Assembly (NCBI GenBank): GCA_963833225.1
Contig: CAWHXD010000019.1
Span: 640,001-704,000 of the forward strand
Reading direction: 5' to 3'
Length of the DNA: 64,000 nucleotides
From: an uncultured Chloroflexia bacterium
GTDB taxonomy: Bacteria; Chloroflexota; Limnocylindria; Limnocylindrales; CSP1-4
Shown here: one piece after another, positions 1 through 64,000 of the stretch
How positions within the stretch are numbered: the stretch's first letter is position 1
Layout of the letters: each line of letters opens with the position of its first letter
Notes under the pieces: generated by a model
The model's database searches: none
The model's input: only the letters and a program-made list of their open reading frames with translations
Told to the model about the DNA's origin: nothing
Made by a program: the position numbers and the translations under genes

Positions 1-1607
1 ATGCCTCCGATCGCGGCGTAGGACCCGCGGCTGAGCTGCTGTCCGTCGGCTCGCTCGAACAGCTCGGTGAGGGCGAACTGGAGTAGCGGGAGCGCCCCCG
101 GCCGGTCGATGACGTCCGCCTCGAGGTCCGCGGCGAGCCCGGGCTCGAGCTCGACGCCGACCGCGGCGGCCGGTCGCACGATTGCCCGCTCGAGCTCGTC
201 GCGGGTCAGCGGGGTCACGACCTCGATGCCGTCCCGGATGAGTGCCCCGAGCTCGGCGCTGAGCAGTGGCCGGTCGAACCAGTCGGCTCGCAGCGAGGTG
301 ACGACGGTCGGGCGCGGCGGAGGTCCTGTGAGCGCGGCGGCGATGCCGCGCAGGAACCTGGCGGGCGCCGCTGGGTCGGTCGCCAGCGCGAACAGCTCCT
401 CGAGCTGGTCGATGACCAGGAGCAGGGGGCGAGGATCGGCGGCGGCCGCCCGAGCGAGCGTGGCGCCCACGTCGGCGGGGTCGGCCCCCACCGCCAGGCC
501 GGGTCCCTCCGCGCCGGAGACGACAGCGTCGAGCGAGCGCAGGAGCGCCTCCTCCGGACGGTTGCCCGGAAGCATGATCGCAACCCGCCATTCCGCGTGG
601 CCGGGATCCGATCGCGCCCGCAGCAGCGGCAGGAGCCCTGCCCGAATGACGCTCGACTTGCCGCTTCCGCTGGGTCCAACGAGAAGCAGCAGGTGGTTCG
701 TCCGAGACACCGCGTCGAGGCGCTCGAGAAGCCTCGCCGCGAACATCTCGCGCCCGAAGAAGTCAGTGGCGTCCGCTTCCCCGAAGGGCCGCAGGCCCTT
801 GTACGGGTTCCGCGGTCCGGAGGCGGGCCGCGCGAGATCGAGCTTCACGTCCTGGCGCAGGATGGCGAGCTCGAGCGCCTGGAGCTCAGGCGAGGGATCG
901 ATGCCGAGCTCGTCGGCGAGGAGGTGGCGACCCTCCTGGTAGACGCGCAGGGCATCGGCCTGGCGGCCGACACCGTAGAGGGCGCGCATCAGCTGGGCAC
1001 GCAGATGTTCGCGCAACGGCTCTTCGGAGACGAGCGCCTCGAGCTCGCCGGTGATGTCGCCGCCATGACCGAGCGCGAGGTCTGCTTCGAAGCGATCCTC
1101 GAGCGCTCGCAGCCGAAGCTCTCGAAGGCGAGCGATCTCCGGCTGCAGGAACGCGAGGTCGGCGAGGTCCGCGTACTGGTCGCCGCGCCACAGCGCCAGG
1201 GCGTCGCGAAGTCTCGCGGCGGCGACTGCCGGTTCACCGGCGAGACGCTCGTGGCCTTCGCTCGCCAGCCGCTCGAAGCGGGTCGCGTCGATCGCGTCGG
1301 GCTCGATGCGCAGGGAGTAGCCGCCCGCCTCGGTCGCGATCAGTCCCCGACCGCTGGCTGGACCGGGAACGTCGCCCGACACGGGCTCCAGCGCTGCCCG
1401 AAGCCGCGACACGTGGAACGCCACGCTTCCGGCGCCGCTCTCCGGCCGCGCATCGCCCCAGAGCGCGTCGAGGATGCGCTCGGTCGGGACCGTCCGTCCG
1501 GCGTGGACGAGGAGCAGCGCGAGCAGGGCACGCTGGCGCTGGGACGCGATCGCGATGGCCTGGCCATCTTCGACAAGCTCGAGGGGGCCAAGGACCCGGA
1601 TCTCCAA
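1..1607 (-). CDS. SARP-family (OmpR-type HTH + BTAD) regulator fused to STAND (nSTAND1-like) NTPase; runs off the window start
   Basis: Absent from the ORF track because it has no stop in the window. My minus-strand reading from TTG 1607 gives LEIRVLGPLELVEDG...QRALLALLLVHAGRTVPTERILDALWG (SARP), then NPYKGLRPFGEADATDFFGRE, Walker A LLLVGPSGSGKSSVIRAGLLP, Walker B LLLVIDQLEELF, and PGALPLLQFALTELFE, all in one frame. Confidence 0.9.
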   Translation of the reverse strand, partial: MEIRVLGPLELVEDGQAIAIASQRQRALLALLLVHAGRTVPTERILDALWGDARPESGAGSVAFHVSRLRAALEPVSGDVPGPASGRGLIATEAGGYSLRIEPDAIDATRFERLASEGHERLAGEPAVAAARLRDALALWRGDQYADLADLAFLQPEIARLRELRLRALEDRFEADLALGHGGDITGELEALVSEEPLREHLRAQLMRALYGVGRQADALRVYQEGRHLLADELGIDPSPELQALELAILRQDVKLDLARPASGPRNPYKGLRPFGEADATDFFGREMFAARLLERLDAVSRTNHLLLLVGPSGSGKSSVIRAGLLPLLRARSDPGHAEWRVAIMLPGNRPEEALLRSLDAVVSGAEGPGLAVGADPADVGATLARAAAADPRPLLLVIDQLEELFALATDPAAPARFLRGIAAALTGPPPRPTVVTSLRADWFDRPLLSAELGALIRDGIEVVTPLTRDELERAIVRPAAAVGVELEPGLAADLEADVIDRPGALPLLQFALTELFERADGQQLSRGSYAAIGG

Positions 1608-1769
1608 CCGGCGCCCTCGCTGCGAGTTCCGGCGACGTCGAGCGTCGATGCTAGGCCGGAGGCAGCGAGGTGGCTATGGCCGTCCGGCCTGTCAGGTGGT
1701 CCCGGGCGGCGGTCCAGCCCGCGTGGTCCTGCTCTCGGTCCTGCCCGCTCCCGAGCAGGCCGAGGGCCG

Positions 1770-2463
1770 TCAGGACGACAGCTTGGGGCCGCGGTTGAGG
1801 ATTCCCGGCAGCAGCAACCCGAGCACCGCCGCAACCACCAGGATCACCAGCCCGGCGAGCGTCGTTGGATCCAGGATCCCGAACTGCTCGGCCGCCAACG
1901 CGAGACCGAGGCCACCGAGGGCGCCGAAGATGAGCCCCACGATCCGTGACCCGATCCCGCCGCCGTTGAGCATCGTGAGCAGCAGGACCAGCGCGCCGAC
2001 GATCGCGGCCGCGACGCCGCCGCCCCCGAAGACGGTCAGGAGCGGGTTCACGTCATCGATGATGATCCGGACCTCGCCGCTGCAACCCCCGCCCTCGCCA
2101 CTCGAGGATCCGGCGACGGTGAACCGGGCGCCCAGCGCCGTGAAGGCCGCCACGGAGACCCCCTGGACCTCGCCGGTGGTGCCGCCATCCCCGCTGCCCG
2201 AAGCGATCGGCAGCTGGAGGCCAAGCGCGTAGGCACCGACCGACGCCGCCGTCTGCTTGGACGGGGCGGTCCCGGAGCCGCCGGCCACGTCCGTCGACTT
2301 GCAGGTGCCACTCTGCCGCGGTCGTGAGATCGATGGCGCCGGTTGACGTCGAGGTACCGGTGACCTTGCAGCCTCCGGTGACGGTGGCCGCGGCCACCGC
2401 CGGGATCGCCAGCGCGAGGGCTGCCGCAAGGATGGGCGCGATCGTGTTGTGGATTCTGGGCAT
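1770..2463 (-). CDS. Exported/membrane hypothetical protein with a frameshift near 2298
   Basis: The signal peptide (MPRIHNTIAPILAAALALAIPAVAAA) is in ORF 2053..2469. The Gly-rich continuation and three C-terminal TM helices are in ORF 1770..2516. A GGAGGAGG SD lies upstream. Confidence 0.6.
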
Positions 2464-2599
2464 GTGCACGGCCTCCTCCGTCCCGTTCCCCCGGGATCCA
2501 GCGAGCGGATCCTCACCCCCTCACTCTAGGCGCGGGGCCCCGTGCGTCAACCCCTCGGCGGTCGAGTGACGTAGCATCAGCCTCGCCCGAGGAGGTCCC

Positions 2600-3821
2600 G
2601 TGTCGTCGCCCCGCAAGGTCGCGCTGTTCACCAACGAATACCCGCCAAACGTCTACGGTGGCGCAGGCGTGCACGTCGAATACCTCAGCCGCGAGCTGTC
2701 CCGCCTGGTTCCGGTGGAGGTCCGTTGCTTCGGCGACCAGGATGCCGACGAGCCCAACCTCCGGGTGAAGGGCTACGGCCCGTGGGCGGAGGCCACCCAC
2801 GACACGGACCCGCGCTTTCGGGGCGCGCTCGACGCCTTCCAGCGCAACCTGGCGATGGCCAAGGACACCCTCGACGCGGACGTCGTCCACTGCCATACCT
2901 GGTACGCGGACATGGCCGGATTCCTGGCCAAGAAGCTGTGGGGCGTGCCGCTGGTCCTGACGACGCACTCGCTCGAGCCATTGCGTCCGTGGAAGGTGGA
3001 GCAGCTCGGCAACGCCTACGAGCTCTCGGGCTGGATGGAGCGGACGACGATCCTCGATGCCGACGCGCTGATCGCGGTATCGCGGGAGACGACGGGCGGA
3101 CATCCTGCGCTTCTTCCCCGTTGACCCCGCCCGGATCCACGTCATCCACAACGGGATCGACCTCGACGAGTACCGCCCGGATCCCCGGACCGCCTTCCTC
3201 GAGCAGTACGGAATCGACCCCGACCGTCCGTTCGTGCTGTTCGTCGGCCGGATCACCCGCCAGAAGGGGATCATCCACCTCGTCAACGCGATCCCCGAGA
3301 TCGATCCGTCGCTCCAGGTGGTGCTCTGTGCCGGCGCCCCCGATACCGCCGAGATCGGGGCCGAGATGGCGCAGCGGGTGGCCGAGGTGAGCGCAGGCCG
3401 GGCCGACGTGACCTGGGTCCGGGAGATGCTGCCGCGTGAGGCTGCGATCCAGCTCTACTCGCACGCGGCGGTGTTCTGCTGTCCGTCCGTCTACGAGCCG
3501 TTCGGGATCATCAACCTCGAGGCGATGGCCTGTGAGACGGCGGTGGTGGCGTCCGCGGTGGGGGGCATCCCGGAGGTCGTGGTACCCGAGGAGACAGGGC
3601 TGCTGGTCGACCCGCGGATCCGCGAAGGGACGTTCGACCCGGTCGATCCGGCGGCGTTCTCAGCCGGCCTGGCCGAGGCCATCAACCGCGTCGGGCTGGA
3701 CGAGGCGCTCCGGGAGCGGATGGGCCGGGCGGGCCGGCAGCGCGCGAGGACCACTTCAGTTGGGCTGCGATCGCGCAGCCAGACGCTCGACCTGTACGGG
3801 CGGCTGCTGGACGCCCGGTAA
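2600..3821 (+). CDS. glgA: Glycogen synthase / GT4 glycosyltransferase (actinobacterial GlgA/GlgM type), frameshifted near 3093, with compensating shifts near 3745 and 3779
   Basis: TNEYPPNVYGGAGVHV, HCHTWY and HSLEPLRPWKVEQLG in the first ORF. FVGRITRQKG and PSVYEPFGIINLEAMAC in the second ORF. GAGGAGG SD. Confidence 0.85.
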
Positions 3822-3826
3822 CCAGG

Positions 3827-4561
3827 TCAGTCGGCCTCTCCGATCTCGTAGGCCATCAGCCGGCGGACGGCCACGGCCAGGGCGATGGCGAAGACCACGA
3901 CCGAGAGGGCGATCGCCACGCCTCCGGCCAGCAGCTCCCCGGCGGCAGCCCGGGAACCGCCCGCGGTCGCGTCCGCGATGGACAGCGCGTACTGGCGGAT
4001 GGAGAAGGTCCGGGTCCCCGCGAACAGGCCGGCCAGAAAGCCTTCCCATGCGAGGACGTAGATGAGCCCGATCGCGAGCGCCCTGGACGTCACCAGGCTG
4101 AGCGCCAGGAAGATCGTCACGTAGAGCACCGCCGCGACGGCCGCCCCGAGCCCATAGCCGGCCGCCGTGGCCAGCCCGGTGCCCCCGGCTGCGAGGATCG
4201 CCCCGGCGATGACGGCGGCGGGCGCGGTGACCACCACGGCCAGCCCGGCCGCCGCGGCCGTCTTGGCGGCGACGATCCGCCACCGCGCGATCGGCTTGGT
4301 GATCAGGTAGATGGCCGTTCCATCGTCGAGCTCCGAGCCGAGAGCGGCCGTCCCGAAGACGAGCGAGACGAGCGGGACGAGGGTCGAGATGACCAGGCGG
4401 TCCATGATCGTGTCGGTGACTTCGGTGATCCCCGACTCCTGCCCCGACAGCCGGACGAGCAGCGCGATCAGGATCGGCAGCGCTCCCAGCAGCGACACGA
4501 GCAGGCTCCGCCGCCGCCCGGTCAGGGCACGCACGGTCAGCGCGGCGATCAGCCGGATCAC
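3827..4561 (-). CDS. ABC-2 type transporter permease
   Basis: About 6 TM helices and an ELDDGTAIYLITKPIARWRIVAAK motif; operonic overlap with the ATPase gene. Confidence 0.85.
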   Translation of the reverse strand: MIRLIAALTVRALTGRRRSLLVSLLGALPILIALLVRLSGQESGITEVTDTIMDRLVISTLVPLVSLVFGTAALGSELDDGTAIYLITKPIARWRIVAAKTAAAAGLAVVVTAPAAVIAGAILAAGGTGLATAAGYGLGAAVAAVLYVTIFLALSLVTSRALAIGLIYVLAWEGFLAGLFAGTRTFSIRQYALSIADATAGGSRAAAGELLAGGVAIALSVVVFAIALAVAVRRLMAYEIGEAD

Positions 4562-5539
4562 CGGCGCACCAGGTAGCCAAAGACGCTCTCGAGATCCTCG
4601 TCCGTCGGCTGGACCTCGAGCAGCGTGATGCCGGCATCACGGGCGATGACCGCCAGGGAGCGCGCAAACGCCAGGTAGTCGGAGGTGCGCACGGACAGCC
4701 TGCCCTCGCCAAGCTCGACCCCGAAGACCGCCGGGTGGCCGACGAGCCCCGCCGCCAGGTGGCGGTCGTCCGACGAGTGGATGGTGAACGTGTGCGGGCG
4801 GTCGGTCATCAGCCGCCGGATCTCGCGGAAGTCGCCCGATGCCGCCAGGCGCCCGGAGACGATCACCAGGACGTTCTGGGCGAGCCGCTCGACCTCCTCG
4901 AGGATGTGCGAGCTGAACAGGATCGTGCGCCCCTCGCCGGCCATCCGACGCAGGAGATCCATCATGTGCAGGCGCTGGCGCGGATCCATGCCGTTGAACG
5001 GCTCGTCGAGCAGGAGGATCGACGGCTCGTGGACGAGGGCTCCCGCGATCTTCACCCGCTGGCGCATCCCCTTGGAGTAGGTCCCGATCGTGCGACCGGC
5101 GGCATCAGCCGAGCTCGACCGTCGCGACCGCACGGTCGGCCGCCGCCTCAGGGTCGGGCAATCCCTGGAGCCGGGCGTTGAGCAGGGCGAAGTCGCGCCC
5201 GGTCAGGAACGGGTAGACCGCCTCCCGCTCGGGAACCAGCCCGACGCGCCGGTAGATCGCCGGGTCGCGCCAGGCCGGCCGGCCGGTGATCGCAACCTGT
5301 CCGGCCGATGGCCTGAGCAGGCCGGCGATGAGGTGGAGGAGGGTGGACTTGCCCGCCCCGTTCGGGCCGAGCAGTCCGGTGACCCCCGGCCGCAGGGTGA
5401 ACGAGATGTCGTTGACCGCGACCACGTTGCCGTACCAGCGCGAGACCACCTGGAGCTCCACGGCGGCGGTGGGATCGAGCGGGCGTGGCGGAGCCGCAGG
5501 CACGCCCCAGCCGGCCAGTCGCGGGTCGCCGGCCGTCAT
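4558..5539 (-). CDS. ABC transporter ATP-binding protein, frameshift near 5108
   Basis: Walker A GPNGAGKST (tail of ORF 5105..6421) joins the signature YSKGMRQR, LLLDEP and SSH of ORF 4558..5133. ATG at 5539 overlaps the upstream TGA. Confidence 0.85.
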
Positions 5540-6421
5540 GCCTCGATCCTCCGGTACCGCCAGACGAGGCCGAGCGCGGCGACGGCAGCAACGACCAGCG
5601 CTCCGATGGCCAGCGCGGCGGTGGGGATGGACGACGCTCAGAGCGGCCTCGGCGCTCGGCCGGACGCCGAAGAACCAGGCGTTGACTCCGTCGAGCAGGG
5701 ACCCGATGTCGATCATGATGATCCAGTCGGACAGCCGCCCCGGGTCGATGGCGATGACGATGGCCGCGATGATCCCGGGGATGATGAACACGCCGAAGAT
5801 CGCCGCGGTCGCGTAGGCGCGACGCGGCGTGAACGAGGCGGCCAGGAGGGCCACGGCGGCGAGGGTGACCGCGATGACCACCGATGAGCCGAGGACCGGG
5901 GGCAGGGTGGCGGCCTCCGTTCGGAGCGCCGTGACGATGTCCGGATCGAGCAGGATGGTCCCGGCGCCGAGCAGGAGGTGGGGGACGAGCAGGATCGTCA
6001 GGGTCCCGATGCTCATGGCTGCGAGCTTGGCCAGCGCATAGTCGGTGCGGCGCAGCGCCCGCGAGAAGTACAGGGTGAGGACCCGGTAGCGCTGGTCACG
6101 ACCGAGCAGCTCCGGCGCCTGGGCCGCGACGAACAGGAGCGGGAACACCGAGACCGCCGCATACAGCCCGTCATGCCCGGGGATGCCCGGGACGTCGCCG
6201 AGGTCGACCTGGGCCGCGAGGGCGCGGACCCCGACGAGGATCAGGGCGATCAGCGCCGGAAACCCCACGCAGACGACCGGCAGGATCTTCGCCCGGCCGT
6301 TCCGGCCGATGCCGAAGACGCTCCGGGCCGAGTGCCGGACCAGGGTCGAGACGGCGTGGCGGCGGCCGAGGCGCGGGCCGTCGTAGCCGCGATAGCCGAG
6401 GTCGTAGATGCTGCCGCTCAC
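5536..6421 (-). CDS. ABC-2 type transporter permease, frameshift near 5635
   Basis: GSIYDLGYRGYDGPRLGR start and DQRYRVLTLYFSRAL motif. The last helix (IPTAALAIGALVVAAVAALGLVWRYRRIEA*) is in a shifted frame ending at TGA 5536. Confidence 0.8.
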
Positions 6422-7419
6422 GATGCGGCTCCACCGGGTGTCGTCGCCGGATCGACGGCCGCCTCGTCGCCGCGGTCCTGGTCGCGGAAGAGGTCCTCGA
6501 GGCTGTGCCGGCTGCGCGTGATCCGGACCAGCGGCAAACCCAGGTCCACGACGGCATCGCGGATCAGGTCGTACGGCGCGGTGTCGCCGAGGGCGATGCG
6601 GACCTCCCGGTCCTCGCCGATCCCCGCGCGAGCCAGCACCCGGAGGCCGCGCTCACCGAGCCGGGTCGCCAGGGCGTCACGCCCCTCCTCGACCTCGACG
6701 CTGAGCACGCCGGTCTCGGTCGTGAACTCCGCCAGGGGTGCGGCCCGGAGCAGTCGACCGGCGTCGATCGCCACCAGGTAGTCACACACCGCCTCGATCT
6801 CGCCGAGCAGGTGGCTGGCCAGGATGATCGCGATCCCGAACTCGTGGCCGGTCCGGCTGATGAGCTCGAGCATCTCGTCGCGGCCGGCCGGATCCAGGCC
6901 GTTGGTGGGCTCGTCGAGCAGCAGTAGGCGCGGGTCATGGACGAGGGCCTGGGCGAGCTGGACCCGCTGGCGCATCCCGGTGGAGTAGCCGCCGATGGGC
7001 CGGTAGCGCTCCTCGTACAGGCCGACGTGTCGGAGGACGTCGGACGTCCGCTCCCGGGCAGCCGCCCGCGGCAGGCCGGATAGCTGGCCCAGGTGGGCGA
7101 CCAGCTCGGTTGCGCTGATGTCGGGCGGCAGCGCGTTGTGCTCGGGCATGTAGCCCACCCAGCGGCGGAGCTCGGTTCCGTGGGTGGTCGGATCGATGCC
7201 CAGGACGGCGACGCGGCCGCTGCTTGGCGCCAGGAGCCCGAGCAGGATCCTGATCAGGGTCGACTTGCCGGCCCCGTTCGCGCCCACGAGCCCCACGATC
7301 CCAGGGGAAAGCTCGAGCGTCAGGGCGTCCAGCGCGGTCACGCTCGTGAACCGCTTCGTCAGCGACTCGACGCGGACGATCGGGGCGCCGTCACCAGGAG
7401 CCGTCCGGTGGGCTGTCAC
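6418..7419 (-). CDS. ABC transporter ATP-binding protein
   Basis: GANGAGKST, YSTGMRQR, LLLDEPTNGLD. GTG 7419 lies 6 nt after a TACCAT -10 hexamer (leaderless). Confidence 0.9.
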   Translation of the reverse strand: MTAHRTAPGDGAPIVRVESLTKRFTSVTALDALTLELSPGIVGLVGANGAGKSTLIRILLGLLAPSSGRVAVLGIDPTTHGTELRRWVGYMPEHNALPPDISATELVAHLGQLSGLPRAAARERTSDVLRHVGLYEERYRPIGGYSTGMRQRVQLAQALVHDPRLLLLDEPTNGLDPAGRDEMLELISRTGHEFGIAIILASHLLGEIEAVCDYLVAIDAGRLLRAAPLAEFTTETGVLSVEVEEGRDALATRLGERGLRVLARAGIGEDREVRIALGDTAPYDLIRDAVVDLGLPLVRITRSRHSLEDLFRDQDRGDEAAVDPATTPGGAAS

Positions 7420-7460
7420 CGGGCGATGGTACTGGGCGCCAAGCGCACGCTGCCCGGCGG

Positions 7461-9512
7461 TCAGCCGGCCGTGGGTGGTCGGGTGCTCGAGGTGCGGCGC
7501 CGTTCGCCGCGCCGTCGCTCCACGCCTCCGGGTGGCGGCGCGACGCTGCTTGTCCGCCGGTCCGCCCTTCGGCGCTCGCCGCCGGCGGGCAGCTGGGGCA
7601 CGGATGTGGCCGTCGCTGCGGCCGGCTTGGCGGCCACGGTCGCCGCAGCCGGCTTGGCGGCCACGGCCGCGGCGCGCGGTGCGGACCCGCCGACCTCGGC
7701 GATCACGCCCAGCGAGATCCGGAAGCCGGCTCGTCGCTGCTGGGGCGGCATCATCGTTCCCTGGCCGACCGGCGCGTCGCCCGGGAACCATTTGACCCAC
7801 TCCTCGTTGAAGGCATCGAACTCGGCCGGGTCACGCAGCGACCAGTTCGCCCACGCGATCCGCTCGAGCGACGAGCCCTTCGCCTCCAGGAGGCGATTGA
7901 GGTTCTCCAGGCACTGGGTGGCCTGCGCGGCGATGGACTCCCCGGCGATGTGCCCGGTCTCGGGGTTCACCGGGCCGACGGAGGACACGTACACCATGCC
8001 GCCGGCCTCCACGGCGTGCCCCAGCCCGATCTTGAGCCGGGGTGCAAGCTCGCCCGACTGCTCGATGCCGATGGACCGTCCCTTGCCAAGCCGGATCTTC
8101 ACCGGGTGTTCGGCATCCTCCGCCGGGATCCCGAAGTCCCCCTCCGGCAGCTCGATCCCGGACGCCTGGAACTTGGGCATGAACGTGGGTCGCTCGCCGG
8201 TCGGCTGGAGCGTGCCCACGATCTTGCCGTGCTCATCGACACCGGTCTGCTTGAACTCGAAGATGTCCTGGGTGAGGATCTGGTCATCCTCGATCCCGTA
8301 GACCTCGGTGATGTTGATGATCTTGCGCGAGCCGTCGCCGAGACGGGCGGTGTGCACGATGAGGTCCACCGCGGACGCGATCTGCTCCCGGATCGAGCGC
8401 AGCGGCATCTCGTAGCCGGCCATCAGGATCATGGTCTCGAGGCGGCGGAGCATGTCCGGCGAGCTGTTGGCGTGGCCCGTCGAGAGGGACCCTTCCTGGC
8501 CCACGGTCATCGCCTGGATCATGTCCAGGGCCTCGCCGCCACGGCACTCGCCGACGATGATCCGGTCCGGGCGCATGTGGAGCGCGTTGCGGAGGAGGTC
8601 GCGGGTCGTGATCTCGCCCAGGCCCTCGAGGTTGGGCGGGCGGGCCTCGAGGGTCACGACGTGCTCTTGGCGGAGCTGGAGCTCAGCCGCGTCCTCGATG
8701 GTGATGATCCGTTCCTCCTCGGGGACGAAGGCCGAGATCACGTTGAGGGTCGTCGTCTTGCCGGAGCCCGTGCCGCCCGAGACGAAGATGTTGAGACGGG
8801 CCTCGACACAGGCGCGCAGGAAGTCGAACATCTCGGCGCTCGCGGTGCCAAACCCGACCAGGTCCTCGACCGTGTACGGGCGCTGCGAGAACTTCCGGAT
8901 CGTGATCACGGGCCCGATGAGGGACAGGGGCTCGATGATGCAGTTGACGCGCGATCCGTCCGGGAGGCGGGCGTCGACGCGCGGGCTGGTCTGGTCGATG
9001 CGGCGCCCAAGCGGCGTGATGATGCGGTCGATGATCCGGAGGACGTGGTCGTCGTTGAGGAACGACATCGGGACGCGCGAGATCTTGCCGGCGCGCTCGA
9101 TGTAGATGTGGTCCGGTCCATTGACCATGATCTCGGTGATCGTCGGGTCGGCGATCAGCGGCTCGAGCGGGCCCAGGCCGCTGACCTCGGCGATGACCTC
9201 CTCGGCGAGGCGATTGCGCTCGCCGCGCGTGACCGCGAGCCCGTTGGCCACGATGAACCGCTCCAGGATCGCATCCACGGCCGTCCGGAGGTCGGAGGTC
9301 TTGGAGGCCTCGAACAGCGCATGCGACGACCCGACGACCTCGTCCTGGAGGCGACGACGGACCTCGCGAAGCCACTCCTCGCGGGCGGCGTAGTTCGCGG
9401 GCGCGCCAATCGGCACGGTGGCCACCGCGCTCGTGGCGGGCTTGGCCTCCGCGCTCCCAGGTGCATCCGTTGCGGCCTGCTGGGCGCGCTCGATTCGCGA
9501 GGTGAGGGACAT
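7461..9512 (-). CDS. TadA/CpaF-family secretion ATPase fused to a C-terminal Rid (YjgF/YER057c/UK114)-like domain
   Basis: GLGPLEPL...EIMVNG, SPRVDARLPDGSR, Walker A GGTGSGKTT, TIEDAAEL, MRPDRIIVGECRGGEA, TGHANS. Then AVEAGGMVYVSSVGPVNPETG...QATQCLENL...FDAFNEEWVKWFPG...ISLGVIAE (Rid fold). ATG 9512 has a GGGGAG SD. Confidence 0.9.
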   Translation of the reverse strand: MSLTSRIERAQQAATDAPGSAEAKPATSAVATVPIGAPANYAAREEWLREVRRRLQDEVVGSSHALFEASKTSDLRTAVDAILERFIVANGLAVTRGERNRLAEEVIAEVSGLGPLEPLIADPTITEIMVNGPDHIYIERAGKISRVPMSFLNDDHVLRIIDRIITPLGRRIDQTSPRVDARLPDGSRVNCIIEPLSLIGPVITIRKFSQRPYTVEDLVGFGTASAEMFDFLRACVEARLNIFVSGGTGSGKTTTLNVISAFVPEEERIITIEDAAELQLRQEHVVTLEARPPNLEGLGEITTRDLLRNALHMRPDRIIVGECRGGEALDMIQAMTVGQEGSLSTGHANSSPDMLRRLETMILMAGYEMPLRSIREQIASAVDLIVHTARLGDGSRKIINITEVYGIEDDQILTQDIFEFKQTGVDEHGKIVGTLQPTGERPTFMPKFQASGIELPEGDFGIPAEDAEHPVKIRLGKGRSIGIEQSGELAPRLKIGLGHAVEAGGMVYVSSVGPVNPETGHIAGESIAAQATQCLENLNRLLEAKGSSLERIAWANWSLRDPAEFDAFNEEWVKWFPGDAPVGQGTMMPPQQRRAGFRISLGVIAEVGGSAPRAAAVAAKPAAATVAAKPAAATATSVPQLPAGGERRRADRRTSSVAPPPGGVERRRGERRRTSSTRPPTAG

Positions 9513-9646
9513 GGACGACTCCCCGGGCGCGGCCATCCCCGTGCGGCCGCGTTGCGCAAGATCCTACGCGCGGACCGCGGTATCGGGAAGGCCCTCCTCG
9601 CGGTGAGGCGCGGCTGGGCGGTGTCCGCGGTCACCGGGGGCCATCG

Positions 9647-9675
9647 TTGACGGGGCAACCACTGGAGGCTAGGCT
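9647..9675 (+). promoter_or_regulatory. Sigma70-type promoter TTGACG-N17-TAGGCT
   Basis: -35 at 9647-9652, 17-nt spacer, -10 at 9670-9675, and ATG 6 nt downstream. Confidence 0.75.
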
Positions 9676-9681
9676 TCGCGC

Positions 9682-9777
9682 ATGGTTGAGGTCGCCCTCG
9701 CGGGCTGTACGGGTCAGCGGTGCTCCTGTCGTCGGCGAGCGCCGGCGACGGTCGAGCGTGCGGCAGCGTTGAGCTGA
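9682..9777 (+). CDS. Putative leaderless Cys-containing leader peptide MVEVALAGCTGQRCSCRRRAPATVERAAALS
   Basis: ATG at the predicted transcription start; 3 Cys codons; overlaps alternative hairpins; precedes DUF4395. Confidence 0.55.
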   Translation: MVEVALAGCTGQRCSCRRRAPATVERAAALS

Positions 9778-9886
9778 CCCGCACCGGCTGACCGCTCCGG
9801 GCCTCGCCCCCTCCCCGTCGCCCCGCGCTCCGTCGCGTCTCCTCGCGCACGGCGCGCCCGTCCCGTTCGACCCGGAGTCCTTCCTC

Positions 9887-10408
9887 GTGTCCCTGTCCCT
9901 GTCCCTGATCCTCACCCCCACCCCTGCGCGGTCCATCGACCCCCGCGGCCAACGGTTCGGCGCCGCCGCGTCGGTCGTGGTCCTTGCCCTCGCATTCGCG
10001 CTCGGCCAGTCCTGGCTCGCTGCCCTGGTCGGGCTCAACCTGCTGGTTGCGGCGGCGTTCGGCACGCGATGGTTCGTCCCCGGCCGCGCCTGGCCGCTCA
10101 TCCGCCGGGCGGTGCGGCTGGGACCGGCCGAGCCCGAGCACGAGTACCCGCCACGCTTTGCCCAGGCGCTCGGCGGCACGTTCCTGGCGCTGGCCACGGC
10201 AGCCTTCCTGCTCGGTGCCACTCCTCTCGGGTGGGTCCTCGCCGGCGCCGTCGCCGGCCTCCAGGCCCTGCTGGCCGTCACCGGGATCTGCGTCGGATGC
10301 CGCCTCTATTTCCTGCGCTGGTGGGCACCCTCACTGGTCGCGCGGCTCTTCCGGCGAGCCGATGGCCTGCCGCCGCTCGACGTCCCCGCCCTCAACCGGA
10401 TCGGATAG
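9887..10408 (+). CDS. DUF4395 family membrane protein
   Basis: IDPRGQRFGA, EHEYPPRFAQALG and GICVGCRLY motifs typical of DUF4395; GGAG SD. Confidence 0.85.
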   Translation: MSLSLSLILTPTPARSIDPRGQRFGAAASVVVLALAFALGQSWLAALVGLNLLVAAAFGTRWFVPGRAWPLIRRAVRLGPAEPEHEYPPRFAQALGGTFLALATAAFLLGATPLGWVLAGAVAGLQALLAVTGICVGCRLYFLRWWAPSLVARLFRRADGLPPLDVPALNRIG

Positions 10409-10418
10409 GGCCCCCGAG

Positions 10419-11276
10419 TCACGGCGCCTCGAGCCCGTGACGCTCCAGCAGCTCCGCGTCCGCGAGGAGCCGGTCTGTCGCCCCGTCGGCCACGATCTGG
10501 CCGTCGTCCACGACCACGGTCCGCGGGAACACCTCGGCGACGAGGCGCATGTCGTGCGTCGAGACGAGCGTCGTCTGGTCGAGGCCACGGAGCAGCGTGA
10601 TGAGCTCCCGGCGGCCACGTGGATCGAGCCCGGCCGATGGCTCGTCGAACACGAGGATCGAGGGGCTCATCGACAGCACCGTGGCGAGGGCCACCCGCTT
10701 GCGCTGTCCAAGCGACATGCGATGGGGGACCCGGTGGGCGAAGGCCGCCATCCCCACCGCGGCCAGCGCCCGCTCCACCCGGCGATGGACCTCATCGGCC
10801 GCCATCCCCATGTGGAGCGGTCCGAACGCCACGTCGTCGAACACGGTCGGGCTGAACAGCTGGTCATCGGGGTCCTGGAACACGAGGCCCACCTCGGCCC
10901 GCACGCGGCGAATGGTCTCCCGGGTCACCGGCAGCCCGGCGACGCGGACCGATCCGTGAGCGGGCCGGAGCGTGCCGTTGAGCTGGAGCATCAGCGTGCT
11001 CTTGCCGGCGCCGTTGGGACCGACCAGGGCCACCTTCTCGCCGCTCCCGATGTGGAGGTCGACCCCCCGCAGGGCCTCGAACCCGTCCGGGTAGCGGAAG
11101 TGGACATGTTCGAGGTCCACCCGGCCACGCTCGTCGGCGGGCGCGGTGCCGTCCGGCTGCGGCTCGCCCGGCGCATGGAGGTGGGGATGCGCGTGCGGCG
11201 GCGCGCCCTCGTGGACGTGAACGTGGACGTGGTCGTGCTCCAGCTCGGGCACGCCACCTTGGTCGAGGGTCGTCAC
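10419..11276 (-). CDS. cbiO: ECF transporter ATPase (CbiO/NikO) with a His-rich N-terminal extension
   Basis: GPNGAGKST, LVFQDPDDQLF, SLGQRKR, DEPSAGLD. GTG 11276 overlaps the cbiQ stop. Confidence 0.9.
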   Translation of the reverse strand: MTTLDQGGVPELEHDHVHVHVHEGAPPHAHPHLHAPGEPQPDGTAPADERGRVDLEHVHFRYPDGFEALRGVDLHIGSGEKVALVGPNGAGKSTLMLQLNGTLRPAHGSVRVAGLPVTRETIRRVRAEVGLVFQDPDDQLFSPTVFDDVAFGPLHMGMAADEVHRRVERALAAVGMAAFAHRVPHRMSLGQRKRVALATVLSMSPSILVFDEPSAGLDPRGRRELITLLRGLDQTTLVSTHDMRLVAEVFPRTVVVDDGQIVADGATDRLLADAELLERHGLEAP

Positions 11277-12067
11277 AGGCGGGGAAGCCACAGGATGGCG
11301 ATGACCTCGTAGGCCGTGAGCAGGGCAAGGATGGCGGCAAGCCAGGCGATCTCCGTCCGCGCGAGCGCCCGGGTCCGCAGGTGCCGGAACTCGCCCTCGA
11401 ACCCGCGTGCCTGCATCGCCGCGTAGATCCGCTCGCTGCGCTCGTAGGCACGCAGGAACAGCGAGCCGACCATGCGCCCGGTCACGGCGGCGCGCCAGCG
11501 GATGGAGCCTCCGGGGGATCCGTCGCCGGCGGCCGAGCGTGCATCCCGGGCCCGGAGCATCCGGGCGCCCTCGTCGGTGAGCACCGCGAGGTACCGGTAC
11601 ATGAACGAGATGATCGCGATGATGATCCGCGGAACCCGCAACTCCCGGAGGGCATCCACCAGGTCGTGGAACGGTGTCGTGAACGCGAGCAGCAGGGCGA
11701 CCTGCACGGACAGCCAGCTGCCGGTCATGATCGTGAGGAAGCGGCGCAGGCCCTCGGCGGAGATGGTCGGGTTGAGCGGACCCAGGGCCACGGTCGTGAT
11801 GATCTGCTCCTGGACAGTGAAGATCAACGGGAACGCGGCCAGCGCGAACGGCAGCGCGACGACGGCGGAGCGGGACAGGCGGAACGGTCCGAGGCCGGCG
11901 GTCGCGGAGGAGGCGACGAGCACCAGCCAGATGATCAGCATCGCCAGACCCGAGCCCATCGGCAGCAGGCTGATCACCAGGATGGTGGCGATGGCCAGGA
12001 TGAACTTGAGCCGCGCGTCGGCGCGGTGGAACGGGCTGTCGCCCTCGACGTACCGGTCGAGCTCCAG
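11273..12067 (-). CDS. cbiQ: ECF transporter T component (CbiQ/NikQ)
   Basis: FMYRYL, RAYERSERIYAAMQARGF. The conserved N-terminus (LELDRYVEGDSPFHRADARLK) extends upstream of the track's start to CTG 12067. Confidence 0.88.
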   Translation of the reverse strand: MELDRYVEGDSPFHRADARLKFILAIATILVISLLPMGSGLAMLIIWLVLVASSATAGLGPFRLSRSAVVALPFALAAFPLIFTVQEQIITTVALGPLNPTISAEGLRRFLTIMTGSWLSVQVALLLAFTTPFHDLVDALRELRVPRIIIAIISFMYRYLAVLTDEGARMLRARDARSAAGDGSPGGSIRWRAAVTGRMVGSLFLRAYERSERIYAAMQARGFEGEFRHLRTRALARTEIAWLAAILALLTAYEVIAILWLPRL

Positions 12068-12086
12068 GGTGCGGCGCTCCTGCCCG

Positions 12087-12449
12087 TCAGGCGCGCCGGC
12101 GGGCGACCACGCGCCCGAGGACGAACACCACGCCCACCACGATCGCGACGCCGAGCAGGCCTGACAGGATGGTGGACACGACCGGGTCGTCGATGCCCGG
12201 GATCGCGTAGCCGCTGAGCAGGCCCGAGAAGAAGTTCTGCGCCCGCTCGATGAAGCCGGTGTCCTCGGCGACGCGCTCGAGGCCGTCCGGATCGGACGAG
12301 GCGAGCGGGGCGAGAACGACGACCACGACGGCGACGATCGCCAGCCCGACGACCCACCACCACCGACCGAGACGGCCCCGAGGGGCGTGCCTGTCCTGCC
12401 CGCCAGCCGGGGCCGCCGGGGCCTCCTCCGGCTCAGACACGGCGGTCAT
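12087..12449 (-). CDS. PDGLE-domain protein (NikN-like ECF accessory)
   Basis: LASSDPDGLERVAED motif between two TM helices. Confidence 0.9.
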   Translation of the reverse strand: MTAVSEPEEAPAAPAGGQDRHAPRGRLGRWWWVVGLAIVAVVVVVLAPLASSDPDGLERVAEDTGFIERAQNFFSGLLSGYAIPGIDDPVVSTILSGLLGVAIVVGVVFVLGRVVARRRA

Positions 12450-13177
12450 GCCGCGGCTCCCATGGCCTGCTCCCGGTGCATGGCGCGATCCGGCCGGAGA
12501 TCGAGCAGATCCCGCCGCGCGACGCTGATGAACCCGATGGCCGCAGCTGTGATCAGGGCCTCACCGATGCCGATGACCACATGCACGCCGAGCATCGCCG
12601 GCAGCACCAGCTCGGCGGGGCTGGTGCCCGAGACGATCAGTTCCAGCGACATCATCGTGGCTCCCATCACGACCGACAGCCAGCCCGCGATCGCGGCGGC
12701 CGGGATGCGGCCCCGGTCCTCGCCTCCGAGGACGCCGCACAGCGCCCGGTACACGCCATAGCCGGCGAGGGTGCCCACGATCCCCATGTTGAAGATGTTG
12801 GCGCCCATCACCACCAGCCCGCCGTCGGAGAACACCAGCCCCTGGACCGCCACCACGCAGGCCATCACGAGCGTGCCCGCCCAGGGGCCGAGGAGGATGG
12901 CCGCGAGCACGCCCCCGAGCAGGTGACCGGACGTCCCACCTGCGACCTGGAAGTTGAACATCTGGGCCGCGAAGATGAACGCGGCCATCACGCCCATCAG
13001 CGGGATCGAGCGCTCGTCGAGGGAGCGGTTGGTTCGCCGCACGGCGATGGCGACCACGGTGGCCGAGATCGCCCAGAACACGAGCGACACCGGGACGCTG
13101 AGGAACCGGTCCGCCGCGTGCATCGACGGATCGCCGGCGACGATCGCCGGGGCGGCGGCAATGCTCAGCAGGTCCAT
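12446..13177 (-). CDS. cbiM: ECF S component CbiM/NikM
   Basis: MHAADRFL metal-binding N-terminus (ATG 13123, or exposed after a short leader from ATG 13177), FAAQMFNF, GGTSGHLLGG, HVVIGIGEALIT. Confidence 0.9.
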   Translation of the reverse strand: MDLLSIAAAPAIVAGDPSMHAADRFLSVPVSLVFWAISATVVAIAVRRTNRSLDERSIPLMGVMAAFIFAAQMFNFQVAGGTSGHLLGGVLAAILLGPWAGTLVMACVVAVQGLVFSDGGLVVMGANIFNMGIVGTLAGYGVYRALCGVLGGEDRGRIPAAAIAGWLSVVMGATMMSLELIVSGTSPAELVLPAMLGVHVVIGIGEALITAAAIGFISVARRDLLDLRPDRAMHREQAMGAAA

Positions 13178-13243
13178 GCGGCAACGGTCTCCCGGCGGCA
13201 GCAGCGGAATGGTGGACCAGCATGCTACTCGCAGCGCGTTGCT

Positions 13244-13261
13244 ACTGCAACTGGTTGCAAT
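13244..13261. promoter_or_regulatory. Candidate Fur-family (Nur) operator ACTGCAACTGGTTGCAAT
   Basis: TGCAAC-TG-GTTGCA inverted repeat in an AT-richer spacer between divergent cbiM and fur-family genes, flanked by -10-like hexamers on both strands. Confidence 0.65.
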
Positions 13262-13291
13262 ACTGGTGGTCGTCACCCTATCCTTCGCCCG

Positions 13292-13810
13292 ATGCACCCC
13301 CACGGATCTTCCCCGCGCAGCTCACCCGCGTCGACCGTCCGCGACGGCGGGATCGTGCGCGACGCAGGCGCCCGCAAGGGATCCTCGCCGTGGTCCGACG
13401 TCCGGGATCGGTTGCGGGCCCTGGGGCTTCGCTGGACGCCGCAGCGACGGACGCTGATCGATGTCCTGTCGCGGCTCGATGGCCACGTGACGGGCGCCGA
13501 GCTCGTCGAGCGGTGCCGCGAGGTGGACGCCGCGACCACGCCCTCGACCGTCTACCGGACGCTCGACGTCCTCGAACAGCTGGGGATCGTTCGCCACGCC
13601 CATGGCGCGGACGGCCGCGAGGAGTTCCACGTGCTGCCGGCGGCGGACCACGGACATCTCCACTGCCTCCGCTGCCGCGTCTCGTGGGAGATCGGAGAGG
13701 CGGAGGCCGCGGGGCTGGTGCGCGCCCTCCGCGCGGATCGCGGGTTTGCCGTGGAGCTGTCGCACGTCTCGATTGCGGGGATCTGCAAGGACTGCGCCGG
13801 CGATGGCTGA
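13292..13810 (+). CDS. Fur-family regulator, Nur-like
   Basis: TPQRR, HVTGAEL, STVYRTL, RHAH, HGHLHCLRC, SHVSIAG, CKDC. ATG lies 7 nt after TATCCT. Confidence 0.88.
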   Translation: MHPHGSSPRSSPASTVRDGGIVRDAGARKGSSPWSDVRDRLRALGLRWTPQRRTLIDVLSRLDGHVTGAELVERCREVDAATTPSTVYRTLDVLEQLGIVRHAHGADGREEFHVLPAADHGHLHCLRCRVSWEIGEAEAAGLVRALRADRGFAVELSHVSIAGICKDCAGDG

Positions 13811-13877
13811 CATGTGCCTGAGGGCGTCCTGAGGCTGTCGCGCCTGCCCACCAGCGACGCGAACCGCGCCGCCGCCC

Positions 13878-14723
13878 TCAGCCGGAGTGGACCGCCGCGA
13901 GCACCGCGTCCGACAAGGCCGGCCACGCCTCGCCCGCCCAGGCGCCGAACGGCCGGTCGGTGAGACAGGCCAGCGCGATGTTGGCCGCGGGGTCCAGCCA
14001 CAGGAATGTCCCGGTGGCTCCGAAATGCCCGAACGTCGCGGGCGAGTTCCTGGCCCCCGTCCAGTGCGGGGTCTTGTGACCGCGGATCTCGAAGCCGAGA
14101 CCCCAGTCGTTGGGATCCTGGAGACCGAATCCCGGCAGCACGCCGCGCAGGCCCGGGAAGGCGACCGAGACGGCCTCGGCCAGCAGGTCCGCGGGCAGGA
14201 TCCGGGGGGCGAGCAGCTCCTGGGCGAGCCGTGCCAGGTCCGTCAATGAGCCGGCGATGCCCTCGGACGGCCGTCCGACGAGGTGGGCCGAGGTCATCTC
14301 CAGCGGCTGCAGCACCCACCCTCGGGCGAGCGAGTCGAACGGTCGCCCGGTCGCGCTCGCGACCGCGTCGGCCACGACATCGAAGCCGGTGTTGGAGTAG
14401 ATCCGCATCCGCCCGGGTGACGCCAGCGCCCGCGAGTCGTCGAACGACAGGCCGGACGCATGCGCCAGGAGGTGTCGGACGGTGGAGCCGGGCGGGCCGG
14501 CCGCGCGATCGAGCGCCACGACGCCGCGCGCCACGCCGATGAGCACGGTGCACGCCGTGACCAGCTTCGTCACCGATGCCCATGGCATCACGGCGTCCAG
14601 CGGTCCTCGCGCCGCCACCAGCCCGGCCCGGTCGACGACCGCCACGGCAACCGTCTGGGCGCCCCACCCGTCAACCGCCTCGAGCACGGCGGCGTCGAAC
14701 GCCCGGGTGGAGCGGGGGATCAT
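13878..14723 (-). CDS. Serine hydrolase (beta-lactamase-related family)
   Basis: ASVTK (SxxK), LLAHASGL, YSN, FGHFG. Confidence 0.88.
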   Translation of the reverse strand: MIPRSTRAFDAAVLEAVDGWGAQTVAVAVVDRAGLVAARGPLDAVMPWASVTKLVTACTVLIGVARGVVALDRAAGPPGSTVRHLLAHASGLSFDDSRALASPGRMRIYSNTGFDVVADAVASATGRPFDSLARGWVLQPLEMTSAHLVGRPSEGIAGSLTDLARLAQELLAPRILPADLLAEAVSVAFPGLRGVLPGFGLQDPNDWGLGFEIRGHKTPHWTGARNSPATFGHFGATGTFLWLDPAANIALACLTDRPFGAWAGEAWPALSDAVLAAVHSG

Positions 14724-15064
14724 GCCCCCTTGTCCGCCGCCCGGTAGATGGCCACCTCGACGCGCTCGAGCGTGACCAGGCCGCCACCGATCATCACCTC
14801 CAGGTCGGGGAGCACCGCCCGCATGCGGTCGGTCTCGTCCACGGCCTCGACGAGGATCGGCAGGTCCTCGGACAGGGCAAGGATCCGGGTCGTGTGGACG
14901 CGCGACGAGCGACCGTACCCTTCGATCCCGCGGAACACGGAGACCCCGCGGATGCCGCGCTCGCGGAGGAGCCGCACGATCGCGTCGTACAGCGGCCTTC
15001 CCTCCCAGTGATCGGATTCGCCGATGTAGATGCGGACGAGCAGCGCCTCACCTTGGAGTGTCAT
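14720..15064 (-). CDS. DUF190 (PII-like) protein
   Basis: RIYIGESD, RGIEGYG, LSEDLPI; classic crcB neighbour. Confidence 0.9.
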   Translation of the reverse strand: MTLQGEALLVRIYIGESDHWEGRPLYDAIVRLLRERGIRGVSVFRGIEGYGRSSRVHTTRILALSEDLPILVEAVDETDRMRAVLPDLEVMIGGGLVTLERVEVAIYRAADKGA

Positions 15065-15074
15065 CGAAGCGACC

Positions 15075-15449
15075 TCATGGGAGCAGGCGTCCGACGGCCA
15101 GGCCGCCGACGACCGCGATCACGCCCAGCACGACCGACCCCGCGAGATTGAGCATGGCGAGCTGCCACGCCCCGTCCTCCACCAGCCGCCAGGACTCCAG
15201 CATCCACGTCGAGAACGTGGTGTAGGCACCCAGGAAGCCGATCATCAGCGGCCCCCGGATCTCGCGTGGCAGGACGTCCCGCTCGGTTGCCCACGCGAAC
15301 AGGAGGCCCAGCAGGAAGGCACCCGACAGGTTGACGACCAGGGTGCCCAACGGGAACCCCGCCCCCGCACGATCGCTGATCCAGAGATCCACGATCCGGC
15401 GCGCGACGGCGCCCGCGAAGCCGCCGATCCCAACCAGCACCAGGTCCAT
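15075..15449 (-). CDS. crcB: Fluoride channel Fluc/CrcB
   Basis: FPLGTLVVNLSGAF and GFLGAYTTFST. Confidence 0.95.
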   Translation of the reverse strand: MDLVLVGIGGFAGAVARRIVDLWISDRAGAGFPLGTLVVNLSGAFLLGLLFAWATERDVLPREIRGPLMIGFLGAYTTFSTWMLESWRLVEDGAWQLAMLNLAGSVVLGVIAVVGGLAVGRLLP

Positions 15450-15469
15450 GCGCGGCTCTCCGTCCCGCC

Positions 15470-16252
15470 TCAGTCGGACGCGGTGGGCACGCCGAGGATG
15501 TTGAACCCGCCGTCCACGTAGATCACCTCGCCCGTCACCGCGGACGAGAGATCGGACGCGAGGTACAGCGCGGTCTTGCCGCAGTCCTCGATCGTGATGT
15601 GGCTGCGCAGCGGCGCGACCTGGTCGAACGGGCCATACAGCTTGCGGAAGCCCGCGATGCCCCCGGCCGACAGGGTCCGGATGGGGCCCGCCGAGATGGC
15701 GTTGACGCGGATCCCCTCCGGCCCAAGGTCCGCGGCGAGATAGCGGACCGAGGCCTCGAGAGCCGCCTTGGCCACGCCCATCACGTTGTAGTGGGTCACG
15801 ACCTTCTCGGCGCCGTAGTAGGTGAGCGTCATGACCGACGACCCGCGGCGCATGTAGGGCCGTGCCTCGCGGGTCAGCGCGACGAGCGAGTATGCCGAGA
15901 CGTCCAGCGCGAGCGCGAAGCCGTCGCGCGATGTCTCCACGAACTGGCCGTCGAGATCCTCGCGCTTCCCGAAGGCGACCGCATGGACGAGGATGTCGAG
16001 GTCGCCCTGCTGCTCATGCCAGCGGGTCATGACCGCCCGGATGTCATCGTCGCTGGTGACGTCGCAGGCTTCGACGAACGGGCTGCCGAGACTGTCGGCG
16101 AGCGGACGGACCCGGCGCTCGATCAGGCTCTCAACCGACGAGAAGCCGACGATGGCCCCCTCGTCATGGAGCGCCTTGGCGATCCCCCAGGCGATGGAAT
16201 GGTCGTTCGCGACGCCGAACACGAGCGCCTTGCGCCCGTCGAGCAGTCCCAT
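15470..16252 (-). CDS. fabI: Enoyl-ACP reductase
   Basis: GVANDHSIAWGIA, YNVMGVAKAALE, NAISAGPIRT; ATG 16252 with AGGAGG SD. Confidence 0.95.
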   Translation of the reverse strand: MGLLDGRKALVFGVANDHSIAWGIAKALHDEGAIVGFSSVESLIERRVRPLADSLGSPFVEACDVTSDDDIRAVMTRWHEQQGDLDILVHAVAFGKREDLDGQFVETSRDGFALALDVSAYSLVALTREARPYMRRGSSVMTLTYYGAEKVVTHYNVMGVAKAALEASVRYLAADLGPEGIRVNAISAGPIRTLSAGGIAGFRKLYGPFDQVAPLRSHITIEDCGKTALYLASDLSSAVTGEVIYVDGGFNILGVPTASD

Positions 16253-16286
16253 GCGCAGCTCCTCCTGTCGTTCTACCCTGCGCATG

Positions 16287-17174
16287 ATGCCCCACATGCC
16301 CGCCCCGGACCCCGCGCTTCGTGCAGCCCTGCAGGGAGTCCGAGGGCTCCTGCTCGACCTCGACGGCGTGCTCATCCTCAAGGGTGCTGCCGTCCCGGGC
16401 GCGGTGGCCGCCCTCGACCAGCTCGAGCGGCGCCGTTTCCCGTTCCTGGTCGCGACCAACACCTCGCTCGTGTCCCGGCCCACGCTCGCGAGGTGGGGGA
16501 GGGGCGCGGGGTTCTCGACGCCGGCGGACCGGTTCCATTCGGCGCTGAGCGCGTCGGCCGAGCTGGTGCGCCGGGCGTACGGCGACAGGCCCGTGTACGT
16601 GATCTGCTCCGAGGACGCGCGATCCGAGCTGGAGGGGATCCGCGCCGTGAGCGGCGAGGAAGCCGATGCGGATCCAGCGTCCGTGGCCGCGGTCATCCTG
16701 GGTGATTCGCCCGAGGAGCTGACCCGGGAGAACCTGGATCGCGCGTTCCGCTGCTGCCGGGCCGGTGCGGAGCTGATCGGCATGCACCGCAACCTGTGGT
16801 GGCTGACCCCGGGCGGCCCATCGCTCGACGCCGGCACCTTCCTCATCGGGCTGGAGGCCGCCACCGGGCGCCGGGCACGGATCGTCGGCAAGCCGTCGCC
16901 GGCGTTCTTCCGGGCGGCGATCTCGCGGCTGTCCGCGGAGGCCGCGGCCCGCGGTGAGGCGCCGCTCCGCCGCTCCGAGCTGGCGATGGTCGGCGACGAC
17001 ATGGGCTCCGACATCGGCGGCGGCCGGCGCGCCGGGTTGCGCACGGTCTTCGTCCGGACCGGCAAGCACGGCGAGGACGAGCTCGTCGCAGCGGCAGGAA
17101 GACGGAGGGGCGCCTACGCGCCGGACGCCGTCGCACCGTCGATCGCCGAGGTCGTCGCGGCGGTCCTGGGTTGA
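16287..17174 (+). CDS. HAD-IIA family hydrolase
   Basis: DLDGVL, TN, GKPS, MVGDD...DI..G, RTGK. Start is one of 16284, 16287 or 16296. Confidence 0.9.
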   Translation: MPHMPAPDPALRAALQGVRGLLLDLDGVLILKGAAVPGAVAALDQLERRRFPFLVATNTSLVSRPTLARWGRGAGFSTPADRFHSALSASAELVRRAYGDRPVYVICSEDARSELEGIRAVSGEEADADPASVAAVILGDSPEELTRENLDRAFRCCRAGAELIGMHRNLWWLTPGGPSLDAGTFLIGLEAATGRRARIVGKPSPAFFRAAISRLSAEAAARGEAPLRRSELAMVGDDMGSDIGGGRRAGLRTVFVRTGKHGEDELVAAAGRRRGAYAPDAVAPSIAEVVAAVLG

Positions 17175-17242
17175 CGGCCGGCCGGCCGGCGCGCCCGCGG
17201 ACCGCCCACCGCTCGCCCGCGGACCGCCTCGGCTTGCGGGTC

Positions 17243-18856
17243 TCAGCTCGCGGGGCGCGTGACCCGCACGTCGTCGATGCCCGCCTCGACGATCGAATCC
17301 GCCCCGCCATCGGCGGCCTCGAACCGGACGTGGATGGTCTGACCCGCCCACGCGTCAAGGGTGACCGATGCCGATCCCCACGAGCCGGTCACGGCCGTTG
17401 TCGAGCCCAGCCGCTCCCAGACGACGGTCTGGGTCCCGTCGCCGGCCTCCACGATCGCCCGCAGGTGATCAACGCCGGAGGACGACCCGGCGGGGTGGGC
17501 AAACAGCCATCGGAAGGTCAGTGACTGGCCGGCGGCCGCGGGCAACGTGATCGCCGTCGAGCGGACCGTGGTCAGTCCATCGAGATCGTTGGCGCCGGAT
17601 GACGTCCCGGCCGGGGCGCCCGTGACCAGCGCCCTGCGCCCGGACGGCACGTTGTCCCGCTGGAGGACCGTCCCGCCCGAGGTCGTCCGCTCCGGGTTGC
17701 CGCGGACCCACCGCCCGGAGAAGGGGGCGGTGTCGGTTCCGTCCGGGTCCACGGTCCAGCCGCGGGCCACCTCGAGGTCATCGTCGAAGGCGCCGCAGCG
17801 GGCCGCCCGGACATCAGTGCCGAGCACGGTCAGCGGGCACCACGCCTTCTCCATCAGGTACAGCACGGCCTCCCGGTTGCGGCCCGTCTCGGGTCCGATC
17901 CGGCCGTCCTTCGGGTAGTCGCGGATCGACAGCTCGAACGTGTACGAGAACACGCGATACTTGCCGTACAGGTAGTCCCGCGACGTCCCGCTGGTGACAT
18001 ACAGGTCGCTGGCCTGCTCGGCCCGGTAGCCGTTGGTCTTCGCCATGTGGCGCCCGATCACTGCCAGGGCCGCGTGGTCCGCGACGGTCATGTCGCCCGG
18101 GATGTCCTTCCTCGTGTAGCCGTACGGCCACATCACCAGCCGGGCGTACTCGTGGAACGTGATCGCCGCGCGGATCTGCTGCCGGCCGTCGACCACGCGG
18201 CTGGCCAGGAAGTCCCGCATCGCGCGGGTCTCGGGGGCCGAGAACGCGTGTGGCCCGCGGTAGGTGATCGCGAGCGGGTTCTTCGACGTCCGGCCGCCGC
18301 CACCCCACTTGTAGCCGTAGTTGCGGTTGAGGTCCGTCCCCGTCGTCCCGTTCGCGTTCGGCTGCCGGTTCTTGCGCCAGTAGTGGAAGCGTCCGCCCTT
18401 GATGTCGAACTGCGCTCCGTCCGGGTTGACGGCAAACACGATCCACACCTCGCGGGTGTTCACGATGTCCGTCACCCGCTGGTCGGTTCCGTAGCCGTCG
18501 GCCAGCCAGTGGAGGATCCGGAGGGTCATCTCGAGGCCCATGTGCTCGTCGGAGTGGTGGAGCCCGTCGAACAGGACCTCGGGCTCGTTCTCGTCGGTGC
18601 CCACGTTGTCGCTGATCTTGGCGGCCAGGATCTCGCGGCCCTTGTAGGACGTGCCGATCGAGAACGCGTGGACGATGTCCGGGTGGGCGGCGGCCACGGC
18701 CGATACCTCGGCACGCATCTCCGCGTACGTGTGGTAGCCCTCCCAGCCCGCCGGGAACTCGCGAGCGGCGAGGGCCGGCAGGGCGGCCGCGGCGAGCAGG
18801 ACGACCGCCAGCCCGGTGGCGACGGCGGCGGCGCAGCGGCGCGGGGGTCGGGGCAT
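17243..18856 (-). CDS. Secreted M14 zinc carboxypeptidase (CPT-like) with a C-terminal beta-sandwich domain
   Basis: Signal peptide, HHSDEH (HxxE), NPDG, WRKNR, DLNRNY, FSAPET, TFH, FTFEL-like motif. Confidence 0.9.
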   Translation of the reverse strand: MPRPPRRCAAAVATGLAVVLLAAAALPALAAREFPAGWEGYHTYAEMRAEVSAVAAAHPDIVHAFSIGTSYKGREILAAKISDNVGTDENEPEVLFDGLHHSDEHMGLEMTLRILHWLADGYGTDQRVTDIVNTREVWIVFAVNPDGAQFDIKGGRFHYWRKNRQPNANGTTGTDLNRNYGYKWGGGGRTSKNPLAITYRGPHAFSAPETRAMRDFLASRVVDGRQQIRAAITFHEYARLVMWPYGYTRKDIPGDMTVADHAALAVIGRHMAKTNGYRAEQASDLYVTSGTSRDYLYGKYRVFSYTFELSIRDYPKDGRIGPETGRNREAVLYLMEKAWCPLTVLGTDVRAARCGAFDDDLEVARGWTVDPDGTDTAPFSGRWVRGNPERTTSGGTVLQRDNVPSGRRALVTGAPAGTSSGANDLDGLTTVRSTAITLPAAAGQSLTFRWLFAHPAGSSSGVDHLRAIVEAGDGTQTVVWERLGSTTAVTGSWGSASVTLDAWAGQTIHVRFEAADGGADSIVEAGIDDVRVTRPAS

Positions 18857-19033
18857 GGCCGAAGTGTGCCGGTTCCGGGTCGCCGCGTGCACGGCTCGGA
18901 GGTCCCGCCGGCCGCGTGCCGGTCCGCCCTCCCGCTCTCACCGGCGAGCGCACTAGACTGGCCACCAACGACCCCTCCGAGCCCGCGCGCCCGCCGATCA
19001 CACCCCGGCGCACCCAGACTGGAGCCAAGCAGA

Positions 19034-20599
19034 ATGGCCGAGCGGATCAAGATCACCTACGCGACCCTGCGCAATGACAACGAGGAGCTCCACGCCCTAT
19101 ACGAGGCGGGCCTCGAGAAGGCGAAGGGCCGCCTCGGCGCGTATCACCGGAACTTCATCGGCGGCAAGGAACGGGACGGGGAGGGCCGCTTCGAGGTCCG
19201 CTCGCCCATCGACAGCGACATCCTGGTGGGGACGTTCGCCCGGGGCACCCGCACGGACGTGCAGGACGCCATCGCGGCGGCCCGTCGTGCGCAGCCGGCC
19301 TGGTTCCGGTTGGGCTGGGAGAAGCGCCTCGAGATCCTCCGCCGTGCCGCCGAGCTGATCAGCGAGCGCCAGATGGAGTACGCGGGCCTGATGGCGATCG
19401 AGGTTGGCAAGACCCGCCTCGAGGCCCTGGGCGAGGTCGAGGAAGCGGCCGACCTGATCCGCTACTACGCCAAGACGGCCGAGGACAACGCGTTCTACGA
19501 CCATCCCATGGACAACCTGGGCGACGCGGCGGTCCACACCCGATCGATCCTGCGACCGCACGGCGTGTTCGCGGTGATCAGCCCGTTCAACTTCCCGATG
19601 GCGCTGTCCGTCGGGCCGTCGTCGGCCGCGATGATGGCCGGCAACGCGGTCGTGTTCAAGCCTGCCTCGGTTGCCGCGATGTCGGCCACTGCGCTCAAGG
19701 AGGCTTACCGCGACGCCGGCGTGCCCGAGGGCGTGTTCAACCTCGTGATGGGTCCGGGCGACACCGTCGGCGATGAGCTGCAGACCAACCAGGGGATCGA
19801 CGGCCTCGTATTCACCGGTTCGTACGAGGTGGGCTTCGACCTGTTCCGCAACTTCTCGAAGCGCTACCCACGCCCGTGCATCGTGGAGATGGGCGGCAAG
19901 AACCCGGCCATCGTGCTCAAGTCGGCGGACCTCGAGGAGGCTGCCGAGGGCATCATGCGCGCCGCCTTCGGCTACGGCGGGCAGAAGTGCTCGGCCAACA
20001 GCCGCGTCTACGTCGAGCGGCCGGTCCACGACGAGCTCGTCCGGGTCCTGGTCGAGAAGACGGAGAAGCTGGTCGTTGGCGACCCGCTCCCGCGGACCGC
20101 ATTCCTCGGACCGGTCATCGACGAGCGAGCCGTCAACCGGCACCAGCAGGCCGTGGCCGAGGCGCGCCGGGATGGCACGGTGTTCACCGGCGGCGAGCGG
20201 CTCAAGGATGGCGGCCTGGCGCGCGGCTGGTACGTGGAGCCGACAGTCGTGGGCGTGCCCAGCGATCACCGCCTGTTCCAGGACGAGCTGTTCGCCCCGT
20301 TCACCGCGGTGGCCGCGGTCGACTCCCTGGACGAGGCCCTGCGCCTCGCCAACGACAACGTCTACGGCCTCACCGCGGGCGTCTACTCGGAGGACCCGGC
20401 CGAGGTCCAGCAGTTCCTCGAGGAGATCCAGGCGGGCGTCCTGTACGTCAACCGCCGGGCCGGCGCCACGACCGGTGCGTGGCCGGGCGTCCAGGCGTTC
20501 GGCGGCTGGAAGGGCTCCGGGTCCACCGGCAAGTCCGGCCTCTCGATGTACTACGTCGCCCAGTTCCTCCGGGAGCAGAGCCACACCGTCGTCGACTGA
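19034..20599 (+). CDS. Aldehyde dehydrogenase, P5C/glutamate-semialdehyde dehydrogenase-like
   Basis: ISPFNFP, FTGS, EMGGKN, FGYGGQKCSANSR, ELFAP, GATTGAWPGVQAFGGWKGSG. Confidence 0.88.
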   Translation: MAERIKITYATLRNDNEELHALYEAGLEKAKGRLGAYHRNFIGGKERDGEGRFEVRSPIDSDILVGTFARGTRTDVQDAIAAARRAQPAWFRLGWEKRLEILRRAAELISERQMEYAGLMAIEVGKTRLEALGEVEEAADLIRYYAKTAEDNAFYDHPMDNLGDAAVHTRSILRPHGVFAVISPFNFPMALSVGPSSAAMMAGNAVVFKPASVAAMSATALKEAYRDAGVPEGVFNLVMGPGDTVGDELQTNQGIDGLVFTGSYEVGFDLFRNFSKRYPRPCIVEMGGKNPAIVLKSADLEEAAEGIMRAAFGYGGQKCSANSRVYVERPVHDELVRVLVEKTEKLVVGDPLPRTAFLGPVIDERAVNRHQQAVAEARRDGTVFTGGERLKDGGLARGWYVEPTVVGVPSDHRLFQDELFAPFTAVAAVDSLDEALRLANDNVYGLTAGVYSEDPAEVQQFLEEIQAGVLYVNRRAGATTGAWPGVQAFGGWKGSGSTGKSGLSMYYVAQFLREQSHTVVD

Positions 20600-20790
20600 C
20601 GGGCGACGGGCCCGGGAGACCGGGCCCGCGCCGCGCCTGGGACCAGGCCCGCGCCGCGCCCGGCCCCCGTTGCGAGTTGCCCGGCCCGAGCCGACCAGGG
20701 CACCCGTCGCGCGGCCCGGCACCGCCCCGGGTGGATGACGATCGACGCTCATGACTCCGTCAACCGGGCCATGGATCGCGGCTGGCGCCC

Positions 20791-20816
20791 TGCTATTCTG
20801 TATGCAACCTGCATAC
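20791..20816 (+). promoter_or_regulatory. Extended -10 (TGCTATTCT) followed by a perfect inverted repeat GTATGCA-ACC-TGCATAC
   Basis: AT-rich island; 7-3-7 palindrome at 20800-20816, just upstream of the aminotransferase ATG at 20840. Confidence 0.65.
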
Positions 20817-20839
20817 CCTTTATGCGTTTGGAGCTACCT

Positions 20840-22198
<1,359 letters not shown>

Positions 22199-22267
22199 CG
22201 TGGGCCGTCGGGATGCGCCCGGCGGCTCGCCGCTAGTTCCGCCCTATAACCCGCAGCGCAGGGGTCC

Positions 22268-23194
22268 ATGACCGGCAAGGTTGCAACGATGCGCGACGCC
22301 GTCTCGGACCTGGTCCGTGACGGCGACACGGTGGCCATCGAGGGATTCACCCACCTGATCGGCTTCTCCGCGGGTCACGAGATCATCCGCCAGCGCAAGC
22401 GGGATCTCACCCTGGCGCGGATGACGCCGGATCTCATCTACGACCAGATGATCGCCGGCGGGGTCGCCCGGAAGCTGGTCTTCTCCTGGCTCGGCAACCC
22501 GGGCGTCGGCGGCCTCAACGCCATCCGCCGCCGGATCGAGCCCGCGGCCGTGGGCGATGGGACGGCGCTCGAGATCGAGGAGTACAGCCATTTCGGCATG
22601 GTCGCCCGGTACACCGCGGGCGCTGCCAACCTCCCGTTCATGCCGCTTCGCTCGTACTTCGAGACGGACCTGCCGAAGGCGAACCCGCTGATCCGGGAGA
22701 TCCGCTCGCCGTACTCCGACGAGGTCGTGTACGCGGTGCCGCCGCTGCACCCGGACGTGACCGTGATCCACGCCCAGCGGGCCGACCTGCACGGGAACAC
22801 GCAGATCTGGGGCCTGCTCGGCTGCCAGAAGGAGGCGGCCTTCGCGGCCGACCGGGTGATCGTGGTCGTGGAGGAGCTCGTCGACGAGGCCGTCGTGCGG
22901 GCGGATCCCAACCGCACCGTGATCCCCGGGCTGATCGTGGACGCCGTGGTGGTGGACCCGTTCGGCGCCCATCCCTCCTACGTCCAGGGCGCCTACGACC
23001 GCGACAACCGCTTCTACCTCGACTGGGACCCCATCAGCCGGGACGAGGAGAAGACCCAGGCCTGGCTGCGCGAGTGGGTCTACGACCTCGACGGTCGCGC
23101 GGCGTATGTCCAGAAGCTGGGCGCGGATCGCGTGGCGTCCCTGCGACCGGGCAGCGCGCCGTCCGGCAGCGTGGACTATGGGGACTACCGGTGA
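22268..23194 (+). CDS. CoA-transferase subunit A (glutaconate/3-oxoadipate CoA-transferase family)
   Basis: GFTHLI, HEIIRQ, HAQRAD..GN, PFGAHPS. Confidence 0.9.
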   Translation: MTGKVATMRDAVSDLVRDGDTVAIEGFTHLIGFSAGHEIIRQRKRDLTLARMTPDLIYDQMIAGGVARKLVFSWLGNPGVGGLNAIRRRIEPAAVGDGTALEIEEYSHFGMVARYTAGAANLPFMPLRSYFETDLPKANPLIREIRSPYSDEVVYAVPPLHPDVTVIHAQRADLHGNTQIWGLLGCQKEAAFAADRVIVVVEELVDEAVVRADPNRTVIPGLIVDAVVVDPFGAHPSYVQGAYDRDNRFYLDWDPISRDEEKTQAWLREWVYDLDGRAAYVQKLGADRVASLRPGSAPSGSVDYGDYR

Positions 23195-23970
23195 GCGAGC
23201 TGGCCTTCACGAAGTCCGAGATGATGATCGTCGCGGCCGCCCGCGAGCTCGCGGGACAACACGTCTGCTTCGTGGGCGTCGGGCTGCCGAACATCGCGGT
23301 CAACCTCGCCAAGCGCACGGTGGCTCCTGACCTCGAGCTCGTCTACGAGGCCGGGGTCTTTGGCGCCCGGCCGGCCCGCCTGCCACTGTCCATCGGCGAC
23401 CCGACCATCGTCACCGGCGCCACGGCCGTGGTCTCGATGTTCGAGCTGTTCGCGTTCTACCTGCAGCGCGGCCTGATCGACGTCGGCTTCCTCGGCGCGG
23501 CCCAGATCGACCGCTTTGGCAACCTCAACTCCACGGTGATCGGCGACTACGAGGCCCCCAGGACCCGCCTGCCGGGCTCGGGCGGCGCCTGCGAGATCGC
23601 GATCAACGCGCGCCAGGTGTTCGTGATCATGCGCCAGAGCCTGCGCTCGTTCGTCAACGAGATCGACTTCCGGACCTCGCCCGGCAACCTCGGCGGCGCC
23701 GAAGCGGCGGAACGGATCCGGAAGGCCGGCGGCTGGAACGGGCGGGGTCCCTCGGTGGTGGTCACGGATCTCGGGATCTGGCACTTCGACGAGACCGGCG
23801 AGATGCGCCTCGACTTCCTGCACCCGGGCGCCACCCTGGACGAGGTCCGGGCCACGATCGCCTGGGAGCCCAGGATCAACCCGCAGCTGGGGACGACCCC
23901 GGCGCCGACCGCGGCCGAGCTGCGCCTGGTTCGCGAGGAGCTTGACCCGGAGGGCGTCTACACGAAGTAG
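23191..23970 (+). CDS. CoA-transferase subunit B
   Basis: FVGVGLP, LVYEAG (catalytic Glu), GFLGAAQIDRFGNLNST, LPGSGGA; GTGA overlap with subunit A. Confidence 0.9.
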   Translation: MSELAFTKSEMMIVAAARELAGQHVCFVGVGLPNIAVNLAKRTVAPDLELVYEAGVFGARPARLPLSIGDPTIVTGATAVVSMFELFAFYLQRGLIDVGFLGAAQIDRFGNLNSTVIGDYEAPRTRLPGSGGACEIAINARQVFVIMRQSLRSFVNEIDFRTSPGNLGGAEAAERIRKAGGWNGRGPSVVVTDLGIWHFDETGEMRLDFLHPGATLDEVRATIAWEPRINPQLGTTPAPTAAELRLVREELDPEGVYTK

Positions 23971-23982
23971 CCGCGCGGACCG

Positions 23983-24489
23983 CTAGGGCTGGTTCGGCTC
24001 TCGGGGCCGGACGACGAGCACGGGACACGGGGCGTTGCGGACGACGTGCTCCGATACGGAGCCCAGGAACAATCGCCCGACGGCGCCCCGGCCGTGGCTG
24101 CCGACCACCACCATGTCCGCGTGCTCGGCCTCGGCGGCCTCGACGATCTGGTCGCCCGGATCGCCTGTCCACACGAGGAACGAGACGTCGATGCCCAGCT
24201 GCCGGCCCCGCTCGACGAGCGCCTGGGCGAGCTGCTCGCGGCGCTCGCGCACCTGGTCGATGCGCGCACGGAAGCGTCCGCCCGGGAGGAGCAGCGAGCC
24301 GGGATCGATCACGGACACGACGAGCAGCGCAGCTCCCAGGCTTGACGCCAACTCAAACGCGTGGTCCGTGGCCGAGGCGGATGCCTCGCTGAGGTCGGTG
24401 GCCAGGAGCAGCTTCTTGATGCCCGAGGCCGACGCCGCGCGCGCGGAGGCTGGCATGGGGCCGGCCTCGGTGTGCGGCTGCGACGTCAC
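23983..24489 (-). CDS. Universal stress protein
   Basis: LLATDLSEAS, VVGSHGRG...LGSVSEHVVRNAPCPVLVV; AGGAGG SD favours GTG 24489. Confidence 0.93.
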   Translation of the reverse strand: MTSQPHTEAGPMPASARAASASGIKKLLLATDLSEASASATDHAFELASSLGAALLVVSVIDPGSLLLPGGRFRARIDQVRERREQLAQALVERGRQLGIDVSFLVWTGDPGDQIVEAAEAEHADMVVVGSHGRGAVGRLFLGSVSEHVVRNAPCPVLVVRPREPNQP

Positions 24490-24510
24490 GATCGACATCC
24501 TCCTGATCAG

Positions 24511-25893
24511 CTAGGCAAGCAGCGCCTGGACGATCGCGGTCACGTCATCCTTCGTGGGAACGACGATCAACACGTTGACCATGCCGAACATGCCATCCGG
24601 TCCCTCCACGTGCGGGAGGATGTGGCAGTGGTACGCCCACAGGCCGACCCGGTCCGCCGTGATGTTGACGTCCCACCGTTCGCCCGGGCCAACGGTGACG
24701 GTGTCGGCCTTGTAGGCGTTCTTGCCGAGCGGGTACCCATCGCGTGCGACCACCGTCTGCGCGTAGCCGTGGCTGTGGAACGGGTGATACATGATCCCCT
24801 CGTTCATATACCGGATCCGGACCTTCTCGCCGACCGCGGCCAGGATCGGCACCACGGCCGGGAACCCGTGGCCGTTGATCGTGAAGCCGCCCAGGGTGTC
24901 GTTGGAGATCCAGACGTAGTCCCGGTCGACCTTGTCGACCTCGGTCGGGGACTTGGGGTCGACGATGTACCCGCCGAGGAGGCCGCGGCCGACCTGGTCG
25001 GTCGCGTTGTGATGCGAGTGGTACATCAGCGACCCGGAGCGGCTCGCCGTGAACTCGTACGTGAACGACTCACCGGTGGAGAACGGCTTCTGGGTCACGA
25101 ACGACACGCCGTCCATCAGGAAGTTCTCGAACTCGACACCGTGGAAATGGACGCTCGTCGGCTCCTTGAGGTTGTTGGTGAAGATCACGCGGACCTTGTC
25201 GCCTTCGGTGACGCGGATGGTGGGCCCGGGCGTCTGCTTGTTGTAGCCGAGCGCGGCGACCGTCGGCTTCATCTCGTCGATGGCCTGCTCGATCTCGTCC
25301 ACGGTCAGGCGGAACACCTTCCACTCGCCGTCGATCTCGGGCTGGAGCGGCGTGAGGGCGTCGGTCAGGACCAGGTTGGGGACCTGGACGAAGGCCGGCT
25401 TCTTGTCGAGCTCCGGGTAGGGCTCGGTCGCGCCGAGCATGTCGACCAGCGTGGCGAACGCCGCGTCGCCGAAGATCCCCTGGAGCGCGGGCACCAGGTT
25501 GCCGAGGTAGCGCCGGATGACGTCGCGCGCCGCGATGTCGTGCTCTGACCAGCCGGCAGGGATGTTCGGGCTCGGTGACGGGGACGGGACCACGGACGCC
25601 GAGGGCGAGGGCTCGATGCTCGGTGCGGTCGTCGGGGTGGCGCTGGGAGCCGCCGTCGCGGCGCCGGGGGTTGCCGGGGCGCCAAAGCTCCAGATCGGCG
25701 CGGCGTTGGTGGTGCAGGCCGCGACACCCGCGGCGACGCCGGTCAAGCCGGCGGCACCGGCCACGCGGAGGAATCCGCGGCGGCTGAGGCCGCTGCCGAC
25801 TCCGTTCTCCTCTGGCTCGGCGGGGGACGCGACGTCGGGCTGGGTGCGAACGGTGGGCTCCACGGGCAGGGACACTCCGGTGCGGGGGCTCAA
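24511..25893 (-). CDS. Tat-exported lipoprotein, two-domain multicopper oxidase (start uncertain)
   Basis: SRRGFL...VAAC signal; HFHG, YHSH, HPFHSHG, HCHILPH...M. Confidence 0.9.
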   Translation of the reverse strand: MSPRTGVSLPVEPTVRTQPDVASPAEPEENGVGSGLSRRGFLRVAGAAGLTGVAAGVAACTTNAAPIWSFGAPATPGAATAAPSATPTTAPSIEPSPSASVVPSPSPSPNIPAGWSEHDIAARDVIRRYLGNLVPALQGIFGDAAFATLVDMLGATEPYPELDKKPAFVQVPNLVLTDALTPLQPEIDGEWKVFRLTVDEIEQAIDEMKPTVAALGYNKQTPGPTIRVTEGDKVRVIFTNNLKEPTSVHFHGVEFENFLMDGVSFVTQKPFSTGESFTYEFTASRSGSLMYHSHHNATDQVGRGLLGGYIVDPKSPTEVDKVDRDYVWISNDTLGGFTINGHGFPAVVPILAAVGEKVRIRYMNEGIMYHPFHSHGYAQTVVARDGYPLGKNAYKADTVTVGPGERWDVNITADRVGLWAYHCHILPHVEGPDGMFGMVNVLIVVPTKDDVTAIVQALLA

Positions 25894-26003
25894 GCGATCG
25901 GGTCATGTTGCCGGTCGCAGGCAAATCATGCGAAGTGACGTTTGGCCCAAAGGCCGGGGACCGCGTTCGTCGCGGTCCACGCCGGGCTGGTAGGCTCCCG
26001 CCG

Positions 26004-27263
26004 ATGACCACGCCTGCGAGACCCGTCCCGGCCGAACCGGCCCCGGACGAAGCTGCCGCGTTCGCGATGCGGCTTGCGGCGCTCGAGGCGGCCACGCGTG
26101 CGGTGGCCGCCGAGCTCGACATCGACCGTGTCCTCGGCCTCATCGTGGATCGCGTCCGCGAGCTGGTCGGCGCCCGGTACGCGGCGCTCGGGATCGCGGA
26201 CTCGCGAGGCCACATCGAGCGGTTCATCACCAGCGGTGTGCCGCCCGAGACGCGGGCGGCGATCGGCGAGGTCCCGCAGGGCCACGGCCTGCTGGGGGTG
26301 ATCATCCGGGAGGGGCGGACGGTCCGCGCCGAGGACATGGCCCACGATCCGCGCGCCCACGGGTTCCCGCCCAACCACCCGGTGATGACGTCGTTCCTGG
26401 GCGTGCCCGTGTTGGTCAAGGGGCGCTCAGTCGGCAACCTGTACCTGACGGACAAGCCCAATGGGGAGCCGTTCTCCGACGACGACGAGCGGCTGGTCGA
26501 GACGTTCGCGGTCCATGCGGGCATCGCGATCGAGAACGCCCGGCTCCACGACCAGGTTCAGCGCATGGCCGTGGTGGAGGAGCGTGAGCGGATCGGCAAG
26601 GATCTCCACGACGGCATCATCCAGTCGATCTACGCCGTCGGGCTGTCGCTCGAGGATGTGCCCGAGCTGGTGGAGGACGAGGCCGGCCGGACAGACGCCG
26701 TCGCCCGCGTGGACCGGGCGATCGACGCGCTCAACCTGGTGATCGCGGATATCCGCTCGTACATCCTCCGGCTGCGTCCCGGGATCGGGGGCCCCGAGGA
26801 TCCCGTCGAGGCGCTGGCGCGCCTGGGCGAAGAGCTGGGCATGAACGCGATGATCGATCTTGACGTCGACCTCGAGGAGGGCGCCGACGGGATGCGCGGC
26901 CTGGCACCGGACCGCCGGTCCGACCTCCTGTTCATCGCCCGGGAGGCGCTGTCCAACGTGGCCCGGCATTCCGGGGCCACGCGGGCCAGGATCGTGCTCT
27001 CCGAGGATGGAGACGGCCTGACGCTGTGCGTGGAGGACAACGGACGGGGCTTCGATCCCGCCACGGTGCCCGGACCCGACGCGTTCGGGCGTCACCAGGG
27101 CCTGGGCAACATGCGGAATCGGGCAGTGGGGATGGGGGGAACGTTCACCATCGAGCGCCCGGATGGGCCCGGCACGCGTATCATCGTGCGAATACCGGCG
27201 TCCAACCTGCCGGTGCATCCGAGCGTCCCAATGCCGCCACCGGAGATCGATGACCGTGACTGA
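26004..27263 (+). CDS. GAF-domain sensor histidine kinase (DosS/DosT-like, HisKA_3)
   Basis: GFPPNHPVMTSFLGVP, GNLYLTDK, ERERIGKDLHDGIIQ, EALSNVARHS, DNGRGF, GLGNM. ATG lies 7 nt after TAGGCT. Confidence 0.93.
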   Translation: MTTPARPVPAEPAPDEAAAFAMRLAALEAATRAVAAELDIDRVLGLIVDRVRELVGARYAALGIADSRGHIERFITSGVPPETRAAIGEVPQGHGLLGVIIREGRTVRAEDMAHDPRAHGFPPNHPVMTSFLGVPVLVKGRSVGNLYLTDKPNGEPFSDDDERLVETFAVHAGIAIENARLHDQVQRMAVVEERERIGKDLHDGIIQSIYAVGLSLEDVPELVEDEAGRTDAVARVDRAIDALNLVIADIRSYILRLRPGIGGPEDPVEALARLGEELGMNAMIDLDVDLEEGADGMRGLAPDRRSDLLFIAREALSNVARHSGATRARIVLSEDGDGLTLCVEDNGRGFDPATVPGPDAFGRHQGLGNMRNRAVGMGGTFTIERPDGPGTRIIVRIPASNLPVHPSVPMPPPEIDDRD

Positions 27264-27927
27264 TCTCTCCCCGCGTCCCCTGCGCCTGCTCGTGGTGGAT
27301 GACCACGAGGTGGTCCGCCAGGGCCTCGTGGCGCTCCTGGACCGCCGCGAGGGATTCCAGGTCGTCGCCGAGGCGGGCACGGCCGCGGAGTCCATCGAGC
27401 AGGCCCGCCGCTTCCAGCCCGACATCGTGGTCATGGATGTCCGCCTGCCGGACGGATCGGGTATCGAGGCCTGTCGCGAGATCCGTGCCGAGCTGCCCGC
27501 GACCCGGGTGGTGATGCTCACGTCGTACCCGGACGAGGAGGCCGTGCTGTCGGCCATCGTGGCCGGCGCATCGGGCTACCTGCTCAAGCAGATCCGGGCT
27601 CGCGACCTCGTTGCCGCCCTGGAGTCCGTCGGACGTGGCGAGTCGCTGCTCGATCCGGCGGTCACCGAGAAGGTCCTTGAGCGCGTTCGCCGGATCGCGA
27701 CCGGCGCCTACACGGACGAGATGGCGCAGCTCACCGCGCAGGAGCAGCGGATCCTGCTCCTCGTCGCCGAGGGCAAGACCAACAAGGAGATCGCCGCCGA
27801 GGTCTTCCTGTCCGACAAGACGGTGAAGAACTACGTGAGCTCCATCCTGTCCAAGCTCAACCTCGAGCGGCGCGCCCAGGCGGCCGCGTTCGTGGCCAAG
27901 CACCGGCTGGACCGCGGCGGCGCGTAG
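27250..27927 (+). CDS. NarL/DevR(DosR)-type response regulator
   Basis: VVDDHEVVR, MDVRLPDGSG, AGASGYLLKQI, KTVKNYVSSILSKL. Confidence 0.93.
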   Translation: MTVTDLSPRPLRLLVVDDHEVVRQGLVALLDRREGFQVVAEAGTAAESIEQARRFQPDIVVMDVRLPDGSGIEACREIRAELPATRVVMLTSYPDEEAVLSAIVAGASGYLLKQIRARDLVAALESVGRGESLLDPAVTEKVLERVRRIATGAYTDEMAQLTAQEQRILLLVAEGKTNKEIAAEVFLSDKTVKNYVSSILSKLNLERRAQAAAFVAKHRLDRGGA

Positions 27928-27954
27928 CCCCCGGACCGGATCCGCCGGCACCCC

Positions 27955-28293
27955 GTGGAGGACGATCTCGTCGCCTGGGGGCGTGTCCTGCGCATCGAGA
28001 CCACCGGCCGCGTCACGGGGCGCGCCGCGCGGGCGGTCGTGGGCTTCGTCGAGGCTGCGGACGGGTCACTTCGGGTCGCGGCCGGTTCCCCGGGCGCGGC
28101 CTGGGGTCTCAACCTGCTGGCCAGCCCAGCCTGTCGCGTGACCATCGGCGAGGACACGTGGCCGGCCAGCGCGAGGCCGCTCGAGGGCGCGGAGCACGCC
28201 GCCGCCGTCCGGGAGCTGATCCTGCGCTACGGGACCCCGGCCGAAGGGCTCGGGACGGGGCCCTCGTTCGAGCTCCGGCGCGAACCCGGCTGA
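27955..28293 (+). CDS. Deazaflavin (F420)-dependent nitroreductase-like (Ddn family) protein
   Basis: LRIETTGRVTGRA, AWGLNLLASP. Confidence 0.7.
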   Translation: MEDDLVAWGRVLRIETTGRVTGRAARAVVGFVEAADGSLRVAAGSPGAAWGLNLLASPACRVTIGEDTWPASARPLEGAEHAAAVRELILRYGTPAEGLGTGPSFELRREPG

Positions 28294-28371
28294 CCTCTTG
28301 GGGCGGTGGGTCCCGGACCCACGTGCCATCCGGCCGGGCGACCCGGCGTCGGGCGCACCTAGACTCCCGCC

Positions 28372-29646
28372 ATGCGTATCGTCACCCCCGAAGAAGCCGT
28401 CGCGGGGATCCGCTCGCGCGACCAGATCTACGTCCAGTGCGCTGCCGCCACTCCGGAGGTGCTCCTCCGGGCGCTGGTCGCCCGGGCCCCCGAGCTCGAG
28501 GACGTGTCGATGGTGCACCTCCACATCGAGGGACCGGGGGCTCACCTCGCGCCCGAGATGGCCCCGCACTTCCGCCACCGGGCGCTGTTCATCGGGCCCA
28601 ACGCGCGAAGGGCGGTCAACGAGGGCCGCGCGGACTTCGTCCCGGTGTTCCTCTCGGACGTGCCGGACCTGTTCCTGTCCGGCGCGCTGCCGCTCGACTA
28701 CGTGTTCGTGAACGCCACGCCCCCCGATGCCCACGGCTTCTGCTCCCTGGGCACATCCGTGGAGGCGATGCACGCCGCGGTCAGGGCCGCGAAGACCGTC
28801 GTGGTCCAGTTCAACAGCGCGATGCCCCGGACGCTGGGCGAGTCGTTCATCCACGTCAGCGAGATCGACCTGGCGACCGAGGTGGACGAGCCCATTCACG
28901 AGGTGCCCCGGCCCAAGATCGGCGACACCGAGCGGCGGATCGGGTCGTTCATCGCCGACCTCGTCCCCGACGGCGCGACGCTGCAGCTGGGGATCGGGGC
29001 AATCCCGTCAGCCACCGCGGAGTTCCTGGGGAGCAAGAAGGACCTGGGCATCCACACCGAGATGTTTACCGACGCCGTCGTGGACCTGGTGGAGGCGGGC
29101 GTCATCACGGGAGCCGCGAAGGTGCGCAACGTCGGCAAGCTCGTGGCCGCGTTCATGATGGGGACGAAGCGCCTGTATGACTTTGTCGACGACAACCCGA
29201 TGGTCGAGATGCGTGCGGTGGACTTCACCAACGACACGCACGTCATCCGCTCGTTCCGGCACATGACCGCGATCAACTCGGCGATCGAGGTGGACCTCAC
29301 CGGCCAGGTCGTGGCCAATTCGATCGGATACCGGATGTACTCGGGCGTGGGCGGGCAGATGGACTTCATGCGCGGTGCGGCCCTGGCCCCCGAGGGCCGG
29401 GCGATCATTGCGCTGCCGGCCGCGGCAGGCGCCGACCACTCGATCTCGCGGATCACCCCCGCGCTCCAGGAGGGGGCGGGAATCGTCACCACGCGAGCGC
29501 ACGTGCGGACCGTGGTCACGGAGTTCGGGGTCGCCGAGCTGTGGGGCAAGAGCCTGCGGGAGCGCGCCAAGGCGCTGATCGCCGTTGCTCACCCGGATCA
29601 TCGCGATCGGCTGGAGCACGAGGCCCGGCGGCACTACGAGCTGTAG
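28372..29646 (+). CDS. Acetyl-CoA hydrolase / 4-hydroxybutyrate CoA-transferase family
   Basis: LQLGIGAIP, IHTEM, INSAIEVDLTGQV, SGVGGQMDF, IAVAHPD. ATG lies 6 nt after TAGACT. Confidence 0.92.
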   Translation: MRIVTPEEAVAGIRSRDQIYVQCAAATPEVLLRALVARAPELEDVSMVHLHIEGPGAHLAPEMAPHFRHRALFIGPNARRAVNEGRADFVPVFLSDVPDLFLSGALPLDYVFVNATPPDAHGFCSLGTSVEAMHAAVRAAKTVVVQFNSAMPRTLGESFIHVSEIDLATEVDEPIHEVPRPKIGDTERRIGSFIADLVPDGATLQLGIGAIPSATAEFLGSKKDLGIHTEMFTDAVVDLVEAGVITGAAKVRNVGKLVAAFMMGTKRLYDFVDDNPMVEMRAVDFTNDTHVIRSFRHMTAINSAIEVDLTGQVVANSIGYRMYSGVGGQMDFMRGAALAPEGRAIIALPAAAGADHSISRITPALQEGAGIVTTRAHVRTVVTEFGVAELWGKSLRERAKALIAVAHPDHRDRLEHEARRHYEL

Positions 29647-29828
29647 GCGCGGTCGCGGCCGGCCCGGTTCCGTCCCCGTCGCGGTCCCCGGTCGCGGTCG
29701 CCGCGGTCGCGGGCCAGGCACTTGCTGATCAGCACGGGTGATATCCGGGGGCCATCGGCCTCCGCAAGGGGCCTCGCCCCCCCCGGGGAATCGCAAACGC
29801 CCCCGCCGCGGCGGAGGCGCAAGGTTCG

Positions 29829-29861
29829 GGTGGGTGCCGGGCGTCCCCTCCGGCACCCACC
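29829..29861 (+). terminator. Perfect 12-bp hairpin GGTGGGTGCCGG / CCGGCACCCACC
   Basis: Read directly from the sequence; no U-tract, so a terminator role is uncertain. Confidence 0.45.
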
Positions 29862-30082
29862 TCGCACGCATGGTCGGGCTTTCGACTCACTCTCGGTGAG
29901 TGCCGAGTGGACCGCCTTGCCGGGACCTGCGGACCCTCCCGTGGGGCGATCGGCCCGGCGACCTGGAGGGTGATGTGCGCCCATCATGGCCGGGACGCTG
30001 AGGCGGCCTTCCGCCGCGCTCGCCCGCTGATCCCGAGCGGATCGGCGCGGGTGCCCGCGACGCCCCTCACGAAAGGATGATC

Positions 30083-31423
30083 ATGCGCACCGAACGCGTG
30101 CTGATCATGGGCGCCGCCGGCCGGGACTTCCACGACTTCAACGTGGTCTACCGAGGCGACCCCACTGTCGAGGTGGTGGCGTTCACCGCCACCCAGATCC
30201 CGGGCATCGCAGACCGCCGGTATCCGCCGGAGCTGGCCGGCGAGCGCTATCCCTCCGGGATCCCGATCCACCCGGAGGCGGAGCTGGAGCACCTGATCGA
30301 CGAGCTCGACGTGGACACGGTCGTGTTCGCCTACAGCGACGTCAGCCACGAGCAGGTCATGCATGCGGCGAGCCGGGTGCTCGCCGCCGGGGCCGACTTC
30401 AAGCTCCTGGGTCTCGATGCCACGCTCCTCGAGAGCACCAAGCCCGTGGTCGCCGTGTGCGCGGTCCGGACCGGCTGCGGCAAGAGCCAGACGAGCCGCC
30501 ACGTGGCCTCGCTGCTCGAGGCGCAGGGGCTCAAGGTGGCGGTGGTCCGTCATCCGATGCCGTACGGCGACCTCGTCGCCCAGCGCTGCCAGCGCTACGA
30601 GACGTATGCCGACCTCGACCGCCACCAGACCACGATCGAGGAGCGCGAGGAGTACGAGCCGCACCTCGACGCCGGACGGCTGGTATTCGCCGGGGTCGAC
30701 TACGAGGAGATCCTGCGGGCGGCCGAGGCCGAGGCCGACGTCGTCCTGTGGGACGGCGGCAACAACGACCTTCCGTTCTACCGGCCGGACGTGATGATCA
30801 CCGTTGCCGACCCGCTCCGGCCCGGCCACGAGCTGCGCTACCACCCGGGCGAGGCCAACCTGCGCATGGCCGACGTGATCGTCATCAACAAGGTGGACTC
30901 GGCGACGCCGGAGGCCCTTGCCACGGTCCGGGCCAGCATCGCCGAGGTCAACCCGCGGGCGGCCGTGGTCGAGGCGCGATCATCGCTCACCCTCGAGGGT
31001 GGGGTGATCCGGGGGCGCACGGTTGCGGTTGTCGAGGACGGCCCGACGCTCACCCACGGTGGCATGACCTACGGCGCCGGCGTGGTCGCGGCCAGGCGGT
31101 TCGGCGCCTCCGAGCTGGTGGACCCGCGGCCGTACGCCACGGGCGAGCTCGCGGACACGCTCGCGAAGTACCCGAAGCTCGAGCGCCTGCTGCCCGCGAT
31201 GGGCTATGGCGACAAGCAGATCCACGAGCTGGAGTCGGCGCTCGCCGCGATCCCGGCCGACGTGGTGCTTGCGGCGACGCCGATCGACATCACGCGGGTC
31301 CTCACCGTGGCCAAGCCCGTCGTGCGCGTCCGCTATGAGCTGGAGCCCGTGGTGGGATCGGTCGCCGAGCATCTCGGCCCCGTGATCCGGCGCGCCAAGG
31401 AGGCCATGGCCACGACCCGCTGA
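30083..31423 (+). CDS. COG2403 P-loop NTPase (cyclic-2,3-diphosphoglycerate-synthetase-like / arginine synthetase ArcE family)
   Basis: IMGAAGRDFHDFN, AFTATQIP, AVRTGCGKSQT, RHPMPYG, TIEEREEYE, WDGGNND, EDGPTLTHGGM. Confidence 0.82.
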   Translation: MRTERVLIMGAAGRDFHDFNVVYRGDPTVEVVAFTATQIPGIADRRYPPELAGERYPSGIPIHPEAELEHLIDELDVDTVVFAYSDVSHEQVMHAASRVLAAGADFKLLGLDATLLESTKPVVAVCAVRTGCGKSQTSRHVASLLEAQGLKVAVVRHPMPYGDLVAQRCQRYETYADLDRHQTTIEEREEYEPHLDAGRLVFAGVDYEEILRAAEAEADVVLWDGGNNDLPFYRPDVMITVADPLRPGHELRYHPGEANLRMADVIVINKVDSATPEALATVRASIAEVNPRAAVVEARSSLTLEGGVIRGRTVAVVEDGPTLTHGGMTYGAGVVAARRFGASELVDPRPYATGELADTLAKYPKLERLLPAMGYGDKQIHELESALAAIPADVVLAATPIDITRVLTVAKPVVRVRYELEPVVGSVAEHLGPVIRRAKEAMATTR

Positions 31424-31429
31424 TCAAGC

Positions 31430-32120
31430 TCACGGTTCCGGGGCCGGTCGCGTCACGTCGCGGCCGGTCCCGTTCCGAGGCGTGACGGCGAGTCCGCTCT
31501 CGGCCATCGCGTCGCCCAGCCCCCCGATGCCGGTGAACCGCCGCTCGTAGGCGAGCCCGAGCCGTGCTGCCGCATCCTGGGCGCTCGCATCGAGGGCCTC
31601 GTCGTCGGTCTGCGCGAGGTACACGAGCCGGCGGTAGTTGCCAAAGATGGTGGGCAGCAGCTGCGGGTGCCGGTCGAGCTTCAGGCCCTTCCACACGAGG
31701 GTGTCGAACTGGCGGGCCAGGAAGTCGGTGAGATAGAAGGTCCCGGGCTCCTCGTCCGAGAGCGCGGCGAACGCCTCGCTGCCGGCGTAGATCTCGTAGC
31801 AGTGCGCGCCGGGCAGGCGTTCGACGCCGGTGCCCGCGAGGGCCGCATCGAGCATCCCGCCCGTCCCACAGTCGGCATACCCGACGAGCAACCCGACGTC
31901 CGGCCCGCGCTCGGCCTGCATGGTGGCGATTTCGATCGAGCACGGCGGCGGGGATCCGTTCCGGGCGGCTGTGCAGCGACGCCGGCAGGCAGGTGAGCTC
32001 GACGCCCGGGACCTGGGCCAGCACCGCGAGCAGCTCCCGGGCCAGCGCACCGCAGCCGATCACGACCGTGGGCGCTGTGGCCGTCGGCTCGTCTGGGTCG
32101 CTGTGCCGGTCGTTGGTCAC
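31430..32120 (-). CDS. DUF1638 protein, frameshift near 31932
   Basis: IGCGALARE...CLPASLHSRPERI (ORF 31302..32150) joins GYADCGTGG, HCYE and GTFYLTDFLARQF (ORF 31430..32050). Confidence 0.82.
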
Positions 32121-32144
32121 GCCAGCTCCGATGCCACTGGGGTG

Positions 32145-32177
32145 TTCCATGATGTGGAATGATGCCGCATGGCGGAA
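32145..32177. promoter_or_regulatory. Two tandem IclR-type operator candidates TTCCATGATGTGGAA and TGCCGCATGGCGGAA
   Basis: 15-bp TTCCR-N5-YGGAA-like palindromes in the DUF1638/betA divergent spacer. Confidence 0.55.
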
Positions 32178-32359
32178 CGATCTCCGTGGAGCAGCCTACG
32201 AGATCGAGCGAACAGGTGTCCAGCGAGCAGCCGTCGGACCTGCCACATGGACCCTGTGCGGTGCCCGACGACGGGGCATGATGGCCGTCCTGCACGAGTG
32301 GACCCGCCGATGCCGAGGATGGCCGGTGCTCCCCGTGTCATCCGGAGGTGGCAGACCAC

Positions 32360-34048
32360 GTGAGCGGGACGCGCTGGGATTACGTGATCGTGGGCGGCGG
32401 GTCCGCCGGCTGTGTCCTCGCCAACCGCCTGTCGGCGGATCCGTCGACACGGGTGCTGGTGCTCGAGGCCGGCCGTCGCGACTGGCCGTTCGACGTGTTC
32501 CTCCACATGCCGGCGGCGCTCACGTTCCCCATCGGGAGCCGGTTCTACGACTGGCAGTACGAGTCGGAGCCGGAGCCGTTCATGAACGGCCGACGCGTGT
32601 ATCACGCCCGGGGCAAGGTGCTTGGCGGCAGCTCGTCCATCAATGGGATGATCTTCCAGCGTGGCAACCCGCTCGACTACGAGCGCTGGGCGGCGGACCC
32701 GGGCATGGACACCTGGTCGTTCGCGCACTGCCTGCCGTACTTCAAGCGGATGGAGGACTGCACCGCTGCCGCCCCGGACGACCCGTTCCGCGGCCACGGC
32801 GGTCCACTCGTGCTCGAGCGTGGACCCGCCACCAGCCCGCTGTTCAGGGCCTGGTTCGAGGCCGCGGTGGAGGCGGGCTACGAGCGGACCGAGGACGTCA
32901 ACGGCTACCGCCAGGAGGGCGTGGCGCCGTTCGACCGGAACATCCGGAAGGGCCGCCGCTGGTCGGCGACGAAGGCCTACCTCGATCCCGTCCGCGGCCG
33001 GCGCAACCTCGAGATCCGGACCGGCACCTTCGTGACCCGGGTCCTGTTCGATGGCACCCGTGCCACCGGCGTCGAGGTCGCGAAGGGGAACGGCACCGAG
33101 CGCATCGACGCGGGCGAGGTCATCCTCGCCGGGGGCTCCATCAATTCGCCCCAAACGCTGCTGGTCAGCGGCGTCGGCCCCGCCGACCACCTCGGGGAGC
33201 ACGGCATCCCGGTCGTCGCCGACCTGCCGGGCGTGGGTGCCAACCTCCAGGACCATCTGGAGGTCTACATCCAGTACCGGTCACTCCAGCCGGTCTCCAT
33301 GCAGCCCCAGGCGACGCAGCTCTGGCGGCGCCCGTTCATCGGCGCCCAGTGGCTGTTCCTGCACAGCGGCCCCGGGGCGACGAACCATTTCGAGGCGGGC
33401 GGCTTCGTGCGCAGCAACGAGGACGTGGCCTACCCGAACCTGATGTTCCACTTCCTGCCGCTCTCGATCCGCTACGACGGCTCGAAGGGGGAGGGGGGTC
33501 ACGGCTACCAGGTCCACGTGGGCCCGATGTACTCCGACGCGCGAGGGTCGCTCCGCCTCAAGAGCGCCGATCCCCGGACCAAGCCCGCGCTGCGCTTCAA
33601 CTACCTGTCGACCGAGCAGGACCGCCGGGAATGGGTGGAGGCCGTGCGCATCGCGCGCCGGATCCTGACCCAGCCCGCGTTCGTCCCCTTCAACGGCGGC
33701 GAGACCTCGCCGGGCGGGACGGTCGAGACGGACGAGGAGATCCTGTCCTGGGTCGCTCGCGACGCGGAGACGGCGCTCCACCCCTCATGCACGACGAAGA
33801 TGGGCACGGGGCCGGACGCGGTGCTCGACCCGCGCACGATGCGCGTCCACGGCGTCGACGGGCTGCGGGTGATCGATGCCTCGTCGTTCCCCTACGTCAC
33901 CAACGGGAACATCTACGCACCCGTGATGATGCTGGCCGAGAAGGCGTCCGACCTGGTGACCGGCAACACGCCCCTCGCCCCGGACCCCGTGCCCTTCTAC
34001 CGCCATCGGCCCGAAGGGCCAGGCACGGACGTGGCCCCGGGCGGCTGA
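32360..34048 (+). CDS. betA: Choline dehydrogenase (GMC oxidoreductase)
   Basis: [45 protein letters not shown]; adjacent betaine ABC transporter. Confidence 0.93.
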
Positions 34049-34223
34049 CGGGGATCACGCACCGGGACGGAGGGGGCTGAGGCGAGGTTCGCCTTGACCT
34101 CCGGCGCCCGGTTGTCCATCCTGTGGCGATCCGAGGGGTCGGGTCCGCGACGCGTGCGCGTTGCGACGGCGTGCCCGTGATCGGCGAGGTGGCAATGGTG
34201 AGCGAGCACCCGGGCAACGCCCG

Positions 34224-35267
34224 TTGAGCGGGGACGAAGCAGCCCCGACGATTGCTGCCCGGGGCGTGTGGAAGATCTTCGGGTCGGCCGGCGCAAAGCT
34301 CAAGGAGCCGCCGGGGCGGGACGTGGTCACCGCCGACTTCCGCCGCGAGACCGGCTCCACGATCGCCGTCCGCGATGTCTCGTTCGAGGTCCAGCCCGGC
34401 GAGGTGTTCGTGGTCATGGGCCTCTCGGGATCCGGCAAGTCCACGCTCGTGCGGTGCCTGACCCGCCTCATCGAGCCCACCTTCGGCGAGATCCTCCTCG
34501 ACGGCGAGGACATCCGTCAGGCAGACCCCAAGCGCCTTCGTGAGCTTCGCCGCCACCGGTTCTCGATGGTGTTCCAGCACTTCGGACTGCTGCCGCACCG
34601 GCGCGTCGTGGACAACGTGGCCCTGGGCCTCGAGATCCGCGGCGATGACCGCAAGACGCGCATGGACCGTGCCCGGGAGCTCCTCACCCTGGTGGGCCTG
34701 GAGCCGCACGCGATGGCCTACCCGGACCAGCTGTCGGGCGGCCAGCAGCAGCGTGTGGGCCTGGCCCGGGCCCTCGCCGTGGACCCCGAGGTGCTGTTCT
34801 TCGACGAGCCGTTCAGCGCGCTCGACCCGCTCATCCGGCGCGACATGCAGAACGAGGTCATCCGCCTCCACCACGAGATGGGCAAGACGATGGTGTTCAT
34901 CACCCACGACCTGTCCGAGGCGCTCAAGCTGGGCGACCACGTCGCGATCATGCGGGCCGGGGAGATCGTGCAGATCGGGCGCCCCGAGGAGATCGTCGGC
35001 GCGCCCGCTGACGACTACGTCGCCGACTTCGTCCAGGACGTGCCCAAGTCGTACGTGCTCACCCTCGGCTGGATCAAGCGCTCGGTCCGCCCCGAGGATC
35101 CGCTCGACGGCCCGGAGTTCCCGGCCTCCACCACGATCCGCTCTGCGGTCCATGTGGCGGCCGGCACGGATCGCCCGATCCGGATCGTGGAAGGGGGCAC
35201 GCTCGTCGGGCTGGTGGACCGCGCACAGATCCTGTCCGCCATCGCGGGCGTGGGGCCCGAGGGTTGA
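34224..35267 (+). CDS. Glycine betaine/choline ABC transporter ATP-binding subunit (ProV/OpuAA); start uncertain
   Basis: [42 protein letters not shown]. Confidence 0.92.
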
Positions 35268-37189
35268 CCGCGATCGGCCGGGGAGCCATCCCGGTCGCCG
35301 GCCTCGGGGTGTCCCGACGCACGATCGCGGTCGCCGGCGCGGTCGTGGCGATCGTCCTGTGGCTCGTATTCCGCGGCCAGATGAACCTGCCGCACAACGA
35401 CGACTACGACCTGTTCAACTGGCTCAACGGCCTCCGCACCTGGGTCAACGAGAACCGCACCGTCCTCGAACCCATCCGGGTCGGCGTCGCCGGGCTGGTC
35501 GGCGTGTTCGACGAGCTGCTGGCGTCGCTGGGCTGGCCGGGCGTGATCGGGATCGTGGCGGCGCTCGGGTACGCGTTCGGTGGCGTCCGCCTCCTCGTGC
35601 TGGTCACGACGGGACTCCTGCTGCTGGGGGTGCTGGAGCTGTGGGACGCCAGCATGGCCGTGATGGCGATGATGCTGGCCGCGGTCCTGCTGGCGCTGCT
35701 GATCGGCCTGCCGCTGGGGATCCTCGCCGGGCGGTACGAACGGGTGGCGGCGTTCCTGGCGCCGATCCTCGACTTCATGCAGATCATGCCCACCTTGGCC
35801 TACCTGACGCCGATCACCCTCCTGTTCCTGATCGGCGTGGCGCCATCCACGGTGGCGACGTTGATCTTCGCGGTGCCGGCGGCGATCCGGATCACGGCCC
35901 TCGGGATCCGCGGCGTGTCGCCCACGACCGTGGAGGCGGCCCGCTCGCTGGGAGCGACGGAGGGCCAGCTGCTGCGCAAGGTGACCCTGCCCCTCGCGCG
36001 CCGCCCGATCGGGCTGGCCATCAACCAGACGATCATGCTCGCGCTGTCGATGGTGGTCATCACCGCGCTCATCGGCGCACCCGGCCTGGGCCGGATCCTC
36101 CAGCAGGCCCTGTCCAAGGTGAACGTCGGCGAGGCCTTCGACGCAGGGATCGCGATCGTCATCCTCGCGATCGTCCTCGACCGCCTGACCTATGCCGCCG
36201 GCGAGTGGCTCGACCCCCGCGAGCGGGCCGCGCAGCGGCGGCGCGGCGGCCGTGGGGTGACGCTCGCGATCGTGGCCGGCCTCGTTGCCCTCGGCCTGGC
36301 TGCGCCGCTGCTCATCGACGCCAGGCAGTTCCCGGACACGGTCACGTTCTCGTTCGCCGACCCCGTCAACTCGGGCGTGAGCTGGTTCACGGATACCTTC
36401 CGGACGGTCACCATCGGGTTCAAGGACGCGGTTACCTATGGGTTCCTCAATCCGCTCGAGACCGTGCTGACCCAGGCTCCCTGGTGGCTGGTCATCGCGG
36501 TGGCGGGCCTGGTGGCGCGCGCCGTGTCGGGCCTTCGGGCGGCCGTCGTGGTCGTGGTCAGCCTGGTCCTGATCGCGCTGATCGGCCTCTGGGCCCACGC
36601 GATGGCCACGCTTGCGAACGTGGTCGTGGGCACGCTGCTGACCCTGGGGATCGGGCTCGTGATCGGCATCGTCTCCGCGCGCAACGACCGCTTCCGGACG
36701 TTCCTGCGGCCGCTGCTGGACGCAGCCCAGACGCTGCCGGCGTTCGTCTACCTGATCCCGGCCCTCGCGCTGTTCGACCCGACCCGGTTCACCGCGATCG
36801 TGGCGGCGGTCATCTATGCGCTGCCGCCCGTGATCCGCCTCGTGGATGTCGGCATCCGGGCGGTGCCGGCCACGGTGATCGAAGCAGCCACGGCATCCGG
36901 GGCCACCGCGTGGCAGCTCCTGTGGAAGGTCCAGCTGCCGATGTCGCGCTTCGCGCTCCTGCTGGCGGCCAACCAGGGGATCGTGATGGTCCTGTCCATG
37001 GTCGTGATCGGCGCGCTGGTGGGGGCGGGCGCGCTAGGCTACGACGTCATCACCGGGTTCGCCCAGGGCAAGGACTTCGGCAAGGGGCTCGCGGCTGGCA
37101 TCGCGATCGTCCTGCTGGGGATCCTGCTGGACCGGATCACGCAAGGGGCCGGCGGCAACCGCCGCGCAGGCATGGAGGGTGCCGGCTGA
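35264..37189 (+). CDS. Betaine ABC permease with two fused ProW-type domains
   Basis: Two repeats of the pattern LD..Q..P...YL.P, EAA...GAT, NQ.I...LSMVVI.AL.GA..LG. Confidence 0.9.
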
Positions 37190-37213
37190 GCCGGCGCAAG
37201 GAGGAGCAACAGA

Positions 37214-38266
37214 ATGACCCGAACCAACGTGCAGCGCTGGCTGGCGCTCTCGGCCGCGACGATGCTGTTCGTGGCCGGCTGCGCCCAGAGCTCCGGCGCG
37301 ACGGCGGCACCGGCAACCCCGGCGCCTGTCGCCACGACGGCCCCTGCGGCGAGCACGGCCGCGGGCTCCGAGGCCCCCGCCGAGTCCACGGGCCCCACCG
37401 CCGCCACCTGTGAGGGCAGCGGCGATCACGGCACGGTCCAGCTCATGATCAACCAGTGGGTCGGCGCCGAGGCGAACGTCGCCGTCGCCGAGTGCCTGCT
37501 CAAGCAGATGGGCTACGACGTCAAGACCAACACCCTCGCCGAGGAGGTCGCCTGGCAGGGCTTCGAGACCGGCGAGGTTGACGTCATCCTCGAGAACTGG
37601 GGCCACCCCGACCTCGAGCAGCAGTACATCACCGATACCAAGCTCGCCACCGACGCCGGTCCGATGGGCGTGCAGGGGATCATCGGCTGGTACGTGCCCG
37701 GCTGGATGGCCGACCAGTACCCCGACATCACCGATTGGAACAACCTCAACAAGTACGCCGACCTGTTCAAGACCTCGGAGTCGGGTGACAAGGGCCAGTT
37801 CCTGGGCGCCGATCCGACGTTCGTCCAGTACGACCAGGCGCTGATCACCAACCTCGGTCTCAACTTCAAGGACGTGTTCTCGGGCTCCGAGGCCGCCACC
37901 ATCACCGCGTTCCAGGCCGCCGACAAGAACCAGACCCCGCTCATCGGCTACTTCTACGATCCGCAGTGGCTCCAGAGCGAGATCAAGCTGGTCAAGGTCA
38001 ATCTGCCGGCCTACACCCCCGGCTGTGACGCGGACCTCAAGAAGGTCGCCTGCGACTATCCCGCGTACACGCTCAACAAGATCGTCCGGACCGCCTGGCT
38101 GGACGAGGGCGGCGCCGCCCAGCAGTTCATCAAGAACTTCAACTGGACCAACGCGGACCAGAACCAGGTCGCCGACCTCATCACCAACGGCGGCATGTCC
38201 GACGCCGAGGCGGCCAAGGTCTGGATCGACGGCCACCCGGACGTCTGGCAGGCCTGGATCCCCTGA
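37214..38266 (+). CDS. Glycine betaine-binding lipoprotein (ProX/OpuAC)
   Basis: Lipobox VAGC, ILENW, GWYVP, YFYDPQW; AGGAG SD. Confidence 0.9.
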   Translation: MTRTNVQRWLALSAATMLFVAGCAQSSGATAAPATPAPVATTAPAASTAAGSEAPAESTGPTAATCEGSGDHGTVQLMINQWVGAEANVAVAECLLKQMGYDVKTNTLAEEVAWQGFETGEVDVILENWGHPDLEQQYITDTKLATDAGPMGVQGIIGWYVPGWMADQYPDITDWNNLNKYADLFKTSESGDKGQFLGADPTFVQYDQALITNLGLNFKDVFSGSEAATITAFQAADKNQTPLIGYFYDPQWLQSEIKLVKVNLPAYTPGCDADLKKVACDYPAYTLNKIVRTAWLDEGGAAQQFIKNFNWTNADQNQVADLITNGGMSDAEAAKVWIDGHPDVWQAWIP

Positions 38267-38292
38267 TCCGCTGATCTCACCCTCAGCCTTTT

Positions 38293-38326
38293 CACCGCCG
38301 GCGCCGGGTCACCCGCGCCGGCGGTG
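38293..38326 (+). terminator. 12-bp hairpin after the betaine operon
   Basis: CACCGCCGGCGC / GCGCCGGCGGTG. Confidence 0.55.
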
Positions 38327-38467
38327 TCGCGTCCGGGTCCTTCGACCGGCGCACCAGCCCGGCAGCCCGCCATCGCGATGGCTCCCGGCGCGCTCGAACA
38401 GGACCAACGGCAGGCGCCGTGGCCTCTCCCGGGGCCGACGATGCGCCTGTCGCATGGAGAGCACCCG

Positions 38468-38827
38468 ATGCACGGAACCTCACGACGCCGGACCGTGGAA
38501 CGACCGGCCGGGGTCGGCGTCAATGCTGTCGTCTGGATCGAGCCGGGCCGCGCGATCGTCGTCCGCGGTGGCGATGGCGCCGAGCTCGCCTCGACTGAGC
38601 TCCCGATCCCCGCGGCGTTCGCCATGACCCCGCCTGCCCTGGCCGAGGTGGCGCATTCCATCGGCGCCGTGGACCGGGTCCTGGTGCTCGGCGAGGGCGA
38701 TCTCCGGACCGCCCTCGAGCGCGAGATCGTGGCCATCGGCCACCGCCCCGAGACCATCAGCGAGGCGGAGGTCACCGGTCACGTCGACGCAGCGATCCTC
38801 GCGGAGCGGCTCGCGCACCTGCGGTAG
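38468..38827 (+). CDS. Small eRF1-domain-2/baeRF-like (host-attachment-like) protein
   Basis: AVVWIEPGRAIVVR ... VAHSIGAVDRVLVLGEGDLRTALEREI; paralogous to 48064..48520; GGAG SD. Confidence 0.55.
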   Translation: MHGTSRRRTVERPAGVGVNAVVWIEPGRAIVVRGGDGAELASTELPIPAAFAMTPPALAEVAHSIGAVDRVLVLGEGDLRTALEREIVAIGHRPETISEAEVTGHVDAAILAERLAHLR

Positions 38828-39045
38828 GCCGCCCGCGGCCAACCCGGCTCAGCGTCGGGTGATCGGCCACCTTGGCCTGATCGGGCGGGCCGTCCGGCAG
38901 GGGCCGATTGCCGACCGGCCCGGGCCCTCTCCACCGGACGGCACTCCCGCGCGACCCCCTCCCGGGCCGAGCATGTGGATGCGGGCCCGGAGCGCGTGAT
39001 CCTGTTGCGAGGCTCCGTACCCCCACGTAGCGAGGTCTGCGCGCG

Positions 39046-39558
39046 ATGCCGCCTGTGACACCTACGACGTCCCCCGATCTGATGCCGGCTCTTGCATCTT
39101 CCTGGTTCGGAGGAGGGTTGTCGCCCGAGGCGGTCGCCCGCCTGGCGTCGATCGCCTCGCGGCGCCTGGTGCCCTCGGACACCGAGCTGTTCCACGAGGG
39201 ACAGGTGACCGAGGCGATGTCGATCGTCCTCGACGGCCGGGTCGCGTTGCGGACGCTCGTGCCGGAGCGCGGCATGGTCACCATCCTCACGGTCGAGGCC
39301 GGCGACATCATCGGCTGGTCGGCGCTCGTGCCGCCGCACCGCGCCACGTCGGTGGGGATCGCGATCGAGCCCGTGACGCTGATCGACTTCCAGGGCGAGA
39401 CGCTGCGCCAGCTCCTGCGCGAGGACCATTCCCTCGCCGCGTCGGTCTACCCGCGCGTCATGCAGGCGATGGGCCGCCGGCTGGCTGCCACTCGCCTCCA
39501 GCAGCTGGACCTGTTCGCGCGCGAGGAGTGGAATCGGTCGGAGACCCGGCCGTGGTGA
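39046..39558 (+). CDS. Stand-alone cyclic-nucleotide-binding (Crp-like) domain protein
   Basis: LFHEGQ...IVLDGRV...GDIIGWSALV; no HTH follows; first gene of the hydrogenase operon. Confidence 0.85.
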   Translation: MPPVTPTTSPDLMPALASSWFGGGLSPEAVARLASIASRRLVPSDTELFHEGQVTEAMSIVLDGRVALRTLVPERGMVTILTVEAGDIIGWSALVPPHRATSVGIAIEPVTLIDFQGETLRQLLREDHSLAASVYPRVMQAMGRRLAATRLQQLDLFAREEWNRSETRPW

Positions 39559-41594
39559 ACGACGAGCGTCTCCCGTACGCGCCGTATCCCAGCCCGACCG
39601 GCACCGCCGTGGCGGCGGCGCCATCCTCGGTCGCCTCGCCCAACGGGACCGGGCCCTGGTTCCTCGCCAGGGCCAACCTCGGCCTGCTCCTGGACCAGCT
39701 CCGCGCCGACGGCCGGACCGTGATCGGGCCGACGGTCCGGGATGGGGCGATCGTGTACGGCGAGATCTCGTCCGTGGACGACCTGCCGGCCGGGATCGGA
39801 GACGAGCAGACGCCCGGCCACTACGGGCTGGTCGAGCGCGGCGACCGTCGGGTGTTCGACTACACGGTCGGACCCACGGGACCCAAGCGCTGGACGTTCC
39901 CGCCGATCGTGCCGCTCAACGTCGGCCGGCGTGAGGGCCGGTCCGTCAGCTTCGAGCCAGCGACCACCGAACCTGCCAGGCTGGCCTTCCTCGGCGTCCG
40001 GGCCTGCGAGGTCGCCGCCCTGGGCATCCAGGACCGCGTGTTCCTGGGCGGCCCGTACACCGACGAGGACTACCGGGCGCGCCGTCGGGGCGCCCTGATC
40101 ATCGCCGTCAACTGCGCGACCGCCGCCTCCACCTGCTTCTGCACCTCGATGGGCACCGGCCCCGAGGTCCGAGGGGGCTATGATCTCGCGCTCACGGAGC
40201 TCGACGAGGGCTTCGTCATCCGGACGGGATCCCCCGAGGGTGCCGCTCTCGTCGCCCACCTGCCGCTCCTGGCCGCCGACGCGGGCCAGATGCTCCGCGC
40301 GTCGGAGTCGGTGGGCAAGGTTGCCGCAACGATGGGCGACCCGGTTCCCACGGCGGGTCTCCACGATCGCCTGATCGCGCAGTTCGACAGCCCGCAGTGG
40401 GCCAAGGTGGCGGAACGCTGCCTCTCCTGCGCCAACTGCACGATGGTCTGCCCCACCTGCTTCTGCAGCAGCGTCACCCAGCGATCCGACCTGGACGGCG
40501 ACGTGTCGACCTCGGAGCGGGTCTGGGATTTCTGCTTCACGGCAGGCTTCGCCAAGGTCGCCGGAGGCAACTTCCGGAGCCGGCCGCGTGACCGGTACCG
40601 GCAATGGCTCACGCACAAGTTCGCGACCTGGGTGGACCAGTTCGGGATGTTCGGATGCGTCGGCTGCGGCCGGTGCATCACGTGGTGCCCGGTTGGCATC
40701 GACATCCGGCAGGAGCTGCTTGCCGTCGCGCCGCCGCTGGCGGCACGGCCGGACCCGGTCCGACCGGCGCCGGTCGCGGCCAGCCCGGGGGACTACGCGA
40801 CGGCCCGCGTGGTGTCGATCCGGCGCGAGACCCACGACGTGACCACCCTGACCATCGGCGACGTGGAGCCGGCGTTCCTCGCCGGCGCGTTCGGCCAGTT
40901 CGCCATGGTCGCGATGCCGGCCTTCCCGCCGGCCCCGATCTCCATCTCCCGGTTCGGACGTGACACCATCGACCTCACGATCCGGGCGGCGGGTCCCGCG
41001 ACGGCCGCGATCAGCGGCCTCGGCCCGCGCGACGAGATCGGTCTCCGGGGTCCCCTCGGCACGTCGTGGCCGATCGAGCGCGCGATGGGCCACGACGTGG
41101 TCATCGTCACCGGCGGCATCGGCCTGGCGCCGCTGCGACCGCTGATCGACGGGATCTTGGCCCAGCGGGACCACTTCGAGAACGTTCGCCTGTTCTACGG
41201 TGCCCGGACGCCGTCCGACCAGCTGTACGGCGAAGAGCTTCGCGGCTGGGCCGCGCGCGGCGATGTCGAGGTCAAGCTCATCGTCGACCGTGAGGGTCCC
41301 GGCTGGACAGGTCCGGTCGGCGTCGTCACCCAGCTGTTCGACCAGGCCACATGGAGCGGCGAGCGATCGCTGGCCTTCGTCTGTGGCCCCGAACGGATGA
41401 TGGAGGCGACGGCCGATGCCCTGTATGCCCGTGGCCTCTCGAGCGACCGCATCTTCGTGACGCTCGAGCGGCACATGGAATGCGGGATCGGTCTGTGCGG
41501 GCACTGCCAGACCGGCCGCCTGTTCGTGTGCCGGGACGGCCCCGTCTTCGCGCTGTCACAGCTCGGCGACGTCTTCGGCAGGGAGGGCATGTGA
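39555..41594 (+). CDS. Group 3b hydrogenase fused beta (4Fe-4S) + gamma (FAD/NAD(P), 2Fe-2S) subunit
   Basis: CLSCANCTMVCPTCFC, CVGCGRCITWCP, then PISIS, RGPLG, GGIGLAP, CGPERM, CGIGLCGHC...CRDGP in one frame. Confidence 0.9.
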   Translation: MNDERLPYAPYPSPTGTAVAAAPSSVASPNGTGPWFLARANLGLLLDQLRADGRTVIGPTVRDGAIVYGEISSVDDLPAGIGDEQTPGHYGLVERGDRRVFDYTVGPTGPKRWTFPPIVPLNVGRREGRSVSFEPATTEPARLAFLGVRACEVAALGIQDRVFLGGPYTDEDYRARRRGALIIAVNCATAASTCFCTSMGTGPEVRGGYDLALTELDEGFVIRTGSPEGAALVAHLPLLAADAGQMLRASESVGKVAATMGDPVPTAGLHDRLIAQFDSPQWAKVAERCLSCANCTMVCPTCFCSSVTQRSDLDGDVSTSERVWDFCFTAGFAKVAGGNFRSRPRDRYRQWLTHKFATWVDQFGMFGCVGCGRCITWCPVGIDIRQELLAVAPPLAARPDPVRPAPVAASPGDYATARVVSIRRETHDVTTLTIGDVEPAFLAGAFGQFAMVAMPAFPPAPISISRFGRDTIDLTIRAAGPATAAISGLGPRDEIGLRGPLGTSWPIERAMGHDVVIVTGGIGLAPLRPLIDGILAQRDHFENVRLFYGARTPSDQLYGEELRGWAARGDVEVKLIVDREGPGWTGPVGVVTQLFDQATWSGERSLAFVCGPERMMEATADALYARGLSSDRIFVTLERHMECGIGLCGHCQTGRLFVCRDGPVFALSQLGDVFGREGM

Positions 41595-42436
41595 TGGTCA
41601 CCGTGGCTGCTCGCCCCAGGCTCCGCGTCGGGGTGGTCAAGATGGCCTCCTGCGACGGCTGCCAGCTCACCCTCCTCGATCTCGAGGACGAGCTGCTCGC
41701 CCTGGGCGACCGTTTCGACCTCATCGAGTTCCCCGAGGCCAGCTCGCTGCGCTCGGGGGGCCCGTACGATGTCCTCCTCGTCGAGGGCTCCGTCAGCACA
41801 CCCCAGCAGGCCGAGGAGATCGTGGAGCTGCGGGCCAAGGCCAAGCTCCTCGTCACCATCGGCGCCTGCGCCAGCTACGGCGGCATCCAGGCGCTCCGCA
41901 ACTGGAGCGACCACGACGTGTTCCGGGCGGCGGTCTATGCCCACCCGGAGTACGTCGACTCGCTCGCGACCGCGACGCCCGTGTCGGACCACGTCAACGT
42001 GGACGCCGAGCTCCACGGCTGTCCGATCAGCCCGGAGCAGCTGCGCGAGGTCCTGGTGTCGGTGGCCGTCGGCCGCCGCCCCCAGATCCGCGAGGAGGCC
42101 GTCTGCCTCGAGTGCAAGCGCCGCGGGACCACCTGCGTGATGGTCGCCCAGGGCATCCCGTGCCTCGGGCCCGTGACCCAGAGCGGGTGTGGGGCGCTGT
42201 GTCCCACCTTCGGGCGGGGCTGCTACGGCTGCTTCGGCCCACGGGAGCAGGCCAACACGGCCAGCCTGTCCGGGACCTTCGCGTCTGGCGGTCGCGAGGG
42301 GGTGGAGGTCAGCCGCCTGTTCGCCGGGTTCACCGGCTGGGCACCCCCATTCCGCCACGTGATCGAGGAGTTCGGAGGCCCGCCCGGGATGACGCCGGCG
42401 GCAGAGACGGAGGGAGTCCGCGATGTGCGCAGCTGA
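41594..42436 (+). CDS. [NiFe]-hydrogenase small (delta) subunit
   Basis: ASCDGCQ, EGS, IGACA..GG, GCP, VCLEC, CLGPVT..GCGALCP...RGCYGC. Confidence 0.93.
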   Translation: MVTVAARPRLRVGVVKMASCDGCQLTLLDLEDELLALGDRFDLIEFPEASSLRSGGPYDVLLVEGSVSTPQQAEEIVELRAKAKLLVTIGACASYGGIQALRNWSDHDVFRAAVYAHPEYVDSLATATPVSDHVNVDAELHGCPISPEQLREVLVSVAVGRRPQIREEAVCLECKRRGTTCVMVAQGIPCLGPVTQSGCGALCPTFGRGCYGCFGPREQANTASLSGTFASGGREGVEVSRLFAGFTGWAPPFRHVIEEFGGPPGMTPAAETEGVRDVRS

Positions 42437-43775
42437 CGGCACGCTGGTCGCCGACGCCCAGGGGGCCGAGCGCGAGTTCAATGTCCCGTACGTGACGCGG
42501 GTGGAGGGCGAAGGGACGCTGCTCCTCAAGGTCCACGGGCGCGAGGTCACCGAGGCGCGCCTCCGCATCTTCGAGGCGCCCCGCTACTTCGAGCGGCTGG
42601 TGGTGGGCAGGACCGGCGACGAGGTCATCGACATCGTGGCCCGGATCTGCGGGATCTGCCCCATCGCCTACCAGATGACCGCGGTCCATGCCTTCGAGGA
42701 CTGCTACGGCGTCACCGTGGACCCGGCGATCCGGGCGCTCCGCCGCCTGCTGTACTGCGGCGAGTTCATCCAGAGCCACGCGCTCCACGTGTACCTGCTG
42801 CACGCGCCCGACTACCTGGGGTACCCGTCCGCGCTGGCCATGGCCGTGGACCACCGCGCCGTGGTCGAGCAGGGGCTCGCCCTCAAGAAGGTGGGCAACC
42901 AGCTCATCTCGGCGCTGGGCGGGCGTCCGGTCCACCCGATCAGCGTGCGGATCGGCGGCTTCTCGCGCGTCCCGGCACGCAGGGACCTCGACGGGATCCG
43001 CCGGGCGCTTGACGACGCCGTGGCCTGGTCCGAAGCGACCGTGCGACTGGTGGCGTCCTGGGATCCGCCGGCGCTCGAGCATCCGCAGCCGCTGGTGGCG
43101 CTCCGCCATCCCGACGAGTACCCGTTCAACGAAGGGAGGATCGTGTCGTCGGACGGCCTCGACCTGGCCATCGGGGGCTGGGGCGACGCCTTCGAGGAGC
43201 TCCACGTCGAGGGCTCGAACGCGCTCCATGCGCGGACCCACGACGGGGCCGTGTACCTGCTCGGCCCCACGGCGCGGGTCACCCTCGCCGCGGACCAGCT
43301 GCATCCCCTCGCGGCGGAGGCCCTCGAGGCCACGGGCCTGCGCGATGCCATCCGGACCAACATCCACCGCTCCATCGTCGCGCGTGCCGTGGAGCTCCTC
43401 CACTCGTGCGCCGAGGCGCGCGACATCATCGACGGCTACCGGCCGCCGCGCGAGCCGCGCGTCCCGTTCACCCCGCGCGCCGGCATTGCCGCCTGGTCCA
43501 CCGAGGCCCCTCGCGGCCTCCTCCACCACCGCTATGAGGTGGATGCGCAGGGCTTTGTCACTCACGCCAAGATCGTGCCACCCACCAGCCAGAACCAGGG
43601 GGCCATCGAGGCCGACCTGGCGGCCTTCGCGCCGAGCATCCTCGACCTGCCCCATGAGCAGGCTGTCCATCAGCTAGAGATGCTGGTCCGGGCCTATGAC
43701 CCGTGCATCAGCTGTGCCACCCACTTCCTCGATCTCCGGATCGTGGAGGACGGGGCCGAGGAGAGGATCACATGA
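42423..43775 (+). CDS. [NiFe]-hydrogenase large (alpha) subunit, group 3b
   Basis: RVEGEG, L1 RICGICP, EAPRG, L2 DPCISCATH followed by a cleavable tail. Confidence 0.95.
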   Translation: MCAADGTLVADAQGAEREFNVPYVTRVEGEGTLLLKVHGREVTEARLRIFEAPRYFERLVVGRTGDEVIDIVARICGICPIAYQMTAVHAFEDCYGVTVDPAIRALRRLLYCGEFIQSHALHVYLLHAPDYLGYPSALAMAVDHRAVVEQGLALKKVGNQLISALGGRPVHPISVRIGGFSRVPARRDLDGIRRALDDAVAWSEATVRLVASWDPPALEHPQPLVALRHPDEYPFNEGRIVSSDGLDLAIGGWGDAFEELHVEGSNALHARTHDGAVYLLGPTARVTLAADQLHPLAAEALEATGLRDAIRTNIHRSIVARAVELLHSCAEARDIIDGYRPPREPRVPFTPRAGIAAWSTEAPRGLLHHRYEVDAQGFVTHAKIVPPTSQNQGAIEADLAAFAPSILDLPHEQAVHQLEMLVRAYDPCISCATHFLDLRIVEDGAEERIT

Positions 43776-44290
43776 CCCATCTCGCCCCACCCTCGGTGCG
43801 CCTGCTGGTCTGCGGCAACGCGGACCGGGGTGACGATGGAGCGGCGCTGTCCGCCGTCGCCACGCTCCTTCCGTCGTTGCCGTCGGCGCTCCTCGAGCGC
43901 CTCGAGGTGCGTCGATGCGGGCACCTGCGCGTGGAGGATCTCACCGACGTCCCGACCGGCGAGGTGACCGTGGTGGTGGACGCTGCCGTGGGGATCCCGC
44001 CGGGCCACGTGGTCAGCATGCCCATCAGCGAGATCCTCGCGGACCCGGCGTCACCCACGCCGCGCTCGTCCCACGAGCTGCCCATCGAGCAGGTGCTTGG
44101 ACTCGCGCAGGTGCTCCGTCCTGGCGGGCTTCCCGCGGGGACGTTCATCGGGATCGGAGGGCGGCGGTTTGGCTACGGGCGGCCGCTGTCACGCTCGGTC
44201 AGGCTCAACATGGAGCACTTCCAGGCCGCGATCGCGGCCGAGCTGGCCAAGCTGACCCACGTCTCCGAGGGCCCCCCGGCCTCGGGGTAG
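43772..44290 (+). CDS. Hydrogenase maturation protease
   Basis: CGNADRGDDG, VVDA, SSH. Confidence 0.88.
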   Translation: MTHLAPPSVRLLVCGNADRGDDGAALSAVATLLPSLPSALLERLEVRRCGHLRVEDLTDVPTGEVTVVVDAAVGIPPGHVVSMPISEILADPASPTPRSSHELPIEQVLGLAQVLRPGGLPAGTFIGIGGRRFGYGRPLSRSVRLNMEHFQAAIAAELAKLTHVSEGPPASG

Positions 44291-44310
44291 CGCGGCCGGG
44301 CTGACGCCCG

Positions 44311-44367
44311 GCGACCAACGGCACCGCGACCAACGGCACCGCGACCAACGGCACCGCGACCAACGGC
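44311..44367. repeat. 15-bp tandem repeat GCGACCAACGGCACC, about 3.8 copies
   Basis: Direct reading of the intergenic region. Confidence 0.9.
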
Positions 44368-44475
44368 CCTCGCCGTTCAGGACCCCTCGCCCTCCGGGTC
44401 GCCGGACAGGGAGGGGCACGCTACCCCTGTCCAGATCCCGTTGCGCCGGTCGGCCGGCACCATGGAGGAACCCCG

Positions 44476-44979
44476 GTGAGCGTCGTCCCGCCGCACACGC
44501 CGACGCTGGTCAGCGACGTGATGGTCGCCGAGCCCATCATGGTCCGGGTGGATTCGGGGTTGGCCGACGTCGCGAGGCTGCTGGAGCAGCACCAGATCTC
44601 CGGCGTGCCCGTGCTCGATGACGCCGGTGCGCTCGTCGGGGTGCTCAGCGAGTCGGACCTGCTCCGGGCTCGAGCCACCGCCTACCTGTGGGCCAACTGG
44701 CAGACGCTCCGCGTCAAGCACCTCATGACCACCCCCGCGCTCACGATCCGGGGCAGCGAGCCGCTCACCCTCGCCGCGCGACGGATGGAGCGCCACCACG
44801 TGAGCCGCCTGGTGGTCGTGGCCGACGAGGACGAGTCGCGGCCGATCGGGGTGATCGCGATCGCCGACCTCCTCAGGGTGATGGCGGACCTGGCCGGAGA
44901 TGCGCCCCCGGAGCCGATCGAGCCCGACGATCGCGCGGCGCCCATGGACATCGACGGCGTGGGGGATCGCGGCGACTGA
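44476..44979 (+). CDS. CBS-domain pair protein
   Basis: VSDVM, ISGVPV, GVLSESDL, VKHLMT, GVIAIADL; GGAGG SD. Confidence 0.9.
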   Translation: MSVVPPHTPTLVSDVMVAEPIMVRVDSGLADVARLLEQHQISGVPVLDDAGALVGVLSESDLLRARATAYLWANWQTLRVKHLMTTPALTIRGSEPLTLAARRMERHHVSRLVVVADEDESRPIGVIAIADLLRVMADLAGDAPPEPIEPDDRAAPMDIDGVGDRGD

Positions 44980-45032
44980 GGCATGCCGTGACAGCCGGGG
45001 GCGAGTCGCCGGCTGCCGCCAGCGCCCTCGCC

Positions 45033-45584
45033 TCAGGCGATGACCTGCTCCAGGCCCACCTCGTAGCCCGCGTCGAACGCCGCGCCGTCCGCCTCGATCA
45101 TCTCGGGCCGCCTGGTCCCAAGCAGGACCGCGAGCGCCCGATGGACGCTCTCCCGCTCCACGAGGCACCCGCGGCCGACCAGGGCGCCGAGGGCCACGAT
45201 CGAGACCAGCTTGTCGTCACCGGCCTGCTTCGCGAGGGCCGTGCAGGGCACGTCCACGACATCGATGTCGTCGCGGCCCGCCTCGGCCTCGATGAGGGTG
45301 GTGTTCACCACCAGCACCCCGCCCACGGCGACCAGGGGCGCGTACTTCGCCAGCGACGGCGGGTTGAGCACCACGACGCCGTCGGCGCGATCGACGATCG
45401 GGGACCCGATGAGCTGGTCGGCCACGATGACCGTGCAGGACGCCGTGCCGCCGCGCATCTCGGGTCCATATGACGGGATCCAGAGCACCTCCCGGCCCTC
45501 GAGCAGGGCTGCCTCGGCGAGCACCTTGCCCGCGAACAGGATCCCCTGGCCACCAAACCCGGCGATGATCGTCGAGCGTTCCAT
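45033..45584 (-). CDS. 2-oxoacid:ferredoxin oxidoreductase gamma subunit
   Basis: AGFGGQG, PSYGPEMRGGT. Confidence 0.92.
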   Translation of the reverse strand: MERSTIIAGFGGQGILFAGKVLAEAALLEGREVLWIPSYGPEMRGGTASCTVIVADQLIGSPIVDRADGVVVLNPPSLAKYAPLVAVGGVLVVNTTLIEAEAGRDDIDVVDVPCTALAKQAGDDKLVSIVALGALVGRGCLVERESVHRALAVLLGTRRPEMIEADGAAFDAGYEVGLEQVIA

Positions 45585-45586
45585 CG

Positions 45587-46468
45587 TCACTCCTCCAGGC
45601 GGCCCATCGCCCGCTTGGCGGGCGGCCTGCGGGGAGCGGCGGCGGCGCAGCCGCCGGCCGCGGTGGTGCCCACCGGCCACGGCAGCGCCGGGGCGATGCC
45701 CTTGCCGCGGTCCACGAACGTTCCGACGGTGTATATGCGCATCACGTCGCCGACGAGGTGGGCCATCGCCTCCGACGGGGTCATGCCCCAGCCAACGGGA
45801 CAGGTGCTCAGGACCTCGACGATCGAGAAGCCCTTGCCTTCGAGCTGGACCTCGAAGGCCCGCTTGATGGCCTGCTTGGCCTTGCCCACCAGCCCGGGGT
45901 CGCCCACGCTGACGCGCGCGGCGTACTGCACGCCGGGCAGCAGCGAGAGCATCTCCGTCACCGGAAGGGGTGAGCCGGTGGTGGCGGTGTCACGCCCCAA
46001 CGGGCTCGACGACGTCTTCTGGCCGGGCAGCGTGGTCGGGGCCATCTGGCCACCGGTCATCCCGTAGATGCCGTTGTTGACGAAGATCGTGGTGAACCGC
46101 TCACCGCGGGCGGCGGCATGGACAATCTCGGCCGTGCCGATCGCGGCCAGGTCGCCATCGCCCTGGTAGCTGAACACGACCTTGTCCGGCTGGTAGCGCT
46201 TGACGCCGGTGGCGACGGCGGCCGCGCGGCCATGCGGTGACTCCACGGCATCGAGGCGCAGGTAGTCGTAGGCGAACACGGAGCAGCCGACGGAACCCAC
46301 CAGCAGCGTTCGGTCGCCGACCTCGAGCTCCCCGAGGACCTCGGCCAGGAGCCGGTGCACGATCCCGTGTCCACAGCCCGGGCAGTAGCTGGTGGTGTTG
46401 GTGAGCAGCGCCGGTCGTCGGTAGATCGTCCTGCCCTCGACCGCGGTGGAAACCTCGGGCGTGATCAT
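45587..46468 (-). CDS. 2-oxoacid:ferredoxin oxidoreductase beta (TPP-binding) subunit
   Basis: [26 protein letters not shown]. Confidence 0.92.
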
Positions 46469-47655
46469 CGCTCGCCCTCCTCGCGCGCCGCCCGCGACCG
46501 GAACGGCCGGGCGGGTTCCGTCGTCGACCAGGCGCGCCTGGCGGCTGCCACCACCTCGTCCGGGCTGGGCACCATGCCGCCCATCCGTCCATGGTGGAGC
46601 ACCGGGACGGCTCCCTCGAGCGCGAGGCGGACGTCCTCCACCATCTGGCCGGCCGAAAGCTCGACGACCAGGACCGCCCGGTTGCCCCGTGCGGCCTCAC
46701 GGAGCGCCTCCGCCGGGAAGGGCCAGAGCGTGATCGGGCGGAACAGGCCGGCCCGGAGGCCCTGTTCGCGGGCCCGGGCAACCGCGGTCCGTGCCACCCT
46801 CGCCGCCGTGCCGTAGGCGACGAGCAGGACCTCCGCATCCTCCAGGTGCTCACCCGCCCAGCGGGTCTCGCGCGCCGCGATCCGGGCGTAGGTGGTCTGG
46901 AGATCCACGTTATGGCGCTCGAGGTCGTCCGGGAGGAGGTGGAGCGACTTGATCACCCGCGGTTCGCGGTCCCCGGCGCCCTCGATGGACCAGTCGGGGT
47001 GCTGTCGTTCGAGGGTGGGGAAGACCGGTTCGACGGGCTCCATGGCCTGGCCCAGGATCCCATCGGCGAGGATCATGACCGGTGTCCGGTAGCGCTCGGC
47101 CAGGGCGAAGGCGTCGCCCACGAGGCCAATCGCCTCGGCGATGGACGAGGGGGCCAGCACCGGCACGCGGTAGTCGCCGTGTCCGTGACCCTTGGTCGCC
47201 TGCAGGTAGTCGCCCTGGGAGGCGCCGATGCTGCCCAGCCCGGGACCGCCGCGCATCACGTTGACGAGCACGCAGGGCAGCCTGGAGCCCGCCATGTAGC
47301 TCATGCCCTCGGCCATCAGGCTGATGCCCGGGCTGGAGCTCGAGACGAGGACGCGAGCCCCGGCCGCGGCCGCGCCGAGCGCCATGTTGATCGCCGCGAG
47401 CTCGCTCTCGGCCTGGACGAAGACGCGGCCCTCCTCGGGCATCCGCCGGGCCATCCACTCGAGCAGCTCGGCCTGGGGCGTGATCGGGTATCCGAAGTAG
47501 GCGTCGCACCCCGCCGCGATGGCCGCCTCGGCGATGGCCTCGTTGCCCTTCATCAGGATCCGGGCGGGGTCGGCGGACGCCTCGCCGCCGGTCCCGGGCG
47601 GCGAGGCGACGAGGTGGGGGCGCTCGGCGCCCTCGGGACGGGCCACAGTGGGCAT
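46465..47655 (-). CDS. 2-oxoacid:ferredoxin oxidoreductase alpha subunit (VorB-like)
   Basis: GNEA, GYPITPQ, QAESE, SSSPG, RGGPGLG, GHGHGDY. Confidence 0.92.
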
Positions 47656-47660
47656 GGGGA

Positions 47661-47945
47661 TCAGGCCTCCCTGGGCCGGGCGAACACCGTGAGGGCGGCG
47701 TCCGGACACATCCGGGCGCACTTCGCGCAGCTCGTGCACGCCTCGGGATGGATGAGCGTCACCGGGTGATGGCCCATCGCGTTGACCGCGACGGGATCAA
47801 GCGCCAGCGCACCGGGCTGGCAGGCATCGATGCACAGGCCGCAGCCCTTGCATCGTTCGTTCGCGACGAGGATGGGTCGGAACGAGGGAGATCCGCTCTG
47901 GCTCCGCCGAGGGGGAGTCTGCGTGAGCGGAGTGGACATGGCCAT
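47661..47945 (-). CDS. 2x[4Fe-4S] ferredoxin (delta subunit)
   Basis: [11 protein letters not shown] and [12 protein letters not shown]; GGAGG SD. Confidence 0.9.
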
Positions 47946-48063
47946 GCGACTTGGCACCTCCAGTGGATCGAGGATGGTCCGGGTTCCGGGCACGCGCGAG
48001 GGCCGAAACGTCATGACCAGCCGGGCCGGACATCCCCTCGACGGACGGCTCGCGGTTCCGTCC

Positions 48064-48520
48064 CTAGTCCGCCGCCACGCCCCGTCGAGGTGGCTCGTCG
48101 CCGGCGAGCGTCCGGACGCGGGCGACGAGCTTCCTGCTCCGTCAGGCGGTCCGCGGCGGCCGAGTGGATCTGCCGGCGCCGGCTGTGTCGCCGATCGTCC
48201 GCACGCAGCGTGCGCTCCAGGCGGCCGCGCAGCACCCCCGGTCCGACCACGGTGACGTCGTCGGTCGGCGGGACGCGATCCGCGACGTCCTCGACGAACA
48301 GGCGCAGGTCATCCCGGCGGGCGCGTTCGGCCATGTCGGTCCCACCGTCGCCGTGGCGACCAGACGTGGCCACGGGCCCCCGGCCTTCGTGGAATCCGTG
48401 ATCCCGTGCCTCCGACCGGACACGTTCCACGGTCGCCCGGTCTGCCCAGCGGACGATGATGGCTTCCTCGCTGTCGATCCAGACGAGGGTCGTGGCACCC
48501 TGGCCGATCTGCACGTGCAT
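48064..48520 (-). CDS. eRF1-domain-2/baeRF-like small protein, probable frameshift near 48130
   Basis: LVWIDSEEAIIVRW ... FVEDVADRV...VVGPG...LTEQE; the shifted frame gives LVARVRTLAGDEPPRRGVAAD* ending at TAG 48064. Confidence 0.6.
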
Positions 48521-48850
48521 GGACCGCTCCGATCCACGGGCCCATGCCAGGCCCGTCCTGCCGTCCGCTCCGCGGTTCCTCGACCGCCTGACGCGCAGCG
48601 GTCGCGCGATGTCCGAACACTCCCGAGGATGGCGCGCTCGGCTGGTTCCGGACAGAGGCAATCGGCGCTTGTGGGCGGCCCGATGGCCCCCACGCGCTCC
48701 GCAGGCTGGCCATGACAGGGCACGGTCGCAAGCTGACCCTCCGGCGCGAGCAGGAGCTTGTTCGCCATCTAGTCGGCTCGCGTGATGACCCGGGCCGCTC
48801 GACCCCCGCGGACTGTGCGGGGTCCCGGCCCGTCGTGACAACTGGCACTC

Positions 48851-48866
48851 ATGCGCATCTTCGCAT
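48851..48866. promoter_or_regulatory. Candidate ArsR operator ATGCG-CATCTT-CGCAT
   Basis: Inverted repeat in an AT-richer patch about 20 nt upstream of arsR. Confidence 0.5.
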
Positions 48867-48884
48867 ACAACGATGCTTGCACCC

Positions 48885-49229
48885 ATGGACGAGATCACGA
48901 TCCTGCAGGCAGAGATCCTGAAGACGCTCGCCAACCCGCGACGGCTGGAGATCCTCCATCGCCTTGCCGAGGGTCCGTGCGAGGTGGGCAAGCTCGCCGA
49001 GGAGCTCGGCGCCAGCCAGCCCAACGTTTCCCAGCACCTCGGCGTCCTGCGCGCCGCCGGACTCGTCGAATCCACCCGGGACGGTCGCGAGGTCCGCTAT
49101 CAGCTCACGGACATGGACGTCATCACGGCCTGTTCCGTCATGCGCGGCGTGCTCCAGCGCCGCCTCACCCGACTCGGCCGCCTGTCGCTCCACGACCAGG
49201 CCGCGAGCGAGCTCGTCGAGATCCAGTAG
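48885..49229 (+). CDS. ArsR/SmtB-family repressor
   Basis: KTLANPRRLEIL, SQPNVSQHL, RDGREVRY; two Cys. Confidence 0.92.
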   Translation: MDEITILQAEILKTLANPRRLEILHRLAEGPCEVGKLAEELGASQPNVSQHLGVLRAAGLVESTRDGREVRYQLTDMDVITACSVMRGVLQRRLTRLGRLSLHDQAASELVEIQ

Positions 49230-49682
49230 ATGGCCCCGGCGGAGAGCAGCCCCAAGGAGGGCGCATTGGAAGAGCAACCGATCAACTTCGTCGTGTTCTC
49301 GGGCACGGACGACAAGCTGCAGGCCCTCGCGGTCATGACGGCCGGTGCCGCCGCCCTGGGCAAGCAGGTCAACATCTTCCTCCAGTACTGGGGCCTGGAC
49401 GCCTTCAGCAAGGCCAAGATCGACGCCGACCACGGGCTTGCCCCGGAGGCTGGTGCCGAGGGTCGCGCGAAGGTCGATGCCCTCGCCGCAGCCGGCCAGG
49501 CCAGCTGGGCCGAGACCCTTCGCCAGGCCAAGGAGCTGGGCGAGGTCGACATCCAGGCCTGCTCACTGTCCATGGACATCCTCGGTCTCGAGGAGTCCGA
49601 CCTCGATCCGCTCGTCGACGGCCTGGAGGGCGTGACCGCCTTCTACCTCAACGCCGGCGACGGCCAGATCGTCTTCATCTAG
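49230..49682 (+). CDS. DsrE/DrsH-family sulfur carrier
   Basis: FSGTDDK, FLQYWGL, IQACSLSMD. Confidence 0.85.
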   Translation: MAPAESSPKEGALEEQPINFVVFSGTDDKLQALAVMTAGAAALGKQVNIFLQYWGLDAFSKAKIDADHGLAPEAGAEGRAKVDALAAAGQASWAETLRQAKELGEVDIQACSLSMDILGLEESDLDPLVDGLEGVTAFYLNAGDGQIVFI

Positions 49683-49697
49683 GAGGAACCAGCAACC

Positions 49698-49922
49698 ATG
49701 GCAGACGTCCAGGTCGACGCCCGCGGGCTCAACTGCCCGATGCCCATCGTCAAGACGGCCCAGGCCGTGAAGGCGATGGCCTCGGGGCAGACCGTCGAGG
49801 TCCTCGCGACCGATCCAGGTTCCGTCAAGGACTTCGCGGCGTGGTCCAAGACCACCGGCAATGACATCGTCGAGCAGGCGACCGACGGCGGCGTGTTCCG
49901 CTTCGTGATGATGAAGAAGTAG
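49698..49922 (+). CDS. tusA: TusA sulfur carrier
   Basis: DARGLNCPMP, ATDPGS..DF..W. Confidence 0.93.
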   Translation: MADVQVDARGLNCPMPIVKTAQAVKAMASGQTVEVLATDPGSVKDFAAWSKTTGNDIVEQATDGGVFRFVMMKK

Positions 49923-49932
49923 GGTCGTAGCA

Positions 49933-50481
49933 ATGACGCTCGCCGAAGCCCCCGTGACCCCCGAGACGCTCCCCGTCCCGGAACCGGACAAGGAATCCGG
50001 GACCCGCAACAACGGGATCGCGATGATCTGTTACAGCGGCGACCTGGAGAAGACCTGGGCCGCCATGATCCTGGCCTCCACGGCCGGCGCGATGATGATG
50101 CCGACCAAGGTGTTCGTGACCTTCTGGGGCCTCCAGACCTTCGTGAAGCCCGAGAAGCGGATCACCGGCGACAACTGGATGCAGAAGATGCTGTCCATCA
50201 TGTCGCGCCCCGGCATCGCCCATCGCAAGCTGTCCAAGATGAACTTCCTGGGCATGGGCCCGTGGATGATGCGCAAGCTCGCCAAGCAGTACAACGTCGC
50301 GTCGCCGGCCGAGCTTCTCGAGATGGCCACCGCCATGGGCGTGGAGTTCATCCCGTGCCAGATGACGATGGACATGTTCGGCATCAAGCGCGAGGACCTC
50401 ATCGACGGCATGGGTGATCCCGTCGGTGCCGCGACCTACCTGGGCTACGTCGGCGACGGCGCCGCGCCCATCTTCATCTAG
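49933..50481 (+). CDS. DsrE2-like sulfur carrier
   Basis: SGDLEK, FVTFWGL, LSKMNFLGMG, PCQMTMD, VGAATYL. Confidence 0.88.
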   Translation: MTLAEAPVTPETLPVPEPDKESGTRNNGIAMICYSGDLEKTWAAMILASTAGAMMMPTKVFVTFWGLQTFVKPEKRITGDNWMQKMLSIMSRPGIAHRKLSKMNFLGMGPWMMRKLAKQYNVASPAELLEMATAMGVEFIPCQMTMDMFGIKREDLIDGMGDPVGAATYLGYVGDGAAPIFI

Positions 50482-50490
50482 CGCCTCCCC

Positions 50491-50519
50491 GGGCGGGCGG
50501 CGCCCCCCGCTGCCCGCCC
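50491..50519 (+). terminator. GC hairpin inside the sulfur operon
   Basis: GGGCGGGCGGCG / CGCTGCCCGCCC followed by a pyrimidine run. Confidence 0.35.
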
Positions 50520-50567
50520 TCCCTCTCCATCGCGTCCCGAACCGCGCTCCGAAAGGACATCCCTGCC

Positions 50568-50816
50568 ATGACAGAGACGGCCCTCCCGCCCATCACGCTC
50601 ACGATCGACGCCCGCGGCAGCTTCTGCCCGGGACCGCTGATGGAGCTCATCCGAGGCATGAAGGAATCCGAGGTCGGCGACGTGATCGCGGTCCTGTCGA
50701 CCGACAAGGGCTCCAAGACCGATATCCCCAAGTGGGTCGGCAAGGCCGGCCACACGCTCGTCGGCGTGTTCACCCGCGATGACTTCGACGAGATCATCGT
50801 CGAGAAGGTCCGGTAG
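50568..50816 (+). CDS. Second TusA-family sulfur carrier
   Basis: DARGSFCPGP, STDKGSKTDIPKW. Confidence 0.9.
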   Translation: MTETALPPITLTIDARGSFCPGPLMELIRGMKESEVGDVIAVLSTDKGSKTDIPKWVGKAGHTLVGVFTRDDFDEIIVEKVR

Positions 50817-50820
50817 CTCG

Positions 50821-52020
50821 GTGCAGCGAGTCGTCGTCCTGGGCGGCGGCGTTGGCGGCACCCTCTCCGCCAACCTCATCGCCCGCAAGCTCAAGCGCCA
50901 GATCGCAGCCGGCGCCGCGTCCGTGACCGTGGTCGATGTGACCGGGGTGCACGCCTACCAGCCCGGGTACATGTACATCGCCATGGGCCAGGAGCGCGCC
51001 AGCAGGCTCGTCCGGCCCGAGAAGAAGCTCCTGGACAAGAACGTCGAGCTGGTGGTCGACAAGATCACGCGCATCGACACGGCGACCCAGACGGTGTCGC
51101 TCGGTTCGGGCGCGGAGCTCGGCTACGAGCAGCTCGTCATCGCGACGGGATCCCGGATCGTGCCCGAGGACCTGCCGAACTTCGACTCGCAGGCCCATCA
51201 CTTCTACAGCGCCGAGGCGGCCTCCCGTCTGCGGACGGCGCTCGACGCGTTCGACGGTGGCAAGATCGTGATCGGGATCGCCGGCATCCCCTACAAGTGC
51301 CCGCCGGCGCCGCTCGAGGTCGCGTTCCTGATCGAGTCCGAGCTGCGCGAACGCGGTCTGCGTGACAAGACCGAGATCACGTTCCTGTCGCCCATCAACC
51401 GCGCGTTCACCATCGAGAGCGTGTCCGAGATGGTCACCCCGATCTTCGAGGAGAAGGGGATCAGGCTGGAGCTGCTCGCGGGCGTGGGCGAGATCGACGC
51501 CGAGCGCAAGGTCGTGGTCACCGATGCCTTCGAGGAGCACCCGTACAACCTGCTGATCTGCGTGCCGCCCCACAAGGGCGCCCAGGCGCTGATCGACTCG
51601 GGGCTCACGCCCAAGTCGGGATGGCTGCCCACTGACCGCCAGACCCTCCAGGTCAAGACGGTCGCCAAGCCCGCGCCCGGCCAGGCCGACGAGGACATCC
51701 CGCGCTTCCCCAACATCTACGCCCTGGGTGACACCACGGACCTGCCGCTGTCCAAGGCCGGGTCCACGGCCCATTTCGAGGCGCCGATCATCGCCGAGCG
51801 GATCGCGGCCGCCGTCGAGGGCCGCGAGCCCGAGGGCAAGGACGCGGCCTACACCGGCAAGGTCATGTGCTTCTTCGAGGTCGGTGACGGGAAGGGCACC
51901 CTGCTCCAGTTCGACTACGACCATCCCCCCAAGCCGCCCAAGCCCGGCAGGCTGTGGCACCTGGGCAAGGTGATCTTCAACAAGACGTACTGGCACACCG
52001 TGCCCAAGGGCCGCGTCTAG
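50821..52020 (+). CDS. sqr: Sulfide:quinone oxidoreductase-like flavoprotein (type III-like)
   Basis: GGGVGG, YQPG, YKCPPAPLE, ALGD, SKAGSTAH, KVMCF. Confidence 0.85.
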   Translation: MQRVVVLGGGVGGTLSANLIARKLKRQIAAGAASVTVVDVTGVHAYQPGYMYIAMGQERASRLVRPEKKLLDKNVELVVDKITRIDTATQTVSLGSGAELGYEQLVIATGSRIVPEDLPNFDSQAHHFYSAEAASRLRTALDAFDGGKIVIGIAGIPYKCPPAPLEVAFLIESELRERGLRDKTEITFLSPINRAFTIESVSEMVTPIFEEKGIRLELLAGVGEIDAERKVVVTDAFEEHPYNLLICVPPHKGAQALIDSGLTPKSGWLPTDRQTLQVKTVAKPAPGQADEDIPRFPNIYALGDTTDLPLSKAGSTAHFEAPIIAERIAAAVEGREPEGKDAAYTGKVMCFFEVGDGKGTLLQFDYDHPPKPPKPGRLWHLGKVIFNKTYWHTVPKGRV

Positions 52021-52122
52021 CGCGTCCGTCTCGGCCGGGCGTCGAGTCTCAGGGAGGCAAGTTTCATCCCGCTACAATCCGGGCGTGAACCACTCCTGCT
52101 CCCACCAACCCGTGGCCGCCCC

Positions 52123-53466
52123 GTGAGCGGCCACGTCTTCCGCCGGTCCTCCGTGCCCGAGCCGCCGGTTGCGACCAGCGCACGTGGCTCCACGATCACC
52201 GACACCGAGGGGCGCGAGTATCTCGATGCCGCCGGCGGTGCGGTGGTGGTCAACGTCGGCCACGGACGGCGCGAGATCGCCGATGCCATCGCGGACCAGT
52301 CGGCCCGCCTCTCGTACGCGCATGGCTCCGCGTTCACCACGGAGGCCCTGGAGCGGTATGCGGGCGAGGTGGGGGAGCGGCTCCCGGTCGACGAGCCGTA
52401 CCTGTACCCCGTCTCGGGCGGGTCGGAGGCGATCGAGACCGCGCTCAAGCTGGCGCGCGCGGCGCAGCTCGCGCGTGGCGAGCCGGGCCGGAGCGTGGTG
52501 TTCGCCCGCTGGGGCTCCTACCACGGGAACACCCTTGGAGCCCTCGACCTCTCGGGACGCAAGTCCCTGCGCCGCCCGTACGAGCCATGGCTGGGCCGGT
52601 TCCGGCACGTCTCCGCCGCGTACCCGTACCGGGCCGCGGACCCGGGGGCGCTGGCGCTCGGGTCCGCGGAGGCACTGGCCTCCGAGCTGGAGGCGGCGAT
52701 CCGGGAGGCCGGCCCGTCCACGGTCGCGGCATTCGTCGCCGAGCCCATCGTGGGCGCGACGCTGGGTGCCGTGGAACCGCCGGAGGGCTACTGGCCGGCC
52801 ATCGCGGACGTCTGCCGGCGCCACGGCGTCCTGCTCATCGCGGATGAGGTCATGACCGGGTTCGGGCGGACCGGGGCCTGGTTCGGCATGGATCACTTCG
52901 GTGTGCGGCCGGACATGGTCGTCGCCGCGAAGGGCGCGACCTCGGGCTACTGGCCGTTCGGGTTCGTGGCGGCCTCCGGCGAGGTGCGCGACCAGGTGGT
53001 GAACGGCGGTGGGTTCGTCCACGGGTTCACCTACTCGCATCAGCCGGTGGCGGCGACCGTGGCCCGCGAGGTGCTGCGGATCCTCGAGACGGAGTCGCTC
53101 GTCGAGGCCTCCCGCGTCAAGGGCCAGCGGCTCAAGGCCCTGCTCGGAGCCCGGCTCGGGAGTCATCCGGCCATGGGCGACATCCGCGGTCGCGGGCTGA
53201 TGGTCGGCGTGGAGCTGGTGCGCGATCGGGCCACGAAGGCGCCCTACCCCCGGTCCGCGAAGCTCGTGGAGCGAGTGGTCCGGATCGCCCGCGAGCGCGG
53301 CTTGCTGCTCTACTCGGGGACCGGCAACGCGAATGGGGTCGACGGCGACATCGTCCTGCTGGGCCCGCCGTTCGTGGTCACCGAGACCGAGCTTGGCCGG
53401 ATCGCCGATGGGCTGGGCGAAGCGCTCGATGCCGCGCTGATGGAGCTGGCCGCGCTCGGAGCCTGA
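52123..53466 (+). CDS. Class III PLP aminotransferase
   Basis: SGGSEA, SYHGNT, EPIVGA, DEVMTGFGRTG, AKG, HGFTY. Confidence 0.9.
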   Translation: MSGHVFRRSSVPEPPVATSARGSTITDTEGREYLDAAGGAVVVNVGHGRREIADAIADQSARLSYAHGSAFTTEALERYAGEVGERLPVDEPYLYPVSGGSEAIETALKLARAAQLARGEPGRSVVFARWGSYHGNTLGALDLSGRKSLRRPYEPWLGRFRHVSAAYPYRAADPGALALGSAEALASELEAAIREAGPSTVAAFVAEPIVGATLGAVEPPEGYWPAIADVCRRHGVLLIADEVMTGFGRTGAWFGMDHFGVRPDMVVAAKGATSGYWPFGFVAASGEVRDQVVNGGGFVHGFTYSHQPVAATVAREVLRILETESLVEASRVKGQRLKALLGARLGSHPAMGDIRGRGLMVGVELVRDRATKAPYPRSAKLVERVVRIARERGLLLYSGTGNANGVDGDIVLLGPPFVVTETELGRIADGLGEALDAALMELAALGA

Positions 53467-53509
53467 GCGCGTCTCGTCGCGGGCGACGCCCGCCGCTCGC
53501 TCGTGCGGA

Positions 53510-54070
53510 CTACCGGCGCGCGGATCCCGCCCGGACGAGCAGCAGCCCACCGAGCACCACGAGGAGGATCGGCCAGACCAGGTCGTTGAAGCCGGGGACC
53601 GCGTACGACGAGCCGCCGATGAGGGCGAGCAGCGCTCCCAGGCCAACCTGCCAGCCGATCCCGCCGCCACTGGCCGCCCGCACCAGCGCGATGAACAGGA
53701 ACGCAACGCCCAGGCACAGCGTTCCGAGCCCCGACTCGTCGGGGACACCGGACGCGATCAACAGGTCCGGCGCGGCGAGGGCGGTGATGATCGAGCCCAG
53801 GTACAGCGATCCCATGCCCCGGTTCACGAGCCACGAGACGAGGAACGCGACCCCCACCGCCAGGAACAGCAGCGAGCCGGCCGTCTCGAGCGCCGGGAAC
53901 GCCAGCCGGAGCAGCAGGAGCGCCCCGAACACGACGAGGAAGATCCCGAACCACGGCAGCCGTCCTCGGCCGGCCGGCCCGCCGAGATCGGTCCATTCCC
54001 ACGCGTACGCCCGACCCCCACCCCCGGAGATCACGTTGCCGCTCAATGGCTGGTCGCGCCGGTCGGTCAT
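53510..54070 (-). CDS. Membrane protein (LiaF/DUF5668-like helices)
   Basis: About 6 TM helices, WPILLVVLG; AGGAGG SD before ATG 54070. Confidence 0.7.
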   Translation of the reverse strand: MTDRRDQPLSGNVISGGGGRAYAWEWTDLGGPAGRGRLPWFGIFLVVFGALLLLRLAFPALETAGSLLFLAVGVAFLVSWLVNRGMGSLYLGSIITALAAPDLLIASGVPDESGLGTLCLGVAFLFIALVRAASGGGIGWQVGLGALLALIGGSSYAVPGFNDLVWPILLVVLGGLLLVRAGSARR

Positions 54071-54162
54071 CAGGTCCTCCTGTCGTCGCTCTGCAGGGTA
54101 CCGTCTCAGCTCGCGGATGGAGGCTGCATCGGCCACCCACGCGGGACTAGGATTCGGTCGAG

Positions 54163-55101
54163 ATGCCGCACGTCATGACCGTCCAGGGCCCGGTCGACCC
54201 TTCGACCCTGGGGTTCATCCTTCCCCACGAACACACCCAGTGCACCCTGTGGCACATCCCGAACCGCTGGGACTACTGGGAGCTCACGCCGGACGAGCCG
54301 ATCATCCTCGAGGAGCTCGCCGCGCTCAAGGCGACGGGCGGCACACTGCTCGCAGACCTGACCCTGCCCGGGATCGGCCGGGATCCGCTGTGGCTGCGCC
54401 GGATCAGCGAGCGCAGCGGGATCCACGTCGTCATGGGCGGGGGCTGGTACCGCACCGCGTACTACCCGCCCGAGACGCTGATCGAGAAGCGCTCGGTCGA
54501 CTCGCTGGCCGAGGAGCTGGTCCACGATGCCACCGTCGGCGTGGGCGACACGGGGATCCGGATCGGCATCCTGGGTGAGATCGGGACCGACAAGCCGTGG
54601 GTCACGCCGTCCGAGGAGCGCGTGTTCCGGGCCGTGGCCCGCTGCGCCCGGCGGACGGGCCTCGCGATCTCCACCCACGCCATCCTGTCGGATGTCGGGG
54701 CCGCCCAGCTGACGATCCTCGAGGAGGAGGGCGTCGACCCCGGACGGGTCGTCATCGGCCACGCCGACAGCTATCCGATCCTGGATCACTACCTGTCGCT
54801 GATCTCACGGGGAGCGTCGATCGAGTTCGACATGCTGGGCATGTCGTTCTCGCCGCAGGAGGAGTACGGCGAGGGCCGGGTCATCGACCTCCTGCTGGAG
54901 CTGGTGGACCGCGGCCATGCCGACCGGATCCTGCTCAGCCACGACGTCTGCCACAACAGCCAGCTGCGGCATTACGAGGGCCACGGCTACACGTACCTGA
55001 CCTCGACATTCCTGCCGCGGCTGCGCGAGCGCGGGCTGGGCGAGGCCGAGATCGACCAGATCACGAGGGTGAACCCACGGCGCCTGCTCACGATCGGGTA
55101 G
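54163..55101 (+). CDS. Phosphotriesterase-related amidohydrolase
   Basis: HEH, GEIG, STH, IGH, LLSHD, NPRRLL. Confidence 0.92.
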   Translation: MPHVMTVQGPVDPSTLGFILPHEHTQCTLWHIPNRWDYWELTPDEPIILEELAALKATGGTLLADLTLPGIGRDPLWLRRISERSGIHVVMGGGWYRTAYYPPETLIEKRSVDSLAEELVHDATVGVGDTGIRIGILGEIGTDKPWVTPSEERVFRAVARCARRTGLAISTHAILSDVGAAQLTILEEEGVDPGRVVIGHADSYPILDHYLSLISRGASIEFDMLGMSFSPQEEYGEGRVIDLLLELVDRGHADRILLSHDVCHNSQLRHYEGHGYTYLTSTFLPRLRERGLGEAEIDQITRVNPRRLLTIG

Positions 55102-55132
55102 GCGGCCCTCCGGTCGAGCGTGATGGCGCGGG

Positions 55133-55537
55133 CTACGCGGGACTGGTCATCCGGGAACCGAGCACCACGAGAGCAAGCACGAGCACGGTGATCACTGCAA
55201 CCGGGATCAGCGCCCTGATCCACTCACGCGTACTGACCGCCGCCAGCTCGATCGGTGCCGGCGAGGCGACCGCCTCCAGCCACAAGGCTCCGCGATCCGC
55301 GTTCGACGGGTGACGGCGATACCACCAGACGCCCACGGCGAGGAGGCCGGCCATGACTGCGATCGAGCCGGACAGCCGGAACTCGCTCGGCAGCACCGTG
55401 AACAGCACCGAGAGACCGAGGTAATAGGCGAAGAAGACCGCGCCGTTGCGGATGGTCACTGAGAGAGGTTGTCGTGGCGCGCGGAAGAGAGTGGCAAGGA
55501 CGACGGCCGTCCCAAGTGCGACGAGGAAGAAGTCCAC
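55133..55537 (-). CDS. Hypothetical membrane protein
   Basis: 4 TM helices; strong AAGGAGG SD before GTG. Confidence 0.65.
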   Translation of the reverse strand: MDFFLVALGTAVVLATLFRAPRQPLSVTIRNGAVFFAYYLGLSVLFTVLPSEFRLSGSIAVMAGLLAVGVWWYRRHPSNADRGALWLEAVASPAPIELAAVSTREWIRALIPVAVITVLVLALVVLGSRMTSPA

Positions 55538-55861
55538 CGTTCCTCCTTGTTCCTGTCCGCTTGCGAGGCTGAATGACCTGGCCCGCGCGGCGCAACCTGC
55601 CGAAGGTCACCTTGGGATCCAGCACGTGCCGCAGCGACGGCTCCGGCAAGCGACCCGGTCGGCGCCGACAGCGGCCGTTGCCCTGCAGTCCACGATTTCG
55701 CCGCCGAGCCCAGTCCATTGGCTGACGGGGACCGAATCGTGGACCGCCAGCCCACGGAACCCGGGACGAAGGCTGGTCTGTGGCATGTCAGTCAGCGGAA
55801 TCGCCGCCACTGGCATCCCAGGGGTGGATTCGTGGCCCAGCACTCAACGGGCGGGTGGTCG

Positions 55862-55913
55862 CCAGCCCCGACGACCAGCCCCGACGACCAGCCCCGACGA
55901 CCAGCCCCGACGA
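55862..55913. repeat. 13-bp tandem repeat CCAGCCCCGACGA x4
   Basis: Direct reading, just downstream of the osmC stop. Confidence 0.9.
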
Positions 55914-55924
55914 CGACGCCGGAG

Positions 55925-56365
55925 CTAGACGAGGGACGCGTCCACCGATAGCTCGACGTTGCCCTTCAGCGCACCGGAGACCGGGCAGCCGTCCTTGGCC
56001 GCGTTGGCCAGCTCCACGAACTTCGTCTCGTCGATGCCCTCGACCGTTCCCCGCACCGTCAACTCGCTCTTGGCGATCTTCCAGCCCGCGTCCGTCTTGT
56101 CGAACGTGACCACCGCCTTGACGTCCAGCGCGGTGGCGGGCGTCGAGTTGCGCGCAAGCTGGGCCGAGAAGGCCATCGAGAAGCACGCCGCGTGGGCCGC
56201 GGCGATGAGCTCTTCGGGGCTGGTCTTGCCGTTGTGCTCCTCGGTCCGGGCAGCCCAGCTGACCGGCAGCCGCGAGAACGCCCCGGACGAGACGTAGTTG
56301 ATCGTGCCACTGCCGCTCTGCAGGTCACCGTTCCAGGTCACCTCCGCGGATCGCGAGACAGCCAT
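55925..56365 (-). CDS. osmC: OsmC-family peroxiredoxin
   Basis: SPEELIAAAHAACFSMA, AKDGCPVS. Confidence 0.95.
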   Translation of the reverse strand: MAVSRSAEVTWNGDLQSGSGTINYVSSGAFSRLPVSWAARTEEHNGKTSPEELIAAAHAACFSMAFSAQLARNSTPATALDVKAVVTFDKTDAGWKIAKSELTVRGTVEGIDETKFVELANAAKDGCPVSGALKGNVELSVDASLV

Positions 56366-56419
56366 CGAAACCTCCTTGGCGTCGAATTCGTGATGGGGTC
56401 TGAAGAGACTACCTGAAGC

Positions 56420-59400
56420 TCAGACCGTGCCGCCAACGCTCGGCTGTCGCCAGCTGCGGCTGCGGGCGCCGTCCACCAGCGAGTACACCACCGGGACCAC
56501 CAGCAGGGTCAGGAAGGTCGAGCTGAACAGGCCGCCGATGACGACCGTGCCGAGCTCCGCGGCGATGATCGAGCCCTGGTTGAATCCCGCGGCGAGCGGG
56601 ACCAGGGCCAGGATCGTCGCGATGGCCGTCATGAGGATCGGTCTCACCCGGGTCCGTCCGCCCTCGATCAGCGCCTCGGTCGTGGACATGCCCTGCGCGC
56701 GCAGCCGTTCGACGAGGTCGAGGAGCACGATGGCGTTGGTCACCACGATCCCGATCAGCATCAGGAAGCCGATCAGGGCGCTCACGCCAAGCGGCCGTCC
56801 GGTGAAGAACAGCGCCGGGAAGGCGCCGATCGTCGCGAGCGGCAGGCTGAACAGGATGATGAACGGGGTGACGAGCGAGTTGAAGGTGAGCACCATCGCC
56901 ACGTAGACCACCAGGACCGCCACGGCCATCGACACGAACAGCCCGCCGAACGCCTCGTTCATCTGCTCGGTGACGCCCGCGAGGCTGACGTCGACGCCTT
57001 CCGGGATCTTGCCGGCCGCCACGAGGGCGTCGATCTCGGCCTGGACGTCCGTGCTGACCTGGCCGGTGTTGTCGCTGGCGATCTCGGCCGAGATCGAGGC
57101 GGCGGGGGACTCGTCGATCCGGGTGATGGAGCCCTGGGTGTTGACCTGGTCCACGGTGGCCACGGAGTCGAGGCGGACCTTGGTCACGGCGCCGACCGGC
57201 AGCGATCGCAGGGCCTCCACGGATGCCAGCGCCTTGGGGTCGACCTGGACGAACACGTCGGTCCCATCGCCGCCGATCGTGATCCTGGTGGCGACGCTGC
57301 CCACGAGGGCGGCCCGGACCTCCTGCGCGACCTGCGCCCCCGTGAGGCCGACCATGATCGACTTGTTGGGATCGGGGACGACCTGGATCTCGGGCGTCGC
57401 CTTTGATAGGTCGGACTTGAGGTTGAGCAGCTCCGGGTTGTCCGACAGGGCCTCGACGACGACCTCGGTGGCCGCGGCGACCGCCTCGGCGTCGGCCCCG
57501 GAGACGATCACGTTGAGCCCGTTGGATGAGAACCCCGCCAGCTGGGCGACCGCGACGTCGAAGCCGCCGGTCTTGACCGGGGCCAGCGAGTCGGACAGCA
57601 CCTTGGCGTACTCGTTGAGATCGACGTCGGGCGCCAGCCGGACGGTGATCCGGGCGCTGTTGGCGGGCCGCCCGCTCTGGGCGGCGACGATGGTCTGGAA
57701 GCCCGCGTCCCCTTCGCCCGGGATCGAGGTCTGGACAAGGAGAACGTTGGGGTCCGCCGCGAGGATCTCCTCGGCCTGGCTGGTGCGCTCGAGGACCGCG
57801 TCCGAGCTGGTGCCGGGGGGCGGCGCGACGGTGACCGACAGCAGCTTCTCGGAGCCGGCGTTGATGAACGCCGTGGGCAGCAGCGGGGCGAGCGCACCTG
57901 TCGCGACGAACATGGCCAGCGACACCGCGACCACGCCGATCTTGGTCCAGCGGCTGCGGAGGGCGAAGGTGATCGTGGGGGTGTACGCACGGATCCAGAA
58001 CGAGTTCCGGGGCTCGCCGTCCTCGTCGACGTTGAGCTTGACCCGGTCGATGACCAGGTAGGCGAGGACCGGCACGACCGTCAGCGCGCAGACCAGCGAG
58101 GCCACCAGCGCGAAGGTCACCGTCAGGGCGAACGGCAGGAAGAACTGGGACACGAGGCCACCCACGAAGCCCAGCGGCAGGAACACGCCGACGGTGGTGA
58201 CCGTGGCCGCGGTGATCGCCCCGGCAACCTCCCTCGGTCCGCGGATCGCCGCCGTCAGGCGGTCCTCACCGAGCGCGCGGTGGCGGTAGATGTTCTCGAG
58301 CACCACGATCGCGTCGTCGACCACCCGGCCGACGGCGACCGCCAGTCCTCCCAGGGTCATGATGTTCAGGCTGACGCCGGTCAGCTGCATGACCACGAGG
58401 GCGGTGAGGATCGAGAGGGGGATGCTCACGGCGGCCACGACCGTGCTCCGGATGCTGAACAGGAACAGGAAGATGGTCAGGACCGCGAACAGGGCCCCGG
58501 TGCCGCCCTCCTGCAGCAGGCCGTCGCGGGACTCCTTGATGAAGCTCGACAGGTCCGAGACGACCGTGATGGACACCAGGCCGGCGTTCTGCTGATCGAG
58601 CTCCGCGAGCTTGGCGGTGACGTCCTCGGCGACCTGGACCGTGTTGGCGTTGGAGGTCTTGGAGACCGAGAGCGAGAGGGCCGGCTTGCCGTCGGTGCGG
58701 GCGTAGCCGGTGGTGGCGACACTGGCGAGCTCGACGGTTCCGAGGTCGCCGATGGTGATCGGTGTGGGCGCGGCCGGAGCCTCGGCGCCCGACGGCGGGG
58801 GCGGAGCCACGACTCCGACAACCAGGGACGCCACCTGCTCGACGCTGTCGATATGCCCGATCGTCGAGACCGGGATCTTGGAGCCCTCGGCGGTGATCTG
58901 CCCCGACGGGAAGGTCAGGTTGTTGGCCGCCAGCACGCCCGTGATCTGGCTGAGGCTGACACCGTTCTGGGCGAGCTTGTCCGGATCCAGCGTGATCAGC
59001 AGGCGCTGCTCCTCGCCGCCGGTGACGTCGACGCTGCCGACGCCCTCGAGGCCCAGCAGGGCCGGCTCGATCGTGTCCTTCGTGATCCGGGCGGCGTCGG
59101 CCAGCCCATCGTCCGTGGTCGCGGCGATCGACGCGATGATCACCGGCGAGGCGTTGATGTTGAGCGCGCTCACCTGCGGGTTGACGGTGCTCGGGAGGCC
59201 GGCGCTCTGGAGGTTCTGCTCGATCGACGCGCGGATCTCCTTGACGTCCGATCCGAACGAGAACTGCGCGACGACCAGGGCGAGCGAGTTGGCCGAGGTG
59301 GACTGGAGCGCCTCCAGCCGCGGCACCCCCGAGATCGCCCGCTCGATCGGCTTGGTCACCTGCTCCGCGACGTCCGCGGCACCGGCGCCCGGCAGCGGGG

Positions 59401-59548
59401 CGATCACGGTGATGACCGGGAACTCGATGTCCGGGAGCAGCTCCTGCTTGAGGTTGCCCCAGGCGAAGATGCCGGCGACGAACAGGGCGGCGGCCAACAG
59501 CAGCGTGACGCTCCGCTTGGCGACGGCGAACTCGGACAGGCGGCTCAT
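56420..59548 (-). CDS. RND (AcrB/AcrD/AcrF-family) transporter
   Basis: 1042 aa; GRVVDDAIVVLENI, GIVVTNAIVL, RVRPILMT. Confidence 0.95.
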   Translation of the reverse strand: MSRLSEFAVAKRSVTLLLAAALFVAGIFAWGNLKQELLPDIEFPVITVIAPLPGAGAADVAEQVTKPIERAISGVPRLEALQSTSANSLALVVAQFSFGSDVKEIRASIEQNLQSAGLPSTVNPQVSALNINASPVIIASIAATTDDGLADAARITKDTIEPALLGLEGVGSVDVTGGEEQRLLITLDPDKLAQNGVSLSQITGVLAANNLTFPSGQITAEGSKIPVSTIGHIDSVEQVASLVVGVVAPPPPSGAEAPAAPTPITIGDLGTVELASVATTGYARTDGKPALSLSVSKTSNANTVQVAEDVTAKLAELDQQNAGLVSITVVSDLSSFIKESRDGLLQEGGTGALFAVLTIFLFLFSIRSTVVAAVSIPLSILTALVVMQLTGVSLNIMTLGGLAVAVGRVVDDAIVVLENIYRHRALGEDRLTAAIRGPREVAGAITAATVTTVGVFLPLGFVGGLVSQFFLPFALTVTFALVASLVCALTVVPVLAYLVIDRVKLNVDEDGEPRNSFWIRAYTPTITFALRSRWTKIGVVAVSLAMFVATGALAPLLPTAFINAGSEKLLSVTVAPPPGTSSDAVLERTSQAEEILAADPNVLLVQTSIPGEGDAGFQTIVAAQSGRPANSARITVRLAPDVDLNEYAKVLSDSLAPVKTGGFDVAVAQLAGFSSNGLNVIVSGADAEAVAAATEVVVEALSDNPELLNLKSDLSKATPEIQVVPDPNKSIMVGLTGAQVAQEVRAALVGSVATRITIGGDGTDVFVQVDPKALASVEALRSLPVGAVTKVRLDSVATVDQVNTQGSITRIDESPAASISAEIASDNTGQVSTDVQAEIDALVAAGKIPEGVDVSLAGVTEQMNEAFGGLFVSMAVAVLVVYVAMVLTFNSLVTPFIILFSLPLATIGAFPALFFTGRPLGVSALIGFLMLIGIVVTNAIVLLDLVERLRAQGMSTTEALIEGGRTRVRPILMTAIATILALVPLAAGFNQGSIIAAELGTVVIGGLFSSTFLTLLVVPVVYSLVDGARSRSWRQPSVGGTV

Positions 59549-60009
59549 CCTGGATCCTTTCGAGTGGCCAGACGGGACGCCGCCCGCACCAGCGCCGCGA
59601 GCGCGTCGCGGAGGAGCGAGAGGTCGCCGTCGTCGAGGACGGCCAGGAGCTCGCGCATCTGGCGGGCGTTGAGCTCCCGGAAGTGGTCGATGAACTGGGC
59701 GCCGGCGGAGGTGAGCCCCACGACGACCTGGCGGCGGTCGGACGGGTCGTCGTGCCGGGTGGCGAGGCCATGGTCGACGAGACGGTCGACGAGGCCACTC
59801 ACCGTGGACAGCGAGACCCCGAGGCGGGCGACGATGCCCGACATGTGGAGATCGCCTTGGGCGCCCAGGAGGTAGAGGAGCTTGGCCTGGGGCATCGTGA
59901 CGTCGATCTCCAGGAACTCCGGGGCATGGCCGTCCGCGAGACGCTGCATGAGGGCCTCGTAGCCGGCGATGACCTCGTCGACGACGATGGCCCGATGCGT
60001 GTCAGCGAT
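59545..60009 (-). CDS. MarR-family regulator (start uncertain, possibly ATC 60009)
   Basis: TMPQAKLL, STVSGLVDRLV, DPSDRR...LTSAG. Confidence 0.88.
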   Translation of the reverse strand: MADTHRAIVVDEVIAGYEALMQRLADGHAPEFLEIDVTMPQAKLLYLLGAQGDLHMSGIVARLGVSLSTVSGLVDRLVDHGLATRHDDPSDRRQVVVGLTSAGAQFIDHFRELNARQMRELLAVLDDGDLSLLRDALAALVRAASRLATRKDPG

Positions 60010-60035
60010 GGTGTCGATCCCTTCGGTCGAGGCTG

Positions 60036-60073
60036 ATGCTTCGGTTGCACCAAACCATTCGGCCGACACGATA
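60036..60073 (-). promoter_or_regulatory. -10 TATCGT plus MarR-type inverted repeat ATGCTTCGGT-TGC-ACCAAACCAT
   Basis: Arms match 8/10 at 60036-60058, immediately downstream of the -10 (60068-60073 on the minus strand). Confidence 0.55.
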
Positions 60074-60111
60074 GATCGGATTGGAGATCCGTGCGTTGCG
60101 CCCGCGGGCGA

Positions 60112-61380
60112 TCAGCCCCCGATGTGCGTTCGGCCGATCATCCCCGCGGCGACCGTCTTGTTGCTCGCCTCGTCCACCAGGATGAACGAGCCGGTCTGGC
60201 GGTTCTGCAGGTAGGGGTCCACGAACAGCGGCTGGGTGACGCGCAGCTGCACCCGCCCGATCTCGTTGAGCGCGAGCTCGGTCGCGGCCTCGTCGCGGTG
60301 GAGCGTGTTGACGTCGATCTTGTAGCTGAGCTCCCGGACCATCGCGCGGGCCCAGCGGGTCGTGTGCTTGATCCCGTACTTGCGCCCGGGCACCAGGGTC
60401 GCGCTCTCGTCCATCCAGCACACCTGGGCATCGATGTCCTGGGACACGATCGGCATGTTGTGGGGCCGGCAGATCATGTCGCCTCGCGAGATGTCGATCT
60501 CGTCGGTGAGGACGACCGTGACCGCCATCGGCGGGTAGGCCTCCGCCACCGGACCGTCGGCGGTGTCGATGGACGCGATCGTGGACTCGAGTCCGGACGG
60601 CAGGGCGACCACCTGGTCACCGGGCTTGAGGACGCCGGATGCGACCGTCCCCGCGTAGCCCCGGTAGTCGAGGACCTCGAGGCTCTGCGGCCGGACCACG
60701 TACTGGACCGGGAACCGCACATCCACGAAGTTGCGGTCCGACGCGACGTGCAGCCGCTCGAGGTGCGAGAGGAGCGGGGACCCGTCATACCAGGGCATCC
60801 TCGGGGACCGGGTCACCACGTTGTCGCCGACCAGGGCCGACACCGGGATGAAGGTCATGTCGCGGACCCGGAGACGGGTCGCGAACTCGCCGAACTCGTC
60901 CCGGATCGCCTCGAAGGTCCGCTCCGAGTAGTCCACGAGATCCATCTTGTTGACGCACACCACCACGTGGGGCACGCCCAGCAGCGTGGCCAGGAACGCG
61001 TGCCGGCGGCTCTGCTCGGTGATGCCCTTGCGGGCATCGAGCAGGATCAGCGCCACGTCGGCCGTGGAAGCCCCGGTGACCATGTTCCGGGTGTACTGCA
61101 CATGGCCGGGGGTGTCCGCGATGATGAACTTGCGGCGCGGGGTCGCGAAGTAGCGGTAGGCGACGTCGATGGTGATGCCCTGCTCCCGCTCGGCGCGCAG
61201 GCCATCGGTGAGCAGCGCGAGGTCCGTGTAGTCGTTGCCGCGATCGCGCGAGACGCGCTCGACCGCGTCCAGCTGGTCGGAGAACAGCGACTTGCTGTCG
61301 TACAGCAGACGACCGATCAACGTGCTCTTTCCGTCGTCGACGGATCCGGCGGTCGCGAACCGGAGGAGGTCCATCGGCAT
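60112..61380 (-). CDS. cysN: Sulfate adenylyltransferase subunit 1
   Basis: GSVDDGKST, AEREQGITIDVAYRYF, DTPGH, NKMD; no C-terminal APS kinase. Confidence 0.96.
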   Translation of the reverse strand: MPMDLLRFATAGSVDDGKSTLIGRLLYDSKSLFSDQLDAVERVSRDRGNDYTDLALLTDGLRAEREQGITIDVAYRYFATPRRKFIIADTPGHVQYTRNMVTGASTADVALILLDARKGITEQSRRHAFLATLLGVPHVVVCVNKMDLVDYSERTFEAIRDEFGEFATRLRVRDMTFIPVSALVGDNVVTRSPRMPWYDGSPLLSHLERLHVASDRNFVDVRFPVQYVVRPQSLEVLDYRGYAGTVASGVLKPGDQVVALPSGLESTIASIDTADGPVAEAYPPMAVTVVLTDEIDISRGDMICRPHNMPIVSQDIDAQVCWMDESATLVPGRKYGIKHTTRWARAMVRELSYKIDVNTLHRDEAATELALNEIGRVQLRVTQPLFVDPYLQNRQTGSFILVDEASNKTVAAGMIGRTHIGG

Positions 61381-62282
61381 CAGAAGTAGCCTTCCTTCTT
61401 GCGGTCTTCCATGCTGGTCTCGCTGGTCTTGTCGTCGCCGCGGGTCGCGCCCCGCTCGGTGATCCGCACGGCGGCGATCTCGTCGATGATCCGCTCGACG
61501 GTGTCGGCGTGCGACTCCACCGCCGCGGTCAGGTTGGCGTCGCCGACCGTCCGGTAGCGGCACAGGACGCGCCGGGAGACATCGCCGTCGCGGACGGGTG
61601 TGAACTCGTTCACCGCGTACAGCATCCCGCCCCGCTCCACGACCTCGCGCTCCTTGGCGAGGTACAGCTCCGGGATCTCGATCCGCTCCGCCCCGATGTA
61701 GGTCCAGATGTCGAGCTCGGTCCAGTTCGAGAGCGGGAACACGCGGATGCTCTGGCCCAGGTGGACCCTGCCGTTGTACAGGCTCCAGATCTCGGGCCGC
61801 TGGTTCTTGGGATCCCACTGGCCGAACTCGTCGCGGAACGAGAACACGCGCTCCTTGGCGCGGGCCTTCTCCTCGTCGCGCCGGGCGCCACCGAACAGCG
61901 CGTCAAACCGGTGCTTCTCCGCCGTCTCGAGCAGGACCGGCGTCTGGATCCGGTTTCGCGAGCCGTTTGGCTCCTCGCGGACCACGCCGCGAGCGATGGC
62001 GTCGGGCACGGACGCGACGACGAGCTTGAGGCCCAGCTTCTCGATCCAGCGATCCCGGTAGGCGAGGATCTCGGGGAAGTTGAGGCCCGTGTCCACGTGC
62101 ATCACCGGGAACGGGATCCGCGCCGGCGCGAACGCCTTGCGGGCGACGTGGAGCATCACGATCGAGTCCTTGCCACCCGAGAACAGGAGACACGGGCGCT
62201 GCATCTCGGCCGCGACCTCGCGGAAGATGTGGATGCTCTCGGCCTCCAGGGAACGGAGCTGGCTGAGGGAATGCGTGGTCAC
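61380..62282 (-). CDS. cysD: Sulfate adenylyltransferase subunit 2
   Basis: SGGKDS, GGARRDEEKARAKER, WDPKNQRPE, MEDRKKEGYF. Confidence 0.96.
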   Translation of the reverse strand: MTTHSLSQLRSLEAESIHIFREVAAEMQRPCLLFSGGKDSIVMLHVARKAFAPARIPFPVMHVDTGLNFPEILAYRDRWIEKLGLKLVVASVPDAIARGVVREEPNGSRNRIQTPVLLETAEKHRFDALFGGARRDEEKARAKERVFSFRDEFGQWDPKNQRPEIWSLYNGRVHLGQSIRVFPLSNWTELDIWTYIGAERIEIPELYLAKEREVVERGGMLYAVNEFTPVRDGDVSRRVLCRYRTVGDANLTAAVESHADTVERIIDEIAAVRITERGATRGDDKTSETSMEDRKKEGYF

Positions 62283-63145
62283 TCGGGTGCTCCTGGGGCG
62301 TCGTCCGGCCCGGCCTCCGCCAGCAGGCGGCGCACGTGGGCGACGAGCGCCGCATGGCAGACCAGCAGGTCCGGAGACCACGGGTCCGGCTTGTTGTACA
62401 CGATGGGGGAGCCGTCGAGGCGGGTGGCGACGAGCCCCGCGGCATGCGCCACGGCGACGGGTGCGGCGGAATCCCACTCGTATTGTCCGCCGGCGTGGAT
62501 GTAGGCATCCACCGCGCCCTCGACCACGGCGATCACCTTGACGCCGTTGGAACCCATGGGCACCAGCTCCACGTCGTCGCGGACGGCGAGCCTCCCGACG
62601 ACGGCGGGCGGACGGGTCCGTGACGCCGCGATGCGCACGGGGCGGTCGCCGGCCAGGACAGCACGAGCGGCGTCAGCGGTGGCCGGTGGCACGGACCCGC
62701 TGTGGAAGACCTGGCCACGTCCGGGGAGCGCCACGGCACCGGCGACCAGCCCGCGTTCGCGGTCCCAGAGCGCGACGTGGACCGCGAAGTCGGTCCGCCG
62801 GCTGCCGTCCGGGTCGATCTCGGCGAACTCCCGGGTCCCATCGAGGGGGTCGATGATCCAGACCCGCGCCGCCGCGAGGCGCGCAGGATCCTGCTCGGCT
62901 TCCTCCGACAGGATGGGATCGGCGGGCCGATGCTCGGCGAGGGCCGCGGCGAGCCAGGCCTGGGCTGCCGCATCTCCCGCGGCCCCGAGCGCCCGGCCGT
63001 CGAGGGGCAGGTCGCCTGTCCCGGCGCGCGCGCGGAGCGCCACCAGCACCCGGCCGGCGCCCTCCGCGAGGGCAGCAGCGAGGCGGACGTCGTCGCTGAG
63101 GTCGGCCGCCCGTGTCCCGGGGGCGCCCACGCGCTCGCTCGTCAC
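62279..63145 (-). CDS. cysQ: 3'(2'),5'-bisphosphate nucleotidase
   Basis: LSEE, WIIDPLDGTREF, GGQYEWDSAAP. Confidence 0.9.
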   Translation of the reverse strand: MTSERVGAPGTRAADLSDDVRLAAALAEGAGRVLVALRARAGTGDLPLDGRALGAAGDAAAQAWLAAALAEHRPADPILSEEAEQDPARLAAARVWIIDPLDGTREFAEIDPDGSRRTDFAVHVALWDRERGLVAGAVALPGRGQVFHSGSVPPATADAARAVLAGDRPVRIAASRTRPPAVVGRLAVRDDVELVPMGSNGVKVIAVVEGAVDAYIHAGGQYEWDSAAPVAVAHAAGLVATRLDGSPIVYNKPDPWSPDLLVCHAALVAHVRRLLAEAGPDDAPGAPE

Positions 63146-63298
63146 CAAGGCCTGCCTGCCGTCATCCGCCCGCACGCTCCTCTGTCATCCGCATCCGCGT
63201 CCGCGATCGACCGTCGTGGGTCCCGCGTAGCCGGAGCGAAGTTATCATCCACGCATGTCCTGCACCTTCCGGGCCCGGCAGCGCGATCGCCCGCGCTG

Positions 63299-64000
63299 AT
63301 GACCTTCGACCTGCCGCTGGCGATCGCAGGGCTGCTGGTGGGGATCCTCGTGGGCCTCACCGGGATGGGCGGGGGTGCCGTGATGACACCGATGCTGGTG
63401 TTCCTGTTCGGCGTCGATCCGCTGACCGCGATCTCGTCCGACATCGTCGTCAGCCTGTTGATGCGGCCGATCGGGGCGCTCGTGCACCTGCGGCGGGGGA
63501 CCGTCAACCTGCAGCTCGTCGGCTGGCTCTGCGTCGGCTCCGTCCCGGCGGCGTTCTCGGCCGCGTGGCTGATCAGCCTCGTCCCGCCGGACGTGGACAT
63601 CGACGTGTTGCTCCAGCGAGGGCTGGGCATCGCGCTGCTGGTCGCGACCGTGGGCCTCATCACCCGGGCCCTGATCCAGATGTGGAGCCGCCAGCTGCCC
63701 CTCGGCGAGGGCGTGGCGAGACACCCGCGGCGCCCGGCAGTCATGCCCAAGCCGGTTCCGACCATCCTGCTCGGTGCTGCGGCCGGGTTCATGGTCGGCC
63801 TCACCTCCGTGGGGGCCGGGTCGATCGTGGTCGTCGGGTTGCTGCTGATGCACCCGGGCCTGCAGGCGTCCGCCCTGGTAGGGACCGACCTCGTCCAGGC
63901 GATCCCGATGGTGGGATCAGCGGCGGCGGGCCACCTCGTGTTCGGCGATTTCTCGTTCGGCGTCGCCGGATCGCTCCTGGTCGGCGCCATCCCGGGCACC
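63299..64000 (+). CDS. Sulfite exporter TauE/SafE family (runs off the window end)
   Basis: Absent from the ORF track. My reading gives MTFDLPLAIAGLLVGILVGLTGMGGGAVMTP...GLTSVGAGS...LVGTDL. Confidence 0.9.
   Translation, partial: MTFDLPLAIAGLLVGILVGLTGMGGGAVMTPMLVFLFGVDPLTAISSDIVVSLLMRPIGALVHLRRGTVNLQLVGWLCVGSVPAAFSAAWLISLVPPDVDIDVLLQRGLGIALLVATVGLITRALIQMWSRQLPLGEGVARHPRRPAVMPKPVPTILLGAAAGFMVGLTSVGAGSIVVVGLLLMHPGLQASALVGTDLVQAIPMVGSAAAGHLVFGDFSFGVAGSLLVGAIPGT

Follow-up and report, generated by a model that had tools for sequence, protein, structure and literature searches.

A CpaF paralogue fused to a Rid domain, a putative accessory Tad pilus ATPase of uncultured Chloroflexota

In the current view one ATPase drives both the extension and the retraction of Tad pili, and the locus described here raises the question of what a second copy of that motor, retained by a bacterial lineage and fused to a Rid (YjgF/L-PSP) domain, could be for. 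The gene, which we call CpaF-Rid, lies in a 64,000-nucleotide stretch of DNA from an uncultured Chloroflexia bacterium (the window). The sequence-only reading that singled out the gene knew of no description of this architecture, and we found none in the papers that we searched. CpaF-Rid brings together three linked changes: the retraction face is altered and predicted to be covered, the arginine finger has become histidine throughout, and the residue needed by the Rid enzyme has been lost. As such, it is a natural experiment on how direction is chosen, on whether such a motor can do without its arginine finger, and on the purpose of non-catalytic Rid domains.

Read from its first ATG, the open frame encodes 691 aa. 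The true start is probably M9, at window position 9512, giving 683 aa; in the alignment, relatives begin MSL... at the equivalent of M9. The features are as follows.

7461..9536, minus strand: CpaF-Rid fusion, whole open frame
9183..9512, minus strand: variable N-terminus and helical bundle as in CpaF (residues 9-118; AF2 helices 46-119, alignment)
8127..9182, minus strand: CpaF-type ATPase core, residues 119-470 (N-terminal domain, catalytic domain, C-terminal motif)
8343-9182, minus strand: Pfam T2SSE match, residues 119-398
8751..8774, minus strand: Walker A, GTGSGKTT (K260), invariant in 214/214 tree tips
8577..8579, minus strand: His320, at the inter-chain arginine finger site (C. crescentus CpaF R347)
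8496..8498, minus strand: Gln347, at the first His-box histidine site (C. crescentus H374)
8457..8459, minus strand: Pro360, at the C. crescentus R387 site (retraction-face residue, N-terminus of helix alpha11)
8286..8288, minus strand: Asp417, in a hairpin turn (EGD to EDD), C. crescentus G444 site
8040..8126, minus strand: conserved linker, residues 471-499, with near-invariant D474, R482, G484, K485, G486 and R487
7692..8039, minus strand: Rid-fold domain, residues 500-615 (Pfam, AF2 pLDDT 91-98, structure match)
7764-7766, minus strand: Gly591 (APVGQG), in place of the RidA catalytic Arg
7608..7691, minus strand: Ala/Pro-rich spacer, predicted disordered
7612-7674, within the spacer: 27-bp tandem duplication, 2.3 copies, encoding the VAAKPAAAT repeat
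7464..7607, minus strand: basic tail module, predicted disordered
7554-7577, minus strand: ERRRADRR of the upstream tail motif, VPQLPAGG-ERRRADRR
7494-7520, minus strand: ERRRGERRR of the second tail motif, PPGGV-ERRRGERRR
7461-7463, minus strand: stop codon TGA

Through residue 470 the order of domains is that of CpaF/TadA from C. crescentus (PDB 8RJF, 8RKD, 9E24). The core matches Pfam PF00437 (T2SSE) with 207.9 bits against a cut-off of 24.9, and resembles C. crescentus CpaF both in sequence (phmmer E 5e-115) and in structure (Foldseek E 3.4e-36, TMt 0.70 to 8rjf_A, using an AF2 model that is poor, with pLDDT <50, at residues 277-354). Unlike CpaF/TadA, CpaF-Rid continues into a C-terminal linker, a Rid domain and a tail, its gene is distant from any tad gene, and its score with NCBIfam TIGR03819 is 311.7 bits, below the cut-off of 373.15. 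The ATPase had been read as complete. This is right for Walker A, the Asp box, Walker B and the second His-box histidine (H355), but not for the first His-box histidine, replaced by Gln347, nor for the finger, replaced by His320. K260, T261, the Asp-box residues E281, D282 and E285, and Walker B E330 are invariant in all 214 tips of our tree (158 fused and 56 unfused; a protein cluster and a locus may represent one gene here, and related tips do not count as independent). The N-terminal arginine fingers are kept, as in CpaF/TadA.

Four positions set the fused tips against the unfused ones. At the R347 equivalent all 158 fused tips have His and all 56 unfused tips have Arg; the H374 equivalent is Gln in 141/158 and His in 56/56. 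Arginine survives at the R387 equivalent in six of the 158 fused tips, including the earliest-branching one, compared with all 56 unfused, and the G444 equivalent is Asp or Glu in every fused tip, compared with Gly in 54 of the 56. The hairpin at 404-433 would be beta13-beta14, judging by the order of strands in the AF2 model. According to PMC12019362, R347 of CpaF touches the ATP gamma-phosphate of the adjacent chain, and the finger is stated to be conserved in all PilT/VirB11-like ATPases. By sequence, CpaF-Rid belongs to the CpaF/TadA branch of this PilT/VirB11-like T2SSE family, as a member without the arginine finger and without one His-box histidine. Because these two residues are replaced, full motor competence is doubtful. 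Then again, given an invariant His320 in a catalytic domain that is conserved better than any other part, the enzyme may be fully active with His or R322 as its finger. The type IVa ATPases PilB, PilT and accessory PilU offer a parallel, as paralogous hexameric ATPases that share a platform and divide the work; unlike CpaF-Rid, they have an intact arginine finger and an intact pair of His-box histidines (which we checked in the PilB of the same genome) and carry no Rid domain.

The Rid domain, first placed at 7694-8030, extends over 7692-8039. Residues 507-589 match PF01042 (Ribonuc_L-PSP) with 51.6 bits against a cut-off of 27.3, so that both Pfam families proposed for an HMM scan score above their cut-offs, and a phmmer search of the PDB gives E 6.6e-13. 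The model of the domain superposes on RidA 5hp7 with TMt 0.89 and rmsd 1.6 A, in keeping with the predicted Rid fold; NCBIfam TIGR00004 (RidA) scores 48.6 bits, below its cut-off of 106.25. As had been noticed in APVGQG, the catalytic arginine (Arg105 of E. coli TdcF) is absent, and in comparison with solved RidA 5hp7 and TTHA0137 2csl its position falls on Gly591. The loop reads P-x-G-Q in the window and in all 43 loci where it could be located. Its nearest stand-alone relatives by sequence (44-48% identity, same class) still read PPARQGA with the Arg kept, and for this reason we regard the loss in the fused domain as secondary. We take the fused Rid domain to be enzymatically disabled, the deaminase Arg being absent; Rid members without the catalytic arginine are predicted not to be imine deaminases (Niehaus et al. 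2015, PMC4433059). In this the fused domain is like Rid4 to Rid7, also without the Arg needed for imine hydrolysis (PMC4433059). It differs from them in being nearest to stand-alone Rid proteins that keep the Arg, and in being part of a motor ATPase. The Rid domain has many invariant residues; among them are R601, R602 and R606, three arginines that are absent from the closest stand-alone relatives.

A homotrimer of the Rid domain is predicted, as the sequence-only reading had supposed, with ipSAE 0.87 (best control 0.00), above a mark that 20/30 solved one-chain pairs and 1/23 single chains reach. Separate runs share 84% or more of their contacts, with a partner pLDDT of 85 or higher, and the conserved loop 589-599 lies in the predicted interface. 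Because Rid trimers have been solved many times, this result indicates a likeness to the solved trimers and may stem from the model's memory of them.

Beyond the Rid domain, the duplicated VAAKPAAAT repeat and the arginine-repeat tail are both present as described earlier. Of 113 fused proteins, 15 conserve the pair of tail motifs across a variable spacer; four more carry a single copy. In the tree the tail is restricted to one subclade of 49 tips, where its presence is patchy (23/49), and because of this limit it cannot account for the fused family as a whole. Searches with the tail return little. Pfam has no family for it at E up to 10, PilZ included; a database search with the tail region gives only the window's own protein and P0010; the ESM Atlas, queried with residues 471-691, has no usable match; and the 48-aa tail finds weak matches only (E 4e-4 to 0.01) among 141 family genomes, where the 11 loci that we examined have no like module. 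In a six-frame regex search of the source genome, the motif pair occurs solely in the CpaF-Rid gene, and the 37 single matches are mostly in off-frame Arg-rich ORFs. The PilZ signature consists of RRxxxR plus (D/N)xSxxG on a beta-barrel. Both tail motifs contain RRxxxR like the PilZ-type c-di-GMP receptors, a low-information match in Arg-rich sequence; unlike those receptors, the tail lacks both the barrel and the second motif, (D/N)xSxxG, and does not match PilZ in Pfam. The two ERRRxxRR copies may serve as a disordered basic docking motif, in this subclade only.

The proposal of an accessory ATPase is borne out by a canonical tad locus elsewhere in the genome, on contig C14, with CpaB, CpaE (REC+ParA), a 472-aa CpaF, TadB and TadC. 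CpaF-Rid is 60% identical to this CpaF. Identity is high across the packing surfaces, and there is little divergence from the canonical sequence in the N-terminal domain or in the region that aligns with the pore loop of C. crescentus. The genome has four T2SSF domain matches, only in PilC and TadB/TadC, and no extra platform gene was found; PilB, PilC and a PilT-like gene are also present. The N-termini of TadB and TadC, inspected for acidic patches, gave nothing useful. Among 41 genomes, about one per genus, we find canonical CpaF in 39. A second copy of the fused type is present in 19, and 18 of these 19 have the canonical copy as well. We classify CpaF-Rid as an accessory paralogue, specific to this lineage, of CpaF, the motor ATPase of Tad (Flp, type IVc) pili.

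A search for the same architecture in related genomes had been suggested, and the architecture recurs there. PF00437 and PF01042 occur together in 117 of the best 120 database relatives, and 47 of 80 genome loci match to residue 600 or further, all of them in Limnocylindrales/Chloroflexota MAGs. Of 138 genomes sampled from the family to which the window belongs, 83 have the full linker and Rid part, by hand count. Pairwise identity within the family is higher in the catalytic domain (0.875) than in Rid (0.67), and all domains of CpaF-Rid are under purifying selection. In the tree, the 158 fused tips form a single clade (support 0.93), whose sister is the canonical CpaF clade. From these comparisons we conclude that the fusion is a real conserved gene, known from uncultured soil and freshwater Chloroflexota.

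The surroundings of the gene are not conserved. No tad genes adjoin it in the window, as the earlier reading had it: an ABC-2 transporter lies 42 bp downstream, the gene being followed on its own strand by ABC transporter genes, and DUF4395 and CbiMNQO lie upstream. An ABC ATPase gene nearby looks frameshifted; the source genome is a MAG. Among its sequencing runs no RNA run is listed, and the shares in all 19 DNA entries are small (0.19 or less). A scan of window positions 7200-10000 finds no promoters and no terminators, and a permissive Rfam search of 7000-10500 has no matches; therefore no c-di-GMP riboswitch was found near the gene. When the ORFs of 51 fused loci are compared all-against-all, only the fused gene and its antisense shadow are common to 51/51. 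There is no conserved neighbour; the best neighbour cluster is in 12/51, and the ABC neighbours recur in at most that number.

We propose that a canonical Limnocylindria cpaF was duplicated, and that the paralogue became permanently fused to Rid through the conserved linker, its C-terminal (retraction) face being remodelled and capped by two predicted Rid trimers. That the C-terminal face is tied to retraction comes from a 2026 preprint (10.64898/2026.02.24.707734), which proposes that the Tad motor changes direction by inverting; there, C. crescentus pili extend without retracting when CpaF has the R387A change or has mCherry fused to its C-terminus. That inversion model rests on AF3 models and C. 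crescentus mutants, and its extension to single-membrane bacteria is hypothetical. CpaF-Rid is like these engineered variants in having a bulky C-terminal domain and in having lost the R387-type residue. Unlike them, it is natural, conserved and found beside an intact canonical motor, its added domain is an oligomerising Rid fold (a predicted trimer), and its active site is altered too. From the remodelled, Rid-covered C-terminal face we infer that the fused hexamer would dock on the shared TadB/TadC platform only via its N-terminal (extension) face; the hexamer itself, its contact with TadB/TadC and the place of Rid on the C-terminal face are all hypothetical. Lacking the arginine finger, it would turn over ATP slowly or conditionally, and it would act as an attenuated single-orientation motor or as a brake, competing with canonical CpaF and tilting the balance between extending and retracting the pilus. 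In this picture the Rid cap would be an oligomeric clamp, and perhaps a ligand sensor. Because Rid is disabled and the key catalytic arginine is lost, CpaF-Rid probably regulates the pilus motor and is not its sole driver. We give an even chance to this reading, in which an attenuated Tad ATPase, capped by Rid and confined to one orientation, modulates the canonical motor.

A bolder version, which we regard as a long shot, would have the Rid cap control catalysis. R482/R487 of the linker (RxGKGR), or a protonated His, set in place by the Rid trimers, would substitute for the finger, and the subclade with the tail would depend as well on a ligand of ERRRxxRR such as c-di-GMP. CpaF-Rid would then be a signal-operated clutch, seated on the shared Tad platform in the extension orientation only, that decides whether pili are out or pulled back. 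If true, such a clutch would be a natural test of the ATPase-inversion model.

The sequence-only reading had gone in another direction, to a fully active accessory Tad motor gated by a metabolite bound in the clefts of the Rid trimers, by c-di-GMP bound to the RxxxR tail, or by both. Its accessory status agrees with the canonical locus on C14 and with the lack of a platform gene of its own. The predicted trimer, with loop 589-599 in its interface, and the invariant R601, R602 and R606 missing from the closest stand-alone relatives also suit a ligand-binding Rid. The tail, with RRxxxR in each motif and a motif pair kept over a variable spacer in some fused proteins, suits the c-di-GMP part. However, the replaced finger and His-box histidine put full activity in doubt, and the tail, predicted disordered and without PilZ barrel, (D/N)xSxxG or Pfam match, belongs to 23 tips of one subclade and cannot explain the family. 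The empty Rfam search around the gene, riboswitches included, also speaks against it. We consider this gated motor unlikely.

A role away from the pilus is quite unlikely. The hexameric ATPase would have been recruited elsewhere, for instance to the ABC-2 transporter, or to DNA or RNA handling through its Arg-rich tail, which presumably resembles arginine-rich RNA-binding peptides. The fused gene is solitary with varying neighbours, the ABC transporter genes follow it on the same strand with no predicted terminator between, and both the active site and the C-terminal face are derived, all of which would fit. But the ABC neighbours recur in few of the fused loci, the N-terminal domain and pore-loop-aligned region have stayed near canonical CpaF, and the sister group of the fused tips in the tree is the lineage's own canonical Tad ATPase.

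CpaF-Rid could also be a poison or regulatory subunit that forms no hexamer of its own and enters mixed hexamers with canonical CpaF, where the His "finger" and the Rid cap would slow or bias the rotary cycle. Here the high identity over the packing surfaces is favourable, as are the presence of a canonical copy in nearly all of the genomes with a fused gene and the action of the finger in trans on the neighbouring chain (PMC12019362). Against this, the predicted Rid trimerisation favours like subunits in threes, and none of the 51 fused loci shows synteny with cpaF. We think such mixing quite improbable.

That a fault of assembly or an indel has joined two separate genes, or that they make up a decaying pseudogene, is already contradicted and has practically no chance of being right: the MAG source, the apparently frameshifted ABC ATPase gene, and the broken copies or short "RidA" annotations of some relatives would allow it, but the same in-frame fusion recurs in 117 of the best 120 relatives, which come from several sources, and again at 47 loci, the linker is conserved, every domain is under purifying selection, and the short proteins that we examined are pieces of the fused type.

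Those short proteins come from a search that gave 442 matches. All ten that we read have the P-x-G-Q loop; most start inside the ATPase or the linker, and three start at the Rid boundary. Around Rid matches in other families, six long frames were considered and rejected as fusions: three are stand-alone RidA (PARS/PARA) and three are stand-alone Rid proteins that read PPARQGA.

The fused gene is a single open frame on the minus strand of the window, encoding a CpaF/TadA-type pilus ATPase, a linker, a Rid domain and a tail. Since relatives start with MSL, translation probably begins at M9 (9512), the end coordinate already given by the sequence-only reading. Pfam finds both domains that the reading had named, T2SSE and Ribonuc_L-PSP. 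The best NCBIfam model is TIGR03819 (TadA-family ATPase), which at 311.7 falls below its cut-off of 373.15, and the RidA model TIGR00004 scores far under cut-off.

Features of the fused gene (residue numbers on the 691-aa frame)
7461-9536, minus strand: open frame of the fused gene, 691 aa
Residues 119-398: T2SSE (Pfam, 207.9 bits)
Residues 507-589: Ribonuc_L-PSP (Pfam, 51.6 bits, cut-off 27.3)
7692-8039, minus strand: Rid domain, confirmed by translation
7612-7674: 27-bp tandem duplication, 2.3 copies with 86% matches, in the Ala/Pro spacer
7554-7577, minus strand: ERRRADRR motif, confirmed by translation
7494-7520, minus strand: ERRRGERRR motif, confirmed by translation

The Rid-CpaF fusion is real. 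When the same architecture was sought in related genomes, PF00437 and PF01042 were found together in 117 of the 120 best database relatives (from NCBI, ENA, JGI and Logan assemblies), most of them about 600 aa long. With one genome taken for each species, a relative is encoded in 102 stretches, of which 80 were retained. The match runs through residue 600 or beyond in 47 of the 80, all from MAGs that carry the label Limnocylindrales, Chloroflexota or Chloroflexia; relatives among the 80 that lack the fusion, with a match ending at about residue 468, come from other phyla. A search with linker and Rid covered 401 genomes of the class, a full match being one with query start at most 9 and E at most 1e-34. 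By hand count, the window's own family has full matches in 83 of its 138 genomes and the other four families in 0 of their 263, one of these 263 genomes (G087) having a weak Rid-only match; four of the 401 genomes have two copies. That the fused gene is an artefact made from two separate genes is contradicted by these counts. Among shorter proteins there were 442 matches, of which we read ten, and all ten have the fused-type loop, most beginning within the ATPase or linker and three at the Rid boundary, so that they are probably fragments or broken calls.

Some copies of the fused gene are broken by a frameshift or a single stop (loci L008, L039, L043 and L051, and several of the linker and Rid matches). 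Several come from long-read MAGs, where sequencing error and real decay are not separable. Three relatives, P0003 and P0004 (~1150 aa) and P0040 (919 aa), are 54-55% identical over ~57-64% of the query and have many P-loop Pfam matches without a Rid domain; they could represent further fusions or tandem arrangements of CpaF-like ATPases. The databases name the fused protein either "pilus assembly protein CpaF" or "RidA family protein". Full-text literature searches pairing CpaF, TadA or pilus with RidA, YjgF or L-PSP gave no paper treating both, the co-mentions being unrelated by title and abstract, and a search for Limnocylindria and pili gave general Tad papers only; the claim that this architecture had no description thus stands within those searches.

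As had been noticed from the sequence, no tad genes adjoin the fused gene. Downstream is an ABC-2 transporter, whose first gene starts ~42 bp past the stop, and upstream are DUF4395 and CbiM/PDGLE/CbiQ/ABC genes. Within this downstream transporter, the gene for the second ABC ATPase is broken across two frames (4558-6421, minus strand): ABC_tran profile positions 1-91 end ORF 5108-6421 and positions 101-137 open ORF 4561-5133, with an overlap at ~5105-5133. The cause is a frameshift or else an indel in the assembly. In frame 5108-6421 the beginning of the ATPase follows a permease-like N-terminal part.

The genome of the window, G000, has four T2SSE ATPases: a PilB-like and a PilT-like protein on contig C5, a 472-aa CpaF on contig C14, and the fused paralogue. 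The C14 copy belongs to the main tad locus, a single row of genes.

Canonical Tad locus
L085 (G000 C14:86001-106000), ~7486-17945: CpaB (RcpC/SAF), CpaE (REC+ParA, the receiver domain N-terminal), CpaF, TadB, TadC

One flank of this row has HisKA_3 histidine kinases and a LuxR-type response regulator, and the other an HTH protein, a ComF-like phosphoribosyltransferase and a hibernation factor.

The fused gene is a conserved accessory CpaF paralogue, as the sequence-only reading had proposed, with no platform of its own among the T2SSF domains of G000 (86% complete), which are those of PilC and TadB/TadC only. It is 60% identical to the canonical CpaF over 473 residues, and the canonical protein ends where the fused linker starts. 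A census took in 41 genomes from the family, roughly one for each genus: 39 have a canonical copy (79-94% identity for whole genes), and a second copy, of fused type, is present in 19 (62-73% identity; open frames at least 545 aa long). The two occur together in 18 of these 19, the exception being a genome 73% complete. Across 51 fused loci no neighbour is conserved besides the gene itself, the commonest neighbour cluster being present in 12. We built a maximum-likelihood tree of the ATPase core with 214 tips (158 fused, some of them one gene counted both as protein cluster and as locus; 28 canonical; 2 unfused orphan paralogues; 26 from other phyla). Rooted on the other phyla, it places a monophyletic fused clade (support 0.93) beside the canonical clade.

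One unfused orphan, in genome G209 (L130, C135:8600-12600, at 986-2413), is a second CpaF paralogue of 475 aa that shares 68% identity with the canonical copy. Walker A reads GSASGKT, an altered form, and the arginine finger, His box and R387-type Arg are kept. It adjoins an adenylate-cyclase-like/ATPase regulator gene, and G209 also has a stand-alone PPARQGA-type Rid on another contig (L094).

The core aligns without gaps to the solved C. crescentus CpaF, so that the CpaF number is the fused residue number plus 27. Fused and canonical copies are fixed differently in 27 columns, four of which have known roles. The ATPase had been called complete, and in this it needs correcting: the nucleotide-binding site is intact, the trans arginine finger is missing and the His box is changed. 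K260, T261, E281, D282, E285, E330 and H355 are kept in 214/214 tips, as are the N-terminal fingers R190 and R196, with D188. The R347 position is His320, with His in 158/158 fused tips and Arg in 56/56 others; the PilB and canonical CpaF of G000 also have Arg. According to the cryo-EM study in PMC12019362, R347 is the arginine finger, extending from the adjacent chain as far as the gamma-phosphate of ATP; it and its equivalents are described there as conserved in all type IV filament ATPases, and work cited within reports twitching lost in the PilT-equivalent mutant. The first His-box histidine (H374) is Gln347, with Gln in 141/158 fused tips and His in 56/56 others.

The C-terminal face is remodelled as well. 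The R387 position is Pro360, Arg being kept in 6/158 fused tips and 56/56 others. The G444 position is Asp417, at the turn of a long hairpin (404-433) which by strand order in the model is probably beta13-beta14; it is Asp or Glu in 158/158 fused tips and Gly in 54/56 others. A preprint (10.64898/2026.02.24.707734) proposes that CpaF retracts pili by docking its C-terminal face on the platform. It describes the decaying regions in extension-only orthologues as the N-terminus of helix alpha11 with P386/R387, the beta13-beta14 turn and the C-terminal motif, and reports non-retracting pili for R387A and likewise for a C-terminal mCherry fusion. Set beside these accounts of C. crescentus CpaF, the fused paralogue joins natural versions of both perturbations. 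The earliest-branching fused tip has His320 and Asp417 and retains the His-box His and the R387-type Arg, so the changes at the finger and the turn, like the fusion itself, came first.

The C-terminal domain is a Rid fold, as had been claimed. By sequence its best E against solved Rid proteins is 6.6e-13; in the AlphaFold2 model residues 500-615 have pLDDT 91-98, and Foldseek aligns the domain to RidA 5hp7 with TMt 0.89 and rmsd 1.6 A over 110 columns. The claimed loss of the catalytic Arg is borne out: the Arg of Arabidopsis RidA and TTHA0137 aligns to Gly591, and a P-x-G-Q loop is present in the window and in all 43 fused loci where the loop was found (the pattern was not found in 3 loci). 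This Arg is reported to bind the substrate carboxylate, its loss nearly abolishing imine hydrolysis, and Rid4-7 are described as lacking it (PMC4433059). Three copies of residues 495-620 are predicted to form a trimer, with ipSAE 0.87 (best control 0.00); at least 84% of contacts agree between runs, and the pLDDT of the partner is 85 or more. Because Rid trimers have been solved many times over, the score reflects likeness and is not proof. The ipSAE mark is reached by 20/30 solved one-chain pairs and 1/23 single chains. Among stand-alone relatives the closest, at 44-48% identity, are small Rid proteins from the same class, and these keep the Arg.

Stand-alone Rid proteins of the class
Loci L087, L088, L089, L093 and L094: PPARQGA; NEEWxRWFP in common with the fused Rid

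These are the likely source lineage; that they keep the Arg suggests its loss on the fused side. The fused domain has near-invariant residues of its own (Y516, Q538, N545, E579, W580, Q592, R601, R602, R606), and within-family pairwise identity is 0.67 for Rid, 0.875 for the catalytic domain and 0.50 for the linker. Together these argue that the Rid domain is maintained for a function other than RidA chemistry.

We propose that the fused paralogue uses only its N-terminal face to dock on TadB/TadC and that its ATP hydrolysis is slow or conditional. Its role would then be to modulate the canonical motor, the predicted Rid trimers acting as a cap or clamp, possibly as a sensor. However, with His320 invariant and the catalytic domain very highly conserved, the enzyme may be fully active; the R387-type Arg is retained in six fused tips, and the inversion model comes from an unreviewed preprint. 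The sequence-only view, a full motor gated by a ligand, is a rival, set against the missing finger and the altered His box. The fused chains might instead act as poison subunits within mixed hexamers. A role outside the pilus is a further rival, to be weighed with the changing neighbours of the fused gene.

Residues 621-691 are predicted to be disordered. Among 113 fused proteins recognised by pattern, of 121, ERR(R/K/Q/H)xxRR motifs number two in 15 and one in 4, and 89 end at most 10 residues past the Rid domain. Where present the tail has a constant layout: an Ala/Pro spacer, which varies in length and sequence in every relative, (V/I)PxLPxG, motif 1, 10-14 residues ending Pro/Gly-rich, and motif 2. 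All 23 tail-bearing tips fall, patchily, in one 49-tip subclade (support 0.67), which points to a later addition, repeatedly lost. RRxxxR is the first half of the PilZ signature. Both tail motifs fit it, but unlike PilZ receptors the tail lacks both the barrel and the second motif, and no Pfam family matches it. Candidate partners are c-di-GMP, RNA or an acidic protein surface. In the genome itself, the family genomes and the databases, the tail module was found on no other protein, with one partial exception.

Zinc-ribbon ORF
G000 C17:104262-104528 (L099 1762-2028), minus strand: 88-aa ORF, CxxC...CxxC zinc ribbon, weak Pfam zinc-ribbon matches

The C-terminal tail of this ORF, DRERREVDRRQASRR...ERRRGDRRTDRRR, with the pattern DRRxxxRR...ERRRGDRR, is similar to that of the fused ATPase. 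The genes on either side of the ORF are TrpB-like and prephenate dehydrogenase-like.

Follow-up and report, generated by a model that had tools for sequence, protein, structure and literature searches.

The window analysed here, a stretch of 64,000 nucleotides from an uncultured member of the Chloroflexia, carries a gene for a DUF4395 membrane protein that is preceded by a short ORF with several Cys codons and by a series of complementary RNA segments. The elements needed for what follows are these:

9647..9652, + strand: -35-like hexamer TTGACG, read in the sequence, inside the imperfect palindrome GTTGACGGGGCAAC (9646-9659)
9670..9675, + strand: -10 box TAGGCT (TAnnnT type), 6 nt 5' of the ATG
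9682..9777, + strand: short leaderless ORF, 31 codons and a TGA stop, the proposed sensor; frame, start and length conserved
9706-9708, + strand: Cys9 codon
9712..9793, + strand: clade-specific long-range helix of the original prediction (9712-9723 with 9781-9793), present in the window's enforced OFF-state fold
9721..9729, + strand: Cys14-Ser15-Cys16 codons TGC TCC TGT, the proposed stalling site
9722..9757, + strand: hairpin P2, whose 5' arm is segment 1; core stem 9726-9736 with 9741-9751, loop GAGC
9734..9745, + strand: segment X (GGCGAG..CCGG), the hairpin loop and the start of the 3' arm; alternative partner of Y
9794..9808, + strand: segment Y and anti-SD, with the conserved CUCCGGGCCUCGC at 9794-9806
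9809..9870, + strand: C-rich spacer with a predicted GC hairpin (about 9825-9857)
9871..9878, + strand: Shine-Dalgarno (SD) region CCCGGAGU of the DUF4395 gene, segment 4; GGAG at 9874-9877
9887..10408, + strand: DUF4395 membrane protein of 173 aa with a GTG start (Pfam PF14340, E = 9e-27), the proposed regulated gene

The leader ORF and the DUF4395 gene

The promoter put forward in the original prediction can be read in the sequence, with 17 nt between the two hexamers and 6 nt from the -10 box to the ATG at 9682, and the 31-codon ORF described as containing C9, C14 and C16 is present, with the translation MVEVALAGCTGQRCSCRRRAPATVERAAALS. A scan for consensus promoters returned none here, because TAGGCT agrees with TATAAT at only three of six positions; the scanner's -10 rule is overly strict for TAnnnT boxes. 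Judged from the inferred promoter, the arrangement is that of a leaderless ORF, with a -10 box 6-7 nt upstream of the start and no SD. As background, a TAnnnT box lies 5-8 nt upstream of 12 of the 3570 RTG triplets in the window, and when this box and spacing are combined with an RTG-started ORF of 6-50 codons that contains CC or CxC, the leader ORF is the single match on both strands of the 64 kb.

The AlphaFold2 model of the DUF4395 protein consists of long helices (pLDDT 89.4); against the PDB, Foldseek returned nothing at E < 1 and a sequence search nothing below E = 0.95, and a tblastn search of plasmids gave no match. The literature searched mentions DUF4395, but without a function or a mode of regulation. 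Within the window the gene is on its own, the ABC ATPase gene after it being convergent. Among 80 related Chloroflexota loci, 15 carry cysK downstream of DUF4395 on the same strand (TIGR01139; 395 and 389 bits, cutoff 351), and in most of these 15 a cysE-like gene (TIGR01172; 163 bits, under the cutoff of 210) separates cysK from DUF4395. In two loci without the leader, L027 and L066, DUF4395 is found among genes for rhodanese, FAD-oxidoreductase and metallo-beta-lactamase (+rhodanese) proteins. Placement upstream of genes of cysteine and sulfur metabolism is found, then, in the neighbourhoods of the relatives. Leaving aside DUF4395 and a cluster of overlapping ORFs, most of them antisense, no neighbour family is present in more than 18 of 81 loci.

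Conservation of the leader and its pairing segments

The same element lies upstream of DUF4395 in 71 of the 80 related loci, which together with the window gives a set of 72 leaders, and in a further 6 of the 80 its place is taken by a polycysteine ORF. A strict core pattern has exactly one match per locus in 70 of the 80, each time upstream of DUF4395. A TAnnnT box precedes the start codon by 6 nt (37 leaders) or 7 nt (28), that is, in 65 of the 72; these boxes comprise 18 different hexamers in which T1, A2 and T6 are always kept, and TTGAC stands at the -35 position in 34 of the same 65. The start codon is GUG in 40 leaders and AUG in 32. Frame 0 is open for 24-36 codons in every leader, with the stop at codons 27-36 in 71 of 72, and frame 1 meets a stop before codon 27 in 62. 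Cys14 lies 39, 36 or 33 nt from the start, a spacing that varies by whole codons only, and the N-terminal stretch is variable in sequence and kept in length. An alignment of the regions upstream of DUF4395, as the original prediction had proposed, finds the start position, Cys14, Cys16 and the stems conserved among the 72 leaders, and the presence of the element here is beyond chance.

The conserved switch consists of four segments: the 5' arm of the hairpin, lying over the Cys codons; segment X; segment Y together with the anti-SD; and the SD region of DUF4395. Its support comes from counts of paired alignment cells, from tests in which partners were swapped among leaders, and from RNAalifold. 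The hairpin at 9726-9751 had been noted from the window alone, and it is there, with an 11-bp stem and a 4-nt loop; it is extended by pairing of GCUC (9722-9725) with GAGC (9754-9757). P2 is paired in 86.8% of cells, and in no more than 64.5% once partners are slid; the changes are mostly between G-C and G-U or between U-A and U-G. The extension, taken as the segment before the Cys codons against that after the hairpin, gives -17.64 kcal/mol for cognate and -16.60 for non-cognate partners (3 of 5000 permutations). When the 5' arm of P2 was paired with X in the same kind of test, cognate, non-cognate and shuffled duplexes were equal, because the test windows overlap and are GC-rich; P2 itself rests on the paired-cell count instead.

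For X:Y, 89.7% of cells are paired against at most 54.6% with slid partners, the duplexes are more stable for cognate (-19.58 kcal/mol) than for non-cognate combinations (-18.88; 0 of 5000 permutations), and the column pair 62/143 is CG in 65 sequences and UA in 4. This helix is the only one in the RNAalifold consensus. Invariant positions include G53, G54, C55, G56, G58 and G63 in X, and G119, C122, C124, G125 and C126 in Y; the exact 11-mer of segment Y occurs once in the window. The anti-SD:SD helix is paired in 81.9% of cells, both partners have changed in 33 cells (13.7 +/- 2.9 in shuffles), and its cognate duplexes average -16.42 kcal/mol as compared with -13.98 for non-cognate ones (0 of 5000 permutations). 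The Y sites for the duplex tests were taken from alignment columns, and the permutation and shuffle tests treat the leaders without regard to their shared ancestry. In 67 of the 72 leaders the best anti-SD duplex overlaps or abuts CUCGC. Within Y of the window, GCUCCGGG (9794-9801) pairs with the SD, and CCGG (9797-9800) and CUCGCC (9803-9808) pair with X; as the two parts share CCGGG, the SD-pairing and X-pairing states are mutually exclusive. As computed, then, the spacing of the promoter, the reading frame, the Cys codons and three helices are conserved, and the helices exclude one another.

The original prediction had proposed a different pair of mutually exclusive helices, and both exist in the sequence of the window. 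CGGGTCAGC (9710-9718) can pair without mismatch with GCTGACCCG (9773-9781), a segment that runs across the TGA stop, and GGTCAGCGGTGC (9712-9723) pairs with GCACCGGCTGACC (9781-9793) with one bulged G. The second scores best among such duplexes of the window, at -24.0 kcal/mol, but relative to shuffled versions of itself it reaches only z = -1.66. Among the leaders listed, an equivalent helix beside the anti-SD appears only in L002 and L011, so that the named pairings are limited to the clade of the window and do not form the family-wide switch. In the window's own ensemble, the SD pairs with the Y-linked anti-SD at a probability of 0.00, and its partner in the MFE fold is the 5' part of the ORF; as a conserved helix this last pairing was rejected, the values for the 72 leaders (-12.95 kcal/mol) being no better than those of shuffles (-12.51).

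Invariant nucleotides and alternative helices are also what would be expected of a riboswitch-like RNA that binds a ligand or a protein, and the hairpin is a near-palindrome in DNA, as an operator would be; in either case the ORF would be accidental. Such an origin is extremely unlikely, as the start codon, the frame, length changes by whole codons and the position of the stop are all conserved, and the N-terminal stretch keeps its length despite its variable sequence. Moreover, G-U pairs are common in the stem, which a DNA palindrome would not allow, and no known RNA family was recognized: Rfam 15 gave no match at the gathering score in the window or in 12 loci, and an E-value scan of 9400-10100 returned a chance-level match alone (E = 9.4).

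Constraint on the encoded peptide

Cys14 is present in all 72 leaders (UGC in 61, UGU in 11), Cys16 is UGU in all 72, and the residue between them is S, I, T, A, L or M. The set of Cys codons originally singled out is therefore retained for C14 and C16, but C9 is found in just 35 of the 72. Cysteine makes up 9.8% of all residues of the short ORFs; adjacent Cys codons are lacking from the ORF of the window and occur, as CC, in 16 of the 72 leaders. In the 6 polycysteine loci (class II), the upstream ORF has a Cys run (CC, CCC, CCCC or CCPCC) and, after it, a stretch rich in Arg. Cys14 and Cys16 are encoded within conserved helices, and constraint on the RNA alone could preserve both codons.

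One may ask whether the ORF instead encodes a functional small protein, for example a metal- or sulfur-binding peptide built on CxC-RRR or a partner of DUF4395, with helices that are incidental or self-tuning. A core of the form C-x-C-R-R-R-(V/A)-P-A is indeed kept. Over codons 2-13, amino-acid-level selection is absent in subgroup Ia, to which the window belongs, with a synonymous fraction of 0.20 in frame and of 0.24 and 0.45 in the other two frames, and present in subgroup Ib (0.57 in frame against 0.17 and 0.40); the answer is mixed, and the excess in Ib suggests some selection on the peptide. Outside the core, however, the N- and C-terminal parts of the peptides form unrelated families whose length is constant. 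The core itself matches the helices nucleotide for nucleotide, L032, L033, L035, L036 and L043 have W or G instead of R with the pairing preserved, and the non-coding partner Y downstream equals the core in invariance. A small protein as the main explanation is quite unlikely on these grounds.

The Arg codons raise a related question. Arg is found at +3, +4 and +5 after CxC in 53, 67 and 72 of the 72 leaders, a conservation about equal to that of the Cys codons, and the class II ORFs have RRRPR after the Cys run. It might be supposed that the pause is set by something other than Cys-tRNA, whether by the Arg codons, as a sensor of arginine or of rare CGA codons, or by a nascent CxCRRRxPA chain that arrests the ribosome. 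The Arg codons, however, form the stem and segment X and are therefore explained by pairing; P, L, I, W or G stands in place of Arg in some leaders, and the neighbouring genes indicate cysteine and sulfur rather than arginine. A signal of this kind is thus very unlikely. A more speculative variant, and a long shot, is that CxCRRRxPA is a programmed arrest peptide whose thiols in the exit tunnel report sulfide, persulfide or the redox state directly. If so, the ribosome would be a reactive-sulfur sensor for a sulfur-handling module that includes DUF4395 and, together with the polycysteine variant, the leaders would amount to an independently evolved 'Cys ribulon' in Chloroflexota.

Proposed attenuation and its known counterparts

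The leader is best read as a translational attenuator of DUF4395 that responds to cysteine through the ribosome, a reading to which we would assign a probability of roughly 0.68. What we infer in this scheme is where transcription starts, that the ribosome stalls at the Cys codons, and in which direction and how strongly expression responds. Transcription would start at or beside the ATG at 9682, and the 31-codon ORF would therefore be translated without a leader. When cysteine is plentiful, the ribosome would reach the stop codon and the hairpin at 9722-9757 would re-form behind it; 9794-9808 would then pair through CUCCGGG with the SD region at 9871-9878, and translation of DUF4395 would be poor. 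When Cys-tRNA is scarce, the ribosome would wait at CxC with the first Cys codon, codon 14, in the A site, covering the 5' arm of the hairpin and leaving the loop and 3' arm (X, 9734-9745) free. The free X would pair with the downstream element (GCGAG with CUCGC, and CCGG with CCGG), the anti-SD would be taken off the SD region, and DUF4395 would be translated, with cysE and cysK following downstream of it in relatives.

A folding model in which the ribosome masks part of the RNA behaves largely in this manner. In the free RNA, the predicted medians are 0.73 for P2, 0.00 for X:Y and 0.49 for pairing of the SD with the Y-linked anti-SD. With the A site on Cys14, X:Y would rise to 0.94 and anti-SD:SD would fall to 0.00. 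A ribosome at codon 8 or at the stop codon is predicted to leave the RNA behaving as when free, and with Cys16 in the A site the modelled ribosome covers X, so that X:Y is 0; in the model, switching occurs at codon 14 only. The mean energy needed to open the RBS falls from 9.08 to 7.44 kcal/mol (-1.64) with a ribosome at Cys14, the value dropping in 53 of the 72 leaders and rising in 8 (Wilcoxon p = 2.4e-9), and for the window it falls from 8.29 to 5.11 kcal/mol; a ribosome at codon 20 or at the stop leaves the opening energy unaffected. The median fraction of unpaired SD increases from 0.03 to about 0.20 only, and the thermodynamic effect of the switch is, as modelled, modest.

The same Cys-sensing ORF might instead, or in addition, act by premature termination of transcription, with Rho loading on the C-rich tract or with a GC hairpin as the terminator. 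The tract that had been described at 9800-9860 is confirmed (C 35, G 17, U 8 and A 1 of 61 bases), and a stop-to-SD stretch that is C 50% and G 25% over the 72 leaders fits such an output; the spacer hairpin recurs among the leaders, and for leader peptides with a Cys run and no terminator, Rho-dependent control has been proposed (Seliverstov et al. 2005, PMC1262725). On the other hand, a search of 9300-10600 for intrinsic terminators found no terminator-like site and hence no arrangement of the trp type, and the stability of the spacer hairpin is about that of shuffles (mean z = -0.39, not significant), so that it was not kept as a supported structure. A ribosome stalled at codon 14 would, moreover, leave the C-rich tract uncovered, and the covarying anti-SD:SD helix is directly accounted for by translational control. 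Pairing between spacer and SD is weaker than in shuffles. We regard termination as unlikely, and translational attenuation as the preferred reading.

To our knowledge, ribosome-sensed control by cysteine through leaderless short ORFs has been demonstrated in mycobacteria only, where one polycysteine ORF precedes a gene, Ms5788, that may encode a DUF4395 protein. The suggestion that such an attenuator exists outside the mycobacteria is, at its core, strongly supported by the comparison of leaders; the helices first named for it and the role of C9 had to be corrected. According to the mycobacterial study (Canestrari et al., bioRxiv 10.1101/834739), leaderless polycysteine ORFs of M. smegmatis respond to cysteine and free an SD, the attenuators include Ms5788A/Rv0815A, Ms5788 is followed by the thiosulfate sulfurtransferase gene cysA2, and in M. 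tuberculosis the polycysteine ORF Rv2334A precedes cysK1-cysE. The likenesses are these: a leaderless RUG-started short ORF is the first cistron, with Cys codons as the sensor; a duplex that hides the SD is relieved by a ribosome awaiting Cys-tRNA, as is here proposed; and the targets concern sulfur and cysteine, cysK1-cysE after Rv2334A being matched by cysK after DUF4395 in 15 of 80 loci. The hosts differ, the present leaders being from Chloroflexota MAGs, several of them Candidatus Limnocylindrales, and the likeness to the mycobacterial ORFs is one of description rather than of sequence comparison. The Cys codons are interrupted here (CxC, 14 and 16), whereas the mycobacterial ORFs described there end in a C-terminal Cys run and were defined by at least two consecutive Cys codons (10.1101/834739), a definition that would pass over the ORF of the window. 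Finally, in Ms5788A it is the Cys tract that pairs with the SD region; across the present leaders, pairing of the 5' part of the ORF with the SD is no better than in shuffles, and the SD has its partner in a separate anti-SD downstream of the ORF, within a relay of four segments.

A relay of this kind resembles ermC/cat attenuation, in which, as outlined in the preprint (10.1101/834739), a ribosome that pauses on segment 1 leaves segment 2 open to pairing with segment 3, and the SD in segment 4 is released. There, an antibiotic and the nascent chain cause the pause; in the present leaders it would presumably be set by the supply of charged tRNA, and the ORF is leaderless. The four segments of the ermC type are found here, P2 being 1:2, anti-SD:SD 3:4 and X:Y 2:3, with 82-90% of cells paired.

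In the trp and his attenuators, a short upstream ORF with codons for the amino acid of the pathway overlaps alternative helices. In Rhodobacterales, the uORFC-8-2 motif precedes cysS and contains two Cys codons, as a rule codons 14 and 15 (PMC8632094). The present leader shares with both the placing of regulatory codons in a short upstream ORF over alternative helices. These systems have an intrinsic terminator with a U run, an ORF led by an SD, and tandem codons; no terminator was found here in the region searched. Leader peptides with Cys runs have also been predicted for Actinobacteria, where they precede cys/cbs operons (Seliverstov et al. 2005, PMC1262725). These are likewise comparative predictions of leader ORFs with Cys codons, lacking terminators and followed by pyrimidine-rich tracts. 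Conserved helices were not found for them, and in this respect the present leaders differ, with three supported by pairing counts and swap tests.

The leader is thus probably a variant of the cysteine-responsive kind known from mycobacteria, new in its interrupted Cys codons and in its anti-SD relay. It would provide a first functional handle on DUF4395, as a membrane protein that is probably induced by cysteine shortage and is encoded near cysE/cysK or rhodanese genes. It also represents a compact RNA switch, matching no Rfam 15 family in the window and 12 loci, whose four segments are defined to the nucleotide level. The presence of a conserved and architecturally different version in uncultured Chloroflexota suggests that the strategy is older, or has been reinvented more often, than its mycobacterial examples would imply.

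Gene setting and related leaders

The short Cys ORF (9682-9777) and its candidate RNA switch sit in a 350-nt gap between a CpaF-type ATPase gene and the DUF4395 gene of the window, which has a G+C content of 70.8%. The DUF4395 gene itself stands alone.

Genes around the element (coordinates, strand, description)
7461-9536, leftward (-): CpaF-type ATPase gene, T2SSE and L-PSP domains
9887-10408, rightward (+): DUF4395 gene (PF14340, E = 9e-27)
10419-13810, converging on DUF4395: CbiM, PDGLE, CbiQ and ABC-ATPase genes, a metal-uptake operon
adjoining that operon, divergent: Fur-family regulator gene

About 13-18 related loci also have CbiQ-like and ABC-ATPase genes 3' of DUF4395. The leftward gene at 7461-9536 (-) is an unusual fusion in which a CpaF/T2SSE secretion ATPase is joined to an L-PSP (RidA-like) domain and carries a long tail rich in Ala, Pro and Arg; the tail may instead be an over-extension of the ORF into the neighbouring gene. 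Elsewhere in the window, a GT4 glycosyltransferase gene appears split (N-domain 2600-3124, C-domain 3234-3821) and an ABC ATPase domain (4558-6421) is divided over the overlapping ORFs 5105-6421 and 4558-5133; these split genes may be frameshifts or assembly errors.

The comparison set comprised 80 loci whose DUF4395 proteins are 62-86% identical to that of the window, the relatives coming from Chloroflexota MAGs, several of them titled Candidatus Limnocylindrales. BLASTN with the intergenic region recovers most of the 80 loci, the best-kept stretch being the counterpart of 9721-9763. A window-like (class I) element is present in 71 of the 80, which with the window gives 72 leaders (alignment A1); six loci (L026, L037, L039, L053, L060, L065) have an upstream polycysteine (class II) ORF, and three (L027, L066, L067) have neither. 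For L027 and L066 the lack of a Cys leader is explained by DUF4395 trailing another gene within an operon. The comparative data are the decisive evidence that the element is more than a product of chance.

The short ORF and its start

The promoter of the original prediction is found complete in the window: TTGACG (9647-9652), a spacer of 17 nt, TAGGCT (9670-9675) and 6 nt to the ATG at 9682. A TAnnnT box, in 18 different hexamers, lies exactly 6 nt (37 leaders) or 7 nt (28) before the start in 65 of the 72 leaders, and 9-10 nt upstream in five of the remaining seven. When both strands of the window were searched for a -10 box followed after 5-8 nt by RTG and a short CC- or CxC-containing ORF, the single match was this Cys ORF. 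Such boxes precede 12 of the 3570 RTG triplets in the window by 5-8 nt, and three of these 12 coincide (offset 0) with the starts of predicted genes, a hint that this organism has leaderless mRNAs. According to the predictions of Zheng et al. (2011; PMC3160421), leaderless genes occur in four of 12 Chloroflexi genomes and account for about 4.7% of genes.

An imperfect palindrome, GTTGACGGGGCAAC, at 9646-9659 overlaps the -35 hexamer, and TTGAC-N5-GCAA recurs in many loci of subgroup Ia, the window's own division of class I; the palindrome could be a transcription-factor operator acting on top of the attenuator. Three loci have a tRNA-Gly(UCC) gene a short way upstream of the leader promoter region (L018:2678-2753, L020:31-106, L050:1449-1524).

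The ORF had been described as 31 codons with Cys at codons 9, 14 and 16, as indeed it is in the window. Alignment upstream of DUF4395 orthologues, proposed at that time as a check, shows that the start position is kept and that Cys14 and Cys16 occur in all 72 leaders, whereas position 9 is Cys in only 35. GUG serves as start codon in 40 leaders and AUG in 32, and U2 and G3 never vary. All 72 leaders keep frame 0 open for 24-36 codons, and in 71 its stop falls at codons 27-36, while in 62 leaders frame 1 is closed by a stop ahead of codon 27. Counted from the start, the first invariant Cys comes after 39 nt in 60 leaders, 36 nt in 8 and 33 nt in 4, and lengths therefore differ by whole codons only. 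Cys14 is encoded by UGC (61) or UGU (11) and Cys16 always by UGU; they are separated by S, I, T, A, L or M, and the 2-4 Cys per peptide make up 9.8% of total residues. After CxC come R/P/L/I, R (67 leaders), R (72), V/A/E/G, P/S/L and A/V, the Arg codons being about as conserved as the Cys codons. The other N- and C-terminal parts of the peptide belong to unrelated sequence families, with length constant. Of the single-step codon differences in the other subgroup, Ib, the synonymous share is 57% when read in frame and 17% and 40% in the two shifted frames; subgroup Ia lacks such an excess (20% in frame against 24% and 45%). The alignment indicates that the frame, length and Cys codons of the ORF are under selection, and these mixed counts suggest that this extends to the rest of the peptide in only part of the family.

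In class II ORFs, CC, CCC, CCCC or CCPCC comes before a stretch rich in Arg (RRRPR, for example); these ORFs lie about 150-300 nt upstream of DUF4395, and each starts 10 nt past a TAnnnT box. In the three class II leaders whose best anti-Shine-Dalgarno (anti-SD) element is cleanly placed (L037, L053, L065), the Cys run is closely followed by an SD-like segment complementary to the very element downstream that is the best pairing partner of the real SD.

Alternative helices and modelled ribosome positions

The pairings of 9710-9723 with 9773-9781 or 9781-9793, the hairpin at 9726-9751 and the C-rich tract at 9800-9860 (35 C and 17 G among 61 bases), all predicted earlier, can be traced in the window. 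Over the 72 leaders the tract from stop to SD, on which Rho might act, is 50% C and 25% G; in L070 (2914-2984) a perfect 20-nt tandem repeat of 3.5 copies between the anti-SD element and the SD lengthens the leader. Invariance is highest, the ORF core aside, in the non-coding block CUCCGGGCCUCGC (9794-9806), 3' of the stop, and G119, C122, C124, G125 and C126 (numbered from the start) show no variation in the 72 leaders.

Helices of the leader (coordinates, strand, description)
9726-9736 with 9741-9751, +: hairpin P2, overlapping the Cys codons
9734-9739 (GGCGAG) with 9803-9808 (CUCGCC) and 9742-9745 (CCGG) with 9797-9800 (CCGG), +: helix X:Y
9794-9801 (GCUCCGGG) with 9871-9878 (CCCGGAGU), +: anti-SD:SD, the latter being the DUF4395 Shine-Dalgarno

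P2 is 86.8% paired over 779 cells (slid partners ≤64.5%), and its changes are mostly G-C/G-U and U-A/U-G, which fits an RNA and not a DNA palindrome. Its extension by the pre-Cys and post-hairpin segments gave -17.64 kcal/mol for cognate, -16.60 for non-cognate and -15.48 for shuffled partners (3 of 5000 permutations, shared ancestry uncorrected). X:Y, 89.7% paired (slid partners ≤54.6%), was the only helix returned by RNAalifold, run blind on A1. The anti-SD:SD helix is 81.9% paired, and the best anti-SD overlaps or abuts CUCGC in 67/72 leaders. Covariation, a check proposed in the original prediction, is seen in both: one X:Y pair is CG in 65 and UA in 4 sequences, and in anti-SD:SD 33 cells carry changes in both partners, where shuffles give 13.7 ± 2.9 (shared ancestry uncorrected), CUGGAG being matched, by eye, by CUCCAG and CCGGAGGUC by GACCUCCGG. 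In alignment-free swap tests, cognate, non-cognate and shuffled energies were -16.42, -13.98 and -11.46 kcal/mol for anti-SD:SD and -19.58, -18.88 and -14.5 kcal/mol for X:Y (each 0 of 5000 permutations, shared ancestry uncorrected). X:Y and P2 share X, and X:Y and anti-SD:SD share the bases CCGGG; thus X:Y and either of the others are mutually exclusive.

Partition functions were computed for all 72 leaders with 28 nt masked around each A-site position. In free RNA the median probabilities were 0.73 for P2, 0.00 for X:Y and 0.49 for the SD paired to the Y-linked anti-SD; with the A site on Cys14 they were 0.00, 0.94 and 0.00. In the model, a mask at codon 8 or at the stop behaves as free RNA, and one placed at Cys16 hides X. 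For GGAG the median unpaired probability increases from 0.03 to about 0.2, with its maximum at codon 14, and the modelled exposure of the SD by this mask is only partial. The codon-14 mask changes the RBS opening energy from 9.08 to 7.44 kcal/mol (lower in 53 leaders, higher in 8; p = 2.4e-9), and from 8.29 to 5.11 kcal/mol in the window, while masks at codon 20 or the stop leave it unchanged. In the window's own ensemble the SD is paired not to the Y-linked anti-SD but to the 5' part of the ORF; as a family-wide SD partner, this part showed no enrichment.

DUF4395, sulfur genes and known cysteine leaders

A cysK gene lies 3' of DUF4395 on the same strand in 15 of the 80 loci (L028, L029, L032, L045, L048, L056, L058, L063, L070, L072, L073, L076, L077, L078, L080); on TIGR01139 (cutoff 351) the examples scanned, L029 and L077, reach 395 and 389 bits. 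In most of the 15, a serine-acetyltransferase-like gene (best match cysE, 163 bits, under the cutoff of 210) lies between the two, and in L077 and L078 cysK follows directly. Leader ORF, DUF4395, cysE and cysK look like an operon in these loci. In L027 (741-4311), a locus with no Cys leader, DUF4395 lies among rhodanese, FAD/NAD(P)-binding oxidoreductase and metallo-beta-lactamase genes, and in L066 (1605-4903) between genes for an FAD/NAD(P)-binding oxidoreductase and a metallo-beta-lactamase-rhodanese fusion that resembles persulfide dioxygenase; both are apparent sulfur operons. The rest of the DUF4395 neighbourhood is not conserved across the 80 loci and the window. The confident model of the protein (pLDDT 89.4) is that of a helical membrane protein, and D18, R23, F91, G96, C135 and G137 are near-invariant; a PDB sequence search and Foldseek found no solved structural relative.

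The window holds other sulfur-related genes. At 49933-52020 a DsrE_2 gene, its ATG 7 nt past a TAnnnT box and thus leaderless-like, lies beside a pyridine-nucleotide-disulfide oxidoreductase gene. A leftward cluster at 60112-63999, with its promoter outside the window, includes an inositol-monophosphatase-family (CysQ-like) gene and an EF-Tu-like GTPase gene, which we take to be CysN-like.

Cysteine leader ORFs of this general kind were predicted by Seliverstov et al. (2005; PMC1262725) and Shell et al. (2015; PMC4633059). In M. smegmatis, the leaderless Ms5788A carries eight Cys codons in a row, which form base pairs with the Ms5788 Shine-Dalgarno region, and it raises downstream expression under limiting cysteine (Canestrari et al., bioRxiv 10.1101/834739); the same preprint reports six M. 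smegmatis loci with a cysteine-limitation response, and Rv2334A 5' of cysK1-cysE in M. tuberculosis. Brewer et al. (2021; PMC8632094) described a cysS uORF that has a terminator and carries its Cys codons at positions 14-15. The present element would work like the known Cys leader ORFs, yet it lacks two defining features of the mycobacterial class, namely consecutive Cys codons, which the window does not have, and direct pairing of the Cys tract with the SD. Its four-segment logic is that of the ermC-type translational attenuator, but would here be driven by an amino-acid signal, and the element is thus best regarded as a variant of known attenuators.
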